Of a DNA stretch of 64,000 nucleotides, positions 1-64,000 are shown one piece after another. Location: IMG/VR virus record IMGVR_UViG_2639762987_000002. One strand, given 5' to 3'. A model generated the notes under the pieces. The model worked only from the letters and a program-made list of their open reading frames with translations. It did not search any database and was not told the origin of the DNA. How positions within the stretch are numbered: position 1 is the stretch's first letter; every line of letters begins with the position of its first letter. Origin of the DNA: a virus. Its lineage: Duplodnaviria > Heunggongvirae > Uroviricota > Caudoviricetes. A program made the position numbers and the translations under genes.

Positions 1-1
1 G

Positions 2-1579
2 GATCAATACGGCGATAACTGTGAAGTCTGCGGCGCGACATACAGCCCGACGGAACTGATCGAGCCGAAATCGGTAGTTTCTGGCGCTACGCCGGTAATG
101 CGTGATTCCGAACACTTCTTCTTTGATCTGCCTTCTTTCAGCGAAATGTTGCAGGCATGGACCCGCAGCGGTGCGTTGCAGGAGCAGGTGGCAAACAAAA
201 TGCAGGAGTGGTTTGAATCTGGCCTGCAACAGTGGGATATCTCCCGTGACGCACCTTACTTCGGTTTTGAAATTCCGAACGCACCGGGCAAATACTTCTA
301 CGTCTGGCTGGACGCGCCGATTGGCTACATGGGTTCCTTCAAGAATCTGTGCGACAAACGCGGCGACACTACCAGCTTCGACGAATACTGGAAGAAAGAC
401 TCCACCGCCGAGCTGTACCACTTCATCGGCAAAGATATCGTTTACTTCCACAGCCTGTTCTGGCCTGCCATGCTAGAAGGCAGCAACTTCCGCAAGCCGA
501 CCAACCTGTTTGTTCATGGCTATGTGACGGTGAACGGTGCGAAGATGTCCAAGTCTCGCGGCACCTTTATTAAAGCCAGCACCTGGCTGAATCATTTTGA
601 CGCTGACAGCCTGCGTTACTACTACACTGCGAAACTCTCTTCGCGCATTGATGATATCGATCTCAACCTGGAGGATTTCGTTCAGCGCGTGAATGCCGAT
701 ATCGTGAACAAAGTGGTGAATCTGGCGTCCCGTAACGCGGGCTTTATCAATAAGCGTTTTGACGGTGTGCTGGCAGGCGAACTGGCTGACCCGCAACTGT
801 ACAAAACCTTTACTGATGCCGCTGAAGTGATTGGCGAAGCATGGGAAAGCCGCGAATTTGGTAAAGCTATCCGTGAAATCATGGCACTGGCTGACCTGGC
901 TAACCGCTATGTCGATGAACAGGCTCCGTGGGTGGTGGCGAAGCAGGAAGGTCGCGATGCCGATCTGCAGGCGATTTGCTCTATGGGCATTAACCTGTTC
1001 CGCGTGCTGATGACGTACCTGAAACCGGTACTGCCAAAACTGACTGAACGTGCAGAGGCATTCCTCAATACGGAACTGACCTGGGATGGTATCCAGCAAC
1101 CGCTGTTGGGCCATAAAGTGAATCCGTTCAAAGCTCTGTATAACCGTATCGATATGAAGCAGGTTGAAGCACTGGTGGAAGCGTCTAAAGAAGAAGTCAA
1201 AGCCGCTGCCGCACCGGTAACTGGCCCGCTGGCAGACGATCCGATTCAGGAAACCATCACCTTTGACGACTTCGCCAAAGTTGACCTGCGCGTGGTACTG
1301 ATTGAAAACGCGGAGTTTGTCGAAGGTTCTGACAAACTGCTGCGCCTGACACTGGATCTCGGCGGAGAAAAACGTAATGTCTTCTCAGGCATTCGTTCCG
1401 CTTATCCAGATCCACAGGCACTGATTGGTCGTCACACCATTATGGTGGCTAACCTGGCACCGCGTAAAATGCGCTTCGGTATCTCCGAAGGCATGGTGAT
1501 GGCTGCTGGCCCTGGCGGAAAAGATATCTTCCTGTTAAGCCCGGATGCTGGTGCTAAACCAGGCCACCAAGTTAAGTAA
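2..1579 (+). CDS. metG: methionyl-tRNA synthetase, C-terminal ~526 codons (5'-truncated by window edge)
   Basis: Frame is open from the window start and in frame with the listed ORF 98..1579; translation [18 protein letters not shown]...KMSKSRGTF...GAKPGHQVK matches the class I MetRS zinc-knuckle, KMSKS motif and C-terminal tRNA-binding domain. Confidence 0.95.
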
Positions 1580-1601
1580 CTAAACAACCATTTTTCACAA
1601 T

Positions 1602-1626
1602 GCCCGGCAACACGCTGGGCATTTTC
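1602..1626 (+). terminator. Rho-independent terminator of metG
   Basis: Hairpin gcccggcaacacgctgggc followed by atttt, 23 nt after the metG stop. Confidence 0.6.
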
Positions 1627-1740
1627 ATATAGACACAATCCCTCCTGATTTACACAAGCCCTAAAACAATTTGTTTTCTACCTTTTGTTGATTGAGATAA
1701 TAAGCCACATAAGAAAACAACTTGTTTTGGAGTAGTTGAA

Positions 1741-2040
1741 ATGTTGAACATTACCCAAGCCTACCAGGTGGCATTGATCAGTTCATCTCATACATCAGAG
1801 GAAGATGCTCGCCGATTCATGATCGCAAGCAATGAGCTGGATTGGGTTTCACAAATTGATGGCGGTTGTATTGTTCACGCCGGGTTACAGAATGATGTCT
1901 GGAAAGACGACTTGCGTCGATATGGTATATCCGAAGGCGCGATTGCTAACATTCAGAAAGTACTTGATGTAGGCTTTGACTCTGTACATTTTGATTGTGG
2001 TGCGCCGGTCGTTGAAGGGCTTGAGTGCTGGAACTGGTAA
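1741..2040 (+). CDS. hypothetical early protein (99 aa)
   Basis: ORF with GGAG-type RBS; motif-1 palindrome 13 nt upstream. Confidence 0.55.
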   Translation: MLNITQAYQVALISSSHTSEEDARRFMIASNELDWVSQIDGGCIVHAGLQNDVWKDDLRRYGISEGAIANIQKVLDVGFDSVHFDCGAPVVEGLECWNW

Positions 2041-2085
2041 CAGATATTAAAGCATTGGTAGTTTGTTTTTAGGATTATCAAAGAA

Positions 2086-2820
2086 ATGAAAAAGTTGAAA
2101 AGTTTAGAAATCCCTGGGACTGGTTATAAATTCTTTATGGACAACGCGGAGTGTGCGCCTAACGCGTTGGAAAAAATACAAAGTCTTATCAACAGCCTTA
2201 CTGAAGAAGCGAAAGAACTGAAGAGCGAGGCGACAAAGGACAATACAGCTAAAATCCAATGCTTAAATCTCGTTTCTTATTGTTTATATCAAGTGTCCAA
2301 GACACTGATTAAAGGCAATATCTATTACGACGATGAAGACACCTCGACACCTGAAGAAAAAGATAGCGATGAAGAACTCTATGAAGATATCTCTACCAGT
2401 GCGGGTCATGCTGCCTTCGATGCTATGGGTGAATCGTCAGGCATCAGATCGTTTGTTGAACAGAACAATTCGACAATAATGATTGAGTACTGTGAACAAA
2501 CAAGCTCCAAGGCCATACATGTTCTTCACGATGTTGCTGCAGGGGTTCGCTGTGAGGCTGAAGCGGTCAGAAAAGATGTATTTGGTGCAGACAGTAATAC
2601 CGTGAAAGCGTTCATCAACAGTGCTCTGCTAAATTCTTACTCAAACCTTATCGTCAATGCGGCACTATGCGCGAATTCAGGTGAAGAACACATTGTCATA
2701 ACTGAAACCAAACATGAGCATCAACAGTCACCAACCATAGAAGAGGTAACTGCATTGGCTATCAAACAGGCGAGTGAAATTAGTGATGAAATTCTCTCTC
2801 TGCTAAACAAAACTATGTAA
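2086..2820 (+). CDS. hypothetical acidic early protein (244 aa)
   Basis: ORF; Asp/Glu-rich stretch (YYDDEDTSTPEEKDSDEELYED). Confidence 0.55.
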   Translation: MKKLKSLEIPGTGYKFFMDNAECAPNALEKIQSLINSLTEEAKELKSEATKDNTAKIQCLNLVSYCLYQVSKTLIKGNIYYDDEDTSTPEEKDSDEELYEDISTSAGHAAFDAMGESSGIRSFVEQNNSTIMIEYCEQTSSKAIHVLHDVAAGVRCEAEAVRKDVFGADSNTVKAFINSALLNSYSNLIVNAALCANSGEEHIVITETKHEHQQSPTIEEVTALAIKQASEISDEILSLLNKTM

Positions 2821-2930
2821 AACATTGATAATGGCGGTCACAATTTGATTCTTTTCTATAAGAATCCGTTGATCGCCACTACTCCCCTTCCATAGCTGCA
2901 ATCATATCTTTAAATATCAATAGGTTATGG

Positions 2931-3700
2931 TTGTTTATACAAATAAGAAAACAACTAAATAACAGATCAACGAAACGTCAACGCTTTCACCCGATTTGGT
3001 CTAAAAAATTGACGTTTTCACACATCACTTCTTATACCCGTAACTCTACGCAGCAGACAGCGCCACAGCGTCCAATTTTCACCACAGACGACCCAACACA
3101 CTACCAACAAAAACACACGCTCAAAATCGCTCCCGTTGCGTTACACAACCATATAAACAACTTATTTTCAGGCATAACAAAACAACTAAATAACACACAT
3201 GCCATTCCCAAAAACAACCAACCTCTTTATGGCAGGCTACCGAAAAGACCCACCTCTTCTCCCCAGGCTACCGGACAACCAACCTAACTTTCACAGGCAA
3301 TCCGAAAACATTCATACGCGCGATACCCACGACACGCCATTCCCCAAACAGCGAAGAAACACCAGAATCACTGAAACCCCAACGAAGCCTGTAACCGCAA
3401 GGATTCTCTCAATCCCAAAAGACACGAAACATAACAATCACGGGAAATGCCATTACCCAATACACGAATAACTACAAAAGCCTTTCACACACTCCAGACA
3501 AACAACTCAAACACAATAACGAAAGGAATCGCCCACCTGCCATTACTCCATACACGGAGAAGAACAATCACCAAAACGACGAGAACACCCCATAGAAGAA
3601 CCACCGCAAAACGAACGAAACCACATACACCGACAGAGAAAACAACACACCCAATTCACCAACAGAAATAGTCGCCGTATAGAACATTCTGGAAGGAGTG
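2931..3700. repeat. Non-coding CA-rich, G- and T-depleted region with four GCCATTMCC-type direct repeats
   Basis: Top strand roughly 40% A, 40% C, 10% G, 10% T by hand count of one 60-nt line; only low-complexity ORFs; repeats near 3200, 3337, 3448, 3539. Confidence 0.6.
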
Positions 3701-3870
3701 AGCATTAACGCCTATAGAGAGGTTGAGACAGATAAAACACAACATGTATAGCGAAGAAGCCAGGTATGTATAAGTGGGGAGGGAAGGAGGGGTGTCGCCT
3801 CCTTTTTCGTATTTATTCAACTCCTGATTTTATCCCCCCGTAACACCCCTACGGTCAGCCTTCGGTCCAT

Positions 3871-4012
3871 ACAGGGAAAAGGCTGCATCCCGCTACAGAA
3901 ACGGCTGGGTTGCCTTCGGGGAACGGCTGGAGGTTTTCAGGGAAACGGTCGAGTTACCTGTGTGGATTTCGGGAAAAGGCTCGATGCCGGTTCAGGAACG
4001 GTGGCGTACCGG
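3871..4012. repeat. Six tandem iteron-like direct repeats, ~22 bp period, core GGGAAA(A/C)GG(C/T)
   Basis: acagggaaaaggctg / acagaaacggctgg / ttcggggaacggctgg / ttcagggaaacggtcg / tttcgggaaaaggctcg / ttcaggaacggtggcg read directly. Confidence 0.6.
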
Positions 4013-4363
4013 TATAGCGAGAGGAAGAGTTGCGGCTACCCACCTGTAATGTGCGGGAAGAAGAGAGGCGCTCACGTAGGCGGACTTGCTTACCGCTGGA
4101 TTCCCTCTGAATGCCCAGCTACAGCGTAATTGTGCCAGACAGCCAACGGGTCACAATCGATTTCAGTAGGTTTTCGGGGAGAGGATTATTCTGCCCACCA
4201 GCCACTTTCGGCCACTAAATCAGAATAATGTAAAAAGTGTACTCGGTGCTGAACCTGAAAACTCACTGCCAAAACCACATTCACCGGAATAAAATCCTTT
4301 TTCGCCTGTGTGTTATTGCGATAATAACACCATCAAGAAAACATGTTGTTTAAGGATTGCTTT

Positions 4364-4693
4364 ATGTTTGCAAATATCGACATCAACCAAATCAAGAAAA
4401 TGACTCAAAAAGAGTTTGACCAGTTTTATGAGCTGGAAGGTTGGTCTTCCACTCTGATTAATTCAAGATGGGTGCTGGAACTGATGACTCGTGATGACGC
4501 ACCTGCTTTGATGATCAGCGACCTGGGTGAAGATGCTGACTTTATGGATATGAGCGAATTTTGTGTGGACACATACAACCGCAGCCAGAAGTACTACTTC
4601 ACATGCGATAGCGAAAATGACGTGATTTCTAAGGTCTATCTTCACCTCGTCCAGCATTGGGACGTTCAGGAGTTTCTTGAAGTATTCGAGTAA
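4364..4693 (+). CDS. hypothetical early protein (109 aa)
   Basis: ORF; start moved to ATG 4364 after RBS aaggat; the listed 4343 start lies inside the motif-1 palindrome. Confidence 0.55.
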   Translation: MFANIDINQIKKMTQKEFDQFYELEGWSSTLINSRWVLELMTRDDAPALMISDLGEDADFMDMSEFCVDTYNRSQKYYFTCDSENDVISKVYLHLVQHWDVQEFLEVFE

Positions 4694-4846
4694 CCCCAAC
4701 CAAAGCCAGCATTGCTGGCTTAATTTCTCTATAGCCGCAGGGAAGAACCTGCATATAGCTCATGCACCTGATCAATATGCTTTGTAGCCGTTTTCTTACT
4801 GGTATTATTTACGCCATTGAGAAAACAAGTTGTTTACGGAGTTGTG

Positions 4847-5158
4847 ATGAAAAAATCATTGGTTCTTGGTCTGGACAAAGACCAGAAGAGAAAAGAGAAG
4901 CCTGCGCTGGTTGCTCAATTAACTTTGCTGGACATCGTTGCCAATGGAACCTCTATTCGTCTGTTCCGTGAAACAGCGGTGTCTTTCGATAAAAACACCT
5001 TTACTCGTTATGTAATGAATGTTCGTCGCCAGCGTGGAAAAGGCTGGATGGCATATCAAAGAATGTGGCCGGAACATCAGCTCGAACTGGCTTTGATGGA
5101 AGTTAACCGCGTGGCCCAGCAAGAAATTCAGAGAGCATCAGTGATGGCAATAGCCTGA
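4847..5158 (+). CDS. hypothetical early protein (103 aa)
   Basis: ORF; ATG 4847 follows motif-1 and RBS acggag. Confidence 0.55.
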   Translation: MKKSLVLGLDKDQKRKEKPALVAQLTLLDIVANGTSIRLFRETAVSFDKNTFTRYVMNVRRQRGKGWMAYQRMWPEHQLELALMEVNRVAQQEIQRASVMAIA

Positions 5159-5194
5159 TAATGTGCAAGTGGTAATTAGTCGACAGTACGACAG

Positions 5195-5221
5195 CCCCGC
5201 CATCCTTACGGGGTTTTTTTG
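5195..5221 (+). terminator. Rho-independent terminator
   Basis: Hairpin ccccgccatccttacgggg followed by a run of T. Confidence 0.7.
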
Positions 5222-5284
5222 TATTGTAAGTACATACTTATGATCATAGAATATCAAAATAACCAATACACTATGGAGGGTGAA

Positions 5285-5680
5285 ATGACCGTTAAACGCG
5301 AAAAACTGACAGTTGATGTTTACTATGCCTCTGAAACTGCCGAAGGTAAGAATGTGGCAAAAATCACCGTTGTTACGTACAACACCGAAACTGGTGCCGA
5401 AGTCCAGGCCAGTACGATCGTGCGTAAAGGTGATGCCTCCGGCGGCGAGTACGCGACTCAATACCAGTCTATTCTCGATGCAACTGACCCGCTGCTGCTG
5501 AAAATCGAGAACTACTTCCGCCAGGTTGATGAAGAGGTGTTTGAAACCATGATGAGTATGGTTAATTCCGTATTCGCCTCCAGCCTGAACACCAGCACCA
5601 CCTGGATTGGCCAGTATGGTCTGCGCATTACCTCCGGCATTCCTGCTGACACCTTAATCCCTGAAAGCGTATTCGCTTAA
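5285..5680 (+). CDS. hypothetical protein (131 aa)
   Basis: ORF; ATG 5285 preceded by RBS ggaggg; motif-2 palindrome taagtacatactta at 5228-5241. Confidence 0.6.
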   Translation: MTVKREKLTVDVYYASETAEGKNVAKITVVTYNTETGAEVQASTIVRKGDASGGEYATQYQSILDATDPLLLKIENYFRQVDEEVFETMMSMVNSVFASSLNTSTTWIGQYGLRITSGIPADTLIPESVFA

Positions 5681-5691
5681 TCCTCTTTAAA

Positions 5692-5717
5692 TGGCGCGTA
5701 AACCGCGCCATTTTCTT
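5692..5717 (+). terminator. Rho-independent terminator
   Basis: Hairpin tggcgcgtaaaccgcgcca followed by ttttctt. Confidence 0.7.
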
Positions 5718-5797
5718 ATACCCGATAACAATTTGTTTTCTGCCTTATCTGATTTGTGAAAATGATTTCACTGAAGCAAGTTAATAAGGAAACCATC

Positions 5798-6172
5798 ATG
5801 GGACTTGATATCTATATCGAGACACAGCCTAAAAACGATCTGAATAACGAGGCATCCAGAAAGCAGGTTGCTTACTTCCGTAAGTTCAATGCGCTCGTTG
5901 GGTGGATGGAGCGCAACGTAGGTGAAGTCGAAAATTGTGAGCTTTTAGAATTAACGATGAATGACATTTGTTTTCTGAAGGCTCATTTGATGCACATAAA
6001 CGAAAGTAATTGCGAAGAGTACTTGCCTACCCGGGAAGGTTTTTTCTTCGGCAGTCAGGAGTACGATGAAGGTTACTGGCATGATGTGGGGGAGTTGAAA
6101 GAGCTTGTGGAAGATCTGATTAAGAACCACGACTTTCACAATAACAGACTGACCTTCTGCGCCTGGTGGTAA
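5798..6172 (+). CDS. hypothetical protein (124 aa; alternative start GTG 5756)
   Basis: ORF; ATG 5798 has RBS aagga at 7-nt spacing; motif-1 at 5725-5740. Confidence 0.5.
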   Translation: MGLDIYIETQPKNDLNNEASRKQVAYFRKFNALVGWMERNVGEVENCELLELTMNDICFLKAHLMHINESNCEEYLPTREGFFFGSQEYDEGYWHDVGELKELVEDLIKNHDFHNNRLTFCAWW

Positions 6173-6174
6173 AT

Positions 6175-6318
6175 ATGGGCGATTTCAAGAAAACCCTGAA
6201 GGAAAGAGCCGAGATGGTCAGAAAGCAAAACGCCTCTTCTGTCATCAGATACGCAAGGCAGTTTAGTCGCAACAACAAATCAGTTGAGGAAAAGATCCTT
6301 AGCGTAATCGGTCGATAA
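6175..6318 (+). CDS. small hypothetical protein (47 aa)
   Basis: Short ORF hand-translated MGDFKKTLKERAEMVRKQNAS...; starts 2 nt after previous stop with ggtgg upstream; below the ORF-track cutoff. Confidence 0.3.
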   Translation: MGDFKKTLKERAEMVRKQNASSVIRYARQFSRNNKSVEEKILSVIGR

Positions 6319-6522
6319 TTATTAAGGCCATCAGCATTGGTGGCCTTAAATGACCATCCTGTTTCCCGTAGGCTAAAAACACCAACCTCTTACCTCCAGG
6401 CAACCGACAAACCCACCTGTTCCCGTCCGGCTACCGCAACTTTCCACTTTGACGCCTTATTCGTACAACGATAATTAACACCAACAAGAAAACAATTTGT
6501 TATTTACGATAAGGAATTAATC

Positions 6523-7005
6523 ATGAATTTTATCGCTACTGTAAACGCACCCGCACATGGCAATATCGCTGTAACGTTCTCTGACATTGAAAAACGAGTA
6601 CTTGGTGCATGGCGCGACAATGAGACGGTAGAACTGTCAGCACAAGAAAAATGCATTATTGCACGCGACATCATTGGCAATCGTCGTTACTCGCGGGTAT
6701 TTGAGAAAGCGTATGTGGTAAATTCTGGATTCGGAACGTTCGTCTTTCCGGTGCGCTCCGGGCGATTCTGCCAGTCCAAGCTGATTGAGTTCGCTACGCA
6801 GATTTCTGTCTGGATTAAAACTCAATCGTCGTTCAAATTTTCCGACGATGAAGCAGTATCGCAGGGGATGCGGATCGCCAACAATGCAATTAAATGCAAA
6901 AACATTACGTATACCGCTGGCGTTGATACATGGAAACTGTTTTGCGCTAACTTTATGCTGAATGTATACGCAAGCAACCGCATCCACATCCTTGATGGCG
7001 TGTAA
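6523..7005 (+). CDS. hypothetical protein (160 aa)
   Basis: ORF with RBS aaggaa; motif-1 at 6485-6502. Confidence 0.6.
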   Translation: MNFIATVNAPAHGNIAVTFSDIEKRVLGAWRDNETVELSAQEKCIIARDIIGNRRYSRVFEKAYVVNSGFGTFVFPVRSGRFCQSKLIEFATQISVWIKTQSSFKFSDDEAVSQGMRIANNAIKCKNITYTAGVDTWKLFCANFMLNVYASNRIHILDGV

Positions 7006-7012
7006 CTGAGAA

Positions 7013-7036
7013 GAGGGCCAGAAACGGCCCTTTCTC
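7013..7036 (+). terminator. Rho-independent terminator
   Basis: Hairpin agggccagaaacggccct followed by ttctct. Confidence 0.55.
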
Positions 7037-7050
7037 TATAGCCACCAGCT

Positions 7051-7141
7051 GCCGCAGGGAAATTTTCAGAAACGGCAAGGAACGCATTCATGAGCCGATG
7101 GGAAACGGCCAGGATTTTTTCGGGAAACGGCTGCATTCGCC
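7051..7141. repeat. Second array of GGGAAACGGC-type direct repeats (3-4 copies)
   Basis: gcagggaaatttt / cagaaacggcaagg / gatgggaaacggccagg / ttcgggaaacggctgc; same family as 3871-4012. Confidence 0.55.
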
Positions 7142-7259
7142 TTTATGTAGAAAAAACATCGGGAAGCTGGTGGAATCCAACCAGCGGTTGTCGGACAGGT
7201 GAGCGGGGAAAATCATGATGACTTTCGTCGCCTGAGACATCCAGATTTCTTTCGTAGCG

Positions 7260-7315
7260 TAATCACATATGTGATTAAGTGGTGTGATTATGTGAAAAAT
7301 CACGCGCACATAATA
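7260..7315. promoter_or_regulatory. Operator-like nested palindromes, including a perfect 18-bp palindrome
   Basis: taatcacatatgtgatta (7260-7277) is its own reverse complement; followed by gtgattatgtg...cacataat inverted repeats. Confidence 0.5.
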
Positions 7316-7620
7316 CGCGAGCGGATACGGAACAAAACAAAATGCCGATCCGCGCCGACAAATAAACGCGGATCATAAAGCAAGACTAAAAGCCAATGAT
7401 TAACCATACTCTATAGCGCAATATAACGCGTTTTAAGCGCGTTAATGTGTTAAGTAATGGGTATGTACTGGCAAGGATATAAAAGCGCGTCTATGGCGTT
7501 ATTTTGGCGCTTATTTTTATGTTGTTGGAGTGAGTTAAAGACAATAAAAACGCGCCATCATTGGCGCGTTATGGTAGGTGTATTGGAAACGAAAAAAGCG
7601 CCCATAGTGGGCGCTCGATT

Positions 7621-7851
7621 TTATTTGTGTAAACTGATTTTAAATCCCATTTCTACAAACGCTTTTAACATTAAAAATATATCAGCGTCGTTCACGTCTG
7701 CTTTTTTTCGCTCCTGGTCGCTCAATAAGTCAATTTTGCGCGTCGTTTCATCTATAAGCTCGACTGCGCGCCCAGCGTAACCAGCGATCCCAGCGATGCG
7801 ATTAACATAATATTCATTATGGACGTTAACGCCAGCGATAAGAACAAACAT
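7621..7851 (-). CDS. hypothetical protein (76 aa)
   Basis: ORF in AT-rich minus-strand block; two tandem hairpin plus T-run terminators downstream on the minus strand (7548-7576, 7594-7622). Confidence 0.45.
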   Translation of the reverse strand: MFVLIAGVNVHNEYYVNRIAGIAGYAGRAVELIDETTRKIDLLSDQERKKADVNDADIFLMLKAFVEMGFKISLHK

Positions 7852-7872
7852 GATTAAGCTCCTTAAAAAAAA

Positions 7873-8121
7873 TTAAATAGAATTTTGAAGTTTTCCGATT
7901 AATGCGCTTAAACGTAAGTATTCACGTTTGCGCTTGCAATCTCGCTTGCTGTTAAGCAAATCAGAAAACGTAAAATTTAATTGGTCGCGTTGCGCGATCA
8001 AATCATCGATTAATTCCAGTTTATAAGCGCGATACTTTGCGCGATACTTTGCGCGGATCTTGTCATAGCTGACCATTTTTAAAGCTCCTTTAAAGCGCCC
8101 ATAGTGGGCGCTTGATTCCAT
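7873..8121 (-). CDS. hypothetical protein (82 aa; alternative internal start)
   Basis: ORF; contains a tandem 12-nt duplication encoding AKYRAKYRA. Confidence 0.4.
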   Translation of the reverse strand: MESSAHYGRFKGALKMVSYDKIRAKYRAKYRAYKLELIDDLIAQRDQLNFTFSDLLNSKRDCKRKREYLRLSALIGKLQNSI

Positions 8122-8124
8122 TAA

Positions 8125-8775
8125 TTACGCTTTAAAAGCATCAGCTAAATAATTGTAGAAATCATTCTTGATAAAGCGATATTGCTGTGTACCAGCTTTT
8201 GCGCTTCCCATTCCTTTGACTTTCTCAACAAGTCCAAGACGTTCGCAAAGATTGATCAACTGGTTGGCTTGAGTATAGCCAGCGTCCAATTTAATTTCGC
8301 ACGCTTTTTTAGCTTCATTCATTAAATCGAAAACAGCGCCATTGGTGAACGTGTCGATCTCGTCGTTAATCATATCGATTAAAGCGAATACACGAGATCC
8401 TGACATATCAGCGACGGAATAAACGCATTTACCAGCTTTAATGGATTTAACCAGATAAACCAGTTTTTCCAGTGAATAACTATTAGTCATAGCATCACGG
8501 AAAAATACTTCTGGCGCTTGTTTGCTTGCTTTAATCGCATAGTAGAAAACAGAGCATAATTTTTCGTCTTCTACTGCGTTTACGACGTTGTTGATGAAGT
8601 AAGCAAGTTTAGTGGTCGCAGCTTGCATATTTGCTTTGTCTGCTTTAGTGTGCGTACCATTTTTATAATGTTCGTTGTATGTTTGAGTTGCCAGATCTGC
8701 TTTTTCGCGCAGTTCATCGGATACAATGGAAGCAGCTTCAACGATGGATTTTTTAGAAATGATAATGTTAGCCAT
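8125..8775 (-). CDS. hypothetical protein (216 aa)
   Basis: ORF; no motif recognised. Confidence 0.55.
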   Translation of the reverse strand: MANIIISKKSIVEAASIVSDELREKADLATQTYNEHYKNGTHTKADKANMQAATTKLAYFINNVVNAVEDEKLCSVFYYAIKASKQAPEVFFRDAMTNSYSLEKLVYLVKSIKAGKCVYSVADMSGSRVFALIDMINDEIDTFTNGAVFDLMNEAKKACEIKLDAGYTQANQLINLCERLGLVEKVKGMGSAKAGTQQYRFIKNDFYNYLADAFKA

Positions 8776-9058
8776 GATGATTTTTCCTTATGTAAATTTA
8801 AAATTTATTGTCGTTAGCGTCTTCGCTTTCGACGAGTTCAATTATCGATACGCGAAAAAAGATTGCAAGTGTTTTTTTAAAATTTTTTGCAGGGATGAAA
8901 GTCCTAGAAATAAAAGCGAGATCGTCGAAGGTGTTCCCTAAATAAATAATCGATTCCGGCTTTCGACCTTATATATATTTAGGTTATTTGATTTATAGAT
9001 ATAAAGAAGTGATGTGAAAAATAATAACCGGACTTAGCCGGTTATTAACCTTATAGAT

Positions 9059-9367
9059 TTATTGAACAGACTCTACAGCCTTACGATTGGTGTCAAATAG
9101 CGCATCAACGAACTGTGCCGATGACTCGCTAGATTCGCAATCCAACATTGCCCGTTCTTCATTTGCCACTTTCTTACACAGTTCCACATTCTCGCCTATC
9201 GCTTTTCCTGCTTTTACGGCTGCCGAAAATTGATACATGCAAACTGATACATTCTGAGACGTTGAGCACACGTCATTCATCAGCGACTGAATGACAGGCT
9301 TATAGTCCATTGCATTTGCCGCAACTGAGCAAAGTAAAAATAATGGTGGTAACAATATCGATTTCAT
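9059..9367 (-). CDS. secreted Cys-rich protein with signal peptide (102 aa)
   Basis: N-terminus MKSILLPPLFLLCSVAANA is a classical Sec signal; six Cys in the mature part; terminator hairpin downstream on the minus strand (9029-9052). Confidence 0.6.
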   Translation of the reverse strand: MKSILLPPLFLLCSVAANAMDYKPVIQSLMNDVCSTSQNVSVCMYQFSAAVKAGKAIGENVELCKKVANEERAMLDCESSESSAQFVDALFDTNRKAVESVQ

Positions 9368-9370
9368 AAC

Positions 9371-9895
9371 TCAAAAAGGCAAAATTCGTTCAACCCAATC
9401 GAACAAAACAACTATTTTTCTACCGTTCTCGACACGTAGTGTAACCTGACAAGCATCTGCGCCTGCTGACACCCCCTCAATTTCACGGCCATCCGCCATG
9501 TACACCCTTATAGATTTGTTTGCTTTGTAGGCTTGGTTGCAAATTGCAAAAAAATCGCGGCGTGATGGCCGATTATCGACATAATCAGGGTGAACTGTTA
9601 GTCGACCTTTGAAATCGTGAGCGATACTGTCAACCACACCTGATTCAATTGTACTAATGCGTTCAAGTGGGAGCCTTATACGATTTTCTTTGTCAAAAGG
9701 GGCTGGGCAAAGGTCAACTTTGTTACGAGATGGCATGAGGCCATAAACGTACATGCAAAACGCCTGGCCATCTTCGAGAGTGACCCTTACAGGAATTTGT
9801 TCTCTGCGCCAGAACATCAGTAGTTTTTCAACGTTAGTGTAATCTCGCGGCCAGAGTTCAGCTTGGATACCGTAGGTAATATCTTTGGTTGTCAT
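9371..9895 (-). CDS. hypothetical protein (174 aa; the listed ORF extends to 9973)
   Basis: ORF; start at internal Met (MTTKDITYG) avoids a 74-nt overlap with the upstream gene. Confidence 0.5.
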   Translation of the reverse strand: MTTKDITYGIQAELWPRDYTNVEKLLMFWRREQIPVRVTLEDGQAFCMYVYGLMPSRNKVDLCPAPFDKENRIRLPLERISTIESGVVDSIAHDFKGRLTVHPDYVDNRPSRRDFFAICNQAYKANKSIRVYMADGREIEGVSAGADACQVTLRVENGRKIVVLFDWVERILPF

Positions 9896-9899
9896 GTCA

Positions 9900-10364
9900 T
9901 CACAGAGTTGTTGGCAGAATGTCGATGTCACCAGAATTGCTGGTGAACACCCTGAACGCTTTTGTGTCTCCATTCTTCAGAGTCGTTTCTCGCTCTTGAC
10001 GAGCGTGGTTTAGAGCACATAAACCTGCACCTTCAAGAGATGCACCCACAATTAATTCTCCGGCATTTAAATGGAAAGTCGCTTTTTCGCCTGTAGCCAG
10101 TTTTGCGACAGTTTCGCCGTTGATGAAAATGGAAGCATCACATCCAGCTCCTACAAAACCTGTGTCTCTCATTACCACCAACGTAGCTGGCGCTGCGCTT
10201 TGATACTTGAACACTTTGGCCTGCGGTGCTGGTTTGGCGTCATGGATTGATATTGGGCGTGATTGGCACGCGGTAAGCATCAACACTGGTAACGTTAGTA
10301 GAGGGAGAAGCGAGTATTTCATGATAGTTTTAGAACAGAAAGTGAACAGTATGGGAGACTTCAT
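9900..10364 (-). CDS. lipoprotein (154 aa)
   Basis: Lipobox LTAC after hydrophobic stretch LLPLLTLPVLM; strong RBS agggag before ATG at 10364. Confidence 0.6.
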   Translation of the reverse strand: MKSPILFTFCSKTIMKYSLLPLLTLPVLMLTACQSRPISIHDAKPAPQAKVFKYQSAAPATLVVMRDTGFVGAGCDASIFINGETVAKLATGEKATFHLNAGELIVGASLEGAGLCALNHARQERETTLKNGDTKAFRVFTSNSGDIDILPTTL

Positions 10365-10390
10365 CTTTGTCTCCCTAATTGATAGCGTGA

Positions 10391-10669
10391 TTATTTTAAT
10401 CTGCTTAATAGCGTTTCGAGATCTTCCTTTGTCATATTAGAGTTCTCATAGATACGCATGATTTTCTCACGAGTCTTAGCGGAAGCCCCGACAGAAGATA
10501 TAACCTTGTCAAAGTCGGCCATTGTCAATTGTTCCAGAATGGTATTTATGACTTCAGCCTTAGACATTTTGATATTTTTTTCTTTTAGTTTCACTTGAAA
10601 CTTTCCAAGTTTGTCATTGGCCTTATCAGACAATGCTACCTGACAATAAGTTGTTTTCTTTTCGCTCAT
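10391..10669 (-). CDS. hypothetical protein (92 aa)
   Basis: ORF directly downstream of the helicase gene. Confidence 0.5.
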   Translation of the reverse strand: MSEKKTTYCQVALSDKANDKLGKFQVKLKEKNIKMSKAEVINTILEQLTMADFDKVISSVGASAKTREKIMRIYENSNMTKEDLETLLSRLK

Positions 10670-10671
10670 AA

Positions 10672-12231
10672 CTAATCTCGTTTCAGAACTCCAAAATCGA
10701 ATGCTCCATCAATAGGCAATACACCTTCTGCAAAGCCAGGTGTGGTGTCGATGATGTGTTTTCGCTCATAAGAGTGAGACAACAGGTATTTGTTGCTAAT
10801 GTCAATGAAATCAGTGATAAAACACACGTTTGCCTGATTTTTTTTGGCTCGTAAGCCACGACCGACACGCTGCCTCATTTCAACTTCTGCTTTCCCACCA
10901 CCAGCAAGAATGACCGCACCAACGCTTGGCACATCAACACCGACATCCAGAATAGTCGAGCCTATTAAAACATCTATTTCTCCAGACGCTAAACTGTTCA
11001 GCTTTGCTTGCCTTGTCGCCTGGTTAGATTCCCCATAGATGAAGTCAACTCTAAGGCCGGACTCTTTCATCATTTCCATCAGGATTTGCCCGTGGCGTTT
11101 AAGACGAACCAGAGTCATACAATTGAGAGAATGTTGCTTATAGAGCAATGCTTCGCGAACAATGGCCTCGTTACGTCCCAAATTATACACGATCCCCAAC
11201 TGATAAGCCTTTTGGTAGGCGGTGCTCATACCAACTCTAAAATTGAGGTGTTTGTTGGCAAGTTCGGCCTTGATTCTGGCCTCGTCTGGCTTGTAGGCAA
11301 CTTTATGATAAAGAAAGTACGGCTTTGCCAGAATGCCTCGATCAATCAGGTACTTTTCTGTGACTTTAATTTCAATTCGCCCGGCCACCGCCATCAGGCG
11401 CATGTTGGCTTCCGTCGAATCCTTCATGAACGGCGTGGCTGTAAGCGCCAGACGATAGTCTGCGTTCACACATAATCTGGCGATGTCATAGAAATTTGAG
11501 CCTGAAGACTCATGCGCCTCTTCCAGAATAAGAAGAGAGACACTTGAAAGGAAGCGTTTCACCAACTCCCGACGTTTGAGGTGGTAGCTTTTCTTATCTG
11601 GTGTTGCATCGCGTGGTGGTTCTTCGAGGAAACTTGCAAGAGTTTGAACTGTAGCGACGTTGATATGTCGTGATACCTGGAACTCACCCGAGCCAATGAC
11701 TCCAACCTTTTGGTCTTTTAACCACGGTTCGCCATTTTCGGCGCGGTAGTCGATGGATCTCTGGAAGTTTTCGGCCATTTGAAACATCAGAACAGAGCGG
11801 GTTGTTAAAAATAATGTCATTCGACCGATACGTGCAGCTGCTTTGCAGGCAACGTTAGATTTCCCGCCACCAGTAGCGATCTGCGCAATCATCATTCCCT
11901 CTCGAACCAGTGTTTCCACAGTCTGATCCTGATACGCATAATCAGGATTGTATGGGAATGGGTTAACCGCAGGATTTGGTTTACCAAGCGCCGGGGCTTT
12001 GTCTTTGCGGATATGAACACATTTGATGCCCGCCTTGTTCAAGTTCGCCGCTACAGGCTTGGCAAAGCCAGCAGGGAACGAGTTTTTACTCCAGTTGAAC
12101 ATCGTGCTTGTGCCCTTCCAGTCGCCAGTCTCGACTTCGTAGCTCAACATCTGTTGCACCATTTGCTTTACCTTGTCATCTGCGCCAGAAATAAGCGCAT
12201 TAACTGCGTTAGATACAATCCGAACAGTCAT
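10672..12231 (-). CDS. superfamily 2 DNA helicase (519 aa)
   Basis: Walker A TGGGKSN, motif II LILEEAHE (DEAH-like), C-terminal helicase region QRVGRGLR. Confidence 0.8.
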   Translation of the reverse strand: MTVRIVSNAVNALISGADDKVKQMVQQMLSYEVETGDWKGTSTMFNWSKNSFPAGFAKPVAANLNKAGIKCVHIRKDKAPALGKPNPAVNPFPYNPDYAYQDQTVETLVREGMMIAQIATGGGKSNVACKAAARIGRMTLFLTTRSVLMFQMAENFQRSIDYRAENGEPWLKDQKVGVIGSGEFQVSRHINVATVQTLASFLEEPPRDATPDKKSYHLKRRELVKRFLSSVSLLILEEAHESSGSNFYDIARLCVNADYRLALTATPFMKDSTEANMRLMAVAGRIEIKVTEKYLIDRGILAKPYFLYHKVAYKPDEARIKAELANKHLNFRVGMSTAYQKAYQLGIVYNLGRNEAIVREALLYKQHSLNCMTLVRLKRHGQILMEMMKESGLRVDFIYGESNQATRQAKLNSLASGEIDVLIGSTILDVGVDVPSVGAVILAGGGKAEVEMRQRVGRGLRAKKNQANVCFITDFIDISNKYLLSHSYERKHIIDTTPGFAEGVLPIDGAFDFGVLKRD

Positions 12232-12313
12232 AAACCTCTTTCCTTAGTGCCTTTTGTATGTTATTTGGCTATTATAATAAGTAAGTGATTACTTAGTGGA
12301 TTGTAGCAATAAA

Positions 12314-12994
12314 ATGGATGTAAAAATCACGATTTTGCAGGTTGATGTTGCCAACCTTCGCCCGAATACCTGGAACACCAATTCGGTTGGTGCGCAGAAT
12401 TTTGAAAAACTGAAAGGTTCTATCGAAAAATTGGGCTTTTTTAAGCCAATTTTGGCTCGTGAACTTGAAGATGGATTTTTTGAAATCCTCGGCGGCGAAC
12501 ATCGCTGGCGTGCTGCTATTGAGCAAGGAATTTCAACGGTTCCGGTGCTTTCTGTGGGCAAAATTAGCGATGTCGTAGCTAAACAGATGTCACTGGTGGA
12601 CAACGAGCGATACGGTGAAGACGACCAAATCGCATTGCAACGCTTCATTGAAGAAATTCAGTCAGAACTTGACTATCAACTGTCTGAAATCGCCCCGTAT
12701 GACGACGAAATCTCGATGGTTTTAGCAAAAGAGGCGGCAATCGACCTTGAAGCACTGGAGGCGTTGTCTCGTGGTAGTGATGAGCCTGTCGATACCGACA
12801 AACGAGAGAAAACCGAACGTGTGGGTGCGGAACATCAGACCATGCGCTTCAAAGTAACTTTCGATGCGTCAGATCGTGTTGCAGAAACCATAAAAAACAT
12901 CATCAAAGAGCAGGCTATTAACACCGGTAATGAAATGGAGAACGCTGGTGAGGCTCTGGTGTGGCTGGTCGACTACTACAAGGAGCGTATGTAA
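12314..12994 (+). CDS. ParB-like nuclease-domain protein (226 aa)
   Basis: ILGGEHRWRAA matches the ParB/Srx-fold GxxR box; motif-2 palindrome at 12279-12296. Confidence 0.65.
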   Translation: MDVKITILQVDVANLRPNTWNTNSVGAQNFEKLKGSIEKLGFFKPILARELEDGFFEILGGEHRWRAAIEQGISTVPVLSVGKISDVVAKQMSLVDNERYGEDDQIALQRFIEEIQSELDYQLSEIAPYDDEISMVLAKEAAIDLEALEALSRGSDEPVDTDKREKTERVGAEHQTMRFKVTFDASDRVAETIKNIIKEQAINTGNEMENAGEALVWLVDYYKERM

Positions 12995-13662
12995 TGACCA
13001 AAAAGTTTGAAATCGTATATCGCGACCCGGCAGATCTTATTCCCTATGAGATGAATGCCAAAAAGCATGATGAACAGCAGATCCGAGATCTGGCCGCAGC
13101 CATTAAAAAGCGCGGATTTGACCAGCCAATTACGGTCGATAAGAACGACGTAATTATTACTGGCCACGGCCGCCGTGAGGCTGCAATTTTTGCTGGACTT
13201 GAGCGCGTACCGGTTATTGTTCGCGATGATCTCAGTGATGACGAGGTTCGTGCGAAGCGCCTTGAAGATAACCGACTTGCCAGCATTGATTACGATGCAA
13301 TTAAGCTACAGAAAGAGCTTGAGTCGCTCGTTCTGGACGATATCGAGGTTTTCGGCTTTGAAGAGCGTGAGTTGAATGTTCTCGTTGGCAGTATGACAGA
13401 AGAAATGGACACCGACTCGCTAGTTATCGATCTTGGCGAAGAAACTAAACGACAGAAGGATGAACACACCGAGATCAGTCGTGAAGTTGCAGCGGAAGAA
13501 GTACGTGTTGTCGACGTATTGGGCTTTAAAACGCTCCCTGCTGGCTCTGCCATTGTTGTTGGTGATTTGCTTGCCCACATGGAAGAAATGACGGGAGAAA
13601 GCGGGGTAGACGCATTTGTGGCATATGCGGAGAAGATCTCTTCCGGGGAGATGGCTGCATGA
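12994..13662 (+). CDS. ParB-like nuclease-domain protein, second copy (222 aa)
   Basis: ITGHGRREAAIFAG motif; start overlaps the previous stop (TAATG). Confidence 0.65.
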   Translation: MTKKFEIVYRDPADLIPYEMNAKKHDEQQIRDLAAAIKKRGFDQPITVDKNDVIITGHGRREAAIFAGLERVPVIVRDDLSDDEVRAKRLEDNRLASIDYDAIKLQKELESLVLDDIEVFGFEERELNVLVGSMTEEMDTDSLVIDLGEETKRQKDEHTEISREVAAEEVRVVDVLGFKTLPAGSAIVVGDLLAHMEEMTGESGVDAFVAYAEKISSGEMAA

Positions 13663-14324
13663 GCAAATACATCATCAACGTATCGTTTCAGACACGCGTA
13701 AATAAAACCACGCGCACGTTGGAAATCGCTGAGTCGTTCGGGCTTGGCCTGGACGAAAAAGAGTGGACGCTTTACGACAATCTGGAGCTGGAAGTGAAGC
13801 AGGGCGATGTGGTGTACATCACCGGCCAATCCGGTTCCGGCAAATCCGTTGTGCTGCGCGAGTTGCAACGACAGATGAAGGATGAAGGGCTGTCTGTAGC
13901 CTCCATCGATGATTTTACCTTCGATAATGAGGTTAACGTCATCGATCAGTTGGGCAAAACGACCAGTGATGCGCTTGGGTTGTTATCTATGGCTGGTCTG
14001 AACGATGCATATCTGTTTGTTCGCAAGCCTTCTGAAATGTCAGACGGCCAGAAATATCGTCTCAAGATTGCCAAACTGATTGAGTCAGGCGCTAAAGTGT
14101 GGGCTGCTGACGAGTTCGGCGCTGTTCTCGACCGTGTAACCGCTCAGGTTGTGGCGTCTAACCTCCAGCGTGCCGCGCGAAAGGTTGGTGCGACGGTAAT
14201 GGTGGCGACGACTCACGAAGACCTGAAGAACGCGCTGCGCCCGGATATGCAGATCACCAAGCACTACAAAGAACGCGTGAAGGTGGAATATCACAATGGT
14301 AGTCATGATGAGGTCCATTCATGA
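13659..14324 (+). CDS. ABC-type P-loop ATPase (221 aa)
   Basis: Walker A GQSGSGKS, signature-like SDGQKYRL, Walker B VWAADEF, H-loop ATTHED. Confidence 0.7.
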   Translation: MSKYIINVSFQTRVNKTTRTLEIAESFGLGLDEKEWTLYDNLELEVKQGDVVYITGQSGSGKSVVLRELQRQMKDEGLSVASIDDFTFDNEVNVIDQLGKTTSDALGLLSMAGLNDAYLFVRKPSEMSDGQKYRLKIAKLIESGAKVWAADEFGAVLDRVTAQVVASNLQRAARKVGATVMVATTHEDLKNALRPDMQITKHYKERVKVEYHNGSHDEVHS

Positions 14325-15211
14325 CGGACATCATCATTAAACGCTACCGCCCTGAAGAGTTTCCGCGTCATCTGGACTTTCTGGAGCGAATGACTGTTAC
14401 AAAGGGAACTGTAGAGGACTGGCACGCTCTTAAGTCGCTTCACTACAAAACAGACGGCAAACCTTTCGCGCCAACTTACTATCGCTGCGAACTTGATGAC
14501 CGTCTGGTGGGCGTCGTGGTTATGGCTTACCCGAAACTACTGTTGGCACCTCGCCACCGCATGTTTCCTAAGTTGAAACCAACCACTAATACCACCGTGG
14601 CTAACCAGTACTGGGGTCGGTACGTGAATAACAACTTTGCGGTGATCAGTCGCTCAGTTGTGGATACTCAGTATCGTGGCGTAGGCGTCTCTTATCGAAT
14701 GATTAACCTGGTTAGCAGGATGCATGACCGGCCAATCATTGAGATCCAGTCCTCGATGAGCAAATACAATCCCTTCGCCATGAAAGCAGGGTTTAAGTTC
14801 ATCCGCCCTGAGCGACCGAAGAGCTATGAAAGTGCACTGCGTGTATTCCAGCGCCATTTCCGTTCCGACCCGGGTGATAACGAGGCGATCGTCAAAGAGT
14901 TGTTCGCAATGAGCGAGTCTCGTCGTCGCCGTGCACTGCGTGATCTGGTGGCGGACTACCACAAGAACAGTTCCCTGGCAAAAGCTGGGCGGAATCGTGG
15001 CACGACGATTCAGGACATTGCCGACAGTCTGGTGGACGAGGCCAGCATTGTGAAGCTGCTCAAGGACATTCACAACCTGAGCTTTACGTCTCCGTTGTAT
15101 GGTGTGTACCGAAACCCTGACTTTGGCCGTCGACTGCCTGACACGCTGCCACTGCTGGCATTCGACAAACAACCTTTGGATAAACCGTTAGAAATTGCTT
15201 TACCGGCATAA
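14321..15211 (+). CDS. hypothetical protein with GNAT-like acetyltransferase motif (296 aa)
   Basis: RSVVDTQYRGVGVSYRMINLV resembles GNAT motif A; 4-nt overlap with the upstream ATPase gene. Confidence 0.45.
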   Translation: MTDIIIKRYRPEEFPRHLDFLERMTVTKGTVEDWHALKSLHYKTDGKPFAPTYYRCELDDRLVGVVVMAYPKLLLAPRHRMFPKLKPTTNTTVANQYWGRYVNNNFAVISRSVVDTQYRGVGVSYRMINLVSRMHDRPIIEIQSSMSKYNPFAMKAGFKFIRPERPKSYESALRVFQRHFRSDPGDNEAIVKELFAMSESRRRRALRDLVADYHKNSSLAKAGRNRGTTIQDIADSLVDEASIVKLLKDIHNLSFTSPLYGVYRNPDFGRRLPDTLPLLAFDKQPLDKPLEIALPA

Positions 15212-15220
15212 GGATTTGCC

Positions 15221-15487
15221 ATGACGTTAACCGACAAACAAAAGGACATCATCAAAACGCTCAATCTCGGTTATGAGCGAGGTCATCTACTTGATCTGGA
15301 CGAATTGCTTGAAGTTTTGCCGTACAAGACAACCAAGCAAAGTATCCAGTTCTCAATTCGCGCTCTGATAAAAAAGGGGCTGGTGGAGAAAGGGCATACG
15401 CGCCAACGCAGTGACAATCGCTATCACCGCCGGACTCTTGGGTTAACCACTTTAGGTCGAGCCAAAGCGAAGTTACTGGTGATGTAA
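15221..15487 (+). CDS. small basic putative DNA-binding protein (88 aa)
   Basis: ORF with RBS aagga; basic C-terminus. Confidence 0.5.
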   Translation: MTLTDKQKDIIKTLNLGYERGHLLDLDELLEVLPYKTTKQSIQFSIRALIKKGLVEKGHTRQRSDNRYHRRTLGLTTLGRAKAKLLVM

Positions 15488-15511
15488 TCGGTCTGGGAGC
15501 TTATTTAAAGA

Positions 15512-15567
15512 CCTGCTTCTGTATATATAAATAATAAGTAACTTATTAAATATATACGGAAGCAGGC
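15512..15567. repeat. 56-bp near-perfect palindrome, copy A
   Basis: cctgcttctgtatatataaataataagtaacttattaaatatatacggaagcagg; a second copy differing at one position lies at 47759-47813. Confidence 0.85.
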
Positions 15568-15682
15568 TTAGTAAGACATGCCAGACCTAATTAAACACCC
15601 CAGAAAACAAGTTGGTTAGCAGATGCAGTAAACAAGTTGTTTTAGAGCGCATGGACGCGCTCTGTGTGTTTTAGAGGGATCT

Positions 15683-16315
15683 ATGACGGTCGAAAAAGAC
15701 GAGGTAAAAACTCGCCTGACACCAGCGGAGTGGGCCGAAGCTGAAGCCAAATGGACGTCAGGCGAATATACACTCTCAAAGCTGGAGGAAGAGTACGGCA
15801 TTCGTCGTGAAACACTCTCCAGACATTTCAAAAAGCGAGGATTAGAGAAAGGCGCGGACTCTGTTGGGAAGATGGTTCGTGAGTCTCTTAAATCTGACGC
15901 AGAGCTTCGCGCTAAAGCCCGTGCGGAAAAGATAGAAGAACGTCGTACACGTTATGACGGCTGGGCGTATGCGTTGGGGCAGATGGTGATGGTCGAAGTC
16001 ACTACGGCCAAACGTGAGGGTAAGCCTTTAGGGGCGATTGAGGATTCTCTCAAGAGCTTACAGAGAGCCAGTAATACCCTTGCAAAATGCTTTGAAGTTT
16101 CGTCCAAAGCATTGGGCATGGATCATGCGGAAAATGACGAGGAAGAAATTCCGAACCTGGTATTTGGTGAGCTTACGCCTTCCCAGGTGGCGAAATTACG
16201 TCAGGAAGACGACGAGCCTGAAATCATCGATGACGAATTGCTTGAGACGTTGGAAGAAGAAGCTCTAAGCGAATTTGATGCGACAGATGATGGAAGTGAA
16301 GGGGAGGACGAATAA
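15683..16315 (+). CDS. terminase small subunit (210 aa)
   Basis: N-terminal HTH-like EYGIRRETLSRHFKKRG, acidic C-terminus, immediately upstream of the large terminase. Confidence 0.6.
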   Translation: MTVEKDEVKTRLTPAEWAEAEAKWTSGEYTLSKLEEEYGIRRETLSRHFKKRGLEKGADSVGKMVRESLKSDAELRAKARAEKIEERRTRYDGWAYALGQMVMVEVTTAKREGKPLGAIEDSLKSLQRASNTLAKCFEVSSKALGMDHAENDEEEIPNLVFGELTPSQVAKLRQEDDEPEIIDDELLETLEEEALSEFDATDDGSEGEDE

Positions 16316-17571
16316 TGGCAATCCCGTCCTCGCTCAGTCTTGTGCAACTGCATTCTGGACAGATGAAAGTCTTCCAGTCTCCGCATCGATTTAAAGTTGT
16401 TTGTGCTGGTCGACGCTGGGGAAAATCCCGGTTGTCGATCTCCACTATTATTCGTGCGGCGGCAAAGGAAAAAAAGCAAAGGGTCTGGTATGTCGCTCCT
16501 ACTTACCAGATGGCTCGCCAGATTTTGTGGGACGATCTACAGGAAGTTCTGCCTCGTAAGTGGGTTAGGAAAAAGAACGACACCACGATGACAATCGTGT
16601 TGAAGAACGGTTCGGAGATCGCCCTCAAAGGTGCTGATAAGCCTGACACTCTGCGCGGCGTAGCGTTGCATTTTGTAGTGCTTGATGAATTTCAGGATAT
16701 GAAGGCTGACACCTGGTACAAGGTGTTACGACCTACTCTTTCATCGACACGCGGCGGTGCACTGATCATTGGTACGCCAAAAGGCTTCTCGGAATTTCAC
16801 AAACTGTGGACTATAGGCCAGAACGTAGAGCTGCAAAGAAAGGGACAGTGGAAGAGCTGGCAGTTTGTAACTGCCGATTCTCCGTTTGTGCCTACGGCGG
16901 AAATTGAAGCTGCTAAGAACGATATGGACCCGAAATCGTTCGCTCAGGAGTACCTGGCGAGCTTTGAGAACATGTCCGGGCGCGTTTACTACCCGTTCGA
17001 TCGTAACGTGCATGTAAAACCGCTTCAGTTCAACCCTCGGTTGCCTATATGGGTAGGGCAGGACTTCAACATTGACCCGATGTCTTCAGTAATTTTGCAA
17101 CCTCAGCCAAATGGTGAGCTATGGGCAATTGATGAATTGGTGCTCTTTTCCTCTAACACGGCAGAGGTTTGTGATGAGCTTGAGAGACGCTTCTGGCGCT
17201 GGAAATCACAGATAACGGTATTTCCAGATCCGGCAGGTGCTTATCGCCAACATGCTCGCGGGGAGTCTGACGTCGACATATTCAAAGAGAAGGGATTCTT
17301 ACGTGTCGATTATTCGAAAAAGCACCCGCCAATTGCGGATCGTGTTAATGCTGTTAACCGAATGCTGATGACCGCATCTGGAGATATCCGGTTGTATATC
17401 GATCCGAAGTGCAAGCATTTGATTGATTCACTGGAAAAAGTCATCTACAAGCCTGGAACACGAGATATGGATAAGACAGGTGGCATTGAGCATAGTGCAG
17501 ACGCATTGGGCTATCCAGTACATCGTAGGTATCCAGTCAAAAACCGTGTTATTCTTGGTGGTTCTCGATAG
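16315..17571 (+). CDS. terminase large subunit (418 aa)
   Basis: Walker A-like VVCAGRRWGKS and Walker B VVLDEF; position before portal. Confidence 0.75.
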   Translation: MAIPSSLSLVQLHSGQMKVFQSPHRFKVVCAGRRWGKSRLSISTIIRAAAKEKKQRVWYVAPTYQMARQILWDDLQEVLPRKWVRKKNDTTMTIVLKNGSEIALKGADKPDTLRGVALHFVVLDEFQDMKADTWYKVLRPTLSSTRGGALIIGTPKGFSEFHKLWTIGQNVELQRKGQWKSWQFVTADSPFVPTAEIEAAKNDMDPKSFAQEYLASFENMSGRVYYPFDRNVHVKPLQFNPRLPIWVGQDFNIDPMSSVILQPQPNGELWAIDELVLFSSNTAEVCDELERRFWRWKSQITVFPDPAGAYRQHARGESDVDIFKEKGFLRVDYSKKHPPIADRVNAVNRMLMTASGDIRLYIDPKCKHLIDSLEKVIYKPGTRDMDKTGGIEHSADALGYPVHRRYPVKNRVILGGSR

Positions 17572-17597
17572 GTAAGTAATTATCTAAGGTTATTCAA

Positions 17598-19172
17598 ATG
17601 GAATTGAACGACAAACAAATTAAGGATCTGGTGGCGCGACGCCACCCGGAATACGAAAAGAAAAAAGAACATTGGGACTTCCTCGCCAGCACTTACGCTG
17701 GCGGGCGTGGTTGGTTTACAGACAATATCTTTCGTTACTTTAAAGAGGGAGATCAGGAGTTTAAGGAGCGAGTTGAGCGTGCTTATCGCTTCAACCACAC
17801 TCGTGAGGTGGTAAACCTCATCAACAAATATCTCTTTAAAGAAGACATTCATAGAAATATCGAAGAGGCACCAGAGCAGATCCGCAATTTCTGGAAACGT
17901 GCGACTCGCCAGAATGCCTCTATTGACTCATTTATGGCCGCTATTGATTTGCAGTCGTCTATTTACGGTCGCATATGGGTTGTTGTCGATAGCACGATGA
18001 GTGGTGATGTTGAGTCAGTAGCTGACGAGAAAAAGAAAGATGCTCGCGCCTACGCCTACTGGATTTCACCTCAGCAAATGCTGGATGTGGCATGGGACGA
18101 CGACGGGAATATGTTGTGGGCGTTAATTGTGGAAGTCGCTCGTGATGACGCAGATCCTTTTACTTCTACAGGTCAGGAATACCAACGTTATCGTCTGTGG
18201 ACACAAAACGAGTGGTATCTGTTCCGTGAGGAAGTGAAGAAGGGCGCTGGTGGAGCAGGTCGCCGTCAGGCTAAAGTTATTTTAGAGGATAGCGGTGAGC
18301 ATAATCTCGGCGTAGTTCCTGTGTTTCCTGTTGATTGTATTGGAGAAAGTGAATCACCGTATTTCAGCCCATCGTTGATCGATGATATCGCTTATCTTGA
18401 TCGTGCGGTTGCAAACTATCTGTCAAACCTTGATGCCATTATTCAGGATCAGACATTTAGCCAGTTGGCTATACCGGTACAGTCGCTTTTACCTGGTGAT
18501 GAAAACCACACTAAAGTGCTTGAAATGGGCACAAAGCGAGTCTTCACCTACGATTCTGAAGGTGGAAACCAGCCGTTTTATCTGTCACCAGACCCGAAAC
18601 AAGCTCAGATGATCATCACTACGATTAAGACGGTGATTAACGAAATCTACCATTCAGTTGGTGTAGCTGGTGAGCGAACGAAGCAGGACAACGCACAGGG
18701 AATCGATAATTCATCTGGTGCCGCAAAAATGTATGACTTCCAGCGTGTAAATAGCTTGCTTGTCACAAAAGCAGAGCGTCTGGAAAGGGCTGAACGCCAA
18801 ATCATGCTACTGGTTGCGAAATGGATGGGGGCAGATCTGGACGAAGACCACTCTTTAATTGCGTATCCAGAAAGTTTCGATATTCGTGGCCTTACTGATG
18901 AATTTTCTGTTGCCGAGAAACTGTCATTACTTCAGGCACCGGACTCTGTACGTCGTCACCAGATGGAAATGCTTATTGAGAAGATTTTCCCGAACATTAC
19001 TGAGGCGATGAAAAAGGAATTTGATAAAGATCTCTTGAATTTTCCTCCAAAAAATGATCTAAATACCCTTGAAAATAAGTCAGTACTTACTTATGATCGT
19101 GGTGCAGCCCAAGAAAGCGGGCAAGATCAACCCCGAGGGAATGGGGACTCATCTACTCAAGAGAACGAGTGA
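17598..19172 (+). CDS. portal protein (524 aa)
   Basis: Size and position between terminase and scaffold; motif-2 upstream. Confidence 0.65.
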   Translation: MELNDKQIKDLVARRHPEYEKKKEHWDFLASTYAGGRGWFTDNIFRYFKEGDQEFKERVERAYRFNHTREVVNLINKYLFKEDIHRNIEEAPEQIRNFWKRATRQNASIDSFMAAIDLQSSIYGRIWVVVDSTMSGDVESVADEKKKDARAYAYWISPQQMLDVAWDDDGNMLWALIVEVARDDADPFTSTGQEYQRYRLWTQNEWYLFREEVKKGAGGAGRRQAKVILEDSGEHNLGVVPVFPVDCIGESESPYFSPSLIDDIAYLDRAVANYLSNLDAIIQDQTFSQLAIPVQSLLPGDENHTKVLEMGTKRVFTYDSEGGNQPFYLSPDPKQAQMIITTIKTVINEIYHSVGVAGERTKQDNAQGIDNSSGAAKMYDFQRVNSLLVTKAERLERAERQIMLLVAKWMGADLDEDHSLIAYPESFDIRGLTDEFSVAEKLSLLQAPDSVRRHQMEMLIEKIFPNITEAMKKEFDKDLLNFPPKNDLNTLENKSVLTYDRGAAQESGQDQPRGNGDSSTQENE

Positions 19173-19193
19173 TAAGTAACAAAAGGAATTTTT

Positions 19194-20081
19194 ATGAATC
19201 TGTGGCAAATGCTTTTGGCCCGTCGTGGTCTGATGGATGTCGCTGAAGCGCATGAGCGTGGAGGCGCTGGCGGTGTAGCTGCTGATAATGAGCAGAGTAC
19301 ACAAGATCCTGACAAACAGGGTGAACAAAAAGAGCAGCCGAAGGGCGATGACGAATACGCTGGCATGACTCAGGAAGAGTTACTGGCCGAACTTCGTAAA
19401 ACCAAGAAAGCTGGTGCTGAACTGCTGAAGGAGAACATGAAGCGCAAAGAGAAAGAGCGCACATTGGCCGATCAGCTTGCTCAGTACGGTGATATCGATC
19501 CGGCTCGTGCTCGCCAGCTTTTAGAAGCTGAACAGGCCGCAGAAAACGCACGTCGTGAGGCGGAGCAAGCTGAACTGGAGCGTCGTGGTGAGTTCGATGC
19601 TGTTAAAAAACAGATGATCGAAGCACACCAGGCAGAGCTGGCACAGCGTGACGAACGTTATGCAGCACTGGAAAGTGAAAACGCATCACTGAAATCTCAA
19701 TTAGTCGAGATGACCGTGGGCGCTTCCTTCAGTAACTCTCTCTTCCTACGTGACAAAGTTCTGATGACCCCGGCAAAAGCCCGCGTGATCTACGGTTCTC
19801 ATTTTGAAGTGGGTGAAGACGGTAGCGTAGTGGGTTATGACAAACCGGCAGGTCATAAAGAACGAGCTGTTCTGGTTGACGGTGAAGGTAAGCCGTTGCC
19901 GTTTGAATCCGCGATTGAACGCATTGTGCGGGCAGATCCGGAAGCTGACGCATTGATGCGTAGCGAAGCCAAGCAGGGTGTAGGCTCACATTCCAAATCG
20001 ACCTACACAATATCCCAACCGAAGAACAAGTCGACTATGGATAAGTTGGCCTCCGGTCTGGGGAAAATTGGACTTAAGTAA
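19194..20081 (+). CDS. scaffolding protein (295 aa)
   Basis: Highly charged, predicted coiled-coil, directly upstream of the capsid gene. Confidence 0.6.
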   Translation: MNLWQMLLARRGLMDVAEAHERGGAGGVAADNEQSTQDPDKQGEQKEQPKGDDEYAGMTQEELLAELRKTKKAGAELLKENMKRKEKERTLADQLAQYGDIDPARARQLLEAEQAAENARREAEQAELERRGEFDAVKKQMIEAHQAELAQRDERYAALESENASLKSQLVEMTVGASFSNSLFLRDKVLMTPAKARVIYGSHFEVGEDGSVVGYDKPAGHKERAVLVDGEGKPLPFESAIERIVRADPEADALMRSEAKQGVGSHSKSTYTISQPKNKSTMDKLASGLGKIGLK

Positions 20082-20106
20082 CATCTAAATCAAAGGGAAT
20101 TGATAG

Positions 20107-20982
20107 ATGCCATTACTGCGTGAAGAAGCTGAAAAGCTGTCTAACAACGAACTTGAACAGGGTGTGATCGAAACTATCATCGATCGCGATGACCTGTTTG
20201 CCATCCTGCCTTTTATGAAAATTAATTCAAAGGCATATCTGTACAACCGTGAAAAAACGCTGAGTGAAGCTACCTTCATCGACGTTAACGACACCATCCC
20301 TGAAGGTGCAGCAACCTTCGAAGAATGCGTTGCGAAACTGCGTATTCTGGCTGGTGACGTAGACGTTGATAAATTCCTGGCGACCACTATGGCCGACACC
20401 AACAACCAGTTGGCTATTCAGGTTCGTCAGAAAGTTAAAGGTCTGGCTCGTGCGTTCCGTCGCAACCTGATTTTGGGTGACTCCAGCTCCAACAACAAGG
20501 CGTTTGACGGCATTCCACGCCTGATGCACGCAGATCAGAAGATCGATATCGCCGGTGCATCTATGACTTTCTCTATGTTCGACGAACTGGTCGATGCGGT
20601 GAAAGATCTTGGTGCTGACTGCATCATGATGCGTTCAGAGCACCTGCGTGCTTACCGTGCGCTGCTGCGTACAGTAAACGTAGGTCCGTCTGAAATCATG
20701 ATGGAGAACTTCGGTCGTCCGATGCTGTGTCATAACGGCGTTCCGTTCATCATCAACGACTTCATCCCGACCGATTCTGGCAAAGCAAGCATCTACTGCC
20801 TGCATCTGTCAGAAGAGAACGGCGTTACTGGTCTGTATGGCGGCGACAACGCAGGTATCGTTGTTGAAAACATTGGTACTGTACAGAACAAAGACGCAGT
20901 ACGTACCCGTGTGAAGTGGTACTGCTCTCTGGCGAATAAGCACGATAAGGCTATCGCTGCACTGACCAATGTAAAAATTTAA
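20107..20982 (+). CDS. major capsid protein (291 aa)
   Basis: Position after scaffold, typical size, strong terminator downstream. Confidence 0.65.
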   Translation: MPLLREEAEKLSNNELEQGVIETIIDRDDLFAILPFMKINSKAYLYNREKTLSEATFIDVNDTIPEGAATFEECVAKLRILAGDVDVDKFLATTMADTNNQLAIQVRQKVKGLARAFRRNLILGDSSSNNKAFDGIPRLMHADQKIDIAGASMTFSMFDELVDAVKDLGADCIMMRSEHLRAYRALLRTVNVGPSEIMMENFGRPMLCHNGVPFIINDFIPTDSGKASIYCLHLSEENGVTGLYGGDNAGIVVENIGTVQNKDAVRTRVKWYCSLANKHDKAIAALTNVKI

Positions 20983-21016
20983 TCAGTGTAGTAGATAAGT
21001 AGTTATCTATGTTAAA

Positions 21017-21043
21017 GGGTGGGCTATACGCCCACCCTTTTTG
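21017..21043 (+). terminator. Rho-independent terminator
   Basis: Hairpin gggtgggctatacgcccaccc followed by ttttt. Confidence 0.8.
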
Positions 21044-21055
21044 TAGGAGCGAGAA

Positions 21056-21976
21056 ATGCCAGAACAAAAGATGAAGATTACGGAAGAGGCATTTTCGGAT
21101 TTTACGGGGCATATGTGCCGTGCCGGATTTACCAATTCTATCTCCGATGAACCTTTAACCGAGCGGCAACAAAGTCAGCTATCTGCTTGTTTGCAGGCGG
21201 TTCCCCTCTCCCAATCCGTAAACATAACCCCGGCTTCACCGTCAGTTTTGGTTGGGAAAACTGTTCAACTTAGTGCAGGTATTAGTATGGGTAAGAGTGC
21301 CAGTTCATTCACCTGGAAGTCAGCCAATGACCAAATTGCAACCGTTAACGGCACTGGATTAGTAACTGGCGTAGCCCCAGGCAAAGTAAAAATTACTGCA
21401 ACTGATCAGGAAACCCAGCTTTCCGCTTCAGTGGAAGTCACCGTAAATCCGGTAGCCGTTCAATCCGTAACGGTAACGCCAGACTCAACCTCTGTTGAGA
21501 AAGGAAAATCAGTCAGTCTGAAAGCGAATGTTCAGCCGTCAAATGCGACGAATAAGGCTGTTACCTGGTCTTCCAAAAATGAAGATAAGGCAACGGTAGA
21601 CCAGAGCGGGAACGTAACTGGTGTAGAAGTTGGCACTGCGACGATTGAGATCGTTTCCCAAGATGGTAGCAAAAAGGCAACTGCAACGGTGGAAGTAACT
21701 GCGCCTGTTGTGGCTGTTACCGGCGTCGAAATCGGCCCAAATAGCACAACCGTTGAGGCAAACAAAACTGTTCAGCTGACAGCAAATGTCGAGCCGGCAG
21801 GAGCCACAAATAAAACCGTTACTTGGGAATCTAAAAATACCGAGTTTGCAACGGTTGACAGCGAAACCGGTGTTGTAACTGGTGTTGCGGCTGGTACTGC
21901 CACAATCGAGGTTACTACCCAAGATGGTAGCCACAAAGCGACAGCGACCGTACAAGTCACTGCTGCACAGGAATAA
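21056..21976 (+). CDS. Ig-like (Big_2-type) repeat protein, likely head decoration (306 aa)
   Basis: Three repeats of the pattern KAVTWSSKN...ATV...GTATIEIVSQDGSKKATATVEVTA. Confidence 0.6.
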   Translation: MPEQKMKITEEAFSDFTGHMCRAGFTNSISDEPLTERQQSQLSACLQAVPLSQSVNITPASPSVLVGKTVQLSAGISMGKSASSFTWKSANDQIATVNGTGLVTGVAPGKVKITATDQETQLSASVEVTVNPVAVQSVTVTPDSTSVEKGKSVSLKANVQPSNATNKAVTWSSKNEDKATVDQSGNVTGVEVGTATIEIVSQDGSKKATATVEVTAPVVAVTGVEIGPNSTTVEANKTVQLTANVEPAGATNKTVTWESKNTEFATVDSETGVVTGVAAGTATIEVTTQDGSHKATATVQVTAAQE

Positions 21977-22020
21977 TCAATATTGGGCGGCGAAAGCCGC
22001 CCATGTAGAGAGAATGCGTT

Positions 22021-22455
22021 ATGAAACCAGCAAAAATTGTTTTATTAGAACCGCAATTTTCCGGTTATTCGGGAATGTTGTGCGGCGTTCAGTTCGAGAA
22101 CGGGGTGTCCGTAGCGGAGTTGCCTTTTATCGATCAGCAAAGGATTTGTGCCTCAATGCGAGCATCAACAGTCGAGGGCAAAAATGTTTCTCCGTCTGCC
22201 GCATACAGTGATCGTGGCGAGTTGACCGCAGACCTGATTACCGAGCCAGCAGCACCTGACATTGTGCCAATGAAACGTGGGACACCAGATGAACCGGCCA
22301 AACAGATCCAGACTTTCACACGAGAAGAGTTGGAGTCAATTGCAGACAATGAAGGCATTGCCGGTCTACGTGTGATTGGTAATCAGGTTGGTGTCAAAGC
22401 GAAAGGAATTGTCGAGATGATTGAAGGCATCCTGAAAGCACAAGGCGGTGAGTAA
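22021..22455 (+). CDS. hypothetical head-tail module protein (144 aa)
   Basis: ORF in structural operon. Confidence 0.5.
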   Translation: MKPAKIVLLEPQFSGYSGMLCGVQFENGVSVAELPFIDQQRICASMRASTVEGKNVSPSAAYSDRGELTADLITEPAAPDIVPMKRGTPDEPAKQIQTFTREELESIADNEGIAGLRVIGNQVGVKAKGIVEMIEGILKAQGGE

Positions 22456-23288
22456 TGGCGCAGATCGACTCGTATCGCAGCGGTGAAGCTGTTTCCCTTT
22501 CATTTGCCTTCAACGTGCTGGATATCGAATCTGCTACCTACACAGTAAAGGACAGCACCGGGGCTATTCTCGTTGATGGCGAGCCGCTAGAAATTACCAG
22601 CGGTCAAATGTCGATTCCGGTTGTCGTGTCGGCTGAATATAACCAGCTCTCTGAGAAAGAGCGAGATCTGCGGTACGTCATTGTGAAGGCTGTTGCATCG
22701 GGTCTGACGCATGAAGAGCGGCAAATGTATGTTCTGCTGAATAGTTTTGAACTGTCGATACCAGAACAGTCGTTTGCAACTGTCGCTGATGCTCAAATGC
22801 AGGCGATCGATATGCTGAATGGGGACACTTTGCTGTCGGATGGTGAAGGCTTAATGCGCAAGCGTCTCATTGAGGCTACCAGACGAATTAAAACTTTACC
22901 GTTCTCAATCCGCAAAATTCTACGTATCGACTTTGACCGATACGATCGCCCTCAAAATATGCTGAATGTGTATGACATTCCGTGGGGAGCAGATGGAGCG
23001 TACCGGCATGATTTAGTCGATTGGGAAAAGATGACGCAGGAGAAGTTTGAAGAGTTCCCTGACCACTTCAAAGAAGCGTTGATGCTTGCCGTTGTCAACG
23101 AAGCGTGTGAGATCGCAAATGGCAATGATGTAGCCGCAGCACGAGAGGATGGCATTTTGTCAGAGTCCATCGGTGAAACAACCAACATGTACCGTACCGG
23201 TAAAGCTGCAAACGTGCATGTGGCTCGTAGTACCTGGCGCTTGCTGGTCAGTTACATCAACAACCGTATGATTGTTCGCCGTGCGTAA
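22455..23288 (+). CDS. hypothetical head-tail module protein (277 aa)
   Basis: ORF; start overlaps previous stop. Confidence 0.5.
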   Translation: MAQIDSYRSGEAVSLSFAFNVLDIESATYTVKDSTGAILVDGEPLEITSGQMSIPVVVSAEYNQLSEKERDLRYVIVKAVASGLTHEERQMYVLLNSFELSIPEQSFATVADAQMQAIDMLNGDTLLSDGEGLMRKRLIEATRRIKTLPFSIRKILRIDFDRYDRPQNMLNVYDIPWGADGAYRHDLVDWEKMTQEKFEEFPDHFKEALMLAVVNEACEIANGNDVAAAREDGILSESIGETTNMYRTGKAANVHVARSTWRLLVSYINNRMIVRRA

Positions 23289-23367
23289 CGCCAGTCGCAT
23301 TATTTACTTTTGGTCTAAAGGGTTTTTGGCCAGTAATGAGAGCGACCGACAACAACAGGGAGAGAGC

Positions 23368-23712
23368 ATGAATATTTCATGGCAAACAGAAATTGCGATC
23401 TACCGCTTTGGCGCAAAGAACGTTTACGGTGAGGCGCAATTACAATTCGTCAGGAAGACGAATGTCGGCGTGGTTAAGTTCGAACAGAGTAATGAGAAAT
23501 CGTCAGTTCGTGCTGATAGCTCTGGTAGTCGTGGTAAGGCGAGTCTGGAGCTGTTTGATGCTGTGTTAGTTGTCCCTTTAGAAGCGGCTGTACAACTTGA
23601 TGATGTACTGATCCTTGAAGGTCAAAAATTAAAGGTGTCCAGTGTTCATCGCCGCTGGGGGCTACGAGGAAGACCTGGGCATCTTGAAGTAGGGGCGAAT
23701 ATATGGGTCTGA
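23368..23712 (+). CDS. hypothetical head-tail joining protein (114 aa)
   Basis: ORF; ATG 23368 after RBS gggagagag (the listed ORF starts at 23272). Confidence 0.5.
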   Translation: MNISWQTEIAIYRFGAKNVYGEAQLQFVRKTNVGVVKFEQSNEKSSVRADSSGSRGKASLELFDAVLVVPLEAAVQLDDVLILEGQKLKVSSVHRRWGLRGRPGHLEVGANIWV

Positions 23713-24176
23713 AATACGATGCGCATCAGTTCAAACGTGCGGGGAATAGACTCAATAACAGCCAGAAAGCATTTAAGCGATATCTTATTCGGGACATGGA
23801 AAAGCTGGCGCGTTTGGTTGAGCGTCTCAGCCGTGCAATGGCCCCGCTGGAAACCGGATCTCTGGAGACAGCCATCTTTGCCAGGGTGATTAAAGAAGGT
23901 TATTCAGGGCTGCGCATTGAGCTTTCTGTGTCTGGAGCAAAACCACGTCAGGGGCATCCGGGCGTAGAAGTCGGTGACTATGCTAAGTACATGGAGCTGG
24001 GTAAATACCGACTCGGTTATCTTTCTCGAATGAAGAACGTGACAAACCCACCAATTGCCGGTGTTAAACCCCGTGTTGGGCCACACTTTCTGGAAAGAGC
24101 GGTGGAAATTAGCGAGAAGCAGTTCTCAGAAGCGATTCTTGAGGCTGCCAGAAAAGCCGGATTTACGAGAGGTTAA
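23703..24176 (+). CDS. hypothetical head-tail module protein (157 aa)
   Basis: ORF. Confidence 0.5.
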   Translation: MGLKYDAHQFKRAGNRLNNSQKAFKRYLIRDMEKLARLVERLSRAMAPLETGSLETAIFARVIKEGYSGLRIELSVSGAKPRQGHPGVEVGDYAKYMELGKYRLGYLSRMKNVTNPPIAGVKPRVGPHFLERAVEISEKQFSEAILEAARKAGFTRG

Positions 24177-24177
24177 T

Positions 24178-24561
24178 GTGTTTATTGAAGCGTTTGCAAG
24201 TTTGATGCAGAAGGCAAAGATTGGCACGGTCGGGACTGACATTTTCTGTCACTACTTGCCTGCCAATGTGAAATCTGGCGTCCTGCTTATTAACCCAAAT
24301 ACCGGTATCAGCATCGATCATGAGCTACAGGGCTTTTATCACGAATCATTCACAATCATTGTGCGTGGTTCGTCAATTACTACGACGGTTGAGAAAGCCA
24401 ATAAAATCATTGAGATGTTTCCAGTAGAGGAAACGGAATCTGGTGGTGTTTATTTTCGACTTGTACGACCGATGGCGATGCCAATCATTTATCCCAAAAA
24501 TGATGGAGCATTAATAGAAGCAGGCATTCCTGTTGAATTTGCTGGCTATTTATTGAATTAG
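24178..24561 (+). CDS. hypothetical tail completion-like protein (127 aa)
   Basis: GTG 24178 after RBS agagg; the listed 24055 start would overlap the upstream gene by 120 nt. Confidence 0.45.
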   Translation: MFIEAFASLMQKAKIGTVGTDIFCHYLPANVKSGVLLINPNTGISIDHELQGFYHESFTIIVRGSSITTTVEKANKIIEMFPVEETESGGVYFRLVRPMAMPIIYPKNDGALIEAGIPVEFAGYLLN

Positions 24562-24635
24562 GTTAATCGGTAAGTATATACTTACTGTTAGCGCAATGAA
24601 TGCGTAGAATTAACGGAAAAAGGAGTTTTCCATCA

Positions 24636-25382
24636 ATGTCTAATACCCATGTAAAAAACATCAAACTTGGTGCCTGTAAGGTGTCGTTTGGTGGTGTGGA
24701 TTTGGGTTACACCAAAGGTGGTGTTCAGGTTGAAGTAGCCACTGAAACGCTGAAAGTCACCGTCGATCAGTTGGGGCAGACCGTAATTTCCGAATTAGTT
24801 CAGGGGCGCAACATTACCATCACCGCGCCTCTGGCTGAGTCTGTACTCCAAAACATGGTTGACCTGATGCCTGGTTCTACTCTGAGCGAAGATGACAGCT
24901 CTGTCACGATCACATCTGCACAGGGCGTTAACCTGATTGATGTGGCGAAGGAGCTGGTTCTGACTCCGCAGGACACCACCGACTATGTGTTGACCATCCC
25001 GAAAGCGGCAACCGCGGGCAACTTCACTATGACCTACCAGTCTGATGATGTTCGTGTGTTCTCTGTTCAGTTCAGCGCATACCCGGATGATGAAGGCGTT
25101 CTGGGCAAAATGAGCGGTCCTAAACCGGTAAAAACCGTGTCGATCAAACCGGAATCTCCAACTGTAAAAGCAGGGGAGACTGTGCAACTGACAGCCGAAA
25201 TCACTCCAGCTGATGCCGCAGACAAAACCGGTGTTTGGGAATCCGAAGACCAGGAAAAGGCCACGGTAGATCAAACTGGTCTGGTACGTGGTGTGGCGCA
25301 GGGTTCTACAAATATCTCCTTCACCAGCAATAGCGGTGGTAAGAAGGCTACTAAGTCAGTAACGATTAACTCCGCAGGTTAA
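24636..25382 (+). CDS. major tail protein with C-terminal Ig-like domain (248 aa)
   Basis: C-terminal Big_2-like segment as in lambda gpV; position before the chaperone pair and tape measure; perfect 16-bp palindrome gtaagtatatacttac upstream. Confidence 0.65.
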   Translation: MSNTHVKNIKLGACKVSFGGVDLGYTKGGVQVEVATETLKVTVDQLGQTVISELVQGRNITITAPLAESVLQNMVDLMPGSTLSEDDSSVTITSAQGVNLIDVAKELVLTPQDTTDYVLTIPKAATAGNFTMTYQSDDVRVFSVQFSAYPDDEGVLGKMSGPKPVKTVSIKPESPTVKAGETVQLTAEITPADAADKTGVWESEDQEKATVDQTGLVRGVAQGSTNISFTSNSGGKKATKSVTINSAG

Positions 25383-25395
25383 TCAGTAATTAAGC

Positions 25396-25421
25396 AGAGG
25401 CTCAGGATGAGCCTCTCTTTT
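25396..25421 (+). terminator. Rho-independent terminator or attenuator
   Basis: Hairpin agaggctcaggatgagcctct followed by ctttt. Confidence 0.6.
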
Positions 25422-25437
25422 AAAAGGATTTTAACCA

Positions 25438-25755
25438 ATGACCAAATTACTCGATCTCGATTCCATTCTGCCTCCGAAGAAAAGCATCAAATTTGGCGGT
25501 CAGGAATATCCCATCGTTGAAATGACGGTAGGTCTGTTCGTTTCCATCAAGCAGATGGAAGGCAAAGATCTCATGAACATGTCTCCTGTTGAGCAAGTGA
25601 CAGCTTATGCAGATCTGGTTCGTAAGGTTATCCCTTCAGTACCTGACGAAGTTCTTGAAAAACTGACTGTTCCGCAACTCCAGCAGATCTTCACCTTCGC
25701 TATGGAAGTGATTGATGAAGAAAACGAAAAAGCGGCTGGCGAAGGGGCAAAGTAA
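25438..25755 (+). CDS. tail assembly chaperone (G-like, 105 aa)
   Basis: Acidic small protein immediately upstream of the tape measure gene. Confidence 0.6.
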   Translation: MTKLLDLDSILPPKKSIKFGGQEYPIVEMTVGLFVSIKQMEGKDLMNMSPVEQVTAYADLVRKVIPSVPDEVLEKLTVPQLQQIFTFAMEVIDEENEKAAGEGAK

Positions 25756-26105
25756 TTTCCCGCGATGAATCCGGGACAAGGACCGTCTCAATAGATCTCG
25801 GATTCTATTTCAGTCGTGTAGTTGCTCACTACGCCGTGTCGCCATTAGAGCTACTGAACGTTCCTCTCACGATGTTCTGGATGCTCAGTCGCAATATAGA
25901 CCGTCTGCGTGCGGAAGAGGATGTCCGCAACTTACAAGTCGCTCGTGCGTCCCAGGCGGATGGCGAGGCTGTGAAGGCGTTCATGGAGGGTTTGCAACTC
26001 AGGATTGGAAGACCAGTCGTAACAGATAAAGTCTACGATCCAAGCCAGGATAAGGCAGACCCTGACGCCAAAGAGCAACTGATGCAAATATTTGGCAGAG
26101 GATGA
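25719..26105 (+). CDS. tail assembly chaperone extension (GT-like), putatively reached by -1 frameshift
   Basis: The -1 frame is open from 25719 and overlaps the last ~35 nt of the upstream gene; the listed ORF 25836 starts with GTG and has no RBS. Confidence 0.45.
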   Translation, partial: RKRKSGWRRGKVISRDESGTRTVSIDLGFYFSRVVAHYAVSPLELLNVPLTMFWMLSRNIDRLRAEEDVRNLQVARASQADGEAVKAFMEGLQLRIGRPVVTDKVYDPSQDKADPDAKEQLMQIFGRG

Positions 26106-29100
26106 CAAGGGAATGTCACAAAACGTAGAGTTTATCCTGTCGCTGGAAGACAAACAGTTTACAGCGTCAATCGATCGTGCGGGGAAACTGCTTACTCGAT
26201 TTGGTGAGCAGGTAACAAAGCCTGCTCAAAAAATCCAAACCTTTGAACGCTCTTTGGGTTCGGTCGCCCGTATCATTGGCGTTCTGGAAAGCAAGCTCGA
26301 TTCTACGGCAGATAAACTACAGGATGTAGCTGCCGGTTTTGAGCTTGCTTCAGATGCTACGCGTAAAATGCGTGGCAACATCACCAGCCTCAATTCTGGT
26401 CTTAAAGCCCTGATTGAGCGCGTCGATACGACAACTTCTTCAGTAGATAAACTCACCGCGTCATTACGTAAAGTGCAATCAGAGCTAAATGATTTCTCTG
26501 ATTGGGCGACCTATGCAAGCAAAAGCGCAAGCCGCTTTGGTACGGAGGTCAAAGAAGCCTCTGCGTCCGTGAGTGGCATGAATACGCGCCTTAATACCAC
26601 GACGAAGCGACTCAGTAATTGGGGTGTCACAACGAGTCAGGCTGCCGAGGGACTGAAAAAGGTTCGTGAGCAGATGGACGAAGTTATCGGACGTCAGCAA
26701 CTGATTAGCAAGCCGGTACGCGTTCGTACATCTGGAAGTGGTGATGGTGGTAGCGGGCGGCGTAGCGGCGCTTCTGGCCATAGCGGTAAAAGTAACGAAG
26801 GAGGTATGTTCTCTGGCCTGCGTGGCAACATTTTCCTGCTTGGCGAGATCGGAGATGCAGCCAGAACGGTTACTGACATCATGTTTGGGTGGCAGAAGCC
26901 TATTGTTGAAGCTGCGGCCGAAATGGAACGTATGCGGGTGATGCTTCGAGGGTTGAATAAGGAGAAGTCCAACCCGGGCCAGGCTGCCGCTGATGATATG
27001 AAGTACATCGTAGACATGGCTCAAAATGCGCCGTTCGCGATGCAGGCGTTAACAGACTCCTTCGTGAAGTTTCGTTCTGCTGGCTTAGATCCAACCGATG
27101 GTTCTCTGAAGGCGCTGGTGGACTCCGTTGCTCGTTTTGGTGGTGATAGTGAGCTGTTGAAACGTGCGGCTGTGGCCGTTCAGCAGATGTCCGGTAAGGG
27201 CGTCGTGTCAATGGAAGAGCTACGTCAGCAATTAGGTGAAGCCGTTCCTAACGCGATGCAGGCAATGGCAGACGCCGCAGGCATCACTATGGGGGAACTG
27301 ACTAAAGCCGTTGCCAGCGGTACGGTTGAGGCAAAGCAGGCGTTGTCTCTGATGTTTGTTGGTCTGCGTGCGGAGAACGAGAACGCAGCGAAAGACATGA
27401 TGCAAACCTACACAGGTGCGCTGGCGCAACTTCAGACGTCATTCACGTTATTTGCTGATCGGGTTGGTCAGGCCGGATATCTGGATTCTCTATCGAAGGG
27501 GATGAAAGAACTGGCTTCAATCATGAATAGCGCCGAAGGGATTTCGTTTGCCAATTCTTTAGGTTCGGGGTTAACAACGGCAATCGATGGGTTGCGTCAG
27601 CTTGCTCAATGGTTAGCAAAGAACCAAGAGTTGGTAATTAATCTCGGTAAGGTCGTGGCCGCGATGGTTGCGTTCAAACTGATGCGAGCAGGGATCATGG
27701 GGGTAGTTGGCGCTGGGAGCCAGATGGTTAGCACCTTTGCCACGATGGCGACCGCCATACAGACTCCATTTAACCTCGGCGCTACAGCAGTAACTCGATT
27801 CAATCGTGCGGCACGTATGGGGCTGGCTCCGATCCCCTCTCTTATTTTCGCCATCCGTGGGGCGATTACGGGGCTTAAAGGCGCTTTTGCTGGATTAACG
27901 GCGTTCATTGCAGCAAACCCTATAGGGGCAGCATTTACAGTTGCCACTGTAGCTGTTGCTGGCCTAATCACGTACATGACCATGCTCCGCAGCGAAACTT
28001 CAAAGGTCGTTGACGAGATTAGGAAAATACCAGAAGCGATGACAGCGGCCAAACGTGCACAAATGGCCGACCGCGCAGAAAAGCTCGAAAAGCAGATTCT
28101 TGCTGATCAACGAGCATTAAAAACTGGTGAGGGTGTTAATTACGTATCTAACTCTGCCGGTGTTATTACTCACAAAGAGTCGAAGGCTGACATCGAAGCA
28201 CGCCTGAAAAAAAATCAGGAAGAGTATCAAAAGATAACCGGCACGATAGCTCTTGGTGACGGCGCTGTAGCAAAGCGTTTGGCTAAAGAGGCTGCCGAAT
28301 CTCAGATTGAGAAAATTCGAGCGGAAAACCAGATTTTCGCGGCAACATTCGTGAAAGCCCGGCAGGAGGCTCTGGATAAGATCCAGAAAATCAATGATGA
28401 CGGTTCACTTTCAGATGACGAAAAGAACAAGCTATTGGCACCGTTACGTGAAACGGTAAACAAAAGCTATCTGGAGCCTGCGCAAAAACTGGTTGATTCA
28501 CTTTCTTCTCGTAAGAATGCGACCGAGAAGCAAATCGCGACTCTTAATGATCAGCTTGAAAAAGCCAAAAAGGATGGCAATACCGAGCAAATCCAGAAAC
28601 TGCAAGGCAGTATTCGTGGTTATCAGGAGCATTTGGAAGCCGTTGCTCAGGAGCTGACTCAGGCAGAGTTCGAGAGAGATAACGCGGCCAAAACTGGTAA
28701 GGGCGTAATGTCAAACCAGGGGACTGTTCTTGGGTTAGGTACAACTGATAAAGCTGCTCAGAAGGCGCTGGCGCAATATATGCGAAACCAGATGGATTCT
28801 GCGACTTATCAACGTACTTTGCCTGACGGCACTCCGATGATGGACTTCGAAGGTAAGCCGATTATTGGGCCTAAACAACTCAAGACGCAGCTTAATTTGC
28901 AGAAAGCATCCAGCGCCAGCTCTCTAGAGAAAATGAGCGATGAAGAGCGTGCCGCAGCCATTGCTGCACTGACTAAAGCTCGTGAACAGGATGCAGCAGC
29001 TGCCGAGAAAGCAGCCCAACGATCAGCTAACGCCTCGCAGCGTGCGGCCAAGAAGGAACAGGCAGCGCAACAGAAACTGGCAGCCGGATACCAGAAGGCT

Positions 29101-30684
29101 CTGGACAAAGCCGATCAGCTTATGGGGCAAATGGGTGAAAGCTCTAAGGCTACGGTATCGTTTGATCAGTCTCTTCGCGATACAACGAAATCGCTGACAG
29201 ATTTGGCTAATGCGGTACCTAACGAGTTCATCACTCAAGAGATGATCGACAAGGCGAAAAAACGTCTTGAAGACCTCAAAAATGCGACACCTGAATATCG
29301 CGAGATGTTTAATCGCCGCAATGTTGAGCAGATGATCTCCACTTGGGCACCGGAGGCGGATTCCATTATTAGTGCTGGCTATACGCCGTCTCGCGAAGAG
29401 AAAGTTGCTGATTTCGAAGACACCTACAACCGCAATCTCAAAGCGTTGATAGAACTTCGTGATAAGGCGTCTGATCCTAAAGTTGTGGCGTTTTATACAA
29501 AGAAAATCAATCAACTGATTGCTGCTGGCAATACCGCGCTTATTAAAGAGACGGGGACTGCGACGCAGAAGTTGGCACTGGAATACGAAAACCTGGCAGA
29601 GCAGATCGAAAGCACTTGGACTGATTTGTTTAGTGGCTTAACTGATGTCCTGACTGATTTCGTTATTAACGGGAAGATGAGCTTCTCCAGCCTATCTCAG
29701 TCCATTTTGAAAGATATCACCAATATGGTCGTGAAGTCGCAGATCACGCTGCCTCTAATGAACATGTTGGGGATGGGAACCACCGCTGCTGGTAGTTCAC
29801 AGAGTGGTAATTTGCTGACCGGGGTTGCTTCCGCCGTTGCCAATCAAGGGGTACGAATGGGCAACACTGTTAACGGCGACAAGTCTGTAGGAGAAGCCAC
29901 GAAGGAGACGTCCAGTTCGGTAACTGGATTGGGGCAAACAACACAGCAGACCACCAGCGCAATTGGCACAGCAACAAATGCGATTGGTAGCTGGGTATCG
30001 GGGCTATTTGATAGCACCGAAGCCAAAGATGCTGAGACAAAAGCAGTGAAGGACTCCATCTTCTCGATGCAGAACCTCAGCTCTGTTACCGGCGCGCTGT
30101 CTGCCGCGTTTGCAATGCTTGGAGCTAATGCTTCCGGCTCTGGTAATAAGTGGTTGAGTTTTGGAGCAACGGTTGCATCTGGTCTTGTTTCAGCTTGGGC
30201 TGGCGGTGGATTCGATGGATTGATGTCCGGTTCTTCTGGCTCAACTTCCGGGTTCAACAATCTGACCAGTTCTGCTGCCGATGGCACGAATGGTATTCCT
30301 GCAATTCCGAAGTTTGCAAATGGTGGCATATTCGGAAAAGACGGCGTGATCCCGCTCCGGGCATACCAGAAAGGCGGTATCGCCAACTCACCTCAATTGG
30401 CGTTGTTTGGGGAAGGCGATATGAATGAGGCGTATGTTCCATTGCCTGATGGCCGAACAATCCCTGTAACGCTCAGTACCGATGGTATGAGTGGAGGCGG
30501 AAATGTTCTTTCTCCTGTATCAATTGAGATCAACGTCCATAGTGACGGTAGCACGACAGAATCCGGCGATACAGAAAGCATATGGAACAATGCCGCTCAA
30601 CGGATGAAAGCAATCGCGCTTGAGACTATCGCTCAAGAGAAACGCCCTGGCGGATCACTCAACCCAAACACTCAACGTAACTAA
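26092..30684 (+). CDS. tail tape measure protein (1530 aa)
   Basis: Very long, coiled-coil and Gly/Ala/Ser-rich hydrophobic segments, position after the chaperone pair. Confidence 0.85.
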   Translation: MAEDDKGMSQNVEFILSLEDKQFTASIDRAGKLLTRFGEQVTKPAQKIQTFERSLGSVARIIGVLESKLDSTADKLQDVAAGFELASDATRKMRGNITSLNSGLKALIERVDTTTSSVDKLTASLRKVQSELNDFSDWATYASKSASRFGTEVKEASASVSGMNTRLNTTTKRLSNWGVTTSQAAEGLKKVREQMDEVIGRQQLISKPVRVRTSGSGDGGSGRRSGASGHSGKSNEGGMFSGLRGNIFLLGEIGDAARTVTDIMFGWQKPIVEAAAEMERMRVMLRGLNKEKSNPGQAAADDMKYIVDMAQNAPFAMQALTDSFVKFRSAGLDPTDGSLKALVDSVARFGGDSELLKRAAVAVQQMSGKGVVSMEELRQQLGEAVPNAMQAMADAAGITMGELTKAVASGTVEAKQALSLMFVGLRAENENAAKDMMQTYTGALAQLQTSFTLFADRVGQAGYLDSLSKGMKELASIMNSAEGISFANSLGSGLTTAIDGLRQLAQWLAKNQELVINLGKVVAAMVAFKLMRAGIMGVVGAGSQMVSTFATMATAIQTPFNLGATAVTRFNRAARMGLAPIPSLIFAIRGAITGLKGAFAGLTAFIAANPIGAAFTVATVAVAGLITYMTMLRSETSKVVDEIRKIPEAMTAAKRAQMADRAEKLEKQILADQRALKTGEGVNYVSNSAGVITHKESKADIEARLKKNQEEYQKITGTIALGDGAVAKRLAKEAAESQIEKIRAENQIFAATFVKARQEALDKIQKINDDGSLSDDEKNKLLAPLRETVNKSYLEPAQKLVDSLSSRKNATEKQIATLNDQLEKAKKDGNTEQIQKLQGSIRGYQEHLEAVAQELTQAEFERDNAAKTGKGVMSNQGTVLGLGTTDKAAQKALAQYMRNQMDSATYQRTLPDGTPMMDFEGKPIIGPKQLKTQLNLQKASSASSLEKMSDEERAAAIAALTKAREQDAAAAEKAAQRSANASQRAAKKEQAAQQKLAAGYQKALDKADQLMGQMGESSKATVSFDQSLRDTTKSLTDLANAVPNEFITQEMIDKAKKRLEDLKNATPEYREMFNRRNVEQMISTWAPEADSIISAGYTPSREEKVADFEDTYNRNLKALIELRDKASDPKVVAFYTKKINQLIAAGNTALIKETGTATQKLALEYENLAEQIESTWTDLFSGLTDVLTDFVINGKMSFSSLSQSILKDITNMVVKSQITLPLMNMLGMGTTAAGSSQSGNLLTGVASAVANQGVRMGNTVNGDKSVGEATKETSSSVTGLGQTTQQTTSAIGTATNAIGSWVSGLFDSTEAKDAETKAVKDSIFSMQNLSSVTGALSAAFAMLGANASGSGNKWLSFGATVASGLVSAWAGGGFDGLMSGSSGSTSGFNNLTSSAADGTNGIPAIPKFANGGIFGKDGVIPLRAYQKGGIANSPQLALFGEGDMNEAYVPLPDGRTIPVTLSTDGMSGGGNVLSPVSIEINVHSDGSTTESGDTESIWNNAAQRMKAIALETIAQEKRPGGSLNPNTQRN

Positions 30685-30726
30685 CTATCGACTGCCCCGA
30701 CCGGGGCAGTCTCACAAGGATGTGAG

Positions 30727-31062
30727 ATGGAAAGACAAACGTTTAATTGGTATCCAGATTACGAATCTGAAAAGAGCGTAAAACCGAATGTAACGGTACT
30801 TAATTTTGGTGATGACTACGAGCAGCGACAGGCTCAAGGTCTTAATCGTATTAAAGAAGAATGGTCGTTAACCTTTACCAGATCATACAACGAAATTAAT
30901 GCAATCGATGATTTCCTGACTGAGCGATCAGGTGTTGAATCGTTCTATTGGGTTAATCCAAGAGGCAAGCAGATTGTAGTTGTATGTGACAGTCATACGG
31001 TCAAGCGATATCAGGGGTACTGTGTCTTAACTGCTACATTCAGACAAGTATTTGAGGCTTAA
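30727..31062 (+). CDS. minor tail protein, lambda M-like (111 aa)
   Basis: Size and position in the H-M-L-K-I-J order. Confidence 0.6.
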   Translation: MERQTFNWYPDYESEKSVKPNVTVLNFGDDYEQRQAQGLNRIKEEWSLTFTRSYNEINAIDDFLTERSGVESFYWVNPRGKQIVVVCDSHTVKRYQGYCVLTATFRQVFEA

Positions 31063-31144
31063 GCATCTGGATAAGTAAGTACTAATTTACTATCATTGTG
31101 GCGCTGACAGGATGTTAGCGCCTACTTATTTCAAGGATGAAACA

Positions 31145-31843
31145 ATGGGAATTAAAGCTGATATTCAGAGCTTATCTCCCTCTGCACTCATTGAGTTGTT
31201 CGTACTGGATATGTCGAACACAACTTCAGGGGGGAAGCTATTCTTCCACGCCGGAACAAACGAACTGATGCAACCGGTCGTCTGGCAAGGAGTAACATAC
31301 GAGCCGTGGCCAATCAAAGCATCAGGCTTTGACAAAACTGGCCAGGGAACGTTGCCACGTCCAAAAATTCAGGTATCGAACTTTGCCGGAACCGTCTCTG
31401 CGGAAGTTCAGGCGAACGACGATCTTGTTGGCTGCCGCATTATTCGCAAGATGACGCTGGCTCGCTTCCTCGATGCCGTTAATTTTAAAGACGGTAATCC
31501 AACAGCAGATCCAAACCAACATTTCCCGGATGAAATGTGGTTTATCGAACAGAAAACGCTCGAAACTCATCAGGTTGTCGAGTTTGAGTTGTCCAGTGTG
31601 TTCGATTTGATGGGGGTGCAACTGCCGTATCGTCAGATCATTAAAAACACCTGCCCGTGGAAATACCGAGGGCCAGAATGCGGCTATACCGGTCCATATT
31701 TCGACAAAAATAACCAGCAGACGTCTATGTCTGGTGCTGATTACTGCACAAAACGTTATGACGCCTGTAATGCGCGTCGGAATTATTTTGCCAACGGAGT
31801 GATCCATTTTGGCGGGTTTATTGGAGCTACGCGATATGGGTAA
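31145..31843 (+). CDS. minor tail protein, lambda L-like (232 aa)
   Basis: ARFLDAVNF and Cys cluster CPWKYRGPECGYTG as recalled for lambda gpL; ATG 31145 after RBS aagga. Confidence 0.75.
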   Translation: MGIKADIQSLSPSALIELFVLDMSNTTSGGKLFFHAGTNELMQPVVWQGVTYEPWPIKASGFDKTGQGTLPRPKIQVSNFAGTVSAEVQANDDLVGCRIIRKMTLARFLDAVNFKDGNPTADPNQHFPDEMWFIEQKTLETHQVVEFELSSVFDLMGVQLPYRQIIKNTCPWKYRGPECGYTGPYFDKNNQQTSMSGADYCTKRYDACNARRNYFANGVIHFGGFIGATRYG

Positions 31844-32633
31844 TAAAGCAATCCCTGAGCTTGGCTCTGATGTTATGCAGCAAATCTATCTCTGCGCCAT
31901 AAATCGCTACCCTAATGAAGCGTGTGGCTTTCTGGTGAGAACTAATGGCGACAAATATCGCTTTATGGAAGCGCGGAATGTTTCGGAGAACCCGCAGAAC
32001 ACTTTTGTAATGCACGTTGACGACATTATGGCGGCAGAGGATGCGGGTGATGTTATCGCAATCTGGCATTCACATACTGATGAATCAGCAGAAGCATCTG
32101 ATGCCGATCGTGCAGGCTGTGAAGCGACGGAAGTTCCGTGGATGATTCTGGCTATTCGCAAGAATGTTGAGGGAGATGCCCCTTTCCATTTTAGCGAGAT
32201 GAATGTGATCACACCTGATGGTTTCGAAATGCCATACCTGGGTAGACCGTATGTATTTGGCGTATTCGATTGCTGGATGTTGTGTCGGGACTATTTGAAG
32301 CGTGAGTTTAACGTCGAACTAAACCCGAACGCACACCTGCATATTCCATCGTGGTACACCGGCGATAACGACATTCTCGATCAGAACTACCGTAACGAGG
32401 GATTGGTGCGTCTTGCGCCCGGAACAGAGCCTCAACGTGGGGACGTATTCTTTATCCAATACGGGAAAATGCCTGACCACTGCGCGGTTTATATCGGCGA
32501 TGGAATGATTCTTCATCACCAGATCGACCGCCTAAGTTGTCGTGCTTATTACGGCGGAATGTATCAGAAACATACGACGCATCACTTGCGTCACAGAGAC
32601 TTGCTCAAGGGAGATGAGACGTGTCTGAGTTAG
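31836..32633 (+). CDS. tail protein, lambda K-like with JAMM/MPN motif (265 aa)
   Basis: IWHSHTDESAEASDAD fits the JAMM HxHx7Sx2D motif; start overlaps the L stop. Confidence 0.75.
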   Translation: MGNKAIPELGSDVMQQIYLCAINRYPNEACGFLVRTNGDKYRFMEARNVSENPQNTFVMHVDDIMAAEDAGDVIAIWHSHTDESAEASDADRAGCEATEVPWMILAIRKNVEGDAPFHFSEMNVITPDGFEMPYLGRPYVFGVFDCWMLCRDYLKREFNVELNPNAHLHIPSWYTGDNDILDQNYRNEGLVRLAPGTEPQRGDVFFIQYGKMPDHCAVYIGDGMILHHQIDRLSCRAYYGGMYQKHTTHHLRHRDLLKGDETCLS

Positions 32634-33211
32634 TTCATGTGCAGCTTGGCGGCCCTATGGCCAAACATTTTGGCCGCCACTGGCATCTAAAGGTGCGTAA
32701 TACAAAACAGGCTCTGGATTTAATTGAGGCCAACAAGCCTGGGTTTAAAGCATGGATGAAGCGCAATATCAAAACCTATGACAGATACCACATCCAGATC
32801 ACCAATAAACAGGGCCACAAGTGGTCTGTGGACGAGAGTGAATATCAGATGATGGGGCAGTCTGACAATATTGCAAAAATCCGCATTACACCTGTTCCGC
32901 GAGGAAGCGGTGGATCTGCTTTTGGATGGTTTCAGACGGTTGTTGGAGCAGTATTAATGGTTGCCTCGATATGGGTGCCCGCTCTTGCGCCTCTCGGTTT
33001 GTCACTGATGATGGGCGGTATAGCGCAAATCATATCTCCGCAAGCCACTAACGAAAGTGTGAGGCAGGCGGATAACTCGAACTCTTATTACTTTGATGGA
33101 CCTCAAAACACAACAAACCAGGGGAACCCTGTACAGCTTATCTATGGCGAGGAAATTTTAGTTGGCTCACAGGTCGTGAGTTCTTCTATCACCATCGACC
33201 AGCTTATGTAA
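32621..33211 (+). CDS. tail assembly protein, lambda I-like (196 aa)
   Basis: Position; hydrophobic segment VVGAVLMVASIWVPALAPLGLSLMMGG. Confidence 0.65.
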   Translation: MSELVHVQLGGPMAKHFGRHWHLKVRNTKQALDLIEANKPGFKAWMKRNIKTYDRYHIQITNKQGHKWSVDESEYQMMGQSDNIAKIRITPVPRGSGGSAFGWFQTVVGAVLMVASIWVPALAPLGLSLMMGGIAQIISPQATNESVRQADNSNSYYFDGPQNTTNQGNPVQLIYGEEILVGSQVVSSSITIDQLM

Positions 33212-33222
33212 TCAAGGATTTT

Positions 33223-36200
33223 TTGGACATGGAACAGTTCAAGAAGAAAAAATTACCGCTTCTTATTGCCGGTGCTGGTGGCAAGAAAAGTAAAAGCTCC
33301 AGCCGTACCCCGGTTGAAGCTGATGATACTGTCAATTCTCGTGCTATGGCAGCCATCCTCGACCTTCTTGGCGAGGGGGTTATCGGTGGCCTGGTAAATG
33401 GCGCAAAGTCGATCTTCATCGACGATTTACCGATCTTGAATGAAGATGGCTCTTCCAACTTCAGCGGTATTACATGGGATTTTCGTGACGGCTCACAAGA
33501 CCAGACGCCAATGGCTGGTTTTGATTTTGTTGAAACGCCTAAGTCCGTAAATATTCAGCTTAAAAAAACACACGACGTTACGGTTTCAATCGATAACGAT
33601 GAAGCTGATCGCGTTCGTGTCATCATGAAATTCCCCTCTTTACGTAGCGTTGATAAAAGCTCTGGCGATACAAATGGCACTACGGTGAAGTACAAATTCC
33701 AGATCGCCAACGCAGACGCAACATTTTCTGATGTAGTGGCAGAAGGTGAGAAAAGCGTTGATATCACGCTAACGGCAAAGAAAACAGGCGTGTATTACCG
33801 TAGCTATGAGCTGAAACTACCTAAGCCTGGTCGTGCATACAAGGTTAGGGTGATTCGTCTTACGGATGATAACAGTAGCCAGTACCTCTACAACGATACC
33901 TGGGTTGATTCCATCGGTGAGATTGTAGATACCCCCATGAACTACCCTAACTCTGCACTTGTTGGCTTAAAGGTCAATTCAGAGCAGTTTGGTAGCACAA
34001 TGCCTTCCCGTTCGTATTTGGTGCGCGGTATCAAAATTCGAGTGCCGTCAAACTACAACGAATACACCAATACTTATGTCGGCGTATGGGACGGTACTTT
34101 TAAGCTGTTGTCTTCTTCAAACCCTGCGTGGATTCTCTACGATTTGCTTACCAATACTCGGTATGGTCTTGGGCAATTTGTGTCGGAGTCCATGATTGAC
34201 CTCGGCCAGCTCTACCAGATTGGTCGATATTGTGACGAAGAGGTCGATGATGGCTTTGGGGGTAAAGAGAAACGCTTTGCAATCAATACGCAGATCACCA
34301 GTCGACAGGACGCATACCGATTAATTCAGGATATTGCCGGTGCATTCCGCGGCATGGTGTTTTGGGCTGGTGGCATGGTTAACATCATGCAGGATAGCCC
34401 ATCAGATCCGGTAATGATGTTTACCAACTCCAACGTCAAAGATGGACTGTTTACCTATAAAGGTTCTGCGCGTAAAGATCGCCCATCCGTTGCGCTCGTG
34501 ACCTACAACAACAAGGAGGACGGTTATAAGCAAAACATCGAGTACGTTGAAGATCAGGACGCAATGCGCCGTTATGGTGAGCGTAAAACAGAAGTCGTAG
34601 CATTTGGATGTACAAGCCGAGGCCAGGCCCACCGAGTTGGTTTGTGGCTTTTGTATACCGCCAGAATGGAGTCGGATGTAATTACATTTACTGCCGGCTT
34701 AGACGCCTCATTTCTGATGCCCGGTGAAACCGTTCTGATTCAGAACAAATATCGTGCAGGTAAACGTAACTCCGGTCGAATTGTGGAGTTTACCAAAAAC
34801 AGCATCACTCTCGATGCGCCTGTGTCGTTAGCTAAAAGCGGCAGCTTTATTCGGATATTGAATCAGGAAGGCAAAATCGTTGAACGCGATGTTCTTGAAA
34901 CTGGCGAAAACATAACAAAGGTTACGTTTTCAAAAGCCCTGTCGTCAGCGGAAACGCCTGTTTTGAACGGTGTCTGGACAATTACAGAACCAGATCTTGA
35001 ACCTATGCGCGTTCGCATCGTTAACATCGCGCAGGGGGAAACGCCGGGTAGCTTTGACATCACCGCTGTTGAGAACAATCCGTCTAAATATGAGGCAATC
35101 GACAATGGTGCAACGCTTATCCCGCAGAATACGACGGTATTGGACCCGACTTACTCCAAGCCGTCTAATTTGCAAATCACTGAAGGGACTTACCTCTCAA
35201 GCCCGGGCAACCTGTCAGTAAAACTGACTGCAACATGGGAAGGGAAATCTCCAGAGTATTGGATCAGTTGGCGACGTTCTGATGAAAACAATGTATCGAA
35301 CTGGCAATCGGCGCGTGTAACCGAAGAACAATACGAAATCGTTAATGTCGCGGAGAATGGACGCTACGACTTCCAACTGTATGCGGTTTCATTCAACGGT
35401 AAAAAAACAGAAATTATCAGTACCGTTTATCAGGTGCTGGGAACAATGACACCGCCGGATGCACCAACGTCATTAACGGCCGTTGGAGACTATCGTAATG
35501 TGATACTGAATTGGGTTAATCCAGATTCGGTAGACCTTGATCACATTAATGTTTACGCATCCCAGACCAACAATCTGGATACGGCGAAACTGATCGCAGA
35601 GTCTGCAAGCACCACCTTTACACATGCTGGTCTTGGGGATAGCGAAACGTGGTATTACTGGGTTCGAGCATCGAACAAGCGAGGTATGTTAAGCCCTCCG
35701 AACTCAAACTTGGGTACAGAGGCGACAACTCGCGATGTACTGTCGTTCCTGGCTGGCAAAATTACATCTTCCGAGCTTGGTCAGGCTCTGCTTGAGGACA
35801 TCAACAGCAAAGCCTCTCAAGAAGCAGTTGACGAGTTAAATGAGCATATCAACCAGAGCGTCGAATCTTTGGAGGGGTCGGTAAACGACGTTAAGGAAGA
35901 TATAGCTGAATTAGATAAGCAGTTCAGCGATAACCTCGCGGGTTTTGAAATAAAATTCAACGAGCGTAGCGATGCTTTGGAGAACGCACAAACCGAGCTT
36001 AAAGGTGAGGTTTCGGCAACGATCGACAAGGTCAATGAAGCGTTTGAAAAAATTGATGCTACTGATGCTGCAATTGTTGAAATCGAAAACACCGTATCTG
36101 AACACGATAAAGCTCTCGCTAATACAGTCGAGGCAATAAAGGCTGCAAGAGACGAAGCGGCGGCTCTTATTGCTAAGGAAAGCGAGGCTCGTGTTGAAGG

Positions 36201-37953
36201 TGATGCCGCAAACGCTAAACAACTGGAAGTGTTGCAGTCGACGGTAGAGGAAAGTTCCGCAGCCGTTGAAGAAATGAAAAAGACGGTTGCAGAGGTCGAT
36301 CGTGCCAGTGCAGAACTGACTACGAACATTGAGGCGTTAGCTAAAACAAATATTGACCTGGCTCTTCGTCAAGATGAAGACCAGCACAAGCAGATGGTCA
36401 ATAACGCGAAGATCGCAACAACACAGAAAACCTTTGCTGATGATATGTCTGCAATGGCCACGAAGGTTGAGGAAATTCGCGTAGAAATTGGCGAAGACAT
36501 TAAGGCCAGTATTCTGGAAGAGTCCACCGCTCGTGCCGATGGCGATGAAGCGTTGGCAAAGCGTGTCACTCAGCTGCAATCTAAGTTTGAAGGAGATATC
36601 AGCGCGGCGATTAGTACAGAACAGGAGGCTCGTACATCTGCCGATGAAGCTTTGACGAAACAAATAACTCAGCTTGAGTCGAAAGTAAGCAACGATATTG
36701 TCGCAGCCATTAAGGAAGAGCAAGAAGCCCGAGCAACGGAAGATTCGGCTCTGGCAAGCCAGATCACCCAACTTCAGGCAAAAGTTGATGATGATATTTC
36801 TGCTGCAATACGCAGTGAGCAGGAGGCGCGTGCGAGCGGAGACTCTGCGTTAGCTAAACAAATAAACCAGCTTCAAGCAAAGGTTGACGGTGATATATCC
36901 GCTGCCATCACTCAGGAGCAGGAGGCCAGAGCAAGTGCTGACCAGGCGCTCTCACGAGAAATTAACAGCCTGCGAGCACAAACCGGAACTGATATTGCCG
37001 CAGCGGTTGCTGTAGAGACAAAGGCAAGGACTGATGCCGATAGTGCATTGTCCACTCAGATTTCGTCTCTTACAGCAAAAGCTAATGATCTCGAGGCATC
37101 TCTTGCCAGAGAAACAACGGCTCGTGCTGATGGTGATACCGCTTTAACAAAAGAGGTTTCAAGTTTAAAAGCACAGACAGCGAAAGATATTAGTGCGGCC
37201 GTTGCAGTTGAAACGCAGGCTCGAACTGATGCTGACTCGGCGTTGTCGTCTCAGATCACCAAGCTGACCTCTCAATACAAAGAGGATATTAAAGCGGCTG
37301 TAGCAACCGAAACGAAAACGCGTACAGAGCAAGATGCTGCATTGGCGACTCAAATCACAAACTTAGAGTCTCAAACGGCAGCCAACATTTCCGCGGCGGT
37401 AACAACTGAAACGACAGCGAGAACGCAGGCAGATAATGCTCTGAGTGGGCGAATCGATACTCTGAAAGCAGAGGTGGATGGAAATACCGCGACAATTCAA
37501 CAGCAGGCAACAGCTATTGCTAATACCAACAAAAAAGTGTCAACCGCGTGGACGTTGAAAATGGAAACTTCAACGAGCGGAGGGCAGAAGTATGTTGCTG
37601 GTATTGCGCTTGGTATCGACACCACTGGCCTTTCTCAGTTTTTGGTGCAGGCTGACAGGTTTGGTTTGGTCAACTCTGTTAACGGGAAGATCACCACGCC
37701 ATTTGTTATCGAAAACAGTATCGCCTATATGAATGGTGCGTATATCAAGGATGGCACAATCACCAATGCAAAAGTAGGCGATCTGCAATCTACCAATTTT
37801 GTTAGCGGTAGATCTGGATGGCGGTTCGGCAAAAATGGAACGCTTGAGATCAACGGTAATAGCGGGGGTAATGGGCGACTGGTCATAAATGGTCAGCGGA
37901 TTGACGTTTATGACGATAACAACGTCTTACGAGTAAGAATTGGCCTTCTGTGA
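33223..37953 (+). CDS. central tail fibre / host specificity protein, lambda J-like (1576 aa)
   Basis: Blocks AFGCTSRGQAHRVGLWL, NPAWILYDLLTNTRYG and KYVAGIALGIDTTGLSQFLV match lambda J from memory; contains ~10 tandem 33-aa coiled-coil repeats. Confidence 0.85.
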   Translation: MDMEQFKKKKLPLLIAGAGGKKSKSSSRTPVEADDTVNSRAMAAILDLLGEGVIGGLVNGAKSIFIDDLPILNEDGSSNFSGITWDFRDGSQDQTPMAGFDFVETPKSVNIQLKKTHDVTVSIDNDEADRVRVIMKFPSLRSVDKSSGDTNGTTVKYKFQIANADATFSDVVAEGEKSVDITLTAKKTGVYYRSYELKLPKPGRAYKVRVIRLTDDNSSQYLYNDTWVDSIGEIVDTPMNYPNSALVGLKVNSEQFGSTMPSRSYLVRGIKIRVPSNYNEYTNTYVGVWDGTFKLLSSSNPAWILYDLLTNTRYGLGQFVSESMIDLGQLYQIGRYCDEEVDDGFGGKEKRFAINTQITSRQDAYRLIQDIAGAFRGMVFWAGGMVNIMQDSPSDPVMMFTNSNVKDGLFTYKGSARKDRPSVALVTYNNKEDGYKQNIEYVEDQDAMRRYGERKTEVVAFGCTSRGQAHRVGLWLLYTARMESDVITFTAGLDASFLMPGETVLIQNKYRAGKRNSGRIVEFTKNSITLDAPVSLAKSGSFIRILNQEGKIVERDVLETGENITKVTFSKALSSAETPVLNGVWTITEPDLEPMRVRIVNIAQGETPGSFDITAVENNPSKYEAIDNGATLIPQNTTVLDPTYSKPSNLQITEGTYLSSPGNLSVKLTATWEGKSPEYWISWRRSDENNVSNWQSARVTEEQYEIVNVAENGRYDFQLYAVSFNGKKTEIISTVYQVLGTMTPPDAPTSLTAVGDYRNVILNWVNPDSVDLDHINVYASQTNNLDTAKLIAESASTTFTHAGLGDSETWYYWVRASNKRGMLSPPNSNLGTEATTRDVLSFLAGKITSSELGQALLEDINSKASQEAVDELNEHINQSVESLEGSVNDVKEDIAELDKQFSDNLAGFEIKFNERSDALENAQTELKGEVSATIDKVNEAFEKIDATDAAIVEIENTVSEHDKALANTVEAIKAARDEAAALIAKESEARVEGDAANAKQLEVLQSTVEESSAAVEEMKKTVAEVDRASAELTTNIEALAKTNIDLALRQDEDQHKQMVNNAKIATTQKTFADDMSAMATKVEEIRVEIGEDIKASILEESTARADGDEALAKRVTQLQSKFEGDISAAISTEQEARTSADEALTKQITQLESKVSNDIVAAIKEEQEARATEDSALASQITQLQAKVDDDISAAIRSEQEARASGDSALAKQINQLQAKVDGDISAAITQEQEARASADQALSREINSLRAQTGTDIAAAVAVETKARTDADSALSTQISSLTAKANDLEASLARETTARADGDTALTKEVSSLKAQTAKDISAAVAVETQARTDADSALSSQITKLTSQYKEDIKAAVATETKTRTEQDAALATQITNLESQTAANISAAVTTETTARTQADNALSGRIDTLKAEVDGNTATIQQQATAIANTNKKVSTAWTLKMETSTSGGQKYVAGIALGIDTTGLSQFLVQADRFGLVNSVNGKITTPFVIENSIAYMNGAYIKDGTITNAKVGDLQSTNFVSGRSGWRFGKNGTLEINGNSGGNGRLVINGQRIDVYDDNNVLRVRIGLL

Positions 37954-38046
37954 TGGTAGAAAAAAATATTTATATCGGTAAAAATAAGTAGGTACTTACT
38001 TAATGGTGGGCAAGGATAGCCCACCAAATCAAGGAGCATATTCAAC

Positions 38047-41000
38047 ATGTGGTACAGGGAAGGTACTATCACATTTACACAGGGCAGCAATACTCTGGTT
38101 GGGGCAGGTACAGCCTGGAACGTAACAGCTAATGGTGTGTTGCCGGGGATGATCGTCATTGGCCCCGACAATAAGCTGTATGAGATCAAGCGCGTAACCA
38201 GTGATACGAACATTGTTCTCTCAGAACCTTATACCGGCGAAACTCAGTCTGAAGTTCCGTGCCGAATCATTACGACCTATGAAGGCGACTTAACACAGTT
38301 TAGCGCGCGCTTTACAGCACTAATGTCGCGTATGTCGGCTGATTCCAAGTCCATGCGCAGTTGGTTGACTGCTCTGGATGAGGTGACAATCGAGCGTGAA
38401 GACGGTACAGAAGTGACCGTTAAGCCGCTAATGCAGATCGTCAACGAGCACAACGAAAACGTTGAGTGGTATAAAAATAACACTGACGCGATTGATGCTG
38501 CTGGCGACAAAGCTCGTGAGGCGGCGGCCAGTGCTGCCGCAGCAGCAAAAAGCGCCAATGCCGCTGGAGAAAAAGCCTCTCAAGCGTCTCAAAGTGCATC
38601 CGCTGCGGCATCCTCACAAAGTGCCGCAAGTGCGAGTGCAACTGCTGCGAAAAAATCTGAAACGAATGCTGCAGCGTCACAAAAATCTGCAGCCACTTCT
38701 GCATCCACCGCGACCACGAAGGCGTCAGAAGCTGCCACCTCAGCCCGGGATGCGGCGGCCTCAAAAGAGGCAGCAAAATCATCAGAAACGAGCGCAGCCT
38801 CGAGCGCCAGTAATGCCGCTTCCTCGGCAACGGCGGCTGGAAATTCCGCGAAGGCGGCAAAAACGTCCGAGACGAACGCCAGGTCTTCTGAAACGGCAGC
38901 GGGACAGAGCGCCTCGGCTGCGGCAGGCTCAAAAACAGCGGCTGCGTCGTCTGCCAGTGCCGCGTCAACAAGTGCCGGGCAGGCCTCAGCCAGTGCCACC
39001 GCCGCCGGAAAATCGGCAGAAAGTGCCGCATCGTCTGCTTCAACGGCCACAACGAAGGCTGGCGAAGCCACTGAACAGGCCAGCGCAGCAGCGAGGTCTG
39101 CTTCCGCAGCGAAGACATCCGAAACGAACGCGAAAGCGTCGGAAACCCGTGCAGAATCCTCAAAAACGGCAGCCGCATCGTCCGCCAGTTCGGCAGCGTC
39201 ATCGGCATCATCTGCGTCTGCTTCAAAAGATGAGGCGACCAGACAGGCGTCAGCAGCGAAGGGCAGCGCCACGACGGCATCCACGAAAGCAACAGAGGCG
39301 GCAGGCAGTGCGACGGCTGCATCTCAGAGCAAAACTGCTGCCGAATCTGCTGCGACTCGTGCAGAAGCTGCCGCTGATCGTGCTGAAGAGATTGCCGGTG
39401 CAGTTGCGATGGAAGACGCAAGCCTTACAACTAAAGGTGTTGTGAAACTTAGCAGTGCTGTCGATAGCACCAGTGAATCGCTGGCTGCAACGCCAAAGGC
39501 AGTTAAAACTGTTAAAGATAGTTCAGTTCAAAAAACTGGCGACACAATGGGAGGGCAGTTAAAAATCGGCACGATAAATGCTCTTCGAATATTCAACCAA
39601 GCCTTTGGCCTTATTTTTAGGCGTTCCGAAGATTATATTCATCTTATCCCGACTAATGAAGGGGAGGGAGAAAATGGAGACATCGGTTCATTAAGACCAT
39701 TCTCTATAAACTTAAGATCAGGGTTGGTGTCCATCGGTAATGGACTAAAAGTTGGTGGTAGTGTTACTGGTAATTTGACCGGAAACGCAGATACTGCGAC
39801 CAAGATCAAGACAGCACGTAAGATTGGGGGCGTGGCATTTGATGGATCGGCAGATATCAACTTGCCTGGAGTCAACGCTACCGGTAATCAAAACACTACA
39901 GGTAATGCTGCGACCGCCACGAAACTTCAGGCAGCCAGAACGATTAACGGTGTGTCATTTGATGGTAGTGCAAATATCACATTGACCCCTTCAAATATTG
40001 GGGCGTTGGCATTAACTGGAGGGACTCTTTCAGGTGGTTTAACTGCTGCTGGTGAGATTATTTCAAAGTCAGCAAATGGTCTGCGTATTGCCTATGGCAA
40101 CTATGGATTCTTTATCCGAAATGATGGCTCAAATACATATTTTATGTTGACAGATTCGGGTAACAGTCTTGGTACGTACAATAGCTTAAGGCCGTTTATA
40201 ATTAGTAACTCTACTGGCAATGTTACAATTGCAACTAAATTAAACGCGAGTAGTGGTATCACTGGATCTTTATCGGGTAATGCAAGCACAGCAACCAAAT
40301 TGCAGACAGCAAGAACCATCGGTGGTGTTAGCTTCGATGGCACTGCGAATATTAATTTGCCTGGTGTTAATGCTGCCGGTAATCAGAACACTACCGGTAA
40401 CGCGGCCACAGCGACCAAGTTGCAAACAGCTAGAACTATTAACGGGGTGTCGTTTAACGGCTCTGCGAATATTTCAATACCAACAATTACGTCCAGAGGG
40501 CGCGTTACTGCGCTCACCGGTACAACACAAGGTGCTGCGACTGGATTGCAGATGTACGAGGCATATAACAATGGCTACCCTTCGTCTTACGGGAATGTGC
40601 TTCATCTTAAGGGCGCAACGGCCGTTGGTGAAGGTGAGTTGTTCATAGGTTGGAGCGGTACAAGTGGTGCTCATGCACCTGTACATGTACGTTCGCGACG
40701 AGATACGGATACATCCAGTTGGTCTGAATGGGCGCAAGTTTATACGTCCAAAGACTCAATTCCAGGTGTCAATGCCACCGGTAATCAGAACACTACTGGC
40801 AACGCAGCCTCTGCAACGAAGTTGCAGACAGCCAGAACAATTGGAGGTGTGTCGTTTAATGGCACCGCCAATATTAACTTGCCGGGTGTTAATATAGCGG
40901 GTAATCAGAATACGACTGGTAACGCAGCTTCAGCCACGAAGTTACAAACGGCTCGTACTATCGGTGGTGTTAGTTTTAACGGCACAGCCAATATTAACTT

Positions 41001-41571
41001 ACCTGGTGTGAATACGACCGGTAATCAGAACACTACTGGTAATGCTGCAACCGCCACAAAATTGCAGACAGCAAGGAAAATTGCTGGTGTGGCGTTTGAT
41101 GGCTCTGCCGATATAACTTTGACTGCGGCTAACCTTAATGCTTATACGAAAACAGAGGTAACAAACCTTCTCAGTTCCTATGTGAAGAGTAGTTCTCTTC
41201 CAAGCATGACTGTGCGAACTTCCTCTGTTTCTGGTGGGGATATGGGCATGAGTTTGTCCACATTCATTAGCCACCTTAAATCAAATGGGGCATTTAGCAA
41301 AAGTTATTGGATTGGCTTTGGCGATGCTATGGGATTCAATGCTGGCAGTATCAACAATATAACGGGATTTGGTGCTGTAGAATTAGCAGAATCTATAATC
41401 GAAGTTTTTAATCTACCTAACGGTGATTATACAATTCGTTTAACAACGTCACATAAAGCTGACTACGGTGGAGTGACAAACGCAATCCTCGTTTATCACT
41501 ACCGTAGTAATAGAAGTCCGTCAGGTCAATGGCTGAAATTTGCCGGTACTGTTGGGGCAACAAGCAACTGA
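38047..41571 (+). CDS. side tail fibre protein (1174 aa)
   Basis: Ala/Ser-rich low-complexity segment with KTSETNA repeats, then ~7 copies of GNQNTTGNAATATKLQTARTIGGVSFDG phage tail-fibre repeats. Confidence 0.8.
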   Translation: MWYREGTITFTQGSNTLVGAGTAWNVTANGVLPGMIVIGPDNKLYEIKRVTSDTNIVLSEPYTGETQSEVPCRIITTYEGDLTQFSARFTALMSRMSADSKSMRSWLTALDEVTIEREDGTEVTVKPLMQIVNEHNENVEWYKNNTDAIDAAGDKAREAAASAAAAAKSANAAGEKASQASQSASAAASSQSAASASATAAKKSETNAAASQKSAATSASTATTKASEAATSARDAAASKEAAKSSETSAASSASNAASSATAAGNSAKAAKTSETNARSSETAAGQSASAAAGSKTAAASSASAASTSAGQASASATAAGKSAESAASSASTATTKAGEATEQASAAARSASAAKTSETNAKASETRAESSKTAAASSASSAASSASSASASKDEATRQASAAKGSATTASTKATEAAGSATAASQSKTAAESAATRAEAAADRAEEIAGAVAMEDASLTTKGVVKLSSAVDSTSESLAATPKAVKTVKDSSVQKTGDTMGGQLKIGTINALRIFNQAFGLIFRRSEDYIHLIPTNEGEGENGDIGSLRPFSINLRSGLVSIGNGLKVGGSVTGNLTGNADTATKIKTARKIGGVAFDGSADINLPGVNATGNQNTTGNAATATKLQAARTINGVSFDGSANITLTPSNIGALALTGGTLSGGLTAAGEIISKSANGLRIAYGNYGFFIRNDGSNTYFMLTDSGNSLGTYNSLRPFIISNSTGNVTIATKLNASSGITGSLSGNASTATKLQTARTIGGVSFDGTANINLPGVNAAGNQNTTGNAATATKLQTARTINGVSFNGSANISIPTITSRGRVTALTGTTQGAATGLQMYEAYNNGYPSSYGNVLHLKGATAVGEGELFIGWSGTSGAHAPVHVRSRRDTDTSSWSEWAQVYTSKDSIPGVNATGNQNTTGNAASATKLQTARTIGGVSFNGTANINLPGVNIAGNQNTTGNAASATKLQTARTIGGVSFNGTANINLPGVNTTGNQNTTGNAATATKLQTARKIAGVAFDGSADITLTAANLNAYTKTEVTNLLSSYVKSSSLPSMTVRTSSVSGGDMGMSLSTFISHLKSNGAFSKSYWIGFGDAMGFNAGSINNITGFGAVELAESIIEVFNLPNGDYTIRLTTSHKADYGGVTNAILVYHYRSNRSPSGQWLKFAGTVGATSN

Positions 41572-41661
41572 TTTAGACATTATTTCTAATAAGGATAATT
41601 TATAAGATGGTTGTGAGGTCGATAAATATGGCCTCACAACCGCAGTTATAAGGATATATTT

Positions 41662-41916
41662 ATGAGCTATGGTGCACAGGTTTGGTCGCCATCAAGACAG
41701 GAGATGGTCGATGCGTTGGCCCCTGTTTATTACCTCGATTATTTTACTCCCTCTGGTTCAGGAAGTAGAACATATGAGGTTGAGGCGGGATTGGGAATCG
41801 ACTATTACATAATGGACGTAACCAATGGAAAATACACAAGTCTTACGGTTTCTGGAAATACCATTTCGTGGTCTGGAGCTAGTGGCAATTTAAACATATT
41901 GGTTTTTCAAAAATAA
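41662..41916 (+). CDS. hypothetical protein (84 aa)
   Basis: ORF downstream of tail fibre. Confidence 0.45.
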   Translation: MSYGAQVWSPSRQEMVDALAPVYYLDYFTPSGSGSRTYEVEAGLGIDYYIMDVTNGKYTSLTVSGNTISWSGASGNLNILVFQK

Positions 41917-42524
41917 TGTACGGAAGCAAGATATATCGATCTGACGGGAAGGTCTGGATGTCTCCTTCTTTGTCTCCTATCGTTTTTCAGAGAAAGCAGG
42001 TTGTTTCTTTGTCTGGCGGGACAGAGTTTAACACCCAAATATCTCCAGATCGTTCACCGATGATTTTTGTTGCCTATTCGAAAGCTGTTTCATTAATAGC
42101 CAACAGAATAGTGCGTAATAACCAGGTGATTTACAGTTTCGGAGGTCAGGGTAGCGACTCTAGTGCCACGATATACGTATTTTCGAAAGGTATAGCCAAA
42201 AAAGAAACTTGGGGCATGAGTTTTTTCAATGCGCGAGGAGAGGAGATCTATAATACGGCAAATATCCCACTTTCATTTACCTTTCTTAATAATACGGAGT
42301 GGAACAGTTCTGGAGGGCATGTTTTTGATTACCCGCCAGCGATAATCCCAACATATGCAAATGTGTTCGCGGTTCCAGTACCGGGCGGGGCCATGACAAT
42401 GGTTTATGGATATGCGGCATATGGAAATACTGTTAGTTCCATATTCGTAAACCAACTTAATGGCGGCCATAGTTTTAGCGTAAATGGCAGAGTACCGGTA
42501 ATAAATAGAAATCTGTATAACTGA
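41916..42524 (+). CDS. hypothetical protein, possible tail-fibre accessory (202 aa)
   Basis: ORF; no similarity to lambda Tfa recognised. Confidence 0.45.
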   Translation: MYGSKIYRSDGKVWMSPSLSPIVFQRKQVVSLSGGTEFNTQISPDRSPMIFVAYSKAVSLIANRIVRNNQVIYSFGGQGSDSSATIYVFSKGIAKKETWGMSFFNARGEEIYNTANIPLSFTFLNNTEWNSSGGHVFDYPPAIIPTYANVFAVPVPGGAMTMVYGYAAYGNTVSSIFVNQLNGGHSFSVNGRVPVINRNLYN

Positions 42525-42534
42525 TGAGTAAACG

Positions 42535-42765
42535 ATGAAAAGATTATTTCTAACAATAGCTGTTGTTCTCTCTCTTACTGGCTGTCAGAAATTGCCGACA
42601 CCCATATGTTATGGTGAGGCTATCATTGGTGGACAGGAGACAGTCATACCTATATATGCTGTTAAAAAGGTTAACGGCTATACCTTATACAAAGCGGGTA
42701 GCATCTATAACTGGCGATGGGTTGGAGTAGGTGCTTTCTCATCAGTGCGTTGCAATGCTGAATGA
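42535..42765 (+). CDS. small lipoprotein (76 aa)
   Basis: Signal MKRLFLTIAVVLSLTGC with lipobox LTGC. Confidence 0.6.
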   Translation: MKRLFLTIAVVLSLTGCQKLPTPICYGEAIIGGQETVIPIYAVKKVNGYTLYKAGSIYNWRWVGVGAFSSVRCNAE

Positions 42766-42846
42766 TAAGTAAGTACACACCTACAACAAAAGGGTGAAAT
42801 GTGATATAAATCCGCCATCCCGATTTGACTTTTCATGGAGGAAAAC

Positions 42847-43170
42847 ATGTCGAACGAGATGGCGGGCGTTACAACAGAGCAAGTTGAGCGTATTGCCGCG
42901 ATCGTTGCTAGGGAGGTTGTTGGCAAATTAGGTAAAGAGCTACGTGAAGAAATTGGCCAGGAGGTCAATAATCAGCTGAAAACCTACTTTGGTGATATGA
43001 CCCCGGCGCAACATAGTATTCAACACTCCAATCTGGACAAACTCCTTAACCGGTTAGATTCCATCTCCAGTGGGTTCTTTGGCGGCATTGTTTCTAAAAT
43101 AACGTCGTTCATTATTACTGCACTGCTTTTGGGGTTAGCCGCGTATGGCGTAAAAAATGGACTGCAATAA
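42847..43170 (+). CDS. membrane protein, possible holin (107 aa)
   Basis: Single C-terminal TM helix ITSFIITALLLGLAAYGV; ATG 42847 after RBS ggagg; first gene of putative lysis cassette. Confidence 0.4.
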   Translation: MSNEMAGVTTEQVERIAAIVAREVVGKLGKELREEIGQEVNNQLKTYFGDMTPAQHSIQHSNLDKLLNRLDSISSGFFGGIVSKITSFIITALLLGLAAYGVKNGLQ

Positions 43171-43183
43171 CAGGAGATCAAGG

Positions 43184-43876
43184 ATGAAGACTCCGAGAGG
43201 CATTCGTAATAATAACCCCGGTAATCTTGATAAAGGATCACCGTGGCAAGGTCTGGTTGCGAATCCAGGCGAACCGCGCTTTTGCACGTTTAAAGACCCT
43301 GTTTGGGGAATTCGTGCGCTGGCGGTGACTCTAATTACCTACCACGACAAACGTCGCGCAAAAGACGGCTCAAGTATCGATACCATTCGTGAAGTTATTG
43401 AACGTTGGGCACCGCCGAATGAAAACAATACTGACGCCTACATTAATGAGGTGTCTAAAGCCGTTGGTGTAACCGCAGACATGATCATCGATCTGCATGA
43501 TTACGACATCCTTCGACCTTTGGTTGAGGCAATCATTCGCCACGAGAATGGCCGAGGCCCGCTAAAAACGCTGAACACCTGGTATGCGGCAGAAGTAATT
43601 GAGGAAGGTCTGCGTCGAGCTGGCGTTGTTAAGCCGGTGAAAACCGTGAAGGCTGTTCCTGTAACTAAAGAAACCGCAGGCGCAACTGTTACAGCAGGTA
43701 TTGGTCTGGCGCAGCTGGCCGATGTTATGCCGCAGGTTTCCGCTGCTATGGATAAAGCACAAGGTCATATCTCTAGCGGGGATACAGTACGCATCATCTT
43801 CGGTATTGCCACTATTGTTGTGGCAGGATTCATTGCCTGGTCGCAGGTAAGAAAACACCAGAAAGGGATGGTCTAA
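43184..43876 (+). CDS. putative endolysin / cell-wall hydrolase with C-terminal membrane anchor (230 aa)
   Basis: Position between holin-like and spanin-like genes; conserved-looking RNNNPGNL motif; C-terminal hydrophobic helix; family not assigned. Confidence 0.4.
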   Translation: MKTPRGIRNNNPGNLDKGSPWQGLVANPGEPRFCTFKDPVWGIRALAVTLITYHDKRRAKDGSSIDTIREVIERWAPPNENNTDAYINEVSKAVGVTADMIIDLHDYDILRPLVEAIIRHENGRGPLKTLNTWYAAEVIEEGLRRAGVVKPVKTVKAVPVTKETAGATVTAGIGLAQLADVMPQVSAAMDKAQGHISSGDTVRIIFGIATIVVAGFIAWSQVRKHQKGMV

Positions 43877-43877
43877 T

Positions 43878-44129
43878 ATGCTAGGCAGCCTGATGACAAA
43901 GCTAAAAGTTGCTTTGATTACGCTGGCTGCCGTTCTTTTCGTTCTTGTCGGCGCTTACACGATGGGCGGGAATGCGGCGCGACGAGCAATGGAAGAGAAG
44001 GCAAAACAGGAAGACAGAAAACGACTTCAAAGCACAGTGGATGTCAAAAATGAAACGGTTAATGAAGTGCGGCAAAAAGATGCCTCTGGTGTTCATCGCG
44101 AGCTGTTTGATAAATGGGTGCGTGATTAA
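43878..44129 (+). CDS. i-spanin, Rz-like (83 aa)
   Basis: N-terminal TM helix then charged coiled-coil periplasmic domain. Confidence 0.55.
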   Translation: MLGSLMTKLKVALITLAAVLFVLVGAYTMGGNAARRAMEEKAKQEDRKRLQSTVDVKNETVNEVRQKDASGVHRELFDKWVRD

Positions 44130-44286
44130 GACGCAGGCTCCAGGCGTGCTATTCTGCGATGCTGCAAATCCTATTTATGTGAGTAGAGAGGATTTTATGA
44201 CTGAGGAAACGGAGCGACAGTTGCTTATCCACAATACGATAGGTGAAAGGCTGTGTGAGTGGGGGGCACCTGAACTGAGTCGATGA
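44041..44286 (+). CDS. putative o-spanin, Rz1-like lipoprotein, overlapping Rz in another frame
   Basis: Within the listed ORF 43945..44286: KRLMKCGKKMPLVFIASC gives a lipobox (IASC); start codon uncertain (44041, 44050 or 44062). Confidence 0.4.
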   Translation: MSKMKRLMKCGKKMPLVFIASCLINGCVIKTQAPGVLFCDAANPIYVSREDFMTEETERQLLIHNTIGERLCEWGAPELSR

Positions 44287-44502
44287 TTGATGAGTGGTCT
44301 CAGTTTACCTTTTATCCTAAAGATGGCATCTTCACTCATATACACGCCTGTTCACTCAAGCTCATGTTGAATCATTTAGTAATTTGATGTAGATTTATTA
44401 GGCATCCACGTAAGTGGGCACATACAGGCTACGCATCCTCGTAGCCTTCAACCCCGAGAGGGGTGCCGCAATGACACTTGTGTTAACGGCTAAGGTGGAC
44501 AC

Positions 44503-44886
44503 ATGCTGAACGAGAAACGTTCTATACAAACTATTCGCGATTGCACGAGTATTATCGAGACTCATGTGCTGAATCAGCACAAGCTTGAAGTACGTAAGCT
44601 CAATAATGACGCTATTGAACCGGAAGACTCACGCTTCATCGTTACCTTCAAAGACGATGTTGAGCGCGCTGGTGCAAGCGTGAAGCCATTAGCTGAAGCA
44701 ATTTACCTGAATGGTCGTGTTCGTTTTGTAGTCAAGCCAGCTAAACAGTACCCTGAGCTGTCTCGTTTTATCGAGGCTTTTTCGGAGGTTATTGAACATT
44801 CTATTCGCCGCTTCTTACGCAATCATGGTAGCATTGTCAGCACGGTTAAGGCTGATGATTCTGCTACAAAATGGCTCCTACACTAG
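44503..44886 (+). CDS. hypothetical protein (127 aa)
   Basis: ORF with RBS aaggtgg. Confidence 0.55.
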   Translation: MLNEKRSIQTIRDCTSIIETHVLNQHKLEVRKLNNDAIEPEDSRFIVTFKDDVERAGASVKPLAEAIYLNGRVRFVVKPAKQYPELSRFIEAFSEVIEHSIRRFLRNHGSIVSTVKADDSATKWLLH

Positions 44887-45623
44887 ATAGCGCATATTCA
44901 AAAGATCTAAGCGAGTTTCCTCATAAAGGGGAGACTCGTGTTGTTCGTTTTGGCTTTCTTATCAATGAAGCCTCCCTCTATAAAATCTCAGAAATTGAAA
45001 TCATTGAACCAGAAGATGACATTTGCCTGTATGTCTCTATGGAACTTGTAGGTGCGCGCGACCAAGGCGACCTGAGCGAATTCATCTTAGATCGAGCGGA
45101 TGAAGATGCCCCTGAAGAAGAGATTATCAAAGAGGTGCTCCAGTCCGGGCTTCTGGACGAAAACAAAAATACGATCGCTGGTAGGATAGCTCTGCGTGAA
45201 TATAGTTTTGTTGAAGACGGTAATGAGATCGAATGTTACCAGGTAGCCGGTGTCGAAACTGTCAGAGAGCGTCGTCAGCGAGGATTGTGTCACCGTACCT
45301 ATCTCTTTCTTCTTCATTGGTATGAGCATTTAGTCTGCGACGATACACAAACCATTCCTGGTGCTAAGATCTGGGCAGGGCCTCTCATGCGAACCGGCGA
45401 TGTGCGTATATACAATGCCAAAACAGAAACGTTCGAGGATGTGTTAGGTGAGTACGGGATGGGGAAAGAAACCGGATTTTTGCCGTGGAACAGAGGATTG
45501 TTGCTTGATGCAGAGTTAAGCTCTTGGCTCCCAAACAAAGTGCAAGTTAACGTTCAGAAATTTATCGTACTTATCATCTCCCGCAAAACAAGAACTCCAG
45601 TAGGTTTATACCTAAAAGATTAA
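44871..45623 (+). CDS. hypothetical protein (250 aa)
   Basis: ORF overlapping the upstream gene by 16 nt. Confidence 0.55.
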   Translation: MAPTLDSAYSKDLSEFPHKGETRVVRFGFLINEASLYKISEIEIIEPEDDICLYVSMELVGARDQGDLSEFILDRADEDAPEEEIIKEVLQSGLLDENKNTIAGRIALREYSFVEDGNEIECYQVAGVETVRERRQRGLCHRTYLFLLHWYEHLVCDDTQTIPGAKIWAGPLMRTGDVRIYNAKTETFEDVLGEYGMGKETGFLPWNRGLLLDAELSSWLPNKVQVNVQKFIVLIISRKTRTPVGLYLKD

Positions 45624-45628
45624 AAATC

Positions 45629-45652
45629 AGGCGACTTTGGTCGCCTTTTTTG
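45629..45652 (+). terminator. Rho-independent terminator
   Basis: Hairpin ggcgactttggtcgcc followed by tttttt. Confidence 0.8.
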
Positions 45653-45799
45653 TTAACAGCCATTGATTCTCGCCTAAAAATTCTAAGGCAGCACCTACCA
45701 TTTAACCTTTACACCACAGCCGTAGGCATTTAGGCTATATCACATATAAGAAAACAAGTTGTTTCAGACGATAATTATATACGCAAAGGGAACTCTCCA

Positions 45800-46468
45800 A
45801 TGACCAAGATCTTTGTGGTTGGCGGCACAAAGGGCGGGCCTGGCAAATCCACCGTTGCCCAGCAAATTGCCGTTTGCCTGAAAGTCAAAAAGAAGAAGAA
45901 GGTTTATATCACTGATATAGATATTCAGCGCACGACAACAAGCTGGTGTGAAGACCGTCGACAGAACGAAGACCTTGAGCTGATTCCTTTTGCATACGTT
46001 CAGGATGACATCATTAAGCACCTAAAATCGCTTCAGGGTAGAGCTGAGTTTGTAGTGGTAGATGCTGGTGGCTTCGACTCCGAAATTCAGCGACAAGCGA
46101 TGCTGATGGCTGACGTTATCATTATCCCGCTGCGTCCTAAGCGTCGTGATTTGAAATCTTTACGTGACATCGATCCTATTATCGACAATGTTCGCAATGT
46201 AAACGATAAAGTGAAGGTCCGCGCGGTCATGAACCAGTGCCCGGCTTTGCCATCACAAGTGTCTCGCATTCTGGCGGCTAAAGAGATTGTTGAGACGTTT
46301 GGCATCGAGTCTGCGCCAGTCAATCTATATAACCGCAACGTCTATGATGATGCGGAAGAGTCTGGTCGTTCTATCTTTGAAATGACCGGTAGCGAGCGCG
46401 ACAAAAAGGCGGAAGCCGAGTTTGAAGAATTTGTAGATTATCTGTTGAGTCTGGAGGAAGAAGAATAA
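45800..46468 (+). CDS. parA: ParA/ParF-type partition ATPase (222 aa)
   Basis: Deviant Walker A GGTKGGPGKST; followed by a small RHH protein; motif-1 upstream. Confidence 0.8.
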   Translation: MTKIFVVGGTKGGPGKSTVAQQIAVCLKVKKKKKVYITDIDIQRTTTSWCEDRRQNEDLELIPFAYVQDDIIKHLKSLQGRAEFVVVDAGGFDSEIQRQAMLMADVIIIPLRPKRRDLKSLRDIDPIIDNVRNVNDKVKVRAVMNQCPALPSQVSRILAAKEIVETFGIESAPVNLYNRNVYDDAEESGRSIFEMTGSERDKKAEAEFEEFVDYLLSLEEEE

Positions 46469-46827
46469 TGTCCATGAAAATGGGTGACCTAGCAAAGCGC
46501 AAAGAGCCTGATGCACCGGCTAAGAACACAACTCCTTTGCGCCAACCAGTCAGACCACAGGGACGCCCGACTCGTGGCAAAGAGAAAATTAAAAGCCGCA
46601 CAATGTCACTGGAGGACGAATACTTCGAACTGCTGGAGATGATGAAGTTCATCCCTCGCTTCGAGAAGTTCACTCGTTCTGACGTGATTCGAGCAGCCAT
46701 TTTCCATCTGGCAGAGAAGTCACCGCAGGAAATCGAGGACATCGTGAAATTGAATGAGGCGATCACCGCTGCCGATGTCACGATGCGTACCGATGAAATT
46801 AAACGAGAGTTGATGAAGAAAGGTTAA
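46468..46827 (+). CDS. ParG-like ribbon-helix-helix centromere-binding protein (119 aa)
   Basis: C-terminal RHH-like segment, basic disordered N-terminus, start overlaps parA stop. Confidence 0.65.
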   Translation: MSMKMGDLAKRKEPDAPAKNTTPLRQPVRPQGRPTRGKEKIKSRTMSLEDEYFELLEMMKFIPRFEKFTRSDVIRAAIFHLAEKSPQEIEDIVKLNEAITAADVTMRTDEIKRELMKKG

Positions 46828-46828
46828 A

Positions 46829-46868
46829 AGTTATGCATTGGCGCAATGTACGCGCCAATGCATAACTA
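46829..46868. terminator. Perfect 15-bp-arm inverted repeat, probable bidirectional terminator
   Basis: gttatgcattggcgc aatgtac gcgccaatgcataac between convergent genes. Confidence 0.55.
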
Positions 46869-46879
46869 CAGTGTCAGCT

Positions 46880-47647
46880 TTATGCCGCGCTAACACTATG
46901 TTCAGTCCTAACCACCCCAACCTTCACAAAAGGGCTACCGTAGCTTGGTGGCTTCTTGATTAATTTGCCTACATACAGTTTTCTAATATGCTCATCGGCT
47001 ATTCTGCCAACAAATTCATAACGTTTTGTGTCGGGGCCAAGAGCTATATCCCTTGTAAAGTACTGCTGAGAACCGGCTTTGACCCAGCATTCAATCTGAT
47101 AAACTTCCATTATCAGCCCACCATATGTAGCGTAGGCATATTTGAGATTCTCGTCTCTTGGAACCTTTGCCCATACGCCACGCGTAGCTTCATATAATGC
47201 CAGAGCGGACATTCCTGACTTGTAGGTGCTGTTTAGCAGGAAGGCAAGACCGGCGTGCTCAGGAGCAATTTCAGTTTCCTCTTGCAGCACTAAGTGATGG
47301 TAGGCGTCCAGTGATATTCTGCCCATCATGGAACCACTTCCTCGTACCTTATTCGTAAGCTCTCCGACCCCCATAAGGTCGATGCATGTCGCCTCAACAA
47401 GTTTGGCTGTGGTTTCATCCATACCATGACGAAGTATATCTATGCCTAATTTTTTATTAGCCAAAAGTTCTTTGATCCGCATGGATTTGGGAGAGTCATC
47501 GGGATACTTGATGTGATCGAGACAACGAGTCGATTTGCCTTTTCCTATGTAAAACGGTCTTTTCATCTTGTCTTCTGTATCATAGAGACAGTAAACATAG
47601 TATTTAGCCTTATCCAATGATCTCGCGTATACCGATAAATCGTCCAT
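46880..47647 (-). CDS. GIY-YIG domain protein, free-standing endonuclease-like (255 aa)
   Basis: N-terminal YVYCLYD...(11 aa)...FYIGKGK fits the GIY-(x9-11)-YIG motif; lone minus-strand gene between large palindromes. Confidence 0.6.
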   Translation of the reverse strand: MDDLSVYARSLDKAKYYVYCLYDTEDKMKRPFYIGKGKSTRCLDHIKYPDDSPKSMRIKELLANKKLGIDILRHGMDETTAKLVEATCIDLMGVGELTNKVRGSGSMMGRISLDAYHHLVLQEETEIAPEHAGLAFLLNSTYKSGMSALALYEATRGVWAKVPRDENLKYAYATYGGLIMEVYQIECWVKAGSQQYFTRDIALGPDTKRYEFVGRIADEHIRKLYVGKLIKKPPSYGSPFVKVGVVRTEHSVSAA

Positions 47648-47758
47648 TATTGCATCTCTTTGCTACTGACTAATGCGTTCTATTTTACACATAAGTTTTT
47701 AATCAATTTAACAGGCTCAAAGTGTAGAGCTTCTGGGCGTCTAAGACGACAAGTTATG

Positions 47759-47813
47759 CCTGTTTCTGTATATATAAATAATAAGTAACTTATTAAATAT
47801 ATACGGAAGCAGG
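47759..47813. repeat. 55-bp near-perfect palindrome, copy B
   Basis: cctgtttctgtatatataaataataagtaacttattaaatatatacggaagcagg; one difference from copy A. Confidence 0.85.
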
Positions 47814-47920
47814 TCTTTTAAAAGACACCACCAGAACAACTCCCTTCCGTTTCCACTTCCAAAAACTGCCACCAGTCGCTATCATCCGCTCATTGTGATA
47901 AGTAAGTAACTACCTACCAG

Positions 47921-48670
47921 GTGAGCCACATGAGCCAAATCTTTTTCGATACCATCGACAACGACCAGTACGACTTCATGACAGAGTGGAATACCGCTGT
48001 TATGGACAAGTGGGTCGCTGAAAACATTGGTTTGTCGCGCTGTAAAGACGAGGCTGAACTCTTCGAGACGAAGTGGTTTGATTACCGCGACATGCATCCT
48101 CTCATGGCCACCTGTCTTTTTACGGAGGCATACAAACGTCAGTACTCAAATATCATGCTGACGCACGGTCGCGAACACTTTGAAACAGCTCCGTTCACCA
48201 CCGGGTTAAAACGCCTGCCTTATCAGGAGTTGTCGACTGCCAATAAAACGTCGCTATGGAAAGCACGCCAGTTTGCGGATCGCTATTGCTGCTCATACGA
48301 CTACTTTATCTCCACCGTTCTTTCCGCAGCTGCACGACGGCTGTGGGACAAGCTGCCGCGCCCACAGCATTTGTGGCAGCCAGAACTGATTGAGATATTT
48401 GAAGAGAAATTAGCCAGACGCGCAACAACCCGTCTGGATGACTCTCTGGTTAGCTTTAAGCATATGGGAGACATGCAGTTCAACCCGATTCAGGAAAGCT
48501 ATTTTGAGTGGATTCTGGAGCGTTTGCGCACCATCCCTCGCAGCAAGCGCATACGCGCAATTTTCTCCGCTATCTGGCTAATGGAAATCGTTCCAGAGCG
48601 CCTTATTTCCGCCCACTTTCCAGAAGAACTGGAAGAAGCACGGCGGTTTATTGATCCCCTATCTAATTAA
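47921..48670 (+). CDS. hypothetical protein, first gene of replication module (249 aa)
   Basis: ORF; motif-2 upstream. Confidence 0.55.
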   Translation: MSHMSQIFFDTIDNDQYDFMTEWNTAVMDKWVAENIGLSRCKDEAELFETKWFDYRDMHPLMATCLFTEAYKRQYSNIMLTHGREHFETAPFTTGLKRLPYQELSTANKTSLWKARQFADRYCCSYDYFISTVLSAAARRLWDKLPRPQHLWQPELIEIFEEKLARRATTRLDDSLVSFKHMGDMQFNPIQESYFEWILERLRTIPRSKRIRAIFSAIWLMEIVPERLISAHFPEELEEARRFIDPLSN

Positions 48671-48713
48671 CTAATACTAGAAAACAATTTGTTTAAAAAA
48701 CAAAGGAAAGCAC

Positions 48714-50054
48714 ATGACCGAACTTTGCCATACAGGACGCGGGCTGTCCGAAGAGTTTGATGAAGATTTCCAGAACAGACTGACGGCATATTTTTGTCGT
48801 GATCACGAGTTTCTTACTCGTGCGGGAGATCTGGTTGTGCCTAGCCAGTTTGCCAATGCGGCCAATGCCATATTGGTTAATATGGTTTCGGGCTATTACC
48901 GTATGTACAAGAGCGCGCCCTCTTCATCTGCAATTCTGGATATGCTTAAGCGTGCGAAACGCGATAAGACTATCCGTGAGGAACTATTCGCCGATGTTGT
49001 TGCTGCGTTTAAGCGCATTCTTGCAGAAAAATTGTCCGATACCTCGTACATGGTTGACCAGGTATCAACCTTCGCAAAAAGTGTAGCGTTTGATGATGCT
49101 CTGATTAAGGCTGCTGAACTGAAAGAGAAAGGCGACTTTCAGGGGGCGATGGCAATCATGGCCAAGGTTCAGCAGATTGGATCGAACGAAGCGACCGGAA
49201 TCTATGACTACTACACCTCCGCAAGTGAGCGATTGAAAGCGCGTGAATATGAGGCTTCAGAGGAGTATGTACCAAACAGTATTACAACTGGACTCCCTCT
49301 TCTCGATAGGTTGCTGTACCAAAAAGGCTGGGCAAAGCGCGAAATGGTGCTCTTCATGGGGTTCGCTAAATCCGGTAAATCGACCGCAATGGGTGAGTTT
49401 TCCATAAACGCAACGCTTGCTGGCTACAATGTTCTGTATCTCTCGCTGGAGGTTCACACCACCATTTTATCCGACCGTTTTGATGCAAGATTGTCGGAGA
49501 CAGAAATGTCCAAGCTGGTGGAACGGCGCGATGAGGTTCATCGTAAGTTGGCAGAGTTGGGAGCCACGAAGGGGATTGGTAGTTTGTGGGTGGTTGAGCG
49601 TCCGTCAGGAAGTATGTCACCGGCAGATCTGGACCGTATGCTTAACAGCATGAAAGCCAACGGCATGGTACCTGACATGGTTGTTGTCGACTACGCAGAT
49701 TTGATGCGTGCCAGTTATGACCTTCGTGATGATCGCGCCAACATTCGTAGTATCTACACCGATTTACGTGCTCTTTATGACAAGCATAACGTTGCTGGGA
49801 TCACGGCATCGCAGACAAACCGTGAAGGTGGCGCGTCAGAAGTTGCCACAATGATGCACGCTGCCGACAACATCGAAAAAGTACGTATTGCTGACCTGGT
49901 AATAACGATCAACAAAACCGAAGAAGAAGAAGCGAAAGGAGAGGCTCGTCTCTACTTTGCCGGTTCACGTAACCAGCAGGGAGGGATCAGCATTCGCGTT
50001 AAACAAAACCTCGAACAAATGCGCTTCATTGAGCGAATCTTAGACGTTACCTAA
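48714..50054 (+). CDS. DnaB-like replicative helicase (446 aa)
   Basis: C-terminal RecA-like core: Walker A GFAKSGKST, Walker B MVVVDYADLM; motif-1 18 nt upstream. Confidence 0.75.
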   Translation: MTELCHTGRGLSEEFDEDFQNRLTAYFCRDHEFLTRAGDLVVPSQFANAANAILVNMVSGYYRMYKSAPSSSAILDMLKRAKRDKTIREELFADVVAAFKRILAEKLSDTSYMVDQVSTFAKSVAFDDALIKAAELKEKGDFQGAMAIMAKVQQIGSNEATGIYDYYTSASERLKAREYEASEEYVPNSITTGLPLLDRLLYQKGWAKREMVLFMGFAKSGKSTAMGEFSINATLAGYNVLYLSLEVHTTILSDRFDARLSETEMSKLVERRDEVHRKLAELGATKGIGSLWVVERPSGSMSPADLDRMLNSMKANGMVPDMVVVDYADLMRASYDLRDDRANIRSIYTDLRALYDKHNVAGITASQTNREGGASEVATMMHAADNIEKVRIADLVITINKTEEEEAKGEARLYFAGSRNQQGGISIRVKQNLEQMRFIERILDVT

Positions 50055-50060
50055 AAAATA

Positions 50061-50083
50061 AGCGTGGAGAACACCTCCACGCT
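50061..50083 (+). terminator. stem-loop, weak terminator or attenuator
   Basis: 8-bp stem gcgtggag/ctccacgc; no clean T-run. Confidence 0.35.
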
Positions 50084-50135
50084 TGATTCATTGGTGAAAC
50101 AACTTTTCTTTTGCCAAACCACAAAAGAAAAACAC

Positions 50136-51317
50136 ATGAGCCTTTATGTTATATCAACATTTAGGTTGGTCACAATATTGCCTGTTAAAAGTGGAATTAT
50201 CGTGAGCGAGCTGAAAGAGCTAATTACCGAATTAGATTTTGAACAATGGTTGGATACTGAAGGTATCGTTTATCGACGTGGAGGCGTGAGTACTCGCGGT
50301 CGTGAAGTGAATATCAAGGAGTGTCCGGTATGCGGCAGCTCCAACTGGAAGGTATATTTCAATCTGACCAGTGGCGTCGGTAAATGCTTCGCTGGTGATC
50401 ATCCCGAAGAGATTCAGTTCAATAAGCTGGTCTTCCTCAAGCACTACAGCGGCAAATCACGACGACAGTTCGAGGAATATGTGCAGAACGCCCTTCTTTC
50501 CCAGGGGTGGGCACCAAAGAAAGAAGAGCTAGTGCTTGCAAGCACAGTCGAGTTAGAGGAGCCAGTTGCACTCCCTCGTCATTACGAGCTTCCTATAGAT
50601 GGCCGTCTTCCAGACTATCTGGTTGAACGAAACATATCGCCTGAAATGGCAAAGTATTTTGACCTACGATACTGCGTCGAAGGCAAGCACGCCTATGTAG
50701 ATCCGTATACAGATCAGGTTAAAGGACAGATATTCGATATGCGAATACTGATACCGGTTTACGATCTGGATGGGGTAATGAAGACATTTCAGGGACGAGA
50801 CATTACCGGTACAGCAGAACGCCGCTACCTCTTTCCTATGCAACTTCCAGCTTCAGGTAAGTTTCTCTACAACGGCCATAATGCAGTCGGCAAACAGACT
50901 GTAGTTGTCTGTGAGGGGGCGTTCGATGTTATGGGGGTTAAACGAGCTATTTTTGACGAAGAAACATTACGTGATTACGTGGAACCAATAGGAACGTTCG
51001 GGATGCATCTATCTGGTAACACCACTCAGGATGCAGAAGATCAGTTAGGCGCGTTCCTGACGCTCAAGGCGCGTGGATTACGTAATGTGATCATGATGTG
51101 GGATAGTGAAAAGCAAGCTATACGCAACACGATGGCCGCAGCCAGGCGACTGACCAGTATCGGTCTTAATGTCAAAGTTGCGTGTTTGGGTGAGGAAGGA
51201 CTCGACCCGGGCGGTGCAACGCCAGAACAAATTATCAAAGCCTATTATCGGGCAAAACCGTATACCAAACAGTTGGAGTTGCAAAGCAAGGTTTTGGGCA
51301 TTAAGGCTCTATCATAA
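50136..51317 (+). CDS. DNA primase, zinc-binding plus TOPRIM (393 aa)
   Basis: CPVCGSSNWKVYFNLTSGVGKCFAGDH zinc-ribbon and TOPRIM VVVCEGAFDVMG; start moved to ATG 50136 because the listed 50064 start lies in the upstream hairpin. Confidence 0.75.
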   Translation: MSLYVISTFRLVTILPVKSGIIVSELKELITELDFEQWLDTEGIVYRRGGVSTRGREVNIKECPVCGSSNWKVYFNLTSGVGKCFAGDHPEEIQFNKLVFLKHYSGKSRRQFEEYVQNALLSQGWAPKKEELVLASTVELEEPVALPRHYELPIDGRLPDYLVERNISPEMAKYFDLRYCVEGKHAYVDPYTDQVKGQIFDMRILIPVYDLDGVMKTFQGRDITGTAERRYLFPMQLPASGKFLYNGHNAVGKQTVVVCEGAFDVMGVKRAIFDEETLRDYVEPIGTFGMHLSGNTTQDAEDQLGAFLTLKARGLRNVIMMWDSEKQAIRNTMAAARRLTSIGLNVKVACLGEEGLDPGGATPEQIIKAYYRAKPYTKQLELQSKVLGIKALS

Positions 51318-51392
51318 CAATCACCTTTAAAATAAGTAGATGATTACTTATCTTTCTGTGAGAATACTTTCATCTGTTAGCTAGGAGTTGGT

Positions 51393-52169
51393 ATGAAAGA
51401 CGAAATTCAGAAATTAGCCTGCGACATCATTGATAAAACTGGTTTAGAAATCAGCGAGAGCAATCGACTAGACATCATTGAAAAAGCGGTAAAAACAGCA
51501 ATGGATCATATCGCCACTCGTTTGGTCGAGATCCCGCTACCGGGGCTACCTTATCTGAAGGTTAAGTTACACGTATGGGGTGAACCTTCTTGTGCACGAC
51601 GTTCTGCATTAGTTGTTTTTATTAGCAAAGAAAACCCGCTCAGTCTTAAAGTGCAGGTTGGAGCATGGCTTGATGGCAGAGTGATCTACACAAATACCGT
51701 TTTTTGTCTTTCAAACGATGAAACTATTGAAGCGGCCATTCAAGAAGCAGTTCTAGCAATGCGCAGCAGCGGTTTGATGAAGAATAACTACGAAGAGTAC
51801 TTGCGTTCGATAAGTGGTGAAAAGACATTATCTCTGAAAGCAGATTTCGTTACCCCGAAAAATCTGTTGGAAGTCTTGCTTAATAAAGGGGCTAATGATG
51901 CCGTAAATGTAATCAGAGAGAGTGAGTATGCGTCTCTTTGCGACATGTGCAAAAGCCAGTTGGATCTGGTGCATATCGTTATTGATGCTGGGAAGGCATG
52001 TGATGGCGTAATGGCGGAATTTGCTTGGAAGGTGGTCAGGATTGCTAACGAATTACCGATGATAGAGCAAGAGGCTAAATCATACGCCACCAATCATGTC
52101 ACAGAGCTTCTTGCCCCCTATCGCTTAGAAAGCAATCAGCGCAAGATGATTAGCTGGGGAAGTTGGTAA
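51393..52169 (+). CDS. hypothetical protein (258 aa)
   Basis: ORF; motif-2 palindrome upstream. Confidence 0.55.
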   Translation: MKDEIQKLACDIIDKTGLEISESNRLDIIEKAVKTAMDHIATRLVEIPLPGLPYLKVKLHVWGEPSCARRSALVVFISKENPLSLKVQVGAWLDGRVIYTNTVFCLSNDETIEAAIQEAVLAMRSSGLMKNNYEEYLRSISGEKTLSLKADFVTPKNLLEVLLNKGANDAVNVIRESEYASLCDMCKSQLDLVHIVIDAGKACDGVMAEFAWKVVRIANELPMIEQEAKSYATNHVTELLAPYRLESNQRKMISWGSW

Positions 52170-52224
52170 TCTCTCCGCGCGTCGTTTTTTACGCAAATAA
52201 CGATAGGTAAGTACAAGATTATTT

Positions 52225-52707
52225 ATGGCGGTAGTTGTGAAAGCTGACTTGTCAAAAATCCCCTCTATTTCAGGAAATAATGGTTATTCACTTCGTTGTG
52301 AGGAAGTAAAGATAAACGGTGAGTCGGCATATTGCAGCTACTCCGTTTGCCAGCACACCATTCTTGCCTTCAAAGAAAACCGTCTTCCTCGAACTTCATT
52401 CCAGTCGTGCGCAACCGCTATCAAAGCAGGCAAATGCAAGGCGTTAAAAATGATGGTTGAAGAGATTCGTAAAGGAGAATCTCTGTATTTCGAAGATATG
52501 ACCGTGCTCATTAAGGAGGTTGAAGAACGGAATAAACAAGCCAGAACTTTAAAACGAAAACGTGACAGTGTAACGATTAATGGCATGGTTAAGAAGAGCA
52601 CCACATCACAAACAGCGATCACTGACGTGTATGCGGCGTTGCTTGAAGAAACAACAAAAGAAACACATGAGCAAATCGATCAACATATGGAGGTAAAACA
52701 ACAATGA
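52225..52707 (+). CDS. hypothetical Cys-rich protein (160 aa)
   Basis: ORF. Confidence 0.5.
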   Translation: MAVVVKADLSKIPSISGNNGYSLRCEEVKINGESAYCSYSVCQHTILAFKENRLPRTSFQSCATAIKAGKCKALKMMVEEIRKGESLYFEDMTVLIKEVEERNKQARTLKRKRDSVTINGMVKKSTTSQTAITDVYAALLEETTKETHEQIDQHMEVKQQ

Positions 52708-54026
52708 AAAAGTTGATCGCACTTAAGCATAAGCTGGACGAAATGAAAGCTATGGGAACCAATGCAAAAAAAGAGGCATTGGCCAACATGGATGACTTCG
52801 AGCAAAGCATGGTTTCATTGATGCTCAACCCTTTCATCCGTTTTGGGGTAAAGAAATACAAAGTGGCAGAGCCGCTTAGTGAGTCCATCCCAAGTGACGA
52901 AAAAGCCATTGATGTACTGAATAAGCTGGCCTCTCGCGAGCTAACGGGGAACGCAGCAATAGCAGCTGTTGAGTCTATCGTGGCGTCAATGTGCGCCGAT
53001 GGGCAGGACGTGTTCCGTCGTTTCCTCTTAAAAGACCCGAAAGCAGGTGTTGGGATTAGCCTATGCAACAAGGTTTTTGAAAATCCCATTCCGAAATTCG
53101 AGGTGCAGCTGGCGTCACCGTATAAAGAAAAAGGCGACAAATACCCCTTCAAGCCAAATCCTAAAGCAAAATGGCCGATGATTGGCAGTCTTAAGCTCGA
53201 TGGTTTGCGAGTAATTTGCGAGGTTATTGTTGACGAGGAAGAGGTTAACTTCCTTTCTCGTACTGGTAATCCAATCACGTCTCTCGATCACCTAAAGCCA
53301 GCAATGCTCGAATTAGGCAAACTTTCAGGCCACAAACACATCTTCTTCGATGGTGAAGGAACTGCCGGTTCATTTAACCAGTCCGTATCTGCATTGCGCA
53401 AAAAGAACGTGCAGGCAATTGGCGCTATTTATCATGTTTTCGACTTCTTCCTACCGGAATGGCGAGCACAGGCTAAATCCAAAGAGTATGCAAAGACAGG
53501 TATGAAGCTGAAAGAGCGCCTGGCTATGCTGGTGGCGTTGTTCAAAAACGATCGCAGTGAAGGCTACACACAAGACATTCACCTGCATCCGTTCTATATC
53601 ATCCATAGCCACGAAGACTTCATCGAACGCTTCATGAAACGCCTGGACGATAACGAAGAAGGGGAGATGGGCAAAGATCCGAACTCTGTTTACGAGTTTA
53701 AACGTACCCGCAGCTGGTGGAAGTTAAAAGACGAAGATTCAGAAGATGGTGAAATTATCGACTTTGAGCCGGGCGACCCGGACTCTGGTTTTGCCAACAC
53801 ACTTGGAAAAATTGTTATTCGTCTTGAAAACGGCGTCATCGTTCGTGCGAGCGGCATTAAGCATAAATATCTGGATGAGTTCTGGAACAACAAAGAGAAG
53901 TACCGTGGTCGTATTGTCGAGGTTCATTGTCACGAGAAAACACCGGACGGCAGCTTACGCCACCCACGACTGAAATGGCCGCGTTGCTTACGCGATACAG
54001 AAGATCGAATCGGAGATAAAGAATGA
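52704..54026 (+). CDS. ATP-dependent DNA ligase (440 aa)
   Basis: Adenylation motif I KLDG in IGSLKLDGLRVI. Confidence 0.75.
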   Translation: MKKLIALKHKLDEMKAMGTNAKKEALANMDDFEQSMVSLMLNPFIRFGVKKYKVAEPLSESIPSDEKAIDVLNKLASRELTGNAAIAAVESIVASMCADGQDVFRRFLLKDPKAGVGISLCNKVFENPIPKFEVQLASPYKEKGDKYPFKPNPKAKWPMIGSLKLDGLRVICEVIVDEEEVNFLSRTGNPITSLDHLKPAMLELGKLSGHKHIFFDGEGTAGSFNQSVSALRKKNVQAIGAIYHVFDFFLPEWRAQAKSKEYAKTGMKLKERLAMLVALFKNDRSEGYTQDIHLHPFYIIHSHEDFIERFMKRLDDNEEGEMGKDPNSVYEFKRTRSWWKLKDEDSEDGEIIDFEPGDPDSGFANTLGKIVIRLENGVIVRASGIKHKYLDEFWNNKEKYRGRIVEVHCHEKTPDGSLRHPRLKWPRCLRDTEDRIGDKE

Positions 54027-54202
54027 TGCTCGGCTGGATGATTGCATTTTTAGCAGTTGGTTTTTTCATAGGTATTGTGGTGATGTCCAGTTGCATCAAT
54101 GACTACATTAAAAGCGGTGTTATAGAAAGACGCGGTCGTATTTATCGCATTGTAGAAATAACCAACACCCTGAAGGAGATTAAGGATGATCGTATTAAGT
54201 AA
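54023..54202 (+). CDS. small membrane protein (59 aa)
   Basis: Hand-translated MMLGWMIAFLAVGFFIGIVVMSSCINDYIKSGVIERRGRIYRIVEITN...; paralogous to 54398..54550. Confidence 0.4.
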   Translation: MMLGWMIAFLAVGFFIGIVVMSSCINDYIKSGVIERRGRIYRIVEITNTLKEIKDDRIK

Positions 54203-54401
54203 ACGGGAGAAGGAAACGCTTCATGAAATCAGTAAGTGGCCGGAGTTCCCTGAGTACTGGAAGCCTAAAACGCGAGCTAAGTTAGAGCGTTTAGGGTTGG
54301 TTGCAAACGTTTCTGAAACGTGGTGTTCGGCCAACTACCAGTTAACTGATAAAGGGAAAGTATTGCTACAGCAATTAGTAGAATCAGGAGTGTTAAAATG
54401 A
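54186..54401 (+). CDS. hypothetical protein (71 aa)
   Basis: ORF with RBS ggagat. Confidence 0.45.
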   Translation: MIVLSKREKETLHEISKWPEFPEYWKPKTRAKLERLGLVANVSETWCSANYQLTDKGKVLLQQLVESGVLK

Positions 54402-54550
54402 TTCCATACATCTCATTAGCTTTTATGGGTGGCTTCCTTATCGGCTTCGGCATCTGTCGTGATTTAATTAAGCAGGAACTTAAAACCAAAACACTGTGCA
54501 TCGGAAAGCGTGTGTATCGGGTAGTTCATGAAACAAAGGTGAAAAAATGA
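54398..54550 (+). CDS. small membrane protein, paralogue of 54023..54202 (50 aa)
   Basis: Hand-translated MIPYISLAFMGGFLIGFGICRDLIKQELKTKTLCIGKRVYRVVHETKVKK. Confidence 0.4.
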   Translation: MIPYISLAFMGGFLIGFGICRDLIKQELKTKTLCIGKRVYRVVHETKVKK

Positions 54551-54837
54551 GCAATTTAACTTCTTGGGAATGGTGGTTGGCCACCTATTTCTTAGCGGCC
54601 GGAGTCGCATTCGCCTTTTACGTAGGTCAGTTAGTCGTAAAACTGTTGCTGATTAAATTTGCTAGTCATAAACGTATCGATGATGGTCTGTGGCGTCTTG
54701 GCACCCTAGTGGAAACTCGCTACGGGCAACTTAAGGAGAACGAAACCATTACTATCCAAGCGAAACGATTCACTGCCACCATTACAAGAACACCTAGTCG
54801 TAGAGTGGCCTTGATCAAAAAAGTCACAACCGAATAA
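54547..54837 (+). CDS. membrane protein (96 aa)
   Basis: N-terminal TM helix WWLATYFLAAGVAFAFYVGQLVV. Confidence 0.5.
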   Translation: MSNLTSWEWWLATYFLAAGVAFAFYVGQLVVKLLLIKFASHKRIDDGLWRLGTLVETRYGQLKENETITIQAKRFTATITRTPSRRVALIKKVTTE

Positions 54838-55615
54838 AAACATATTGATAAGTATTTACTTACTTATCTTTTGTGTATAAGATGACTTTGTTTTCGTTGA
54901 GACGCGACTGTTTGAACTTAAATACAAGTGCAAACGAAGAAGTCTATCTGGCAGTAGCCTAATAAGCCAAACACCAGCGAGGTCAGTTTCCAGCCTCGTT
55001 ACCGAAATGGGACACACTGAGCGAGTGTGATTGCAGAACGCAGGAGGGAACATTCATGTTCCCTCCGATGAAGTAACAGAATGGGCGGTTGGTATATTTT
55101 CAACTCCATATGACTCCCGGATTCTTAGCCACTGACCGCCCATCCTGTTACGTCATTTTGTTCAATTATGTCGTTTATACTGGGTTAAAAAGCGGCGACG
55201 TAGCCCGGCTGGTATGGTTAGCCAGCACACAACGTTGAGGCCATTACATTTTTATCAATTCTAAGGTTCTATTCACAGAGATACCGGCGAGCGTTGATAT
55301 GTAACATGTTGGGCAAACATTCAATCGGAGTAGTGGCCTCAACGTTGTGAAGACGGGATTGTTGTGTAGGTTTAACCACTGTTGCCATTGGTGCCTGTTT
55401 TCACAACAAATGATTCCATACATCACATTGTATAAATTACAAAGTAGGTGCTGTCCTCAGAAACATCATCTACTTAAAGATTTTGCCTTCTACTATTGAG
55501 CGAAGTCGAAAGCGTCTGGCACTAACGAAAAGTGCAAGTAGCGGTGCGTTTCCTGGCAGAAACTAAACCGTCGCGATTGGCACTGTTGAGTAATAAATAC
55601 TGGCAGTGCTGAATT

Positions 55616-55690
55616 GATGGTGTAGCTCAGCGGTAGAGCAGTTGGCTGTTAACCAACTGGTCGGTGGTTCGAATCCACCCACCATCGCCA
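55616..55690 (+). tRNA. tRNA-Asn (anticodon GTT)
   Basis: Hand-folded cloverleaf: acceptor gatggtg/caccatc, anticodon loop ctGTTaa, T-loop ttcgaat, encoded CCA. Confidence 0.85.
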
Positions 55691-55695
55691 ATTTA

Positions 55696-55782
55696 GGGGA
55701 GTTAGTCCGTAGAGGTAGCGGTGTAGACTGTAAATCTACTGTCATGGCGACTCGGGTGGTTCGACTCCATCACTCCCCACCA
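55696..55782 (+). tRNA. tRNA-Tyr (anticodon GTA), long variable arm
   Basis: Acceptor ggggagt/actcccc, anticodon stem-loop gtaga-ctGTAaa-tctac, 87 nt, encoded CCA. Confidence 0.8.
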
Positions 55783-55786
55783 AATT

Positions 55787-55862
55787 GCCGGTTTAGCTCA
55801 GTTGGTAGAGCGCCTGCCTTGTAAGCAGGATGTCAGCGGTTCGAGTCCGTTAACCGGCACCA
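55787..55862 (+). tRNA. tRNA-Thr (anticodon TGT)
   Basis: Acceptor gccggtt/aaccggc, D-arm gctcagttggtagagc, anticodon loop ctTGTaa, encoded CCA. Confidence 0.85.
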
Positions 55863-56079
55863 ACACAACAGGAAAGAGCATTGAAAACCGCCGAGACTGC
55901 CCTGTTTTAAGCGTAAGTCCGTGCAAACGTCATACAGTGCTCTTTTCGTTGTGGTTGATGCGCAGACTGATGCGCGGAAAGAAATGCCCCAGCGACACAC
56001 GAGGCGAGTTCACACACTGCAATGCAGTCAGTAGCCGGGGTCGCTAAGCCGGAGATCAGTACCGGTAACCACAACAATT

Positions 56080-56166
56080 GGAGAGTAGGGAGCATGGTGC
56101 TCAAGCGGTCTTGAAAACCGTCCCATTGTGCAAACGATGATGGTTCGATTCCATTACTCTCCGCCA
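56080..56166 (+). tRNA. tRNA-Ser (anticodon TGA), long variable arm
   Basis: Acceptor ggagagt/actctcc, anticodon loop ctTGAaa, 87 nt, encoded CCA. Confidence 0.8.
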
Positions 56167-56278
56167 GACACAGCGTTGAGCGGTTTGGCCTTTTAATCAA
56201 CTCGATTAAGACTCCGCTAACATAAACCAGACCGCTCAACGCTGTGATAGATAATTACGGCAGACGTTCTTAACCATA

Positions 56279-56346
56279 GCTTGCTAACATCCTAGCAACA
56301 CTTTTTTCAGCGCAAAATTCAAAGGGGCTTCGGCCCCTTTTTTGTT
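56279..56346 (+). terminator. Two tandem Rho-independent terminators after the tRNA cluster
   Basis: ttgctaacatcctagcaa plus cactttttt, then ggggcttcggcccc plus ttttttt. Confidence 0.8.
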
Positions 56347-56358
56347 GAACAGTGCAAT

Positions 56359-57621
56359 TTACTTTGCATAGTCGCCCAATTTTAATATTTCGCGCTTATA
56401 TTCATTAACCATGCTACTGGATTCAGTATAAATTCGATTTAAAAGATTATCGTTATCTTTATTTTCATTTATCTTAATTAGTGCTAATTTATATTCATAG
56501 TCATCAAATGCCACAATTAAATGGTGGCCTGGGATTATATCTTCGTCACTCTTAAAGTATATATCTTCAAGTATGTAATCTAGTTGATTAGATTTTCTTT
56601 TCTCGATGTAATCTTCAGCCATAGCTATTACATCATTCCTGTCATTTAACCTGTTTTTTTCGGAAGGCACATCTTCGTAATGTTGCACGATTGAACAACC
56701 AATAAGGCGTGGGATGTAAACGTCAAAATGAGTAACTCTATCATTCGCGGTTTTAAGTAGTTCCTCAAAGTAGTTTCTTACATGTAAAGGCAACTTCTCA
56801 AAGTAATCATTAATTATAGGAGAACAAGGAGTTTTATAATTCATAAGAACCGACGGTACGAGCTTTGGGTGTCGAAACATCCAGTCCCTTTTAACGTCCG
56901 ATGGAACATAATAACTTTTAATGATATTATCAAAATAATTTATCATTCGAGATTTGAATATTTTGTTGAATCTAAGGTTTATGAATGTATCCAGATAAGG
57001 CATATTTGAATAAGCATCATCAAAAAATATTTCTTCATTGAAGAAATCATATTTATTTAATAAATAAAACAGTTTTTCCGAATTAATATGTTCACAATAA
57101 TCGATTTTTAATCCAAAGATAGCAATGATCAACTTCATCTGAGGTGGGATTTTAAAAATTAATTGTGACACATACGCTCTTTTTTCCTTGAGACATTCCC
57201 CATCAATATAAAATGAACCATCCACATACTCAAATATATTAATAATATGCTTCACATACTGTATTACCTCATGCTGTCTTACCAATGGATAATATAGTCT
57301 ATGTAACTCATCGCTGTTTAAATTAATTTTGTGTTTATCGATAATTTGTTTTGCAAGAAGACATAACTCATCATGTTGATTTAATAAGGAATCAAACCAT
57401 TGTTTAAATGCACTCTTTCGCATTTCGAACAATGATTCAGTTGTTAATTGAAGGGCTGAAAAAGCCGCTTTTGCACTTTTTCTCGCTTCGTAGGCATTCC
57501 ATGCTGTTGCTATAAAAGCAAATGCTGTAGCCAATGTTCCAACAGTTTGACCATTTAAAACAACCCAATCCCAAAAAATGACGGTGAGCAGTAGTATAAT
57601 AATGAAAATTAAAAAAGGCAT
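56359..57621 (-). CDS. AT-rich membrane-anchored protein of unknown function (420 aa)
   Basis: Visibly AT-rich versus neighbours; N-terminal hydrophobic helices (FLIFIIILLLTVIFWDWVV, TLATAFAFIATAW); no catalytic motif recognised. Confidence 0.7.
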   Translation of the reverse strand: MPFLIFIIILLLTVIFWDWVVLNGQTVGTLATAFAFIATAWNAYEARKSAKAAFSALQLTTESLFEMRKSAFKQWFDSLLNQHDELCLLAKQIIDKHKINLNSDELHRLYYPLVRQHEVIQYVKHIINIFEYVDGSFYIDGECLKEKRAYVSQLIFKIPPQMKLIIAIFGLKIDYCEHINSEKLFYLLNKYDFFNEEIFFDDAYSNMPYLDTFINLRFNKIFKSRMINYFDNIIKSYYVPSDVKRDWMFRHPKLVPSVLMNYKTPCSPIINDYFEKLPLHVRNYFEELLKTANDRVTHFDVYIPRLIGCSIVQHYEDVPSEKNRLNDRNDVIAMAEDYIEKRKSNQLDYILEDIYFKSDEDIIPGHHLIVAFDDYEYKLALIKINENKDNDNLLNRIYTESSSMVNEYKREILKLGDYAK

Positions 57622-57729
57622 GTATGTATTTCACTCTACTAACTATAAAATATTAGGCTAATGTTAACCAAACAATGCCTTAATTAATAGATTGATCGAG
57701 GCTTTAATAGCTTTATAATGCAGACCGCA

Positions 57730-57755
57730 AAGATAGGTATGCACATACCTATCTT
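57730..57755. promoter_or_regulatory. 26-bp operator-like palindrome with 11-bp perfect arms
   Basis: aagataggtat gcac atacctatctt, followed by gtaagtaaagttac. Confidence 0.5.
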
Positions 57756-57795
57756 CTTTGTAAGTAAAGTTACATATCAATTCTACGAGGTCACA

Positions 57796-58041
57796 ATGAC
57801 GATCACTATCTACGGACGAGATAACTGCTCATACTGCAAACGTGCGGTCGAGCTGGCGAAGCAACTAAAGGGACATGGCTACGGTGATTATGAGTACATC
57901 GACATCACCACTGCCGGTATCGACAAGGAAAAACTAAGTGAAATTGTTGGTAAACCGGTAGAGACTATCCCCCAAGTGCTGATCGATGGCCAACCGATTG
58001 GCGGATACACAGAACTGGCTGCATACGTCAGCACCCTCTGA
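57796..58041 (+). CDS. grxA: glutaredoxin 1-like protein (81 aa)
   Basis: CSYC active site and GKPVETIPQVLIDGQPIGGYTELAAYV, closely resembling E. coli GrxA from memory. Confidence 0.8.
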   Translation: MTITIYGRDNCSYCKRAVELAKQLKGHGYGDYEYIDITTAGIDKEKLSEIVGKPVETIPQVLIDGQPIGGYTELAAYVSTL

Positions 58042-58046
58042 TTTTA

Positions 58047-58070
58047 ACGGCTCACAGGAGCCGTTTTTAT
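58047..58070 (+). terminator. Rho-independent terminator
   Basis: Hairpin acggctcacaggagccgt followed by ttttt. Confidence 0.75.
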
Positions 58071-58251
58071 TCCCACCAAACTCACTCCCGTTTCCCTTAA
58101 AATTCAAAAAACAACGTCAAAATGATTCCATACCTACTATGTATGGAATCATTGCTGAAAATGAGTTACTTTTACTCTTGATCCTATAAGAATCTATGCC
58201 TAATATACTGTTTACTTATACAGTGCATCGGCGTAACTCGGTGATTGTCAT

Positions 58252-59355
58252 ATGAAAAATAGCTTTGACAGAGCACGCGCTGCGGAGAACACCTCAAAAG
58301 AGGCGATAGAGTATCTCGAAAGAGCATCTCAAATGCAGGCCGTTATGATCTCGCAGGTTAGCAATGACATGAGATTCTCGGACGCATTCATGTTATTCAC
58401 TCGCTTATCTCTGCTGATAACCAGACGTCGGCCAGAGATCGCTGTTCATTGTATTTTGATACATGTTTTGCCGCACATTGCCGATGTAAAAGTAAGTGAC
58501 ATTAATAGGTTCATGGTGAACCAACTGGTCAACCCACTAATACTGGATGGCAAAATTGTTATGGGCCGCCGCGTTTTCTCTCTGATGAAGCAGTTCCTTA
58601 GCTGGTGCGCCTTCCAGGGGATGATAGACGTGTCACCGTTAAACGATATGTCACTAAACAAAGTTGCCGGTGGCGCAAAGCCCACACCTCGCGAGCGGAA
58701 GCTGACCGACGCAGAGGTATGGGTGTTCTGGAATATATGGGACTACTTCAATGTGTGCGCTGGTACAAAATGGGCGGCCAGGCTGTGTCTTGTATCCGCA
58801 AGACGACCTGACGAAGTACTGCGGGCTAAAAAAAGTGAGTTCAATCTTAAGCGTGGGGTTTGGAATCAAGGCAAGAGGAACAAATCTGCCCGTGAGCATT
58901 CGCTGCCTTTAAGCACATTAATGCGCACATGTATTGAAGAGTTGTTCGAATACGGTAAAGGCAGCCAGTGGCTCGTGCCTTCGAATAAAAAAATCGGGAA
59001 AGACCTTCCTATGTCTAAAGTGGCAATAGCCCAGGCATTACGTCGTATCCTGGAACGACCAGAACTGATGGAGCTTGAGCCATTTACACCCCGAGACTTG
59101 CGCCGTACTGCGCGTAGTTACTTCCCAGCATTAGGCATAAGCCAGGAGGTATCACGTAAAATCATGAACCACAGTCTTGAGGGGATAGATCGAGTCTACG
59201 ACCGGCACGATTATATGGACGAGATGCGAGACGCCTTAGAAAGTTTCTCGACGTACATCGCATCAATCGTAGAGCAACCGGATTTAGACGAAATTGACCA
59301 CAAATTTAAGGGAGATCGTCTATCAACAGAGCTTATTCGTGTAAATTTTTCATAG
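58252..59355 (+). CDS. int: tyrosine recombinase / integrase (367 aa)
   Basis: C-terminal catalytic region with conserved R (PRDLRRTARS), HxxR-like and Y (VYDRHDY) residues. Confidence 0.8.
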   Translation: MKNSFDRARAAENTSKEAIEYLERASQMQAVMISQVSNDMRFSDAFMLFTRLSLLITRRRPEIAVHCILIHVLPHIADVKVSDINRFMVNQLVNPLILDGKIVMGRRVFSLMKQFLSWCAFQGMIDVSPLNDMSLNKVAGGAKPTPRERKLTDAEVWVFWNIWDYFNVCAGTKWAARLCLVSARRPDEVLRAKKSEFNLKRGVWNQGKRNKSAREHSLPLSTLMRTCIEELFEYGKGSQWLVPSNKKIGKDLPMSKVAIAQALRRILERPELMELEPFTPRDLRRTARSYFPALGISQEVSRKIMNHSLEGIDRVYDRHDYMDEMRDALESFSTYIASIVEQPDLDEIDHKFKGDRLSTELIRVNFS

Positions 59356-59736
59356 AGACTTTATGGCCTCAACAACCTTTTGTGATGCGCCTTTCTCTTT
59401 ACCGAATCGCTCGTTATATGCAGCAAGAACCTGTTTTTCGTCCTCGTTAAGAGGAGCAGTGCCTTCTTTGTATAAAAATGCTGCGAGTTCGGGTTGGCGT
59501 TCTTCCAGCACCATCATCATAAGACGACTTGGCTCAATACCCAGTGCCAGCGCCAGCGGACGAACCTTATCGATAGGCAAAGGAATTTTGCCGCTTTTAA
59601 TTAAAGAAAGGTTGTTGGCGTTTTTATACCCAATTGTTTTGGCTATCTGGGCCTGGCTCATAGGTGAGGATTCAATCAACCCTGCGATAAAAGCAGCGTA
59701 GCGACTTTCTATAAATTCAATCTTGTTATCAGACAT
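59350..59736 (-). CDS. XRE-family HTH transcriptional regulator, repressor-like (128 aa)
   Basis: HTH SQAQIAKTIGYKNANNLSLIKSGK; divergent from the downstream + strand genes. Confidence 0.7.
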   Translation of the reverse strand: MSDNKIEFIESRYAAFIAGLIESSPMSQAQIAKTIGYKNANNLSLIKSGKIPLPIDKVRPLALALGIEPSRLMMMVLEERQPELAAFLYKEGTAPLNEDEKQVLAAYNERFGKEKGASQKVVEAIKSL

Positions 59737-59987
59737 GGTTACAACCTTTGCGCGTTCAATTCTCTCTGGTAAGTGCTTACCGATATTACATCAAAGGTTA
59801 GGGTTGTAAAGCTATTATCATTTTTTTCGATAGGCACTTAAAAGACCGGTTAAAGGCCATTGCACGGAGAAAAATTAGCCCAAAATAGGTAAGAAAATTA
59901 ACTTGCATATGATATGAATGTATTCAGTATTGATACAAATTTTAGTAGTATTCCTTACCATAGTATAAGTTAGAATGGATTGATTGA

Positions 59988-60200
59988 ATGAACACCACTA
60001 TTTCCAGCCTAATCGCTCTTGAGATCGGACACGTACAGAAATTAGCTGATGAGTGTGTAGCTGACATCCTCACCGATCTACCGAATGAGCAGATTCAGGT
60101 TGGTGTGAATGACACAACTGGCTTTATATTCGAACTTAACAACAAACGCTTCACGCTTCTCAATACCGGCTCCGAGTCTTTAGCCGTCAGAATCTGTTAA
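59988..60200 (+). CDS. hypothetical protein (70 aa)
   Basis: ORF. Confidence 0.4.
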   Translation: MNTTISSLIALEIGHVQKLADECVADILTDLPNEQIQVGVNDTTGFIFELNNKRFTLLNTGSESLAVRIC

Positions 60201-60298
60201 CCCCTCTTCTCCCTGCGCGAATGGCTTAGTTCCCTGTTCGCGCAGTGCTACATTAAACACACTAGTAAATAATTTGTTTTCATAACAAAGGATTAGCC

Positions 60299-62407
60299 AT
60301 GTCTAAAAAACGTTCCATCAAAGAGGTTCAGGACTTCCGTGACAGTGTAAAACGAGTAGTCGCTCTCCTTTCAGGTAAAAACATCCCTGTTGCAGAACGA
60401 GGAGACGACGCTTATGTACGCTATAACGATGATGGAGAGCCAATTCTCGTAAACATCCCATCAATCCCGGATAACGCAACACCGGCATTGATGAATGCTG
60501 TGCGCGGATTTCTCGATCATGAGGTTGCTCACATTTTGTTTACCGATATTCGTGTGTCCAACAAAATGAGAGAAAAAGAACGCGTTCCTTCTTGGTCGCT
60601 ATGGAATGCCTTAGAAGACGTGTTCATCGAGCGAAAAATGGGGCAGGTCTTTAACGGAACAAGACGTAATCTGATGGCAACTCAGCGCCTTATAATCGAA
60701 AAAGTCTTTAAACCAAAGGCTTCAGAGGCTATTGCTTATTGTGGCAAAGATCAGCGCGCGCTTTTTCTAAACTTCTTTCTCTGTCCGGTTGTAAGAGCCT
60801 GGGATGGCCAAGCACCGTTCGTAGATTTCATGGATGAATACTGGCCTGTCATTGAGAAACCAATTTCATTATTAAAAGAACATGGTATCGATGTGGCCGT
60901 GCGTAACATGTCTTGCACCGAGGATTGTGTAAAGGTGGCTGCGACCATAGCTAAGATCCTCAAAGACACTGAAAGTGAAAGCAAAGGTAAGGAGTCAGCT
61001 CCGGGAAAAACTTCCGATCCTTCAGACGCTGACCAGACGGATGCCTCTGGAGAAAACAGTGAAGACAACGAAGATCATGAGACACCCTCAGCGTTAGATA
61101 ATCACAAATCTATCAAATCAGAATCACATAGTAGGTACAAACATGATAATAACGACAGTGATGATTCAGATAATTCTGAATCATCAGAAACAATATTCGA
61201 TGATACAGAAAATGATAAAGAGGTATCAGATTCTGATGCTTCTGATAACGCGGCGTCAGAATCATTAACCGCTGACCACGAAAAAAGAAAAACGACAGAA
61301 GACGGCTCTTCAGATATCCCAACTCCGTCAAAAATGAGTCTGGAAGAGGCTTTAGAGGAGTTGGATAGCATGGAAGATGAAGTCGGAGGCATGACAGAAG
61401 ATGCGCTATCCGAAACGATTAAAAGCGAGTTAACAGAAAGCTCGAAAAGCGAATACAGGCCATACAATCGCTCATACGACTTCATCGGCTCGATTGATCA
61501 GGCAGAAGCCCATATCAAACGGCTTATTAAAACATTCTCCGATATTGATTTGGGAGGATATCCAATCAGCCGCTATCGCATCGTTCCTGAAGGCAACCAG
61601 CTCTTCGACAAATATATTGAAAAGCACCTTTCGTCAGGTGTTTCGTCGACGCTGGCAAAAGACCTGGAACGTGCAATAGCAAGCAGAAACAGAGTTCAGT
61701 TTATACCTGGCCAGCGTCGGGGGCGCATTCATGGTTCAAGTATCTACAGATTAACAATGAATGATGATCGCGTGTTTCGTAAAAAAGAAGAATCTAAAGC
61801 CGTTAACGCCTGTGTTCAACAAGTGATTGATTTATCGGGTTCAATGAGTGGCGAAACGATAAAACTAGCTCTTGCAAGTGCATATACCATCGCCGATGCA
61901 CTTGATCGAATAAATGTTCCCAACATTATCACCGGCTTCACTACATTTGGCAGTCATATGGCAGCAGGAGAACTTAAGGCTATCAAATATGAGTTCTCTC
62001 GCTTTGAATCTTTAATGCTACCTATCATCAAAAATTGGAATGAAAAAGCAAATTCTCGCGAAGTTCGCTCACGTATGGGGTGCGTAGGCTACACATTCCC
62101 ACTTCTTAATAACGTGGATGGTGAAAGCATAGCCAGCCTTGCATCGTTATTTTCCGGTCGCATGGAGGACAGGAAGATCATGCTTGTTCTGAGTGATGGC
62201 GCGCCGTGGGCTGTTGGGAGAGGTTTTGACGCTCATTTGCGTTCAGTTGCGAAGCAAATTGAAACGCAGACTGATATTGATTTGATGGCAATTGGCATCA
62301 TGACTGACGCACCGGAGAGATTTTACTCAAATCATGCCCTGGTAACGAGCGTTGATAGTCTTGGTTCATCTGTAGTTACTGAACTATCTCGTATCATTTT
62401 AAAGTGA
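60299..62407 (+). CDS. vWA-domain protein, CobT-like (702 aa)
   Basis: C-terminal MIDAS motif VIDLSGSMSG; central Asp/Ser/Glu-rich low-complexity linker; motif-1 upstream. Confidence 0.7.
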   Translation: MSKKRSIKEVQDFRDSVKRVVALLSGKNIPVAERGDDAYVRYNDDGEPILVNIPSIPDNATPALMNAVRGFLDHEVAHILFTDIRVSNKMREKERVPSWSLWNALEDVFIERKMGQVFNGTRRNLMATQRLIIEKVFKPKASEAIAYCGKDQRALFLNFFLCPVVRAWDGQAPFVDFMDEYWPVIEKPISLLKEHGIDVAVRNMSCTEDCVKVAATIAKILKDTESESKGKESAPGKTSDPSDADQTDASGENSEDNEDHETPSALDNHKSIKSESHSRYKHDNNDSDDSDNSESSETIFDDTENDKEVSDSDASDNAASESLTADHEKRKTTEDGSSDIPTPSKMSLEEALEELDSMEDEVGGMTEDALSETIKSELTESSKSEYRPYNRSYDFIGSIDQAEAHIKRLIKTFSDIDLGGYPISRYRIVPEGNQLFDKYIEKHLSSGVSSTLAKDLERAIASRNRVQFIPGQRRGRIHGSSIYRLTMNDDRVFRKKEESKAVNACVQQVIDLSGSMSGETIKLALASAYTIADALDRINVPNIITGFTTFGSHMAAGELKAIKYEFSRFESLMLPIIKNWNEKANSREVRSRMGCVGYTFPLLNNVDGESIASLASLFSGRMEDRKIMLVLSDGAPWAVGRGFDAHLRSVAKQIETQTDIDLMAIGIMTDAPERFYSNHALVTSVDSLGSSVVTELSRIILK

Positions 62408-62502
62408 ACAAAACAGCCTTAACGATAAGTAACCACTTACGATAGATAATGATATATTTATATAAGAAGTTGAACGCTCATTAGAAAACAAAGGAAAAAC
62501 GC

Positions 62503-63738
62503 ATGACTACTACTGCACTGCAAAATGAAAAAAATCCTTCTGATTACCTTGTTTGCAAGTGGTGCGGAAAATCATTTCACTATTTTAAGTCCCATGTAGC
62601 CAATGGTAATTGCGAGGGCATTCCTGAGTCAGTAAAAGATGCCGATCCTGACACCGTACTGAAAATGTACACAACACAGTTTCCAGATGAGCCAACGCTA
62701 TCGAAAAAGGCACTTGATGCAATTCAAGCTAAACGTGCCGAGCAAAAAAGCGAAATGGCCAAATCATCTGGCGTGACCAGTAGCCCAGGCTACACAGGCA
62801 CAGTTGAGTACAAGACAGATCTGGTCGCAGCTCACGAACTGCTAAATGTAACGGTGAAAGAACTCGGAACAAAACGTGGGACGCCGCTCATGGTTAGCGT
62901 CAACGTCAATACGCCGTTTCCAGAGTTCGTTCCAGAAGTGAAGAAGGGATACGTATATGGCGACTTCGAACTGATCAAAGACATTTTCATGATGCTTGAA
63001 CTTGGCATACCTGGCTATTTGTGGGGTCATGCAGGAACAGGCAAATCTTCATTGCCTACACAACTATGTGCTTTGCTCAATCGTCCGTTAATCCGTGCCC
63101 AACATACAGCATCAATGGAAGAGGCTCATGTTACGGGACAAATTCTGGCGCGTGATGGCTCTACGTATTTCGAGCCTGGCTTGCTTGCGCTCGCAATGAA
63201 GCATGGCTGGGTTTACCTCGCGGATGAATACGACTTTGCGTTTCCACAGATTCTTGGCGTGTATCAGCCAGTGCTGGAAGGTGAAGCGTTGGTCATCAAA
63301 GAGGCGACTCCAGAATGGCGTCGCATTACTCCGCATGAACGGTTTGCTTTCATTGGCACTGGCAACACGAACGGATCTGGTGATGAAACCGGCTTGTACC
63401 AGGGTACAAACATCCAGAACGCCGCGAACTTTTCGCGTTTTGGCATCGTTTCGAATGTGAAATACATGAGCAAAGAGGCAGAGATCAACATGTTGATAAA
63501 TGCCGGTATCGTGGATGAATACGCAGAAAAGATGGTTAAGTTTGCCGGTATCGTTCGCGATGGATACGAAGAACACCTTATCAGTCAGCCAATTGGCCCT
63601 CGTGAACTTTTGTTGTCGGCCAAGATTGGAATGATGCGAGGCGACTTTGTGACAGGTATTGAGCGTTCTTTCATTAACAAACTCCCTTCAGCTTCTGCAC
63701 AAGCGGCTCGTGAAGTTGTTCAAAAAATATTTGGTTAA
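62503..63738 (+). CDS. AAA+ ATPase, CobS/MoxR-like (411 aa)
   Basis: Walker A GHAGTGKSS, Walker B VYLADEYD; paired with the upstream vWA protein. Confidence 0.7.
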   Translation: MTTTALQNEKNPSDYLVCKWCGKSFHYFKSHVANGNCEGIPESVKDADPDTVLKMYTTQFPDEPTLSKKALDAIQAKRAEQKSEMAKSSGVTSSPGYTGTVEYKTDLVAAHELLNVTVKELGTKRGTPLMVSVNVNTPFPEFVPEVKKGYVYGDFELIKDIFMMLELGIPGYLWGHAGTGKSSLPTQLCALLNRPLIRAQHTASMEEAHVTGQILARDGSTYFEPGLLALAMKHGWVYLADEYDFAFPQILGVYQPVLEGEALVIKEATPEWRRITPHERFAFIGTGNTNGSGDETGLYQGTNIQNAANFSRFGIVSNVKYMSKEAEINMLINAGIVDEYAEKMVKFAGIVRDGYEEHLISQPIGPRELLLSAKIGMMRGDFVTGIERSFINKLPSASAQAAREVVQKIFG

Positions 63739-63740
63739 TC

Positions 63741-63944
63741 GTGCGTAAAGGATGTTTCGGCTCTCTTATCGCTGCTTCTGAAACTGGTAAGGCTTGTCTG
63801 GTGTGTCCAGACAAGCCCGATTGTCACCAATCAGCAAAAGAAGTTGCGATTTCGATGCATGGGAAGTTCGTAGGCTTCCCCAATGACAAAATCAAAAAAA
63901 CCAGAAAGGTAAAAACACATGAAGGCACTGATGGTTCGAACTGA
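63741..63944 (+). CDS. small Cys-containing hypothetical protein (67 aa)
   Basis: ORF 2 nt after the AAA gene stop. Confidence 0.35.
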   Translation: MRKGCFGSLIAASETGKACLVCPDKPDCHQSAKEVAISMHGKFVGFPNDKIKKTRKVKTHEGTDGSN

Positions 63945-64000
63945 CTTCTCACTTGGGGAGTCGGCTCTAAAAGCAGAAAACGCGGTGAAGATTGCCAGAG

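What the first reader, a model, noticed from the sequence alone, without database searches (positions are those of the whole stretch)
54023..54837. Cluster of four small genes, three encoding membrane proteins, two of them paralogues
Two short proteins (59 and 50 aa, found by hand below the ORF cutoff) share a hydrophobic N-terminus followed by a basic RIYRIV / RVYRVV segment; a third is a 96-aa membrane protein. They sit tightly packed after the ligase gene. Small phage membrane proteins often act in superinfection exclusion or host take-over.
Basis: seen in the sequence. Interest (0 to 1): 0.4.

Follow-up and report, generated by a model that had tools for sequence, protein, structure and literature searches.

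The report
Four small phage-plasmid genes after ligase
Four real, conserved small genes of an SSU5-type phage-plasmid encode three single-pass membrane proteins (two are paralogues) and a tiny DNA-binding-fold protein of unknown role; the more surprising feature is an unannotated tmRNA-like "tag RNA" gene starting about 50 bases downstream.

Summary
The window is an SSU5-like phage-plasmid, 98.6% identical to Escherichia phage Cyrano. Four + strand ORFs (59, 71, 50 and 96 aa) follow the ATP-dependent DNA ligase. Start and stop codons overlap at every junction, and each gene has a Shine-Dalgarno site 7 nt upstream.

All four are conserved from E. coli to Yersinia pMT1, Salmonella, Klebsiella and Cronobacter, with dN/dS of 0.08-0.5. 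g1, g3 and g4 each have one N-terminal transmembrane helix and a basic tail. g1 and g3 are paralogues (hhalign 95.6%, E 1e-8). g2 is a minimal winged-helix protein.

No family with a known function matches. NCBI's name "C-type natriuretic protein" for g4 looks spurious.

Published RNA-seq of a Cyrano lysogen puts g2-g4 and the ligase at background level. That argues against prophage-expressed exclusion and for a lytic-cycle role, whose mechanism remains a guess.

The finding itself is ordinary: phage small membrane proteins of unknown function already catalogued as PHROGs.

Just downstream (about 54855-55350) I noticed a highly conserved structured RNA gene. It carries an SsrA-like tag frame (ANEEVYLAVA*) and a covarying pseudoknot. 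It is unannotated and also occurs in lambdoid prophages. It deserves its own follow-up.

The parts
52704..54026 (+). ATP-dependent DNA ligase (440 aa). This is context: its stop codon overlaps the g1 start (ATGA).
   Evidence: ORF. Pfam PF01068 DNA_ligase_A_M, E 5.8e-13. Annotated as DNA ligase in Cyrano, SSU5 and pMT1.
54023..54202 (+). g1: 59-aa bitopic membrane protein (TM about residues 3-25) with a cytoplasmic tail ...GVIERRGRIYRIVEIT... It is a paralogue of g3. Relatives start at the second ATG (54026).
   Evidence: KD19 2.55. phrog_4381, E 1e-39. dN/dS 0.08-0.14. 532 plasmid records by tblastn. Cleanly deleted in some E. coli and Buttiauxella elements.
54186..54401 (+). g2: 71-aa soluble minimal winged-helix (MarR/PadR-like fold) protein.
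   Evidence: phrog_4054, E 2e-45. AF2 pLDDT 82 with H-H-beta-beta-H topology. Foldseek top hits are MarR-family wHTH, TMq 0.68-0.75. Weak profile hits to the MarR recognition helix plus wing. pN 0.20-0.31 against pS >= 0.74.
54398..54550 (+). g3: 50-aa bitopic membrane protein (TM about residues 2-20) with a cytoplasmic tail ...KTLCIGKRVYRVVHET... It is a paralogue of g1.
   Evidence: KD19 1.84. phrog_6302, E 1e-36. dN/dS 0.17-0.5. hhalign against g1: 95.6%, E 1.1e-8. 682 plasmid records.
54547..54837 (+). g4: 96-aa bitopic membrane protein with an N-terminal TM continuing into a long helix, then a beta-hairpin (ETITIQAKRFTATIT) and a basic, low-confidence (possibly disordered) tail. Mis-named 'C-type natriuretic protein' in NCBI records.
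   Evidence: KD19 2.00. phrog_4507, E 2e-58. AF2 model with helix 6-61, strands 67-71 and 76-80, pLDDT 67.8. dN/dS about 0.08-0.09. Homologues only in SSU5-like elements.

Best explanation
SHOWN. g1-g4 are genuine protein-coding genes forming the translationally coupled tail of the SSU5-type replication-gene block (helicase, primase, two unknowns, ligase). g1, g3 and g4 are single-pass inner-membrane proteins. Each has a 1-17-residue N-terminus without K/R and a K/R-rich C-terminal tail, so the predicted topology is N-out/C-in. g1 and g3 are paralogues. g2 is a 71-aa winged-helix protein. The block is silent in the plasmid-prophage state.

INFERRED. The genes are made together with the phage replication proteins during lytic development. 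The three membrane proteins probably form a small cytoplasm-facing assembly on the inner membrane. Each tail ends in a short predicted or suspected beta-hairpin with a basic turn (GVIER-RG-RIYRIVEI, KTLCI-GK-RVYRVVHE, TITIQ-AKR-FTATI), which could pair edge to edge.

My preferred specific mechanism is that this assembly recruits DNA or DNA-bound g2 to the membrane. It would act as a membrane anchor or organiser for replicating phage DNA, as phi29 p16.7 and p1 do. I hold this specific mechanism at only about 0.2-0.25. The general statement, a lytic-cycle cytoplasm-facing accessory membrane module that is not a prophage moron, I hold at about 0.6.
For: - Coding and conservation.
- Start/stop overlaps and SD sites.
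- Same layout in SSU5, pJN2-26, pMT1, Enterobacter, Klebsiella and Cronobacter.
- A clade with only 56% g2 identity keeps the four-gene order, with a positional g4 analogue (TM + helix + hairpin SYTVTTKGYIVTVKK) that HMMs no longer detect.
- Transmembrane segments and positive-inside charge.
- g4 model.
- g2 wHTH fold.
- Net charges are +3, +7 and +7 for g1, g3 and g4.
- Position directly behind helicase, primase and ligase.
- Floor-level transcription in lysogens, like the structural genes: PMC9928086 S1 Table.
- No sigma-70-like promoter found inside 47000-56500, and no terminator between the ligase and g4.
Against: - No homology to p16.7, p1 or any characterised protein.
- Adjacency to replication genes is weak evidence in mosaic phage genomes.
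- The module is not indispensable. g1 is cleanly deleted in roughly a third of E. coli elements (139 records with g1 against 218 with g3). In some Klebsiella elements the g3 C-terminus and g4 are replaced by an unrelated 138-aa tail-anchored protein.
- Topology, hairpins and complex formation are predictions. The g4 model is of middling confidence (pLDDT 67.8), and g1 and g3 were not modelled.
- Translation has not been shown directly.
- In the LF82 data, g2-g4 rise slightly more than the ligase in DMEM and in macrophages (log2 about 5-6 against about 4), so a separate weak promoter cannot be excluded.
Confidence: 0.35

Rival explanations
1. Lytic-phase host take-over or early superinfection-exclusion effectors. 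The small membrane proteins would act singly on host inner-membrane targets soon after induction or infection, as T4 Imm and Sp do. Possible targets are transporters, the divisome, FtsH or the DNA-entry route. g2 would be an unrelated small regulator.
For: Small bitopic proteins in phage early regions commonly have such roles (established knowledge). The cluster is expressed with non-structural genes and is silent in the lysogen. Lineage-specific loss of g1 and replacement of g3/g4 is typical of accessory, host-interaction genes. g1 and g4 homologues are confined to one phage-plasmid family, while g2 has a few more distant relatives of unknown context.
Against: No match to any exclusion, Abi or defence family (PADLOC, PHROG, Pfam). 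The predicted periplasmic parts are only 1-17 residues. Conserved order, translational coupling and co-retention of all four genes across deep divergence suggest one functional unit rather than independent effectors.
Confidence: 0.3
2. Membrane sequestration switch for g2. The bitopic proteins would hold or release the winged-helix protein g2 at the membrane to time transcription of neighbouring units, for example the tag-RNA/tRNA unit immediately downstream or late genes.
For: g2 has a DNA-binding fold and is embedded between the membrane-protein genes with coupled translation. A conserved promoter-like element lies about 20-45 nt after the g4 stop.
Against: There is no operator or repeat evidence and no precedent by homology. 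In some elements g2 persists with an altered complement of membrane partners: Buttiauxella keeps g2, lacks g1 and has only a weak 57-aa remnant of g3/g4. The tag RNA also occurs in lambdoid prophages where no g1-g4 were seen nearby.
Confidence: 0.1
3. Prophage-expressed superinfection exclusion or lysogenic-conversion genes (morons), the most literal reading of the first reader's idea.
For: An SSU5-like plasmid in K. pneumoniae reduced plasmid uptake and phage burst (PMC8969562 abstract). No gene was assigned to this effect.
Against: In LF82/Cyrano the ligase, g2, g3 and g4 are at 5-8 normalised counts in LB, with g3 at zero reads. They are not among the 13 Cyrano morons defined at 5-fold above background or more. 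There is no promoter of their own.
Confidence: 0.05
4. Lysis-timing proteins (holin or antiholin-like) or type I toxin-like membrane peptides.
For: Size and N-terminal transmembrane segments. A very weak g4 hit to a holin PHROG (phrog_2359, E 0.027).
Against: The element has a separate complete lysis cassette of holin, endolysin, Rz and Rz1 about 10 kb away. There is no Hok/Gef or other toxin family hit. No antisense-RNA-type organisation was seen: the genes are co-oriented and start/stop-coupled with the ligase, which points to polycistronic expression.
Confidence: 0.05

Closest known systems
PHROG families phrog_4381 (g1), phrog_4054 (g2), phrog_6302 (g3), phrog_4507 (g4); equivalent genes SSU5_045-048 and CYRAN_37-39, and the unnamed hypothetical genes of Y. 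pestis pMT1 and Salmonella plasmids
   Same: Full-length matches at E 1e-36 to 1e-58. Same order and overlaps after the ligase.
   Different: Nothing differs: these are the same families. None has an assigned function. g1 is not annotated at all in Cyrano and some RefSeq records.
Bacillus phage phi29 p16.7 and p1 (membrane organisers of phage DNA replication; from established knowledge)
   Same: Small proteins encoded with the replication genes. Both are membrane-associated; p16.7 is anchored by an N-terminal transmembrane helix, as g1, g3 and g4 are predicted to be. Cytoplasmic parts are basic or DNA-binding, and both are accessory rather than essential.
   Different: No sequence or detectable fold relationship. 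Here the DNA-binding fold is on a separate soluble protein (g2), and there are three membrane partners. No experiment supports the analogy.
T4 Imm and Sp; P22 SieA; HK97 gp15 (phage membrane proteins that exclude superinfecting phage; from established knowledge)
   Same: Small phage-encoded inner-membrane proteins. Imm and Sp are made early in lytic infection.
   Different: No homology. Tails are predicted to be cytoplasmic. Not expressed in the lysogen, unlike SieA and gp15.
MarR/PadR-type winged helix-turn-helix regulators (for g2)
   Same: Recognition helix, beta-wing and following helix. Foldseek top hits are FabT, Rv2887, MarR, SlyA and PadR-like proteins at TMq 0.64-0.75. Profile alignment to ScoC and MarR over ...KLE..GLV...Y.LT.KG..LL.
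   Different: Only 71 aa, lacking the N- and C-terminal dimerisation helices of MarR proteins. All sequence matches fall far below curated cut-offs (HTH_45 12.3 bits against 25.5).

Membership tests
PHROG phrog_4381 / 4054 / 6302 / 4507 (unknown function) | Full-length profile match | tested here: met
   E 1.1e-39, 1.7e-45, 1.4e-36 and 1.8e-58, each covering the whole profile.
Bitopic (single-pass) inner-membrane protein, N-out/C-in (g1, g3, g4) | One hydrophobic segment of about 19 residues or more above the transmembrane threshold | tested here: met
   KD19 of 2.55, 1.84 and 2.00, against 0.33 for g2. AF2 gives a continuous helix over residues 6-61 of g4.
Bitopic (single-pass) inner-membrane protein, N-out/C-in (g1, g3, g4) | Positive-inside charge bias that fixes the orientation | tested here: met
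   No K/R in any N-flank and 4 K/R in the first 15 residues after each transmembrane segment. This is a prediction only; experimental topology was not testable here.
g1/g3 paralogue pair | Significant profile-profile similarity that is colinear over the whole length | tested here: met
   hhalign 90.9%, E 1.1e-6. With the divergent clade added: 95.6%, E 1.1e-8. Soluble tails alone: 74%, P 2.8e-5.
MarR-family transcription factor (g2) | Winged-helix fold | tested here: met
   AF2 pLDDT 82. Foldseek top 50 are almost all MarR, PadR or related wHTH proteins at TMq 0.54-0.75.
MarR-family transcription factor (g2) | Family profile match at the curated threshold, plus flanking dimerisation helices (about 140 aa) | tested here: not met
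   Best Pfam hit is HTH_45 at 12.3 bits against a 25.5 cut-off. PDB profile hits have E 0.01-2. The protein is only 71 aa.
Superinfection-exclusion or defence proteins | Homology to a known exclusion or defence family | tested here: not met
   PADLOC gives no hit for g1, g3 or g4, and only weak wHTH-type hits for g2. Pfam and NCBIfam give nothing significant.
Superinfection-exclusion or defence proteins | Expression from the resident prophage or plasmid (for the lysogenic type) | tested here: not met
   CYRAN_36-39 are at the floor in LB lysogen RNA-seq and are not listed as morons (PMC9928086).
Superinfection-exclusion or defence proteins | Exclusion phenotype | not testable with these tools
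   Requires plating or adsorption-injection assays.
Holin / lysis cassette | Location in the lysis cassette and a holin family match | tested here: not met
   Holin, endolysin, Rz and Rz1 lie elsewhere (CYRAN_22-25). The only hit is g4 against phrog_2359 at E 0.027.
phi29 p16.7/p1-like replication membrane anchors | Sequence or fold homology | tested here: not met
   No Pfam or PHROG link. This is an analogy only.
phi29 p16.7/p1-like replication membrane anchors | Encoded and expressed with the replication genes; membrane anchor | tested here: met
   Start/stop overlap with the ligase downstream of helicase and primase. Transmembrane segments. Expression tracks the replication genes in the lysogen.
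phi29 p16.7/p1-like replication membrane anchors | Binds DNA or the replisome and localises replication at the membrane | not testable with these tools
   Needs microscopy and biochemistry.
C-type natriuretic peptide (NCBI name for g4) | Disulfide-bonded ring formed by two conserved cysteines (from established knowledge of the vertebrate hormone) | tested here: not met
   g4 of the window has no cysteine at all (translation). No NCBIfam or Pfam model supports the name. The name appears only as source text.

The most novel reading that the evidence does not exclude
g1, g3, g4 and g2 would together form a previously undescribed membrane-anchored module specific to SSU5-type phage-plasmids. Three bitopic proteins would join their cytoplasmic beta-hairpins into one sheet that docks a minimal winged-helix protein. 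This would tether phage DNA, or a regulator of it, to the inner membrane when the element switches from plasmid maintenance to lytic replication.
Probability: 0.12. Interest if true: 0.55.

Novelty: new member of a known kind. Interest (0 to 1): 0.3.

Why it matters
SSU5-like phage-plasmids (pMT1 of Y. pestis, pHCM2-like plasmids of S. Typhi, and many E. coli, Klebsiella and Enterobacter plasmids) are common in clinical Enterobacteriaceae. This cluster was found in 532-752 plasmid records. Knowing that these four ORFs are real, co-translated, lytic-phase genes corrects existing annotation: g1 is often missing and g4 is mis-named. It also defines a compact, testable four-protein module.

On present evidence the cluster is still one more set of phage small membrane proteins of unknown function.

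The neighbouring tag RNA could matter more. If it works in or against trans-translation, it would be a phage-encoded way to tag or rescue ribosome products. It occurs in 259 of 5,426 complete E. coli genomes and has never been annotated there.

Tried and rejected
- **Family scans.** Pfam, NCBIfam and PADLOC scans of all four proteins gave only sub-threshold noise, for example Dicty_CAD, UBA_BIRC2-3 and Tetrabrachion.
- **Wide protein searches.** Searches with g1 and g4 found only SSU5-like elements. The exhaustive HMMER search with g2 found 21 proteins. About nine are 60-75-aa relatives at 45-55% identity, and one 225-aa hit (P0101) was a spurious repeat.
- **g4 chimera.** P0072 (g4-like with PF13876) is a chimera after residue about 58, not a clue to function.
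- **g4 versus g1/g3.** No detectable relationship. The shared TM-helix-hairpin layout is only an architectural resemblance.
- **g4 versus its positional analogue in the divergent clade.** E 0.0099, colinear but not convincing.
- **Replacement gene.** The 138-aa protein that replaces g3/g4 in Klebsiella belongs to phrog_34759, function unknown.
- **Antisense ORFs.** Those in the region, such as 54277-54501 (-), were rejected. Codon-position variability and dN/dS fit the + strand frames.
- **Y. pestis sRNA-seq (PMC3770706).** Its two pMT1 sRNAs map elsewhere, so it gives no expression evidence for this locus.
- **Tag RNA.** I could not find a canonical tRNA-like domain (acceptor stem with G3-U70 and CCA) in the window's version. 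ARAGORN calls no tmRNA in 61 related loci. Rfam hits stay below gathering scores. Literature searches for a phage or phage-plasmid tmRNA of this kind found nothing.
- **Not run.** The third wide protein search and fold searches with the mediocre g4 model, because they were unlikely to add anything.
Full report
**What the window is.** The region around the finding is 98.6% identical to Escherichia phage Cyrano, the SSU5-like phage-plasmid of E. coli LF82. It is 100% identical to an E. coli O169:H41 plasmid. In Cyrano the surrounding genes run: tail genes, a lysis cassette, toxin-antitoxin and ParA genes, then helicase, primase, two unknown genes, DNA ligase, the small genes, tRNA genes, integrase, repressor and a DNA polymerase III alpha subunit. 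The ligase carries the ATP-dependent ligase domain (PF01068, E 5.8e-13).

**The observation.** The four ORFs are exactly as described. g1 is 54023-54202 (59 aa), g2 is 54186-54401 (71 aa), g3 is 54398-54550 (50 aa) and g4 is 54547-54837 (96 aa). The ligase/g1, g2/g3 and g3/g4 junctions are ATGA overlaps, and g1 and g2 overlap by 17 nt. Each start codon has a Shine-Dalgarno-like GGAG, AAGGAG, AGGAG or AAGG 7 nt upstream (read). No sigma-70-like promoter was found within 47000-56500. No terminator-like site lies between the ligase and the end of g4, apart from one weak 5-bp hit inside g4. The first strong terminator on this strand is at 56321-56340, after the tRNA genes.

**Are they genes?** Yes.
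- The same four genes, in the same order and with the same overlaps, are present in SSU5, Klebsiella phage pJN2-26, Y. pestis pMT1, and plasmids of Enterobacter, Salmonella, K. oxytoca, K. grimontii and Cronobacter. Amino-acid identity is 58-80%.
- blastn finds the region in 752 plasmid records. tblastn finds g1 in 532 and g3 in 682.
- Variable alignment columns are most frequent at third codon positions.
- Pairwise dN/dS is 0.08-0.14 for g1, about 0.08-0.09 for g4 and 0.17-0.5 for g3. For g2, synonymous sites are saturated while pN stays at 0.20-0.31.
- All four match PHROG families over their full length. All of those families have unknown function.

**What the proteins look like.**
- g1, g3 and g4 each have one N-terminal hydrophobic stretch (best 19-residue Kyte-Doolittle means 2.55, 1.84 and 2.00). 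g2 has none (0.33). The N-terminal flanks carry no K/R, and the 15 residues after each transmembrane segment carry four. This predicts N-out/C-in. Net charges are +3, +7 and +7.
- An AlphaFold2 model of g4 (pLDDT 67.8, best over the membrane helix) gives one long helix over residues 6-61, a beta-hairpin at 67-71 and 76-80, and a low-confidence tail.
- By eye, the g1 and g3 tails have the same strand, basic turn, strand pattern around RIYRIV and RVYRVV. That is inference, not a model.
- g2 folds with pLDDT 82 into helix, helix, two strands, helix. Its nearest solved structures are MarR, PadR and SlyA-type winged-helix domains (TMq up to 0.75). A profile of g2 relatives aligns weakly to the recognition helix and wing of ScoC and MarR proteins.
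- At 71 residues and far below family cut-offs, g2 is a minimal winged helix, not a MarR-family member.

**Paralogy.** Profiles of g1 and g3 align without gaps over 47 columns (Prob 90.9%, E 1.1e-6). Adding a divergent clade raises this to 95.6%, E 1.1e-8. The soluble tails alone still give P 2.8e-5. In the divergent clade the relationship is visible by eye...KDSIKAGVMEFRGRIYRIVDVT against ...HDLIKQEIKTGVICFGRRVYRVVHST. g4 is not detectably related to either.

**Natural variants.**
- Among 94 related loci, 68 have all four genes.
- Eleven of the twelve loci scored as lacking g1 carry a clean deletion that places the g2 start on the ligase stop. The twelfth (L079) has lost most of the ligase as well.
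- Buttiauxella also lacks g1.
- One K. variicola plasmid has lost most of the ligase together with g1 and g2.
- Some Klebsiella elements have the g3 C-terminus and g4 replaced by a 138-aa tail-anchored protein of unknown function.
- A clade with only about 56% g2 identity keeps g1, g2 and g3. In the g4 position it has an 83-aa protein with the same TM-helix-hairpin-basic tail layout that HMMs no longer recognise.

The module is therefore conserved but not indispensable, as expected for accessory genes.

**Expression evidence from the literature.** Misson et al. (PMC9928086) analysed RNA-seq data for LF82, which carries Cyrano. In LB-grown lysogens the ligase, g2, g3 and g4 (CYRAN_36-39) have 5.9, 6.4, 5.0 and 7.6 normalised counts. 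The value 5.0 for g3 is the floor, meaning zero reads. These values are the same as for terminase, capsid and tail genes. Genes the authors call morons reach 50-340 or more, and CYRAN_36-39 are not on that list. g1 is not annotated in Cyrano, so it has no value. In DMEM and in macrophages, g2-g4 rise modestly (log2 about 5-6). The cluster thus behaves like lytic-cycle genes repressed in the plasmid state. This argues against a prophage-expressed exclusion function but says nothing about lytic-phase roles.

**Mechanism.** Nothing homologous has a known function, so the mechanism is inferred from anatomy.
- The four genes are made together and with the replication proteins.
- Three of the products place short basic cytoplasmic tails on the inner membrane.
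- One product has a DNA-binding fold.

My best guess is a small cytoplasm-facing membrane assembly that recruits DNA or DNA-bound g2. This would be functionally analogous to phi29 p16.7 and p1, which organise phage DNA replication at the membrane (established knowledge). I hold the specific mechanism at about 0.2-0.25. Nearly as likely is that these are lytic-phase host take-over or early-exclusion effectors acting on membrane targets. Less likely are a membrane sequestration switch for g2, lysis-timing proteins (a complete lysis cassette lies elsewhere) and prophage morons (contradicted by the RNA-seq).

**Annotation notes.**
- g1 is missing from the Cyrano annotation and from several RefSeq records.
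- g4 is widely named "C-type natriuretic protein". No model supports this name, and the window's g4 has no cysteine, whereas the hormone is defined by a disulfide ring (established knowledge).

**Verdict on the finding.** They are ordinary in kind: small phage membrane proteins of unknown function, already catalogued. The paralogy and the conserved four-gene architecture are modest new points.

**Side discovery (outside the finding's coordinates).** The roughly 780-nt "empty" stretch between g4 and tRNA-Asn is more conserved at the DNA level than the genes. It is about 79-82% identical between elements whose g1-g4 DNA is 69-75% identical.

It begins with a conserved promoter-like pair, TTTACT (54855-54860) and TAAGAT (54878-54883), 17 nt apart. 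The spacer sequence varies among elements.

About 46 nt downstream of the -10 element lies GCA AAC GAA GAA GTC TAT CTG GCA GTA GCC TAA (54930-54962). This encodes ANEEVYLAVA*. From my own knowledge, the E. coli SsrA tag is ANDENYALAA.
- Across relatives the peptide varies just as bacterial tmRNA tags do: ANEDTYLAVA, ANDNQYLAVA, ANEDAYLAVA, ANDDVVLMAA and others. Synonymous changes occur within it.
- The frame upstream of GCA is broken by 0-, 1- or 2-nt indels. It therefore looks like a resume codon rather than an ordinary ORF.

Directly after the stop codon lies an H-type pseudoknot. Both of its stems covary over 42 distinct sequences:
- Stem 1: TGAGG/CCTCA, CGAGG/CCTCG, CAAGG/CCTTG, CGGGG/CCCCG.
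- Stem 2: CCGA/TCGG, CCAG/CTGG, CCAA/TTGG, TCCA/TGGG.

A conserved 5-bp hairpin follows. In the window's lineage there are further long helices out to about 55349, with compensatory changes (106 predicted pairs, 10 of them compensatory).

Detection tools do not recognise it.
- Rfam gives only sub-threshold tmRNA hits. The best is tmRNA_permuted at 39 bits (E 4.6e-6) in the divergent clade, which also has a perfect tmRNA-type T-arm.
- ARAGORN calls no tmRNA in any of 61 related loci checked, nor in the window itself.
- I could not find a canonical acceptor stem or CCA end in the window's version.

The same element occurs elsewhere.
- It lies between the Q antiterminator and the holin of a lambdoid prophage in an E. 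coli chromosome, with tag ANEEMYLAVA followed by a tRNA-like domain with a T-arm.
- A pattern search hit more than 120 viral contigs before it was capped. Many are 40-50 kb prophage-like contigs, some with the element next to tRNA-Met, tRNA-Arg or tRNA-Ser genes.
- It is present in 259 of 5,426 complete E. coli genomes and is annotated in none of the 30 records sampled, apart from two incidental overlaps (a partly overlapping protein gene, and a CRISPR array). That chromosomal CRISPR array carries a 33-nt spacer identical to window 55216-55248.

I found no description of such an RNA in the held literature. That is not proof that it is unknown.

Whether the RNA takes part in trans-translation, mimics or titrates tmRNA partners, or is a decayed captured ssrA is open. 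Its strong conservation and covariation argue against decay. It deserves its own evaluation. Taken alone, I would rate its interest at about 0.7.

Noticed in passing
window 54855-55349 (+): promoter-like 54855-54883; tag frame 54930-54962; pseudoknot 54978-55011; hairpin 55013-55029; further helices to about 55349: An unannotated, highly conserved structured RNA gene with an SsrA-like tag reading frame (ANEEVYLAVA*; 12 tag variants across relatives). An H-type pseudoknot with many compensatory changes follows the stop codon directly. Rfam tmRNA hits are sub-threshold, ARAGORN makes no call, and no canonical acceptor/CCA was found. The element is more conserved than the flanking genes.
   Followed up: partly
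L096 4950-5240 (E. coli ST12468 chromosome, lambdoid prophage, between Q antiterminator and holin); loci L097-L176: The same tag-RNA family (tag ANEEMYLAVA and others) occurs in lambdoid/P22-like prophages. It lies downstream of the late-promoter terminator, sometimes next to tRNA-Met, tRNA-Arg or tRNA-Ser genes. There it is followed by a tRNA-like domain with a T-arm (GCGGUUCGACUCCGC) closed by an 11-bp stem.
   Followed up: partly
L086 4596-5062 (divergent SSU5-like clade): This clade's tag RNA (tag ANDDVVLMAA) scores 39 bits against Rfam tmRNA_permuted (gathering score 47). It has a perfect tmRNA-type T-arm, GCGGGUUCGAUUCCCGC, about 320 nt after the tag start. A possible acceptor pairing is GGGUGAU/GUCACUC.
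   Followed up: partly
window 55216-55248: A chromosomal E. coli CRISPR array (NZ_LR778147.1, 1705873-1705905) holds a 33-nt spacer 100% identical to this part of the conserved non-coding region. SSU5-like elements have therefore been targeted there (H153).
   Followed up: no
window 47000-56500 and 20000-39000: Sigma-70-like promoter matches are depleted relative to dinucleotide shuffles. Counts are 0 found against 15.0 +/- 3.6 expected in the replication-gene region, and 9 against 21.1 +/- 5.1 in another 19 kb.
   Followed up: partly
window 55616-56166: A cluster of four tRNA genes (Asn-GTT, Tyr-GTA, Thr-TGT, Ser-TGA) ends at a strong terminator at 56321-56340. Cyrano has only Asn, Thr and Ser, and SSU5 only Asn. 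The tRNA-Ser scores 44.8 bits against the Rfam tRNA-Sec model, just below its gathering score.
   Followed up: no
window 55228-55349: A long inverted repeat, CACAACGTTGAGGCC...GGCCTCAACGTTGTG, forms a stem of 15-19 bp (one mismatch in the window; 19 bp in relatives) around a loop of about 85-90 nt. Compensatory changes occur between elements (GAGGCC/GGCCTC against GAGACC/GGTCTC). It could be an RNA helix, a DNA cruciform or a protein-binding site.
   Followed up: partly
L010 2199-2766 and L079 4213-4780 (Klebsiella SSU5-like plasmids): The g3 C-terminal half and all of g4 are replaced by a 138-aa protein with a C-terminal membrane anchor (phrog_34759, unknown function). This leaves a g3 N-terminus fused to unrelated sequence.
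   Followed up: partly
window 54547-54837 and relatives: NCBI and RefSeq records widely name g4 'C-type natriuretic protein'. No NCBIfam or Pfam model supports the name, and the protein has no cysteine, so it appears to be a propagated mis-annotation.
   Followed up: yes
window 56359-57621 (-): A 420-aa ORF lies on the opposite strand just past the tRNA terminator. It has an N-terminal hydrophobic segment and AT-rich, low-complexity-looking sequence. Cyrano has different genes at this position (CYRAN_41-43), so this looks like variable cargo.
   Followed up: no

What the first reader, a model, noticed from the sequence alone, without database searches (positions are those of the whole stretch)
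54860..56250. Structured non-coding RNA candidates flanking the tRNA cluster
Upstream of the tRNAs lie a perfect 10-bp-stem hairpin (55043-55066), a 59-nt element closed by a 7-bp terminal stem gggcggt/accgccc (55083-55141), and a perfect 16-bp inverted repeat cacaacgttgaggcca/tggcctcaacgttgtg enclosing ~90 nt (55228-55349). A 20-bp stem with one G-U position starts 3 nt after tRNA-Ser (56169-56246), and ~217 nt between tRNA-Thr and tRNA-Ser are also non-coding. These could be small RNAs, tRNA-like decoys or processing elements.
Basis: seen in the sequence. Interest (0 to 1): 0.5.

Follow-up and report, generated by a model that had tools for sequence, protein, structure and literature searches.

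The report
Phage RNA that mimics and targets tmRNA
The hairpins beside this phage-plasmid's tRNA genes are real, and the RNA upstream of them carries a start-less ten-codon "degradation tag" like the bacterial ribosome-rescue RNA (tmRNA), has no tRNA-like end of its own, and begins with a stretch complementary to the host tmRNA, which suggests that phages reprogram or block host ribosome rescue.

Summary
All five sequence observations are confirmed, and the structures are far more stable than shuffled sequence. The window is an SSU5-type phage-plasmid of E. coli.

Window 54890-55055 belongs to a large, unannotated phage RNA family (covariance model 112.8 bits, E 9e-25). The family occurs in 691 phage records, including FelixO1, Vi01-like phages and HK620, and in pMT1.

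Its anatomy:
- **Leader:** a 5' leader antisense to host tmRNA across the resume codon. All 33 representatives dock on the same tmRNA site.
- **Tag ORF:** a 10-codon ssrA-like tag with no start codon (here ANEEVYLAVA, 54930-54962) and synonymous variation between alleles.
- **Structure:** a covarying H-type pseudoknot and hairpins.
- **No tRNA-like domain:** none is detectable.

The other long hairpins share CACAAC...GTTGTG ends and are optional modules. The Thr-Ser spacer is a long hairpin plus a cloverleaf-like module.

Best mechanism (inferred): the RNA anneals to host tmRNA, masks its tag template and supplies its own. I found no description of this, apart from ARAGORN "ssrA" calls in FelixO1-like phages.

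The parts
54847..54883 (+). Putative sigma-70 promoter (-35 TTTACT 54855-54860, 17 nt, -10 TAAGAT 54878-54883) overlapped by an inverted repeat, GATAAGTA..TACTTATC
   Evidence: Read from the sequence and conserved in homologs. The inverted repeat changes on both arms in the CP102 group (AGGTA/TACCT). The consensus scanner did not call a promoter at its threshold. Family-2 members have a clear TTGACA-17-TAGATT at the same place. This part is inferred.
54890..54913 (+). Leader antisense to host tmRNA. Box 1, GTTTTCGTTG (54890-54899), pairs with tmRNA nt 95-104. Box 2, GCGACTGTTT (54904-54913), pairs with tmRNA nt 82-91, which covers U85/A86 and the first two bases of the resume codon
   Evidence: RNAduplex against E. 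coli K-12 ssrA gives 10 + 10 bp at -26.3 kcal/mol, and all 33 family representatives dock on the same tmRNA site. Pairing in trans is stronger than with the RNA's own tag region in 33 of 33. GTTTTC is invariant and GCGA nearly so in alignment A2.
54914..54929 (+). A/U-rich stretch just before the resume codon (CAAGU|GCA here, UAACU or UAAAU in relatives)
   Evidence: ARAGORN recognises it as a 'resume consensus sequence'. Indels here shift the upstream frame between homologs, so no start codon is conserved in frame.
54930..54965 (+). Start-less tag reading frame GCA AAC GAA GAA GTC TAT CTG GCA GTA GCC TAA TAA = ANEEVYLAVA**
   Evidence: It draws weak Rfam tmRNA hits. Seven peptide variants occur in this family and 14 in leader-ascertained relatives, all but one being 10 codons plus a stop. 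In this family codons 1, 2 and 6-10 change at third positions only.
54977..55012 (+). H-type pseudoknot PKa: S1 (G)CGAGG 54977-54982 with CCTCG(T) 54994-54999; S2 loop TTCCA 54988-54992 with TGGGA 55008-55012
   Evidence: Fully complementary haplotypes for both stems are seen across families. Formal pair counts support S1.
55013..55029 (+). Hairpin H2: CACACT-GAGCG-AGTGTG
   Evidence: Compensatory variants include CAGACT/AGTCTG and CGCAG/GCTGTG. A second pseudoknot from its loop is well supported in families 2 and 3 but not in this family, where only 3 bp can form.
55043..55066 (+).
   Evidence: z -5.2. 22 sequence variants in 120 loci fold at the same place, nearly all as hairpins, despite different sequence and length.
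55068..55156 (+).
   Evidence: z -5.9. Arms were recovered in 113 of 120 loci, with compensatory changes such as CAGG/CCTG to CGAG/CTCG and GGGCGG/CCGCCC to GGACGG/CCGTCC.
55183..55226 (+). Two conserved hairpins, GGGTT..AGCCC and GGCTGG..CCAGC, that end the block conserved across genera
   Evidence: The block is conserved at about 80% identity from E. coli to Klebsiella, Salmonella, Yersinia, Cronobacter and Enterobacter.
55228..55349 (+).
   Evidence: z -6.7. The arms covary (GAGGCC/GGCCTC versus GAGACC/GGTCTC). The interior is inverted in L060 and the whole element is precisely absent in L100.
55350..55615 (+). Structured spacer leading to tRNA-Asn, including a domain closed by TTGTTGTG/CACAACAA (55359-55408)
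   Evidence: MFE structure. It is conserved in SSU5-type relatives, with covarying hairpins seen by eye.
55616..55862 (+). tRNA-Asn (55616-55690), tRNA-Tyr (55696-55782), tRNA-Thr (55787-55862)
   Evidence: ARAGORN and Rfam.
55866..55953 (+). Long hairpin I4: CACAACAGGAAAGAGCA...TGCTCTTTTCGTTGTG
   Evidence: z -3.7. The same arms and the same interior allele directly follow the tag unit in lambdoid prophages L155 and L164.
55948..56075 (+). Cloverleaf-like four-way module: closing stem GTTGTGGTT/AACCACAAC, hairpin GCGCA-GACTGA-TGCGC, a variable arm, and hairpin GCCGG-AGATCAGTA-CCGGT. The two hairpin loops are complementary (ACTGA/TCAGT)
   Evidence: The MFE structure is this four-way junction. 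There are 16 distinct instances in the held loci. Compensatory changes occur in the closing stem (GGTG/CACC to GGTT/AACC), in both hairpins and in the loop-loop pair (GCTGA/TCAGC to ACTGA/TCAGT).
56080..56166 (+). tRNA-Ser (UGA)
   Evidence: ARAGORN. Rfam scores it at 44.8 bits against the related tRNA-Sec model.
56169..56246 (+).
   Evidence: z -9.9. It shares its end sequence, CACAGCGTTGAG, with I2.
56321..56348 (+). Intrinsic terminator closing the RNA/tRNA cluster
   Evidence: Terminator scan: 8-bp GC-rich stem followed by a T run.

Best explanation
Region 54850-56350 is one non-coding RNA/tRNA cluster of an SSU5-type phage-plasmid.

**What the first unit is.** The unit at about 54890-55225 belongs to a widespread family of tmRNA-derived phage RNAs that lack a tRNA-like domain. 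It has three parts:
- A 5' leader complementary to the host tmRNA. The target is the single-stranded stretch that holds the resume codon and the first tag codons.
- Its own resume context and a start-less 10-codon ssrA-like tag with a stop codon.
- A pseudoknot and several hairpins.

**Proposed mechanism.** The leader anneals to host tmRNA and masks the host resume signal (U85/A86, G90-C91) and codons 2-5. The host molecule still provides the alanine-charged tRNA-like domain and SmpB. The tethered phage RNA offers its own resume codon and tag. Rescued proteins would then receive the phage-specified tag (A-ANEEVYLAVA) instead of A-ANDENYALAA.

**The other structures.** Hairpins H3 and I1 are conserved structural parts of this RNA. 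The long hairpins I2, I3 and I4 and the cloverleaf-like module in the Thr-Ser spacer are optional, shuffled modules of the same phage tRNA-cluster repertoire. They most likely act as processing or stabilising elements.

**Shown here:** family membership, the start-less tag under coding constraint, covarying structure, the lack of a tRNA-like domain, and complementarity to tmRNA.

**Inferred:** transcription start, pairing in vivo, use of the phage tag, and the role of the modules.
For: **Family membership.**
- The covariance model hits window 54890-55055 at 112.8 bits, E 9e-25, with one hit in each of 100 sources.
- The family is present in 691 phage records and in 245 of 5426 complete E. coli genomes. 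Almost none of these places is annotated.

**Tag reading frame.**
- Leader-ascertained and flank-ascertained sets give 47 distinct alleles. Forty-six encode a 10-residue [A/T]N... peptide ending in AA or VA, followed by a stop.
- The stop varies between TAA, TAG and TGA.
- In this family, codons 1, 2 and 6-10 vary only at third positions (0/0/4).
- The alternative frame takes nonsense and missense changes (reasoned).
- Between the upstream in-frame stop and GCA there is no AUG, GUG or UUG in SSU5-type and family-2 members (read from the sequences).
- ARAGORN recognises the resume consensus. tmRNA models give only weak partial hits on the tag.

**Structure.**
- S1 and H2 are 98.2% paired. Seven of 11 pairs change on both sides, 0 of 500 shuffles reach this, and slid controls pair at 26-59%.
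- Pseudoknot stems show multiple compensating haplotypes.

**Antisense leader.**
- The best duplex of each of the 33 representatives with the 363-nt E. coli tmRNA always ends at nt 105 and covers the resume codon.
- In families 2 and 3, dG is about -36 to -47 kcal/mol, and most representatives are reached by 0 of 60 shuffles.
- Pairing with tmRNA is about twice as strong as with the RNA's own tag region in 33 of 33.
- FelixO1 and Moogle show the same target.
- The boxes are invariant while the RNA's own tag codons vary.

**No tRNA-like domain:**
Against: - **No expression data.** No RNA or protein data could be examined, so transcription, 5' end, pairing with tmRNA and use of the tag are all untested.
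- **Weak energy signal in this family.** In the window's own family the complementarity is 20 bp (-26.3 kcal/mol). By energy alone it is not significant against mononucleotide shuffles tested on the whole tmRNA (8 of 60 shuffles as good, z -1.2). The case rests on the consistent target site, the conservation pattern and homology to families with 40-bp complementarity.
- **Families 2 and 3 must open a host structure.** Their pairing would require opening tmRNA pseudoknot PK1.
- **Possible relic.** The antisense segment could be left over from an inverted duplication of a captured tmRNA fragment.
- **Unclear benefit.** The phage tags still look like ClpXP degrons, so the gain from swapping tags is not obvious.
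- **No precedent.** No ribosome is known to resume on a template held to tmRNA only by base pairing of this kind.
- **Unexplained modules.** Flanking modules with tRNA-like features exist (a canonical T-arm in some lambdoid members) and their role is not explained.
Confidence: 0.5

Rival explanations
1. **Antisense inhibitor or sponge only.** The RNA pairs with host tmRNA, possibly triggering RNase III cleavage, to block tagging or all trans-translation during phage growth. The tag-like part would be a structural or decoy remnant that is not translated. It might bind S1, SmpB or RNase R.
For: The complementarity is the same as in the main explanation. There is a precedent: the TLD-only tmRNA fragment of mycobacteriophage DS6A, or a similar molecule, inhibits tmRNA (PMC4131195; PMC11915505). 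The 20-40 bp duplexes would be RNase III substrates (established knowledge).
Against: A decoy gives no reason to keep exactly 10 sense codons plus a stop. It does not explain the synonymous-only variation in the conserved codons, the interchangeable stop codons, or the ssrA-type C-terminus across 47 alleles. It also does not explain keeping the A at -4 and U/C at -5 before GCA.
Confidence: 0.22
2. **Self-sufficient non-canonical tmRNA.** One of the neighbouring tRNA-like modules serves as the acceptor domain, in one piece or in two pieces held by the long hairpin arms. Candidates are the cloverleaf-like module, long hairpins with a T-arm, or an adjacent tRNA. The RNA would then rescue ribosomes on its own.
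For: Lambdoid members carry long hairpins whose interior has a canonical T-arm (AGGGTTCGAATCCCT), and a four-way module follows the tag unit. Because the hairpin arms are repeated, the arms flanking the tag unit can also pair with each other and close it as P2 does in tmRNA (by inspection). Two-piece tmRNAs exist in nature (PMC4131195).
Against: - No module is present in all members. SSU5, CP102-type and promoter-proximal siphophage versions lack an upstream arm, and many members have no tRNA within 2.5 kb.
- No acceptor stem with G3:U70 plus an ACCA 3' end was found.
- In lambdoid members the unit ends in a terminator, not in CCA.
- This rival does not explain the invariant antisense boxes.
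Confidence: 0.1
3. **Ordinary spacers.** The hairpins and spacers are only processing or stability signals and recombination debris of a phage tRNA cluster. The tag-like frame and the tmRNA complementarity are then a non-functional relic of a captured ssrA fragment.
For: The long hairpins are optional, shuffled and once inverted. tRNA fragments litter related clusters. In this window the energy signal of the duplex is modest.
Against: - The unit is conserved across very different phage types and genera while its surroundings are not.
- Structure covaries, the tag behaves as coding and the leader boxes are invariant. All of this points to purifying selection.
- The unit also stands alone without tRNAs, between Q and the lysis genes of HK620-like phages.
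Confidence: 0.08
4. **Conventional small gene.** The tag frame is a conventionally translated small protein gene, or part of one.
For: In the window itself an in-frame TTG lies six codons upstream. An overlapping frame starts with GTG, ATG or CTG in different members (reasoned).
Against: Indels upstream shift the frame between close homologs, and an in-frame stop with no start codon precedes GCA in SSU5-type and family-2 members. There is no Shine-Dalgarno sequence. Substitutions that are silent in the tag frame are missense or nonsense in the overlapping frame. The other frames carry internal stops in most alleles.
Confidence: 0.03

Closest known systems
tmRNA (SsrA; Rfam RF00023 and the permuted two-piece forms RF01849, RF01850, RF04321)
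   Same: It has a start-less reading frame beginning GCA AAC GA. The frame encodes a 10-residue AN[D/E]...[L/M/V]A[A/V]A tag and is followed by a stop. The context before the resume codon is A-rich, with A at -4. Pseudoknots follow the tag. ARAGORN recognises its resume consensus, and the tmRNA models give partial hits on the tag.
   Different: There is no tRNA-like domain: no acceptor stem with G3:U70, no CCA end and no T-arm in the conserved unit. All Rfam scores are far below gathering (11-25 bits against 47-84). The RNA carries a 5' segment antisense to tmRNA itself, which no tmRNA has.
TLD-only tmRNA fragment of mycobacteriophage DS6A, and full tmRNAs of Bxz1-like mycobacteriophages and Bacillus phage G (PMC4131195, PMC11915505)
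   Same: These are phage-borne derivatives of tmRNA. In DS6A only one of the two functional halves is kept, and that half is thought to interfere with the host system.
   Different: This is the complementary half: the message is kept and the tRNA-like part is missing. It has an antisense handle. Its hosts are Enterobacterales and it occurs in many unrelated phage types.
5'-seed trans-acting small RNAs, including phage PR'-derived ones such as StxS (recalled from memory, not checked here)
   Same: A short conserved segment at or near the 5' end of the RNA is complementary to a single-stranded stretch of a host RNA. In HK620-like phages the unit lies in the PR' late leader.
   Different: The predicted target is tmRNA rather than an mRNA. 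The RNA is several hundred nucleotides long, with a coding-like module. Hfq dependence is unknown.
Stable RNAs of unknown function in phage tRNA clusters (T4 species 1 and 2 RNAs; recalled from memory)
   Same: These are structured non-tRNA RNAs co-located, and presumably co-transcribed, with phage tRNAs.
   Different: No sequence relation was tested. The modules here have defined repeated ends (CACAAC/GTTGTG) and a tmRNA-related partner.

Membership tests
tmRNA (one-piece, RF00023) | tRNA-like domain: 5' and 3' ends forming an acceptor stem with G3:U70, discriminator A, a CCA end and a T-arm | tested here: not met
   ARAGORN at default settings makes no tmRNA call in the window or in 7 + 15 + 121 related loci. 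Its low-threshold proposals use AT-rich or coding sequence that is not conserved. The G-U in the 7-bp stem alternates with G-C and A-U, and the stem is part of a 25-bp helix.
tmRNA (one-piece, RF00023) | Score at or above the curated Rfam gathering threshold | tested here: not met
   No tmRNA family reaches gathering in the window. Partial hits score 11-25 bits against thresholds of 47-84.
tmRNA (any form) | mRNA-like domain: a resume codon without a start codon, and a short frame encoding a C-terminal degron ending in hydrophobic/Ala residues, then a stop | tested here: met
   46 of 47 distinct alleles have 10 codons plus a stop, and there is a coding-type substitution pattern.
tmRNA (any form) | Pseudoknot(s) flanking the tag frame | tested here: met
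   PKa lies directly after the tag, with compensating haplotypes in both stems. A second pseudoknot is supported in families 2 and 3 only.
Two-piece (permuted) tmRNA (RF01849, RF01850, RF04321) | An acceptor piece (T-arm, 3' acceptor strand, CCA) encoded upstream of the coding piece, which starts with the 5' acceptor strand | tested here: not met
   In the window, a protein gene and a promoter lie directly upstream. The ARAGORN 'permuted tmRNA' in phage Moogle joins a stray tRNA 3' half to part of tRNA-Lys. Lambdoid members have a T-arm upstream, but no acceptor strand plus CCA follows it.
Trans-acting antisense RNA against tmRNA (proposed class) | Conserved complementarity to an accessible region of the target | tested here: met
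   All 33 representatives dock at tmRNA nt 54/82-105. Trans pairing exceeds cis in 33 of 33. In the window, 10 + 10 bp fall on nt 82-104, which is single-stranded in E. coli tmRNA (the structure is established knowledge).
Trans-acting antisense RNA against tmRNA (proposed class) | Physical interaction and an effect on the target in vivo | not testable with these tools
   This needs RIL-seq or CLASH, pull-downs, and compensatory mutagenesis.
   ARAGORN and Rfam make no call even at E up to 10. The interior is not conserved apart from CCCGG. The helix continues for 25 bp.
MITE-like or invertible DNA element (for I2, I3, I4) | Terminal inverted repeats, target-site duplication, presence/absence polymorphism, and a cognate transposase or invertase | tested here: inconclusive
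   Inverted repeats and a precise absence (L100) are seen. However, the 8-bp 'duplication' CAACGTTG is itself a palindrome within the repeat. The interior is inverted in only 1 of 26 distinct interiors. No recombinase was linked to it.

The most novel reading that the evidence does not exclude
Many enterobacterial phages and phage-plasmids would encode a 'tag-swap' RNA. The carriers include SSU5, pMT1 of Y. pestis, pHCM2-type plasmids, FelixO1, Vi01-like phages and HK620/P22-like phages. The RNA is a message-only half of tmRNA that docks by base pairing onto the host tmRNA. It covers the host resume codon and makes rescued ribosomes translate a phage-specified tag. This would be the first case of a parasite RNA reprogramming the template of trans-translation, and the first functional tmRNA assembled from a host molecule and a viral one.
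Probability: 0.35. Interest if true: 0.95.

Novelty: new variant of a known kind. Interest (0 to 1): 0.85.

Why it matters
tmRNA-SmpB is the main ribosome-rescue system of bacteria. It is an antibiotic target, and phages such as lambda-P22 hybrids and Mu are known to depend on it.

Here a conserved and very common phage RNA carries the message half of tmRNA plus a handle complementary to the host tmRNA. It occurs in hundreds of sequenced phages, in about 4.5% of complete E. coli genomes, and in pMT1. It had gone unannotated.

If it works as proposed, phages can choose the tag, and so the fate, of every rescued protein in the infected cell. It would also show that a working tmRNA can be assembled in trans.

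Even if it only inhibits tmRNA, it is a new anti-host RNA. It deserves an Rfam family, and ARAGORN's spurious 'ssrA' calls in phage genomes should be corrected.

The idea is directly testable with existing strains such as HK620, FelixO1 and SSU5-type plasmids.

Tried and rejected
**Ideas tested and rejected**
- **The 7-bp stem as an alanine acceptor.** The stem 55083-55141 has G3:U70 plus A73 in SSU5 and pMT1. I rejected it: the pair alternates G-U, G-C and A-U, the helix runs for 25 bp, and the tail is AUCC.
- **A hidden tRNA-like domain.** ARAGORN at lowered thresholds proposes only non-conserved junk. Rfam at E up to 10 on the window and on a lambdoid member gives only tag-centred partial hits.
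- **Long-range pairing of the leader GUUUUCGUU with the loop UAACGAAAA near 55524.** The central loop base varies (A, U, G, C) without any compensation in the leader.
- **Cis pairing of the leader with the RNA's own tag region.** It is about half as stable as pairing with host tmRNA, and the RNA's own tags vary while the boxes do not.
- **I2 as an active invertible switch.** Only 1 of 26 distinct interiors is inverted.
- **The cloverleaf-like module as an acceptor.** It has no G3:U70 and no conserved CCA.
- **The ARAGORN 'tmRNA' in phage Moogle.** Its two tRNA-domain halves are unrelated tRNA pieces.

**Things that led nowhere**
- **Wasted scan.** My single genome-contig scan used the wrong spacer (N9 instead of N7). 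It returned three irrelevant metagenome-assembled genomes.
- **Uninformative computations.** RNAduplex on whole cores against the whole tmRNA told nothing, and one script timed out.
- **Column-wise counting of the pseudoknot stems.** The two families pair in registers that differ by one column, so I used register-aware tables instead.
- **Literature.** Ten full-text searches found no description of the element.
Full report
**1. Where the window comes from**

BLAST places the region in SSU5-type phage-plasmids of E. coli. It is 100% identical to plasmid NZ_CP031136 and about 98% identical to phage Cyrano/pLF82. Upstream lie a DNA ligase and small ORFs. Downstream lie an unknown 420-aa gene on the minus strand, a glutaredoxin and an integrase. 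ARAGORN finds four tRNAs:
- Asn, 55616-55690
- Tyr, 55696-55782
- Thr, 55787-55862
- Ser, 56080-56166

At curated thresholds Rfam sees only tRNAs.

**2. The observation**

The structures are much more stable than dinucleotide shuffles:
- Hairpin 55043-55066: z -5.2
- Inverted repeat 55228-55349: z -6.7
- Stem 56169-56246: z -9.9

The 59-nt '7-bp' element is only modestly unusual alone (z -2.2). It is the tip of a 25-bp helix, 55068-55156 (z -5.9). A fourth long hairpin, 55866-55953, fills the first part of the 217-nt Thr-Ser spacer. The whole non-coding stretches fold with z -6.5 and -5.9.

**3. Conservation**

The first ~400 nt after the upstream ORF (54848-55243) are about 80% identical in plasmids of Klebsiella, Salmonella, Enterobacter and Cronobacter, and in Y. 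pestis pMT1. No gene is annotated there.

In alignments, hairpin H3 keeps its place while its sequence and length change: there are 22 variants. Helix I1 shows compensatory changes. The arms of I2 covary.

I2 is nonetheless dispensable. It is precisely absent in L100, and its interior is inverted in L060. That is one of 26 distinct interiors, so it is not an active switch.

Cyrano lacks tRNA-Tyr and the Thr-Ser spacer. In pMT1 the F1 capsule locus follows directly after I2.

**4. The unexpected part: a tmRNA-type tag**

Relaxed Rfam searches gave weak hits of two tmRNA models on 54838-55013. These led to the frame GCA AAC GAA GAA GTC TAT CTG GCA GTA GCC TAA TAA (54930-54965), which encodes ANEEVYLAVA.

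Homologs encode ANEDTYLAVA, ANEDAYLAVA, ANEDSYLAVA, ANDNQYLAVA and ANDTQYLAVA. Synonymous differences include TAT/TAC, CTG/CTA, GCA/GCT, GCC/GCT/GCG/GCA and ACG/ACA.

Indels just upstream shift the frame between homologs. In SSU5-type sequences an in-frame UGA is followed by no start codon before GCA. ARAGORN recognises the 'resume consensus'. The overlapping NUG frame takes missense and nonsense changes at the sites that are silent in the tag frame.

I avoided ascertainment bias in two ways. This family was collected by a downstream flank pattern, and a second family by a leader pattern.
- In the flank set, codons 1, 2 and 6-10 vary at 0, 0 and 4 sites by codon position.
- In the leader set, all 29 distinct alleles encode a 10-residue peptide plus a stop. 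There are 14 peptides, such as ANDDVVLMAA, ANDEQFLAVA, ANDDLMLMAA and ANDNAFRVAA.
- Stops are TAA, TAG or TGA, and the other frames are mostly closed.

A metagenome scan added ANDDLMMVAA, ANDTEFKVAA and ANEEAYLMVA.

**5. Structure after the tag**

An H-type pseudoknot follows the tag. Fully complementary haplotypes are seen for both stems:
- Stem 1: CGAGG/CCTCG, CAGGG/CCCTG, CAAGG/CCTTG, TGAGG/CCTCA and CGGGG/CCCCG
- Stem 2: TTCCA/TGGGA, CTCCA/TGGAG, CCGA/TCGG, CCAG/CTGG, CCAA/TTGG and GUCG/CGAC

Hairpin H2 covaries. In families 2 and 3 its loop forms a second pseudoknot with many compensating variants, up to GGCGGGAG/CTCCCGCC. In the window's family only 3 bp are possible.

A covariance model built from 33 representatives finds one hit in each of 100 sources. 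The window hit is 54890-55055, 112.8 bits, E 9e-25. On that alignment the two nested helices are 98.2% paired. Seven of 11 pairs change on both sides, 0 of 500 shuffles reach this, and slid controls pair at 26-59%.

**6. Distribution**

- The family-2 core matches 691 phage records: Salmonella 262, Escherichia 196, Klebsiella 88 and Erwinia 43. They include FelixO1, Vi01-like phages, N4-like PhAPEC5 and Klebsiella siphophages. Almost none has a feature annotated under the match.
- In HK620 and related prophages the unit lies between antiterminator Q and the holin gene, inside the late leader between PR' and the annotated late terminator.
- 245 of 5426 complete E. coli genomes carry the window type, always on plasmids.
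- Many members have no tRNA within 2.5 kb, so linkage to tRNAs is frequent but not obligatory.

**7. No tRNA-like domain**

ARAGORN calls no tmRNA in the window or in any related locus. Low-threshold proposals are not conserved.

An exhaustive ssrA survey of RefSeq plasmids and viruses found tmRNA only in mycobacteriophages among those records. It also named Bacillus phage G and the TLD-only DS6A from outside that dataset (PMC4131195).

The genome announcement of FelixO1-like phage Moogle reports 'ssrA identified using ARAGORN' (PMC4319497). I reproduced that call. It is a 'permuted' construct whose two tRNA-domain halves are a stray tRNA 3' half and part of tRNA-Lys, assembled around this tag. 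ARAGORN calls no tmRNA in FelixO1 itself.

**8. The leader is antisense to host tmRNA**

A small-word BLAST of the cores against E. coli K-12 ssrA gave minus-strand matches. In tmRNA numbering, G90 is the first base of the resume codon.

In the window:
- 54890-54899 (GUUUUCGUUG) pairs with nt 95-104 (CGACGAAAAC, tag codons 2-5).
- 54904-54913 (GCGACUGUUU) pairs with nt 82-91 (AAAUAGUCGC). This includes U85/A86, which set the resume frame (established knowledge), and G90-C91.
- A small internal loop lies between the two helices, and that is where the homologs vary.

In families 2 and 3 the complementarity runs from about nt 54 to 105, with dG about -36 to -47 kcal/mol, and most representatives are reached by 0 of 60 shuffles. 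For all 33 representatives, and for FelixO1 and Moogle, the best site on the 363-nt tmRNA is the same.

Pairing with the RNA's own tag region is about half as strong in 33 of 33. The boxes are invariant although the RNA's own codons 3-5 vary freely. That argues for a trans target.

For the window's family alone the energy is not significant (8 of 60 shuffles). The inference there rests on site consistency, the conservation pattern and homology.

**9. Mechanism**

The simplest model that explains four facts together is a tag-swap RNA that uses the host tmRNA as its tRNA-like half. [quoted passage not shown]

A pure inhibitor is the main rival. A self-sufficient tmRNA using neighbouring tRNA-like modules is a weaker one. 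None of this can be decided without RNA and protein data.

**10. The remaining hairpins**

I2, I3 and I4 share end sequences (CACAACGTTGAG / CACAGCGTTGAG / CACAACAGG...CGTTGTG).

The I4 type recurs in Klebsiella siphophages and lambdoid prophages, often directly after the tag unit. Its interiors are interchangeable, and some contain a canonical T-arm. The window's I4 interior is the same allele as in L155 and L164.

The rest of the Thr-Ser spacer folds into a four-way junction. It is found in 16 variants, with compensatory changes in its closing stem, in both hairpins and between its two complementary loops. Because GTTGTG can pair with the CACAAC before it or after it, alternative folds are possible.

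The function of these modules is unknown. I rank them as processing or stabilising modules of phage tRNA clusters.

**11. Verdict**

The finding is real. It led to a widespread tmRNA-derived phage RNA that, as far as ten full-text searches could show, has not been described.

Noticed in passing
L060 versus L089 (IMG/VR loci), homologous to window 55248-55329: The interior of the I2 inverted repeat is in the opposite orientation in L060 compared with its near relative L089 (59 shared 9-mers in reverse, 0 forward). This is the only inversion among 26 distinct interiors.
   Followed up: yes
L100 versus L090, homologous to window 55228-55349: The whole I2 hairpin is precisely absent in L100. The junction falls in CAACGTTG, a palindrome that occurs at both ends of the element. 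This could reflect either slippage deletion or an insertion with a duplicated target.
   Followed up: partly
window 54847-54868: An inverted repeat, GATAAGTA-N6-TACTTATC, overlaps the putative -35 region of the RNA's promoter. Both arms change together in the CP102 group (AGGTA/TACCT), as an operator would.
   Followed up: no
L359 (FelixO1, AF320576) about 1394-1475: About 75 nt after the tag unit lies a tRNA-like sequence that ARAGORN does not call. It has a 7-bp acceptor stem CGGGGCG/CGCCUCG with G3-U70, discriminator A and CCA, an anticodon-like arm with UCU, a T-arm, and no D-arm. Moogle has an ordinary tRNA-Arg(UCU) at that place.
   Followed up: partly
L358 (phage Moogle, NC_027293) 586-1334: The 'tmRNA/ssrA' reported for Moogle is an ARAGORN permuted call spanning three real tRNA genes. 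Its tRNA-domain halves are a stray tRNA 3' fragment and part of tRNA-Lys. Only the tag and the resume consensus are genuine.
   Followed up: yes
L159, L152 and L171 (lambdoid prophage contigs), just upstream or downstream of the tag unit: Some long hairpins of the I4 type enclose a small hairpin (GGCGA..TCGCC) plus a canonical T-arm (AGGGTTCGAATCCCT) next to the 3' arm. They look like tRNA-like RNAs with a very long 'acceptor' helix.
   Followed up: partly
window 55965-55970 and 56056-56060; family-2 equivalents: The loops of the two hairpins of the cloverleaf-like module are complementary to each other. The pair is ACUGA/UCAGU here and GCUGA/UCAGC in Klebsiella and lambdoid versions. This is a compensatory change that suggests a kissing-loop, elbow-like fold.
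   Followed up: partly
L002 (Y. pestis pMT1, NC_004835) 2501-3020: In pMT1 the conserved RNA region is kept through the I2 hairpin. It is then followed directly by caf1R and the F1 capsule operon, in place of the tRNA cluster.
   Followed up: no
L236 (HK620, AF335538) 1189-1231 and 1290-1850: In HK620 the stretch annotated as 'qut' is a terminator-like hairpin about 50 nt after PR'. The tag unit and its modules lie between it and the annotated late terminator, so the unit would be transcribed mainly under Q antitermination.
   Followed up: no
L142 1386-1497: There is a sub-threshold Rfam hit to the Salmonella sRNA candidate STnc100 (34.8 bits against a gathering score of 47, E 4e-4). It lies about 640 nt downstream of a tag unit in a jumbo-phage-type tRNA cluster.
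   Followed up: no
window 56359-57621 (minus strand): A 420-aa ORF next to the cluster terminator has no Pfam match. The equivalent position in relatives holds a similarly unannotated gene next to phoH.
   Followed up: no

What the first reader, a model, noticed from the sequence alone, without database searches (positions are those of the whole stretch)
56359..57621. AT-rich lone gene for a 420-aa membrane-anchored protein wedged between the tRNA cluster and the grx/integrase module
This gene is far more AT-rich than the flanking DNA, sits alone on the opposite strand, and is bracketed by strong terminators (56279-56346) and an operator-like palindrome (57730-57755). It encodes two N-terminal TM helices and a large cytoplasmic domain with no motif I can assign. 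A possible Rx5H stretch (KRDWMFRH) is too weak to call HEPN. That combination is typical of a horizontally acquired moron such as an abortive-infection or superinfection-exclusion factor, and a single-gene membrane effector next to phage tRNAs could be an uncharacterised defence gene.
Basis: partly seen in the sequence, partly recalled or inferred. Interest (0 to 1): 0.7.

Follow-up and report, generated by a model that had tools for sequence, protein, structure and literature searches.

The report
Hidden AbiC-like phage-defence gene cassette
This AT-rich, membrane-anchored gene on an E. coli phage-plasmid is a very divergent relative of the lactococcal AbiC/AbiP abortive-infection proteins that standard annotation and defence finders miss, and it sits in a swap-in slot where related elements carry other alleles or a known Abi system, so it is very probably an anti-phage gene, though no experiment has tested this.

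Summary
A 420-aa ORF lies at 56359-57621 (-). Its GC is 31.4% against 46.2% for the window, the window-wide minimum. It has a strong N-terminal TM helix plus a weaker second one, a bidirectional terminator behind it and a perfect 12-bp-arm palindrome upstream.

The protein has no direct Pfam, NCBIfam or PADLOC hit. An exhaustive profile search finds a small family of 67 representative clusters. 37 of 49 full-length members match Pfam PF16872 (putAbiC). hhalign links the window protein's close relatives to proteins that pass the PF16872 cut-off at 99.95% probability (E 1.8e-38, 395 columns).

Similarity to the lactococcal AbiC group itself covers only a 60-residue core (88% probability, E 2.8e-6). 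No solved or viral structure shares the fold.

The gene is a cassette in a hotspot of SSU5-like phage-plasmids. Backbones 99-100% identical carry alleles only 31-54% identical, an AbiGi system, unknown genes, or nothing. Homologs elsewhere sit next to bSEFIR, next to PARIS, and inside the P2 GpA-GpQ defence hotspot.

The HEPN idea is refuted. Verdict: a new, unannotated member of the AbiC/AbiP-type single-gene defence family. The mechanism is inferred, not shown.

The parts
56359..57621 (-). CDS of the 420-aa AbiC-like (putAbiC superfamily) protein
   Evidence: ORF. Family. dN/dS about 0.3, so it is a functional coding gene. AF2 model pLDDT 90.3.
57556..57618 (-). Codes for TM helix 1 (aa 2-22)
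   Evidence: Kyte-Doolittle 19-aa mean up to 2.83. Helix 2-22 in the model.
57454..57543 (-). Codes for TM helix 2 plus the juxtamembrane motif T..AF.ATAW.A.EAR.SAKAA (aa 27-56), the most conserved block of the clade
   Evidence: Invariant T32 A35 F36 A40 W41 A43 A46 S49 A53 in 17 sequences. 69% mean identity against 19-40% elsewhere.
57022..57273 (-). Codes for the putAbiC-homologous core (aa 117-200; Y122, F193, F194 invariant)
   Evidence: PF16872 maps here in relatives. hhalign to the lactococcal AbiC group aligns aa 117-175. Invariant columns.
56362..57021 (-). Codes for the hypervariable, acidic C-terminal half (aa 201-420), the proposed sensor or specificity domain
   Evidence: 19-20% identity among enterobacterial alleles; pI 4.8 for aa 301-420. 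Highest dN/dS (0.45-0.6) in aa 201-300. The role is inferred.
56346..57790 (.). The exchangeable cassette: gene plus its upstream region. Homology to sister elements breaks at about 56344-56346 and resumes at about 57784-57796.
   Evidence: blastn of the window against loci L001, L004, L009-L013.
56321..56345 (.). Strong bidirectional intrinsic terminator (AAAGGGGCTTCGGCCCCTTT + T run). It is backbone DNA shared with the tRNA operon and starts 13 nt past the stop codon.
   Evidence: Conserved in relatives that lack the gene.
56281..56304 (+). Weaker upstream hairpin plus T run (terminator-like, + strand)
   Evidence: RNA fold; sequence.
57642..57671 (-). Weak candidate sigma-70 promoter of the gene (TTGGTT-18-TATAGT, 8 of 12 matches)
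   Evidence: Relaxed scan. The stricter scan found none. Inferred only.
57730..57755 (.). Perfect palindrome AAGATAGGTATG-ca-CATACCTATCTT inside the cassette, just downstream of the + strand promoter-like site. It is either an operator or a 5'-UTR hairpin of the grx transcript.
   Evidence: Outer 10-bp arms are kept in the E. albertii allele. RNA fold -13.2 kcal/mol, z -3.6. The GGTA-N6-TACC core is shared with the repressor upstream region.
57692..57719 (+). Promoter-like site TTGATC-16-TATAAT reading towards grx
   Evidence: 10 of 12 matches.
55616..56166 (+). Left flank of the slot: tRNA-Asn, Tyr, Thr, Ser cluster
57796..58041 (+). Right flank of the slot: GrxA-family glutaredoxin gene (true ATG at 57796)
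   Evidence: Annotated as GrxA in relatives.

Best explanation
The gene encodes a single-protein, membrane-anchored abortive-infection-type anti-phage factor of the AbiC/AbiP (Pfam putAbiC) superfamily. An SSU5-like phage-plasmid of E. coli carries it as an exchangeable cassette, to protect its lysogen, and so itself, against other phages.

Proposed working (inferred):
- The protein is made at a low constitutive level from its own weak promoter.
- It inserts as an N-in/C-in hairpin of two TM helices. The positive charges R47, K48 and K51 follow TM2, so the roughly 375-aa helical domain is cytoplasmic.
- The hypervariable acidic C-terminal half acts as the sensor for a phage product, by analogy with AbiP, whose trigger is the major tail protein.
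- Binding is relayed through the long stalk helix (aa 24-96) and the putAbiC core to the highly conserved TM2 and juxtamembrane module.
- That module executes the block. The most likely route is membrane perturbation through oligomerisation of the small-residue-rich TM2. The alternative is interference with late phage gene expression at the membrane, as reported for AbiC (lower capsid protein production) and AbiP (RNA binding).

Shown here: family membership by homology, architecture, cassette behaviour, defence-hotspot context and purifying selection. Inferred: the defence function itself, topology, the sensor/effector split and the effector chemistry.

Rough odds: defence or exclusion function about 0.75. 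Given defence, a membrane-perturbing effector about 0.5, a nucleic-acid or expression block about 0.3, something else about 0.2.
For: Homology:
- The A1 profile finds 67 representative clusters in 1.84 billion proteins.
- 37 of 49 full-length members hit PF16872 putAbiC, and 6 hit PADLOC AbiC and 3 AbiP.
- Ten distant members score 25-45 bits against a gathering cut-off of 22.
- Two close enterobacterial alleles, P0009 and the same-slot allele in L009, reach the cut-off themselves (22.0 and 22.1 bits).
- hhalign of A1 against the ten passing proteins gives 99.95% probability, E 1.8e-38, over 395 columns.
- tblastn with P0031 bridges PGAP-named 'putative phage abortive infection protein' genes and the SSU5 alleles.
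- The wide family against the lactococcal AbiC group gives 88% probability, E 2.8e-6, over the core.

Architecture: two N-terminal helices followed by a large extramembrane helical domain, as described for AbiC (review PMC13064643; model; hydropathy).

Hotspot:
- Flanks are 94-99.5% identical while the allele is 31% identical.
- 21 IMG/VR loci hold allele classes of about 97, 54, 37, 33 and 31% identity on backbones whose ligase and integrase are 99-100% identical for most classes.
- The same slot holds AbiGi (Pfam 4e-25, PADLOC 5.5e-47) plus a partner in pLH09-a-C.
- The slot lacks any - strand cargo gene in Cyrano and L012, which carry only a + strand Gp49-family gene there.

Guilt by association elsewhere:
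- bSEFIR neighbour in an AT-rich islet of the Siccibacter chromosome.
- PARIS (AriA-like ATPase plus AriB) neighbours in Lelliottia.
- Inside the P2 GpA-GpQ hotspot in L037 (PMC13586616).

Selection: dN/dS is about 0.3 against 0.02-0.05 for the integrase.

Modularity: TM2 and juxtamembrane 69% identity, core 40%, C-terminal half 19-20%.
Against: - No experiment exists for this clade.
- The window protein itself matches no Pfam, NCBIfam or PADLOC model, so the link is transitive.
- Similarity to the experimentally studied lactococcal AbiC is limited to about 60 residues. It is significant only with the widest alignment: A3 against A5 gives E 0.083, and BLASTP finds nothing.
- A 38%-identical AbiC-like lactococcal protein gave no protection against the phages tested (PMC11381338), so family membership does not guarantee activity.
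- The mechanism of AbiC itself is unknown.
- No conserved catalytic-type residues are present, and no structural analog was found, so the effector step is conjecture.
- TM2 is only moderately hydrophobic.
- The soluble domain is acidic, which argues against AbiP-like general nucleic-acid binding.
Confidence: 0.7

Rival explanations
1. Superinfection exclusion rather than abortive infection. The membrane protein blocks DNA entry or an early envelope step of incoming phages without harming the host, in the manner of T4 Imm/Sp or P22 SieA.
For: It is an inner-membrane anchored, prophage-encoded single gene with diversified alleles. RE-2010 annotates its hotspot gene as 'prevents superinfection'. 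The sequence data cannot separate exclusion from abortive infection.
Against: The homologous family (AbiC, AbiP) acts after DNA entry, on late protein production or on transcription and replication (PMC13064643). The bulk of the protein is predicted to be cytoplasmic and only a few residues would be exposed on the outside. There is no similarity to known Sie proteins in Pfam or PHROGs.
Confidence: 0.15
2. An accessory protein for the phage-plasmid's own biology, not aimed at other phages. Examples are lysis timing (holin or antiholin-like), membrane tethering of replication or partition, or host physiology.
For: It has an N-terminal TM hairpin. It sits beside housekeeping-type phage genes (tRNAs, grx, ligase). 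PHROG 18168 is of unknown function.
Against: It is dispensable. About 79% of plasmids with the SSU5-type ligase have no homolog, and sister elements with 99%-identical backbones lack it or carry unrelated cargo. Homologs occur outside phages next to bSEFIR or PARIS. At 420 aa it is far larger than a holin. It is homologous to an Abi family.
Confidence: 0.07
3. A weapon or shield in conflicts other than phage defence, for example an anti-defence protein or a factor that targets competing plasmids or conjugation.
For: Variable hotspots in phages also hold anti-defence genes. SSU5-like elements carry the Rad anti-retron system (preprint 10.1101/2025.09.12.675607). One SSU5-like Klebsiella plasmid is reported, in its title, to limit invasion by transferable DNA (PMC8969562, listed, not read).
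Against: Homology points to Abi proteins. The co-located genes are defence systems, not anti-defence systems. Chromosomal, non-phage copies exist.
Confidence: 0.05
4. A membrane-tethered HEPN RNase that uses the KRDWMFRH stretch as an Rx4-6H active site.
For: The R-x5-H spacing is present in the window protein (aa 255-261).
Against: The R and the H are not conserved. The H is R or Y in 83-97%-identical alleles, and the whole stretch is replaced in 32-33%-identical relatives. There is no invariant His or Arg in that region, no HEPN hit in Pfam or PADLOC, and no HEPN-like structural match.
Confidence: 0.01

Closest known systems
Gammaproteobacterial 'putative phage abortive infection protein' (Pfam PF16872 putAbiC-containing, about 430-490 aa, for example P0024, P0029, P0031; PGAP-named genes on Pantoea, Erwinia and Vibrio plasmids)
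   Same: Homologous over the full length (hhalign 99.95%, E 1.8e-38, 395 columns). Same N-terminal hairpin, the ATAW.A.EAR.SAKAA motif, the core and a similar length.
   Different: Only about 20% identity. The window protein falls below the Pfam, PADLOC and NCBIfam thresholds and is annotated 'hypothetical protein' everywhere. None of these proteins has been tested experimentally, to my knowledge.
Lactococcus lactis AbiC (Durmaz et al. 1992; the AbiC/P group of review PMC13064643)
   Same: A single-gene system. It has two N-terminal TM helices plus an extramembrane helical domain, shares a putAbiC core of about 60 residues (88% probability, E 2.8e-6), is AT-rich and is carried on a mobile element. 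No structural analog is known for either protein.
   Different: There is no similarity outside the core. The core starts at aa 117 here and at about aa 190 in AbiC. This protein has a variable C-terminal extension of about 220 aa and a conserved juxtamembrane motif that is not detected in AbiC. The residues invariant in the lactococcal group (H200, R201, K204, N207) are not kept here. The hosts are Gram-negative against Gram-positive. The AbiC phenotype (less major capsid protein) has not been tested here.
Lactococcus lactis AbiP
   Same: Membrane-anchored single-protein Abi, structurally grouped with AbiC. The PADLOC AbiP model hits 3 distant family members over the core. Its trigger is a phage structural protein, which is the model borrowed here.
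   Different: AbiP has one TM helix and a nucleic-acid-binding domain that prefers RNA. The soluble part here is acidic (pI 6.0), and no binding has been tested.
Defence hotspots of temperate phages and satellites (P2 GpA-GpQ, P4 int-psu; PMC13586616)
   Same: Fixed flanks with interchangeable AT-rich cargo, including known Abi systems. One family member actually lies in the P2 hotspot.
   Different: The slot here, between the tRNA cluster and grx in SSU5-like phage-plasmids, was not described as a hotspot in the papers I could search. It is small, holding one or two genes.

Membership tests
Pfam PF16872 putAbiC | The protein itself scores at or above the gathering cut-off (22 bits) against the PF16872 model | tested here: not met
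   No Pfam hit for the window protein even at E <= 10.
Pfam PF16872 putAbiC | Significant homology to proteins that do pass the cut-off | tested here: met
   37 of 49 family members hit PF16872. Ten score 25-45 bits. hhalign of A1 against those ten gives 99.95% probability, E 1.8e-38. P0009 and the same-slot L009 allele score 22.0 and 22.1 bits.
Lactococcal AbiC / AbiC-P group | N-terminal transmembrane anchor (two helices in AbiC) followed by an extramembrane helical domain | tested here: met
   Kyte-Doolittle 2.8 for aa 2-22 and 1.45 for aa 27-43. Helices 2-22 and 24-96 in a pLDDT 90 model. Feature as described in PMC13064643. TM2 is weaker than TM1.
Lactococcal AbiC / AbiC-P group | Sequence similarity to lactococcal AbiC proteins | tested here: inconclusive
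   BLASTP finds nothing. A1 and A3 profiles against the p275A homolog give E 0.3 and 0.0085. A3 against A5 gives E 0.083. Only the wide A2 against A5 reaches 88% probability, E 2.8e-6, over 60 core columns.
Lactococcal AbiC / AbiC-P group | PADLOC AbiC (PDLC02343) or AbiP (PDLC02351) model hit | tested here: not met
   No PADLOC hit for the window protein. Only 6 (AbiC) and 3 (AbiP) of 49 relatives hit, and only over the core.
Lactococcal AbiC / AbiC-P group | Abortive-infection phenotype: lower efficiency of plaquing and reduced late (capsid) protein production, with a phage-protein trigger | not testable with these tools
   Needs phage challenge experiments.
HEPN RNases | A conserved Rx4-6H motif in a helical HEPN fold | tested here: not met
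   KRDWMFRH is not conserved. No HEPN hit in Pfam or PADLOC and none in the fold searches.
Phage defence-hotspot cargo | Conserved flanks with interchangeable, unrelated cargo at sharp junctions | tested here: met
   Junctions at about 56345 and about 57790. Occupants: AbiC-like alleles of 31-97% identity, the AbiGi pair, 296-aa and 302-aa unknowns, or no - strand cargo gene (only a + strand Gp49-family gene).
Phage defence-hotspot cargo | Known defence systems occupy the same slot or neighbour the homologs | tested here: met
   AbiGi in L013. bSEFIR in L007 and AriB plus an AAA_15/21 ATPase in L006. Position in the P2 GpA-GpQ hotspot in L037.
Type III toxin-antitoxin Abi (ToxIN / AbiQ-like) | A tandem-repeat antitoxin RNA next to the toxin gene | tested here: not met
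   No tandem array and no Rfam match other than the tRNAs.

The most novel reading that the evidence does not exclude
The interval between the tRNA cluster and grx of SSU5-like phage-plasmids is a defence hotspot that has not been described. Its commonest cargo is an enterobacterial clade of AbiC-like proteins that current defence finders cannot see. In this clade a conserved TM2 and juxtamembrane module (T..AF.ATAW.A.EAR.SAKAA) would be a new membrane-acting effector, and the hypervariable C-terminal half would set phage specificity. The 296-aa and 302-aa proteins that occupy the same slot without any family assignment would then be further unknown defence genes.
Probability: 0.4. Interest if true: 0.6.

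Novelty: new member of a known kind. Interest (0 to 1): 0.45.

Why it matters
SSU5-like phage-plasmids are common in clinical E. coli, Shigella, Klebsiella, Enterobacter and Salmonella. About one in five of those in PLSDB carries a member of this family (134 of 639 plasmids with the SSU5-type ligase).

A recent large survey that used standard defence finders reported few systems in these elements and no AbiC. If the gene is active, the anti-phage armament of these elements is underestimated. That bears on phage therapy and on how these elements compete.

AbiC and AbiP have been known for more than 30 years without a mechanism. An E. coli-borne clade with natural allelic series on isogenic backbones offers a tractable way to map trigger specificity (C-terminal swaps) and effector function (the conserved TM2 motif).

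Tried and rejected
- Direct family scans of the window protein found nothing informative: Pfam 0 hits, NCBIfam 0, PADLOC 0, and one PHROG of unknown function.
- Sequence search of PDB chains gave only noise.
- The first AF2 model, built from 7 sequences, was poor (pLDDT 63). It was replaced by a model built from 49 sequences (pLDDT 90.3).
- tblastn against 50,697 deposited phage genomes gave no hit.
- HEPN was rejected because the motif is not conserved.
- A weak PD-T4-4_B hit in one distant member was rejected. That system is an ATPase plus a PD-(D/E)XK nuclease.
- A weak SLATT_1 hit (E 0.23) in P0008 is not significant.
- A type III TA or RNA partner was rejected.
- A genome scan with the 49-sequence alignment failed for lack of a conserved stretch. 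The 17-sequence alignment found only 3 loci because the peptide pattern is strict.
- The look-up of encoding contigs for P0077 returned nothing on record.
- The half-site AAGATAGGTATG is enriched at <=2 mismatches (13 found against 3.8 expected), but the other copies are scattered single half-sites, so I did not interpret them.
Full report
**1. The observation**

Its composition is a clear outlier. The gene is 31.4% GC (GC3 28.3%). The window mean is 46.2%, with SD 3.5% for gene-sized windows. Only 0.17% of such windows are as low, all overlapping this gene, and the window-wide minimum lies inside it.

It is the only - strand gene between a + strand tRNA cluster (Asn, Tyr, Thr, Ser; 55616-56166) and a GrxA-type glutaredoxin gene. 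The true grx ATG is at 57796. An integrase (58252-59355) and an XRE-type repressor (59350-59736, -) follow.

Two hairpin-plus-T-run elements lie 3' of the gene. The strong one (56321-56340, AAAGGGGCTTCGGCCCCTTT followed by a T run) forms on both strands and starts 13 nt past the stop codon. The palindrome at 57730-57755 has perfect 12-nt arms.

Hydropathy gives one strong TM segment (aa 2-22, Kyte-Doolittle 2.8) and one weaker segment (aa 27-43, 1.45).

**2. The replicon**

The window is an SSU5-like phage-plasmid of E. coli. The nearest records are 'Escherichia phage CMS-2020a' and phage Cyrano, both about 108 kb, and many E. coli plasmids of 105-115 kb. All matches in complete E. coli genomes are on plasmids. 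Only 39 of 5,426 genomes carry at least 80% of the 56200-57800 stretch.

**3. What the protein is**

On its own it matches nothing in Pfam, NCBIfam or PADLOC. It matches one PHROG of unknown function. The word-indexed search found only seven clusters.

An exhaustive HMMER search with the alignment of these (A1) against 1.84 billion representatives found 67 clusters at E <= 1e-3 and 45 at E <= 1e-10. Most are 415-490 aa. I scanned 49 full-length members individually:
- 37 match Pfam PF16872 'putAbiC, putative phage abortive infection protein'.
- 6 match PADLOC AbiC and 3 match AbiP.
- Ten distant members score 25-45 bits against the gathering cut-off of 22.
- Close enterobacterial alleles reach the cut-off (P0009 22.0 bits; L009, which sits in this very slot, 22.1 bits) or fall just below it (P0007 18 bits; P0014 19.2; P0016 19.5).

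The 80-position Pfam core maps to aa ~117-200 of the window protein. That region holds the family-wide invariants Y122, F193 and F194.

A profile-profile comparison of A1 against the ten cut-off-passing proteins gives 99.95% probability, E 1.8e-38, over 395 columns. So the homology is full length and not only in the core. Plain tblastn with one such protein (P0031) hits both PGAP-named 'putative phage abortive infection protein' genes and the SSU5 alleles annotated 'hypothetical protein'.

**4. How close is it to the real AbiC?**

I retrieved the AbiC homolog of L. lactis plasmid p275A (named in PMC6458302; L015:19553-20569) and built its family (A5, 21 sequences, nearly all with PF16872).
- BLASTP against the window protein finds nothing.
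- The narrow profiles are not significant.
- The wide family alignment A2 against A5 gives 88% probability, E 2.8e-6. The match covers only 60 columns: window aa 117-175 against AbiC aa 190-249.

**5. Anatomy and evolution**

Among 17 enterobacterial alleles the most conserved block is TM2 plus the juxtamembrane segment, T..AF.ATAW.A.EAR.SAKAA (aa 32-53):

| Region | Mean identity to the window protein |
|---|---|
| TM2 + juxtamembrane (aa 27-56) | 69% |
| putAbiC core (aa 117-200) | 40% |
| C-terminal 220 aa | 19-20% |

No His, Asp or Cys is conserved, so no catalytic centre is evident. The KRDWMFRH stretch varies even among close alleles, which refutes the HEPN idea. The soluble part is acidic (pI 6.0; aa 301-420 pI 4.8).

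Among alleles 86-96% identical, dN/dS is about 0.3. The neighbouring integrase gives 0.02-0.05. The highest values (0.45-0.6) are in aa 201-300. One allele has a mosaic 5' end. The gene is therefore functional and evolves fast.

**6. The slot is a hotspot**

In every sister element, homology stops at about 56344-56346 (the end of the terminator) and resumes at about 57784-57796 (the grx RBS and start). Within those fixed junctions I found:
- the window's allele group;
- alleles only 54%, 37%, 33% and 31% identical, on backbones whose ligase and integrase are 99-100% identical for most classes (the 33% class is on a 90-94% backbone);
- unknown proteins of 296 aa and 302 aa;
- an AbiGi protein (Pfam 4e-25, PADLOC 5.5e-47) with a 403-aa partner, in the same orientation;
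- no - strand gene at all, with only a + strand Gp49-family gene ahead of grx (Cyrano, L012).

In Klebsiella and Enterobacter elements the 34-36% alleles keep the same position next to the tRNAs. In PLSDB, 639 plasmids carry the SSU5-type ligase. 134 carry a homolog and 37 carry this allele group.

**7. Homologs elsewhere**

- In the Siccibacter turicensis chromosome (about 60% GC) the homolog lies in a 4-kb AT-rich islet together with bSEFIR (PADLOC 8.8e-111), between housekeeping transporter genes.
- In Lelliottia it is followed by a PARIS-like pair: an AAA_15/21 ATPase and AriB (6.6e-23).
- In a P2-like prophage (L037) it sits between the portal GpQ and GpA. That interval is the main P2 defence hotspot (PMC13586616).
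- Every copy examined is AT-rich (30-40% GC) whatever the host replicon.

**8. Regulation**

The strict scan found no promoter for the gene. A relaxed scan gives a weak TTGGTT-18-TATAGT site at 57671-57642.

The palindrome lies within the cassette, immediately downstream of a good + strand promoter-like site that reads into grx. Its outer arms are kept in the E. albertii allele. Its core, GGTA-N6-TACC, occurs only once more in the 64 kb, just upstream of the repressor gene (4 of 100 shuffles reach two copies). It could be an operator or a 5'-UTR hairpin. This is unresolved.

There is no RNA family hit other than the tRNAs and no repeat array, so no type III antitoxin-like partner.

**9. Interpretation**

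The best-supported reading is a single-gene, membrane-anchored Abi-type defence protein of the AbiC/AbiP superfamily, carried as hotspot cargo by a phage-plasmid.

The conservation gradient suggests a conserved membrane module (effector or anchor), a conserved core, and a fast-evolving cytoplasmic C-terminal sensor. The acidic soluble domain and the small-residue-rich, invariant TM2 make a membrane-directed effector somewhat more likely than AbiP-like nucleic-acid binding. Neither has been shown.

Rivals are true superinfection exclusion, a role in the element's own life cycle, and another kind of inter-element conflict. These are less well supported. HEPN is refuted.

A large 2025 survey of phage-plasmids listed several defence systems in SSU5-like elements but no AbiC. 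That fits this clade being invisible to current finders.

**10. Verdict**

This is a new, unannotated member of a known but mechanistically unsolved family. The finding is not categorically new, but the gene is a good experimental candidate in a slot that appears not to have been described as a defence hotspot.

Noticed in passing
window 58042-58251; L001:4365-4919 (-); L013:7540-8463 (-); L011:2502-2729 (-): A second variable slot lies between grx and the integrase. It is empty in the window. Sister elements hold - strand genes of 184 aa (Cyrano), 307 aa (pLH09-a-C) and 75 aa there. The two larger ones have no Pfam or PADLOC match.
   Followed up: partly
L010:1256-2146 (-) and L011:1148-2056 (-): Proteins of 296 aa and 302 aa occupy the same tRNA-grx slot in other E. 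coli SSU5-like plasmids. They have no Pfam or PADLOC hit and are candidate unknown defence genes.
   Followed up: partly
window 57736-57749 and 59768-59781: GGTA-N6-TACC occurs only twice in the 64 kb: in the cassette palindrome, and about 32 bp upstream of the XRE-type repressor gene start (GGTAAGTGCTTACC). 0.19 copies are expected and 4 of 100 shuffles reach two. It may be a shared operator.
   Followed up: partly
window 7873-8775 (-): A second low-GC island (below 37% GC) holds two - strand ORFs of 82 aa and 216 aa. It has not been analysed.
   Followed up: no
L007:3600-7800 (Siccibacter turicensis chromosome): A 4-kb AT-rich islet (30-43% GC in a 60% GC chromosome) holds only a bSEFIR gene and an AbiC-like gene, divergently oriented, between an Asp-Al_Ex permease and an MFS transporter. 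It is a minimal defence island.
   Followed up: yes
L037:2087-3712: In the P2-like prophage, the hotspot between the portal and the AbiC-like gene contains about 1.6 kb of further cargo that RE-2010 lacks. RE-2010 has an AIPR gene at that position. The cargo was not identified.
   Followed up: no
L016:2201-2370 (5' end of the allele in pSCMY1): The first 56 codons of this 91%-identical allele have dS 0.54, against 0.03-0.16 for the rest of the gene. This points to intragenic recombination between allele classes at the TM-hairpin end.
   Followed up: partly
window 55696-55782 versus L001, L004, L009-L011: tRNA-Tyr is present in the window but absent from several otherwise near-identical sister elements. 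The spacing between tRNA-Thr and tRNA-Ser also varies, so the tRNA cluster is itself polymorphic.
   Followed up: no
L002:326-1159 (Klebsiella pKPN1409_2): Beyond grx, Klebsiella SSU5-like elements carry further accessory genes: a YafO-family toxin, a microcin immunity protein, and phoH and Gp49 between grx and the AbiC-like gene. The region is more expanded than in E. coli.
   Followed up: no
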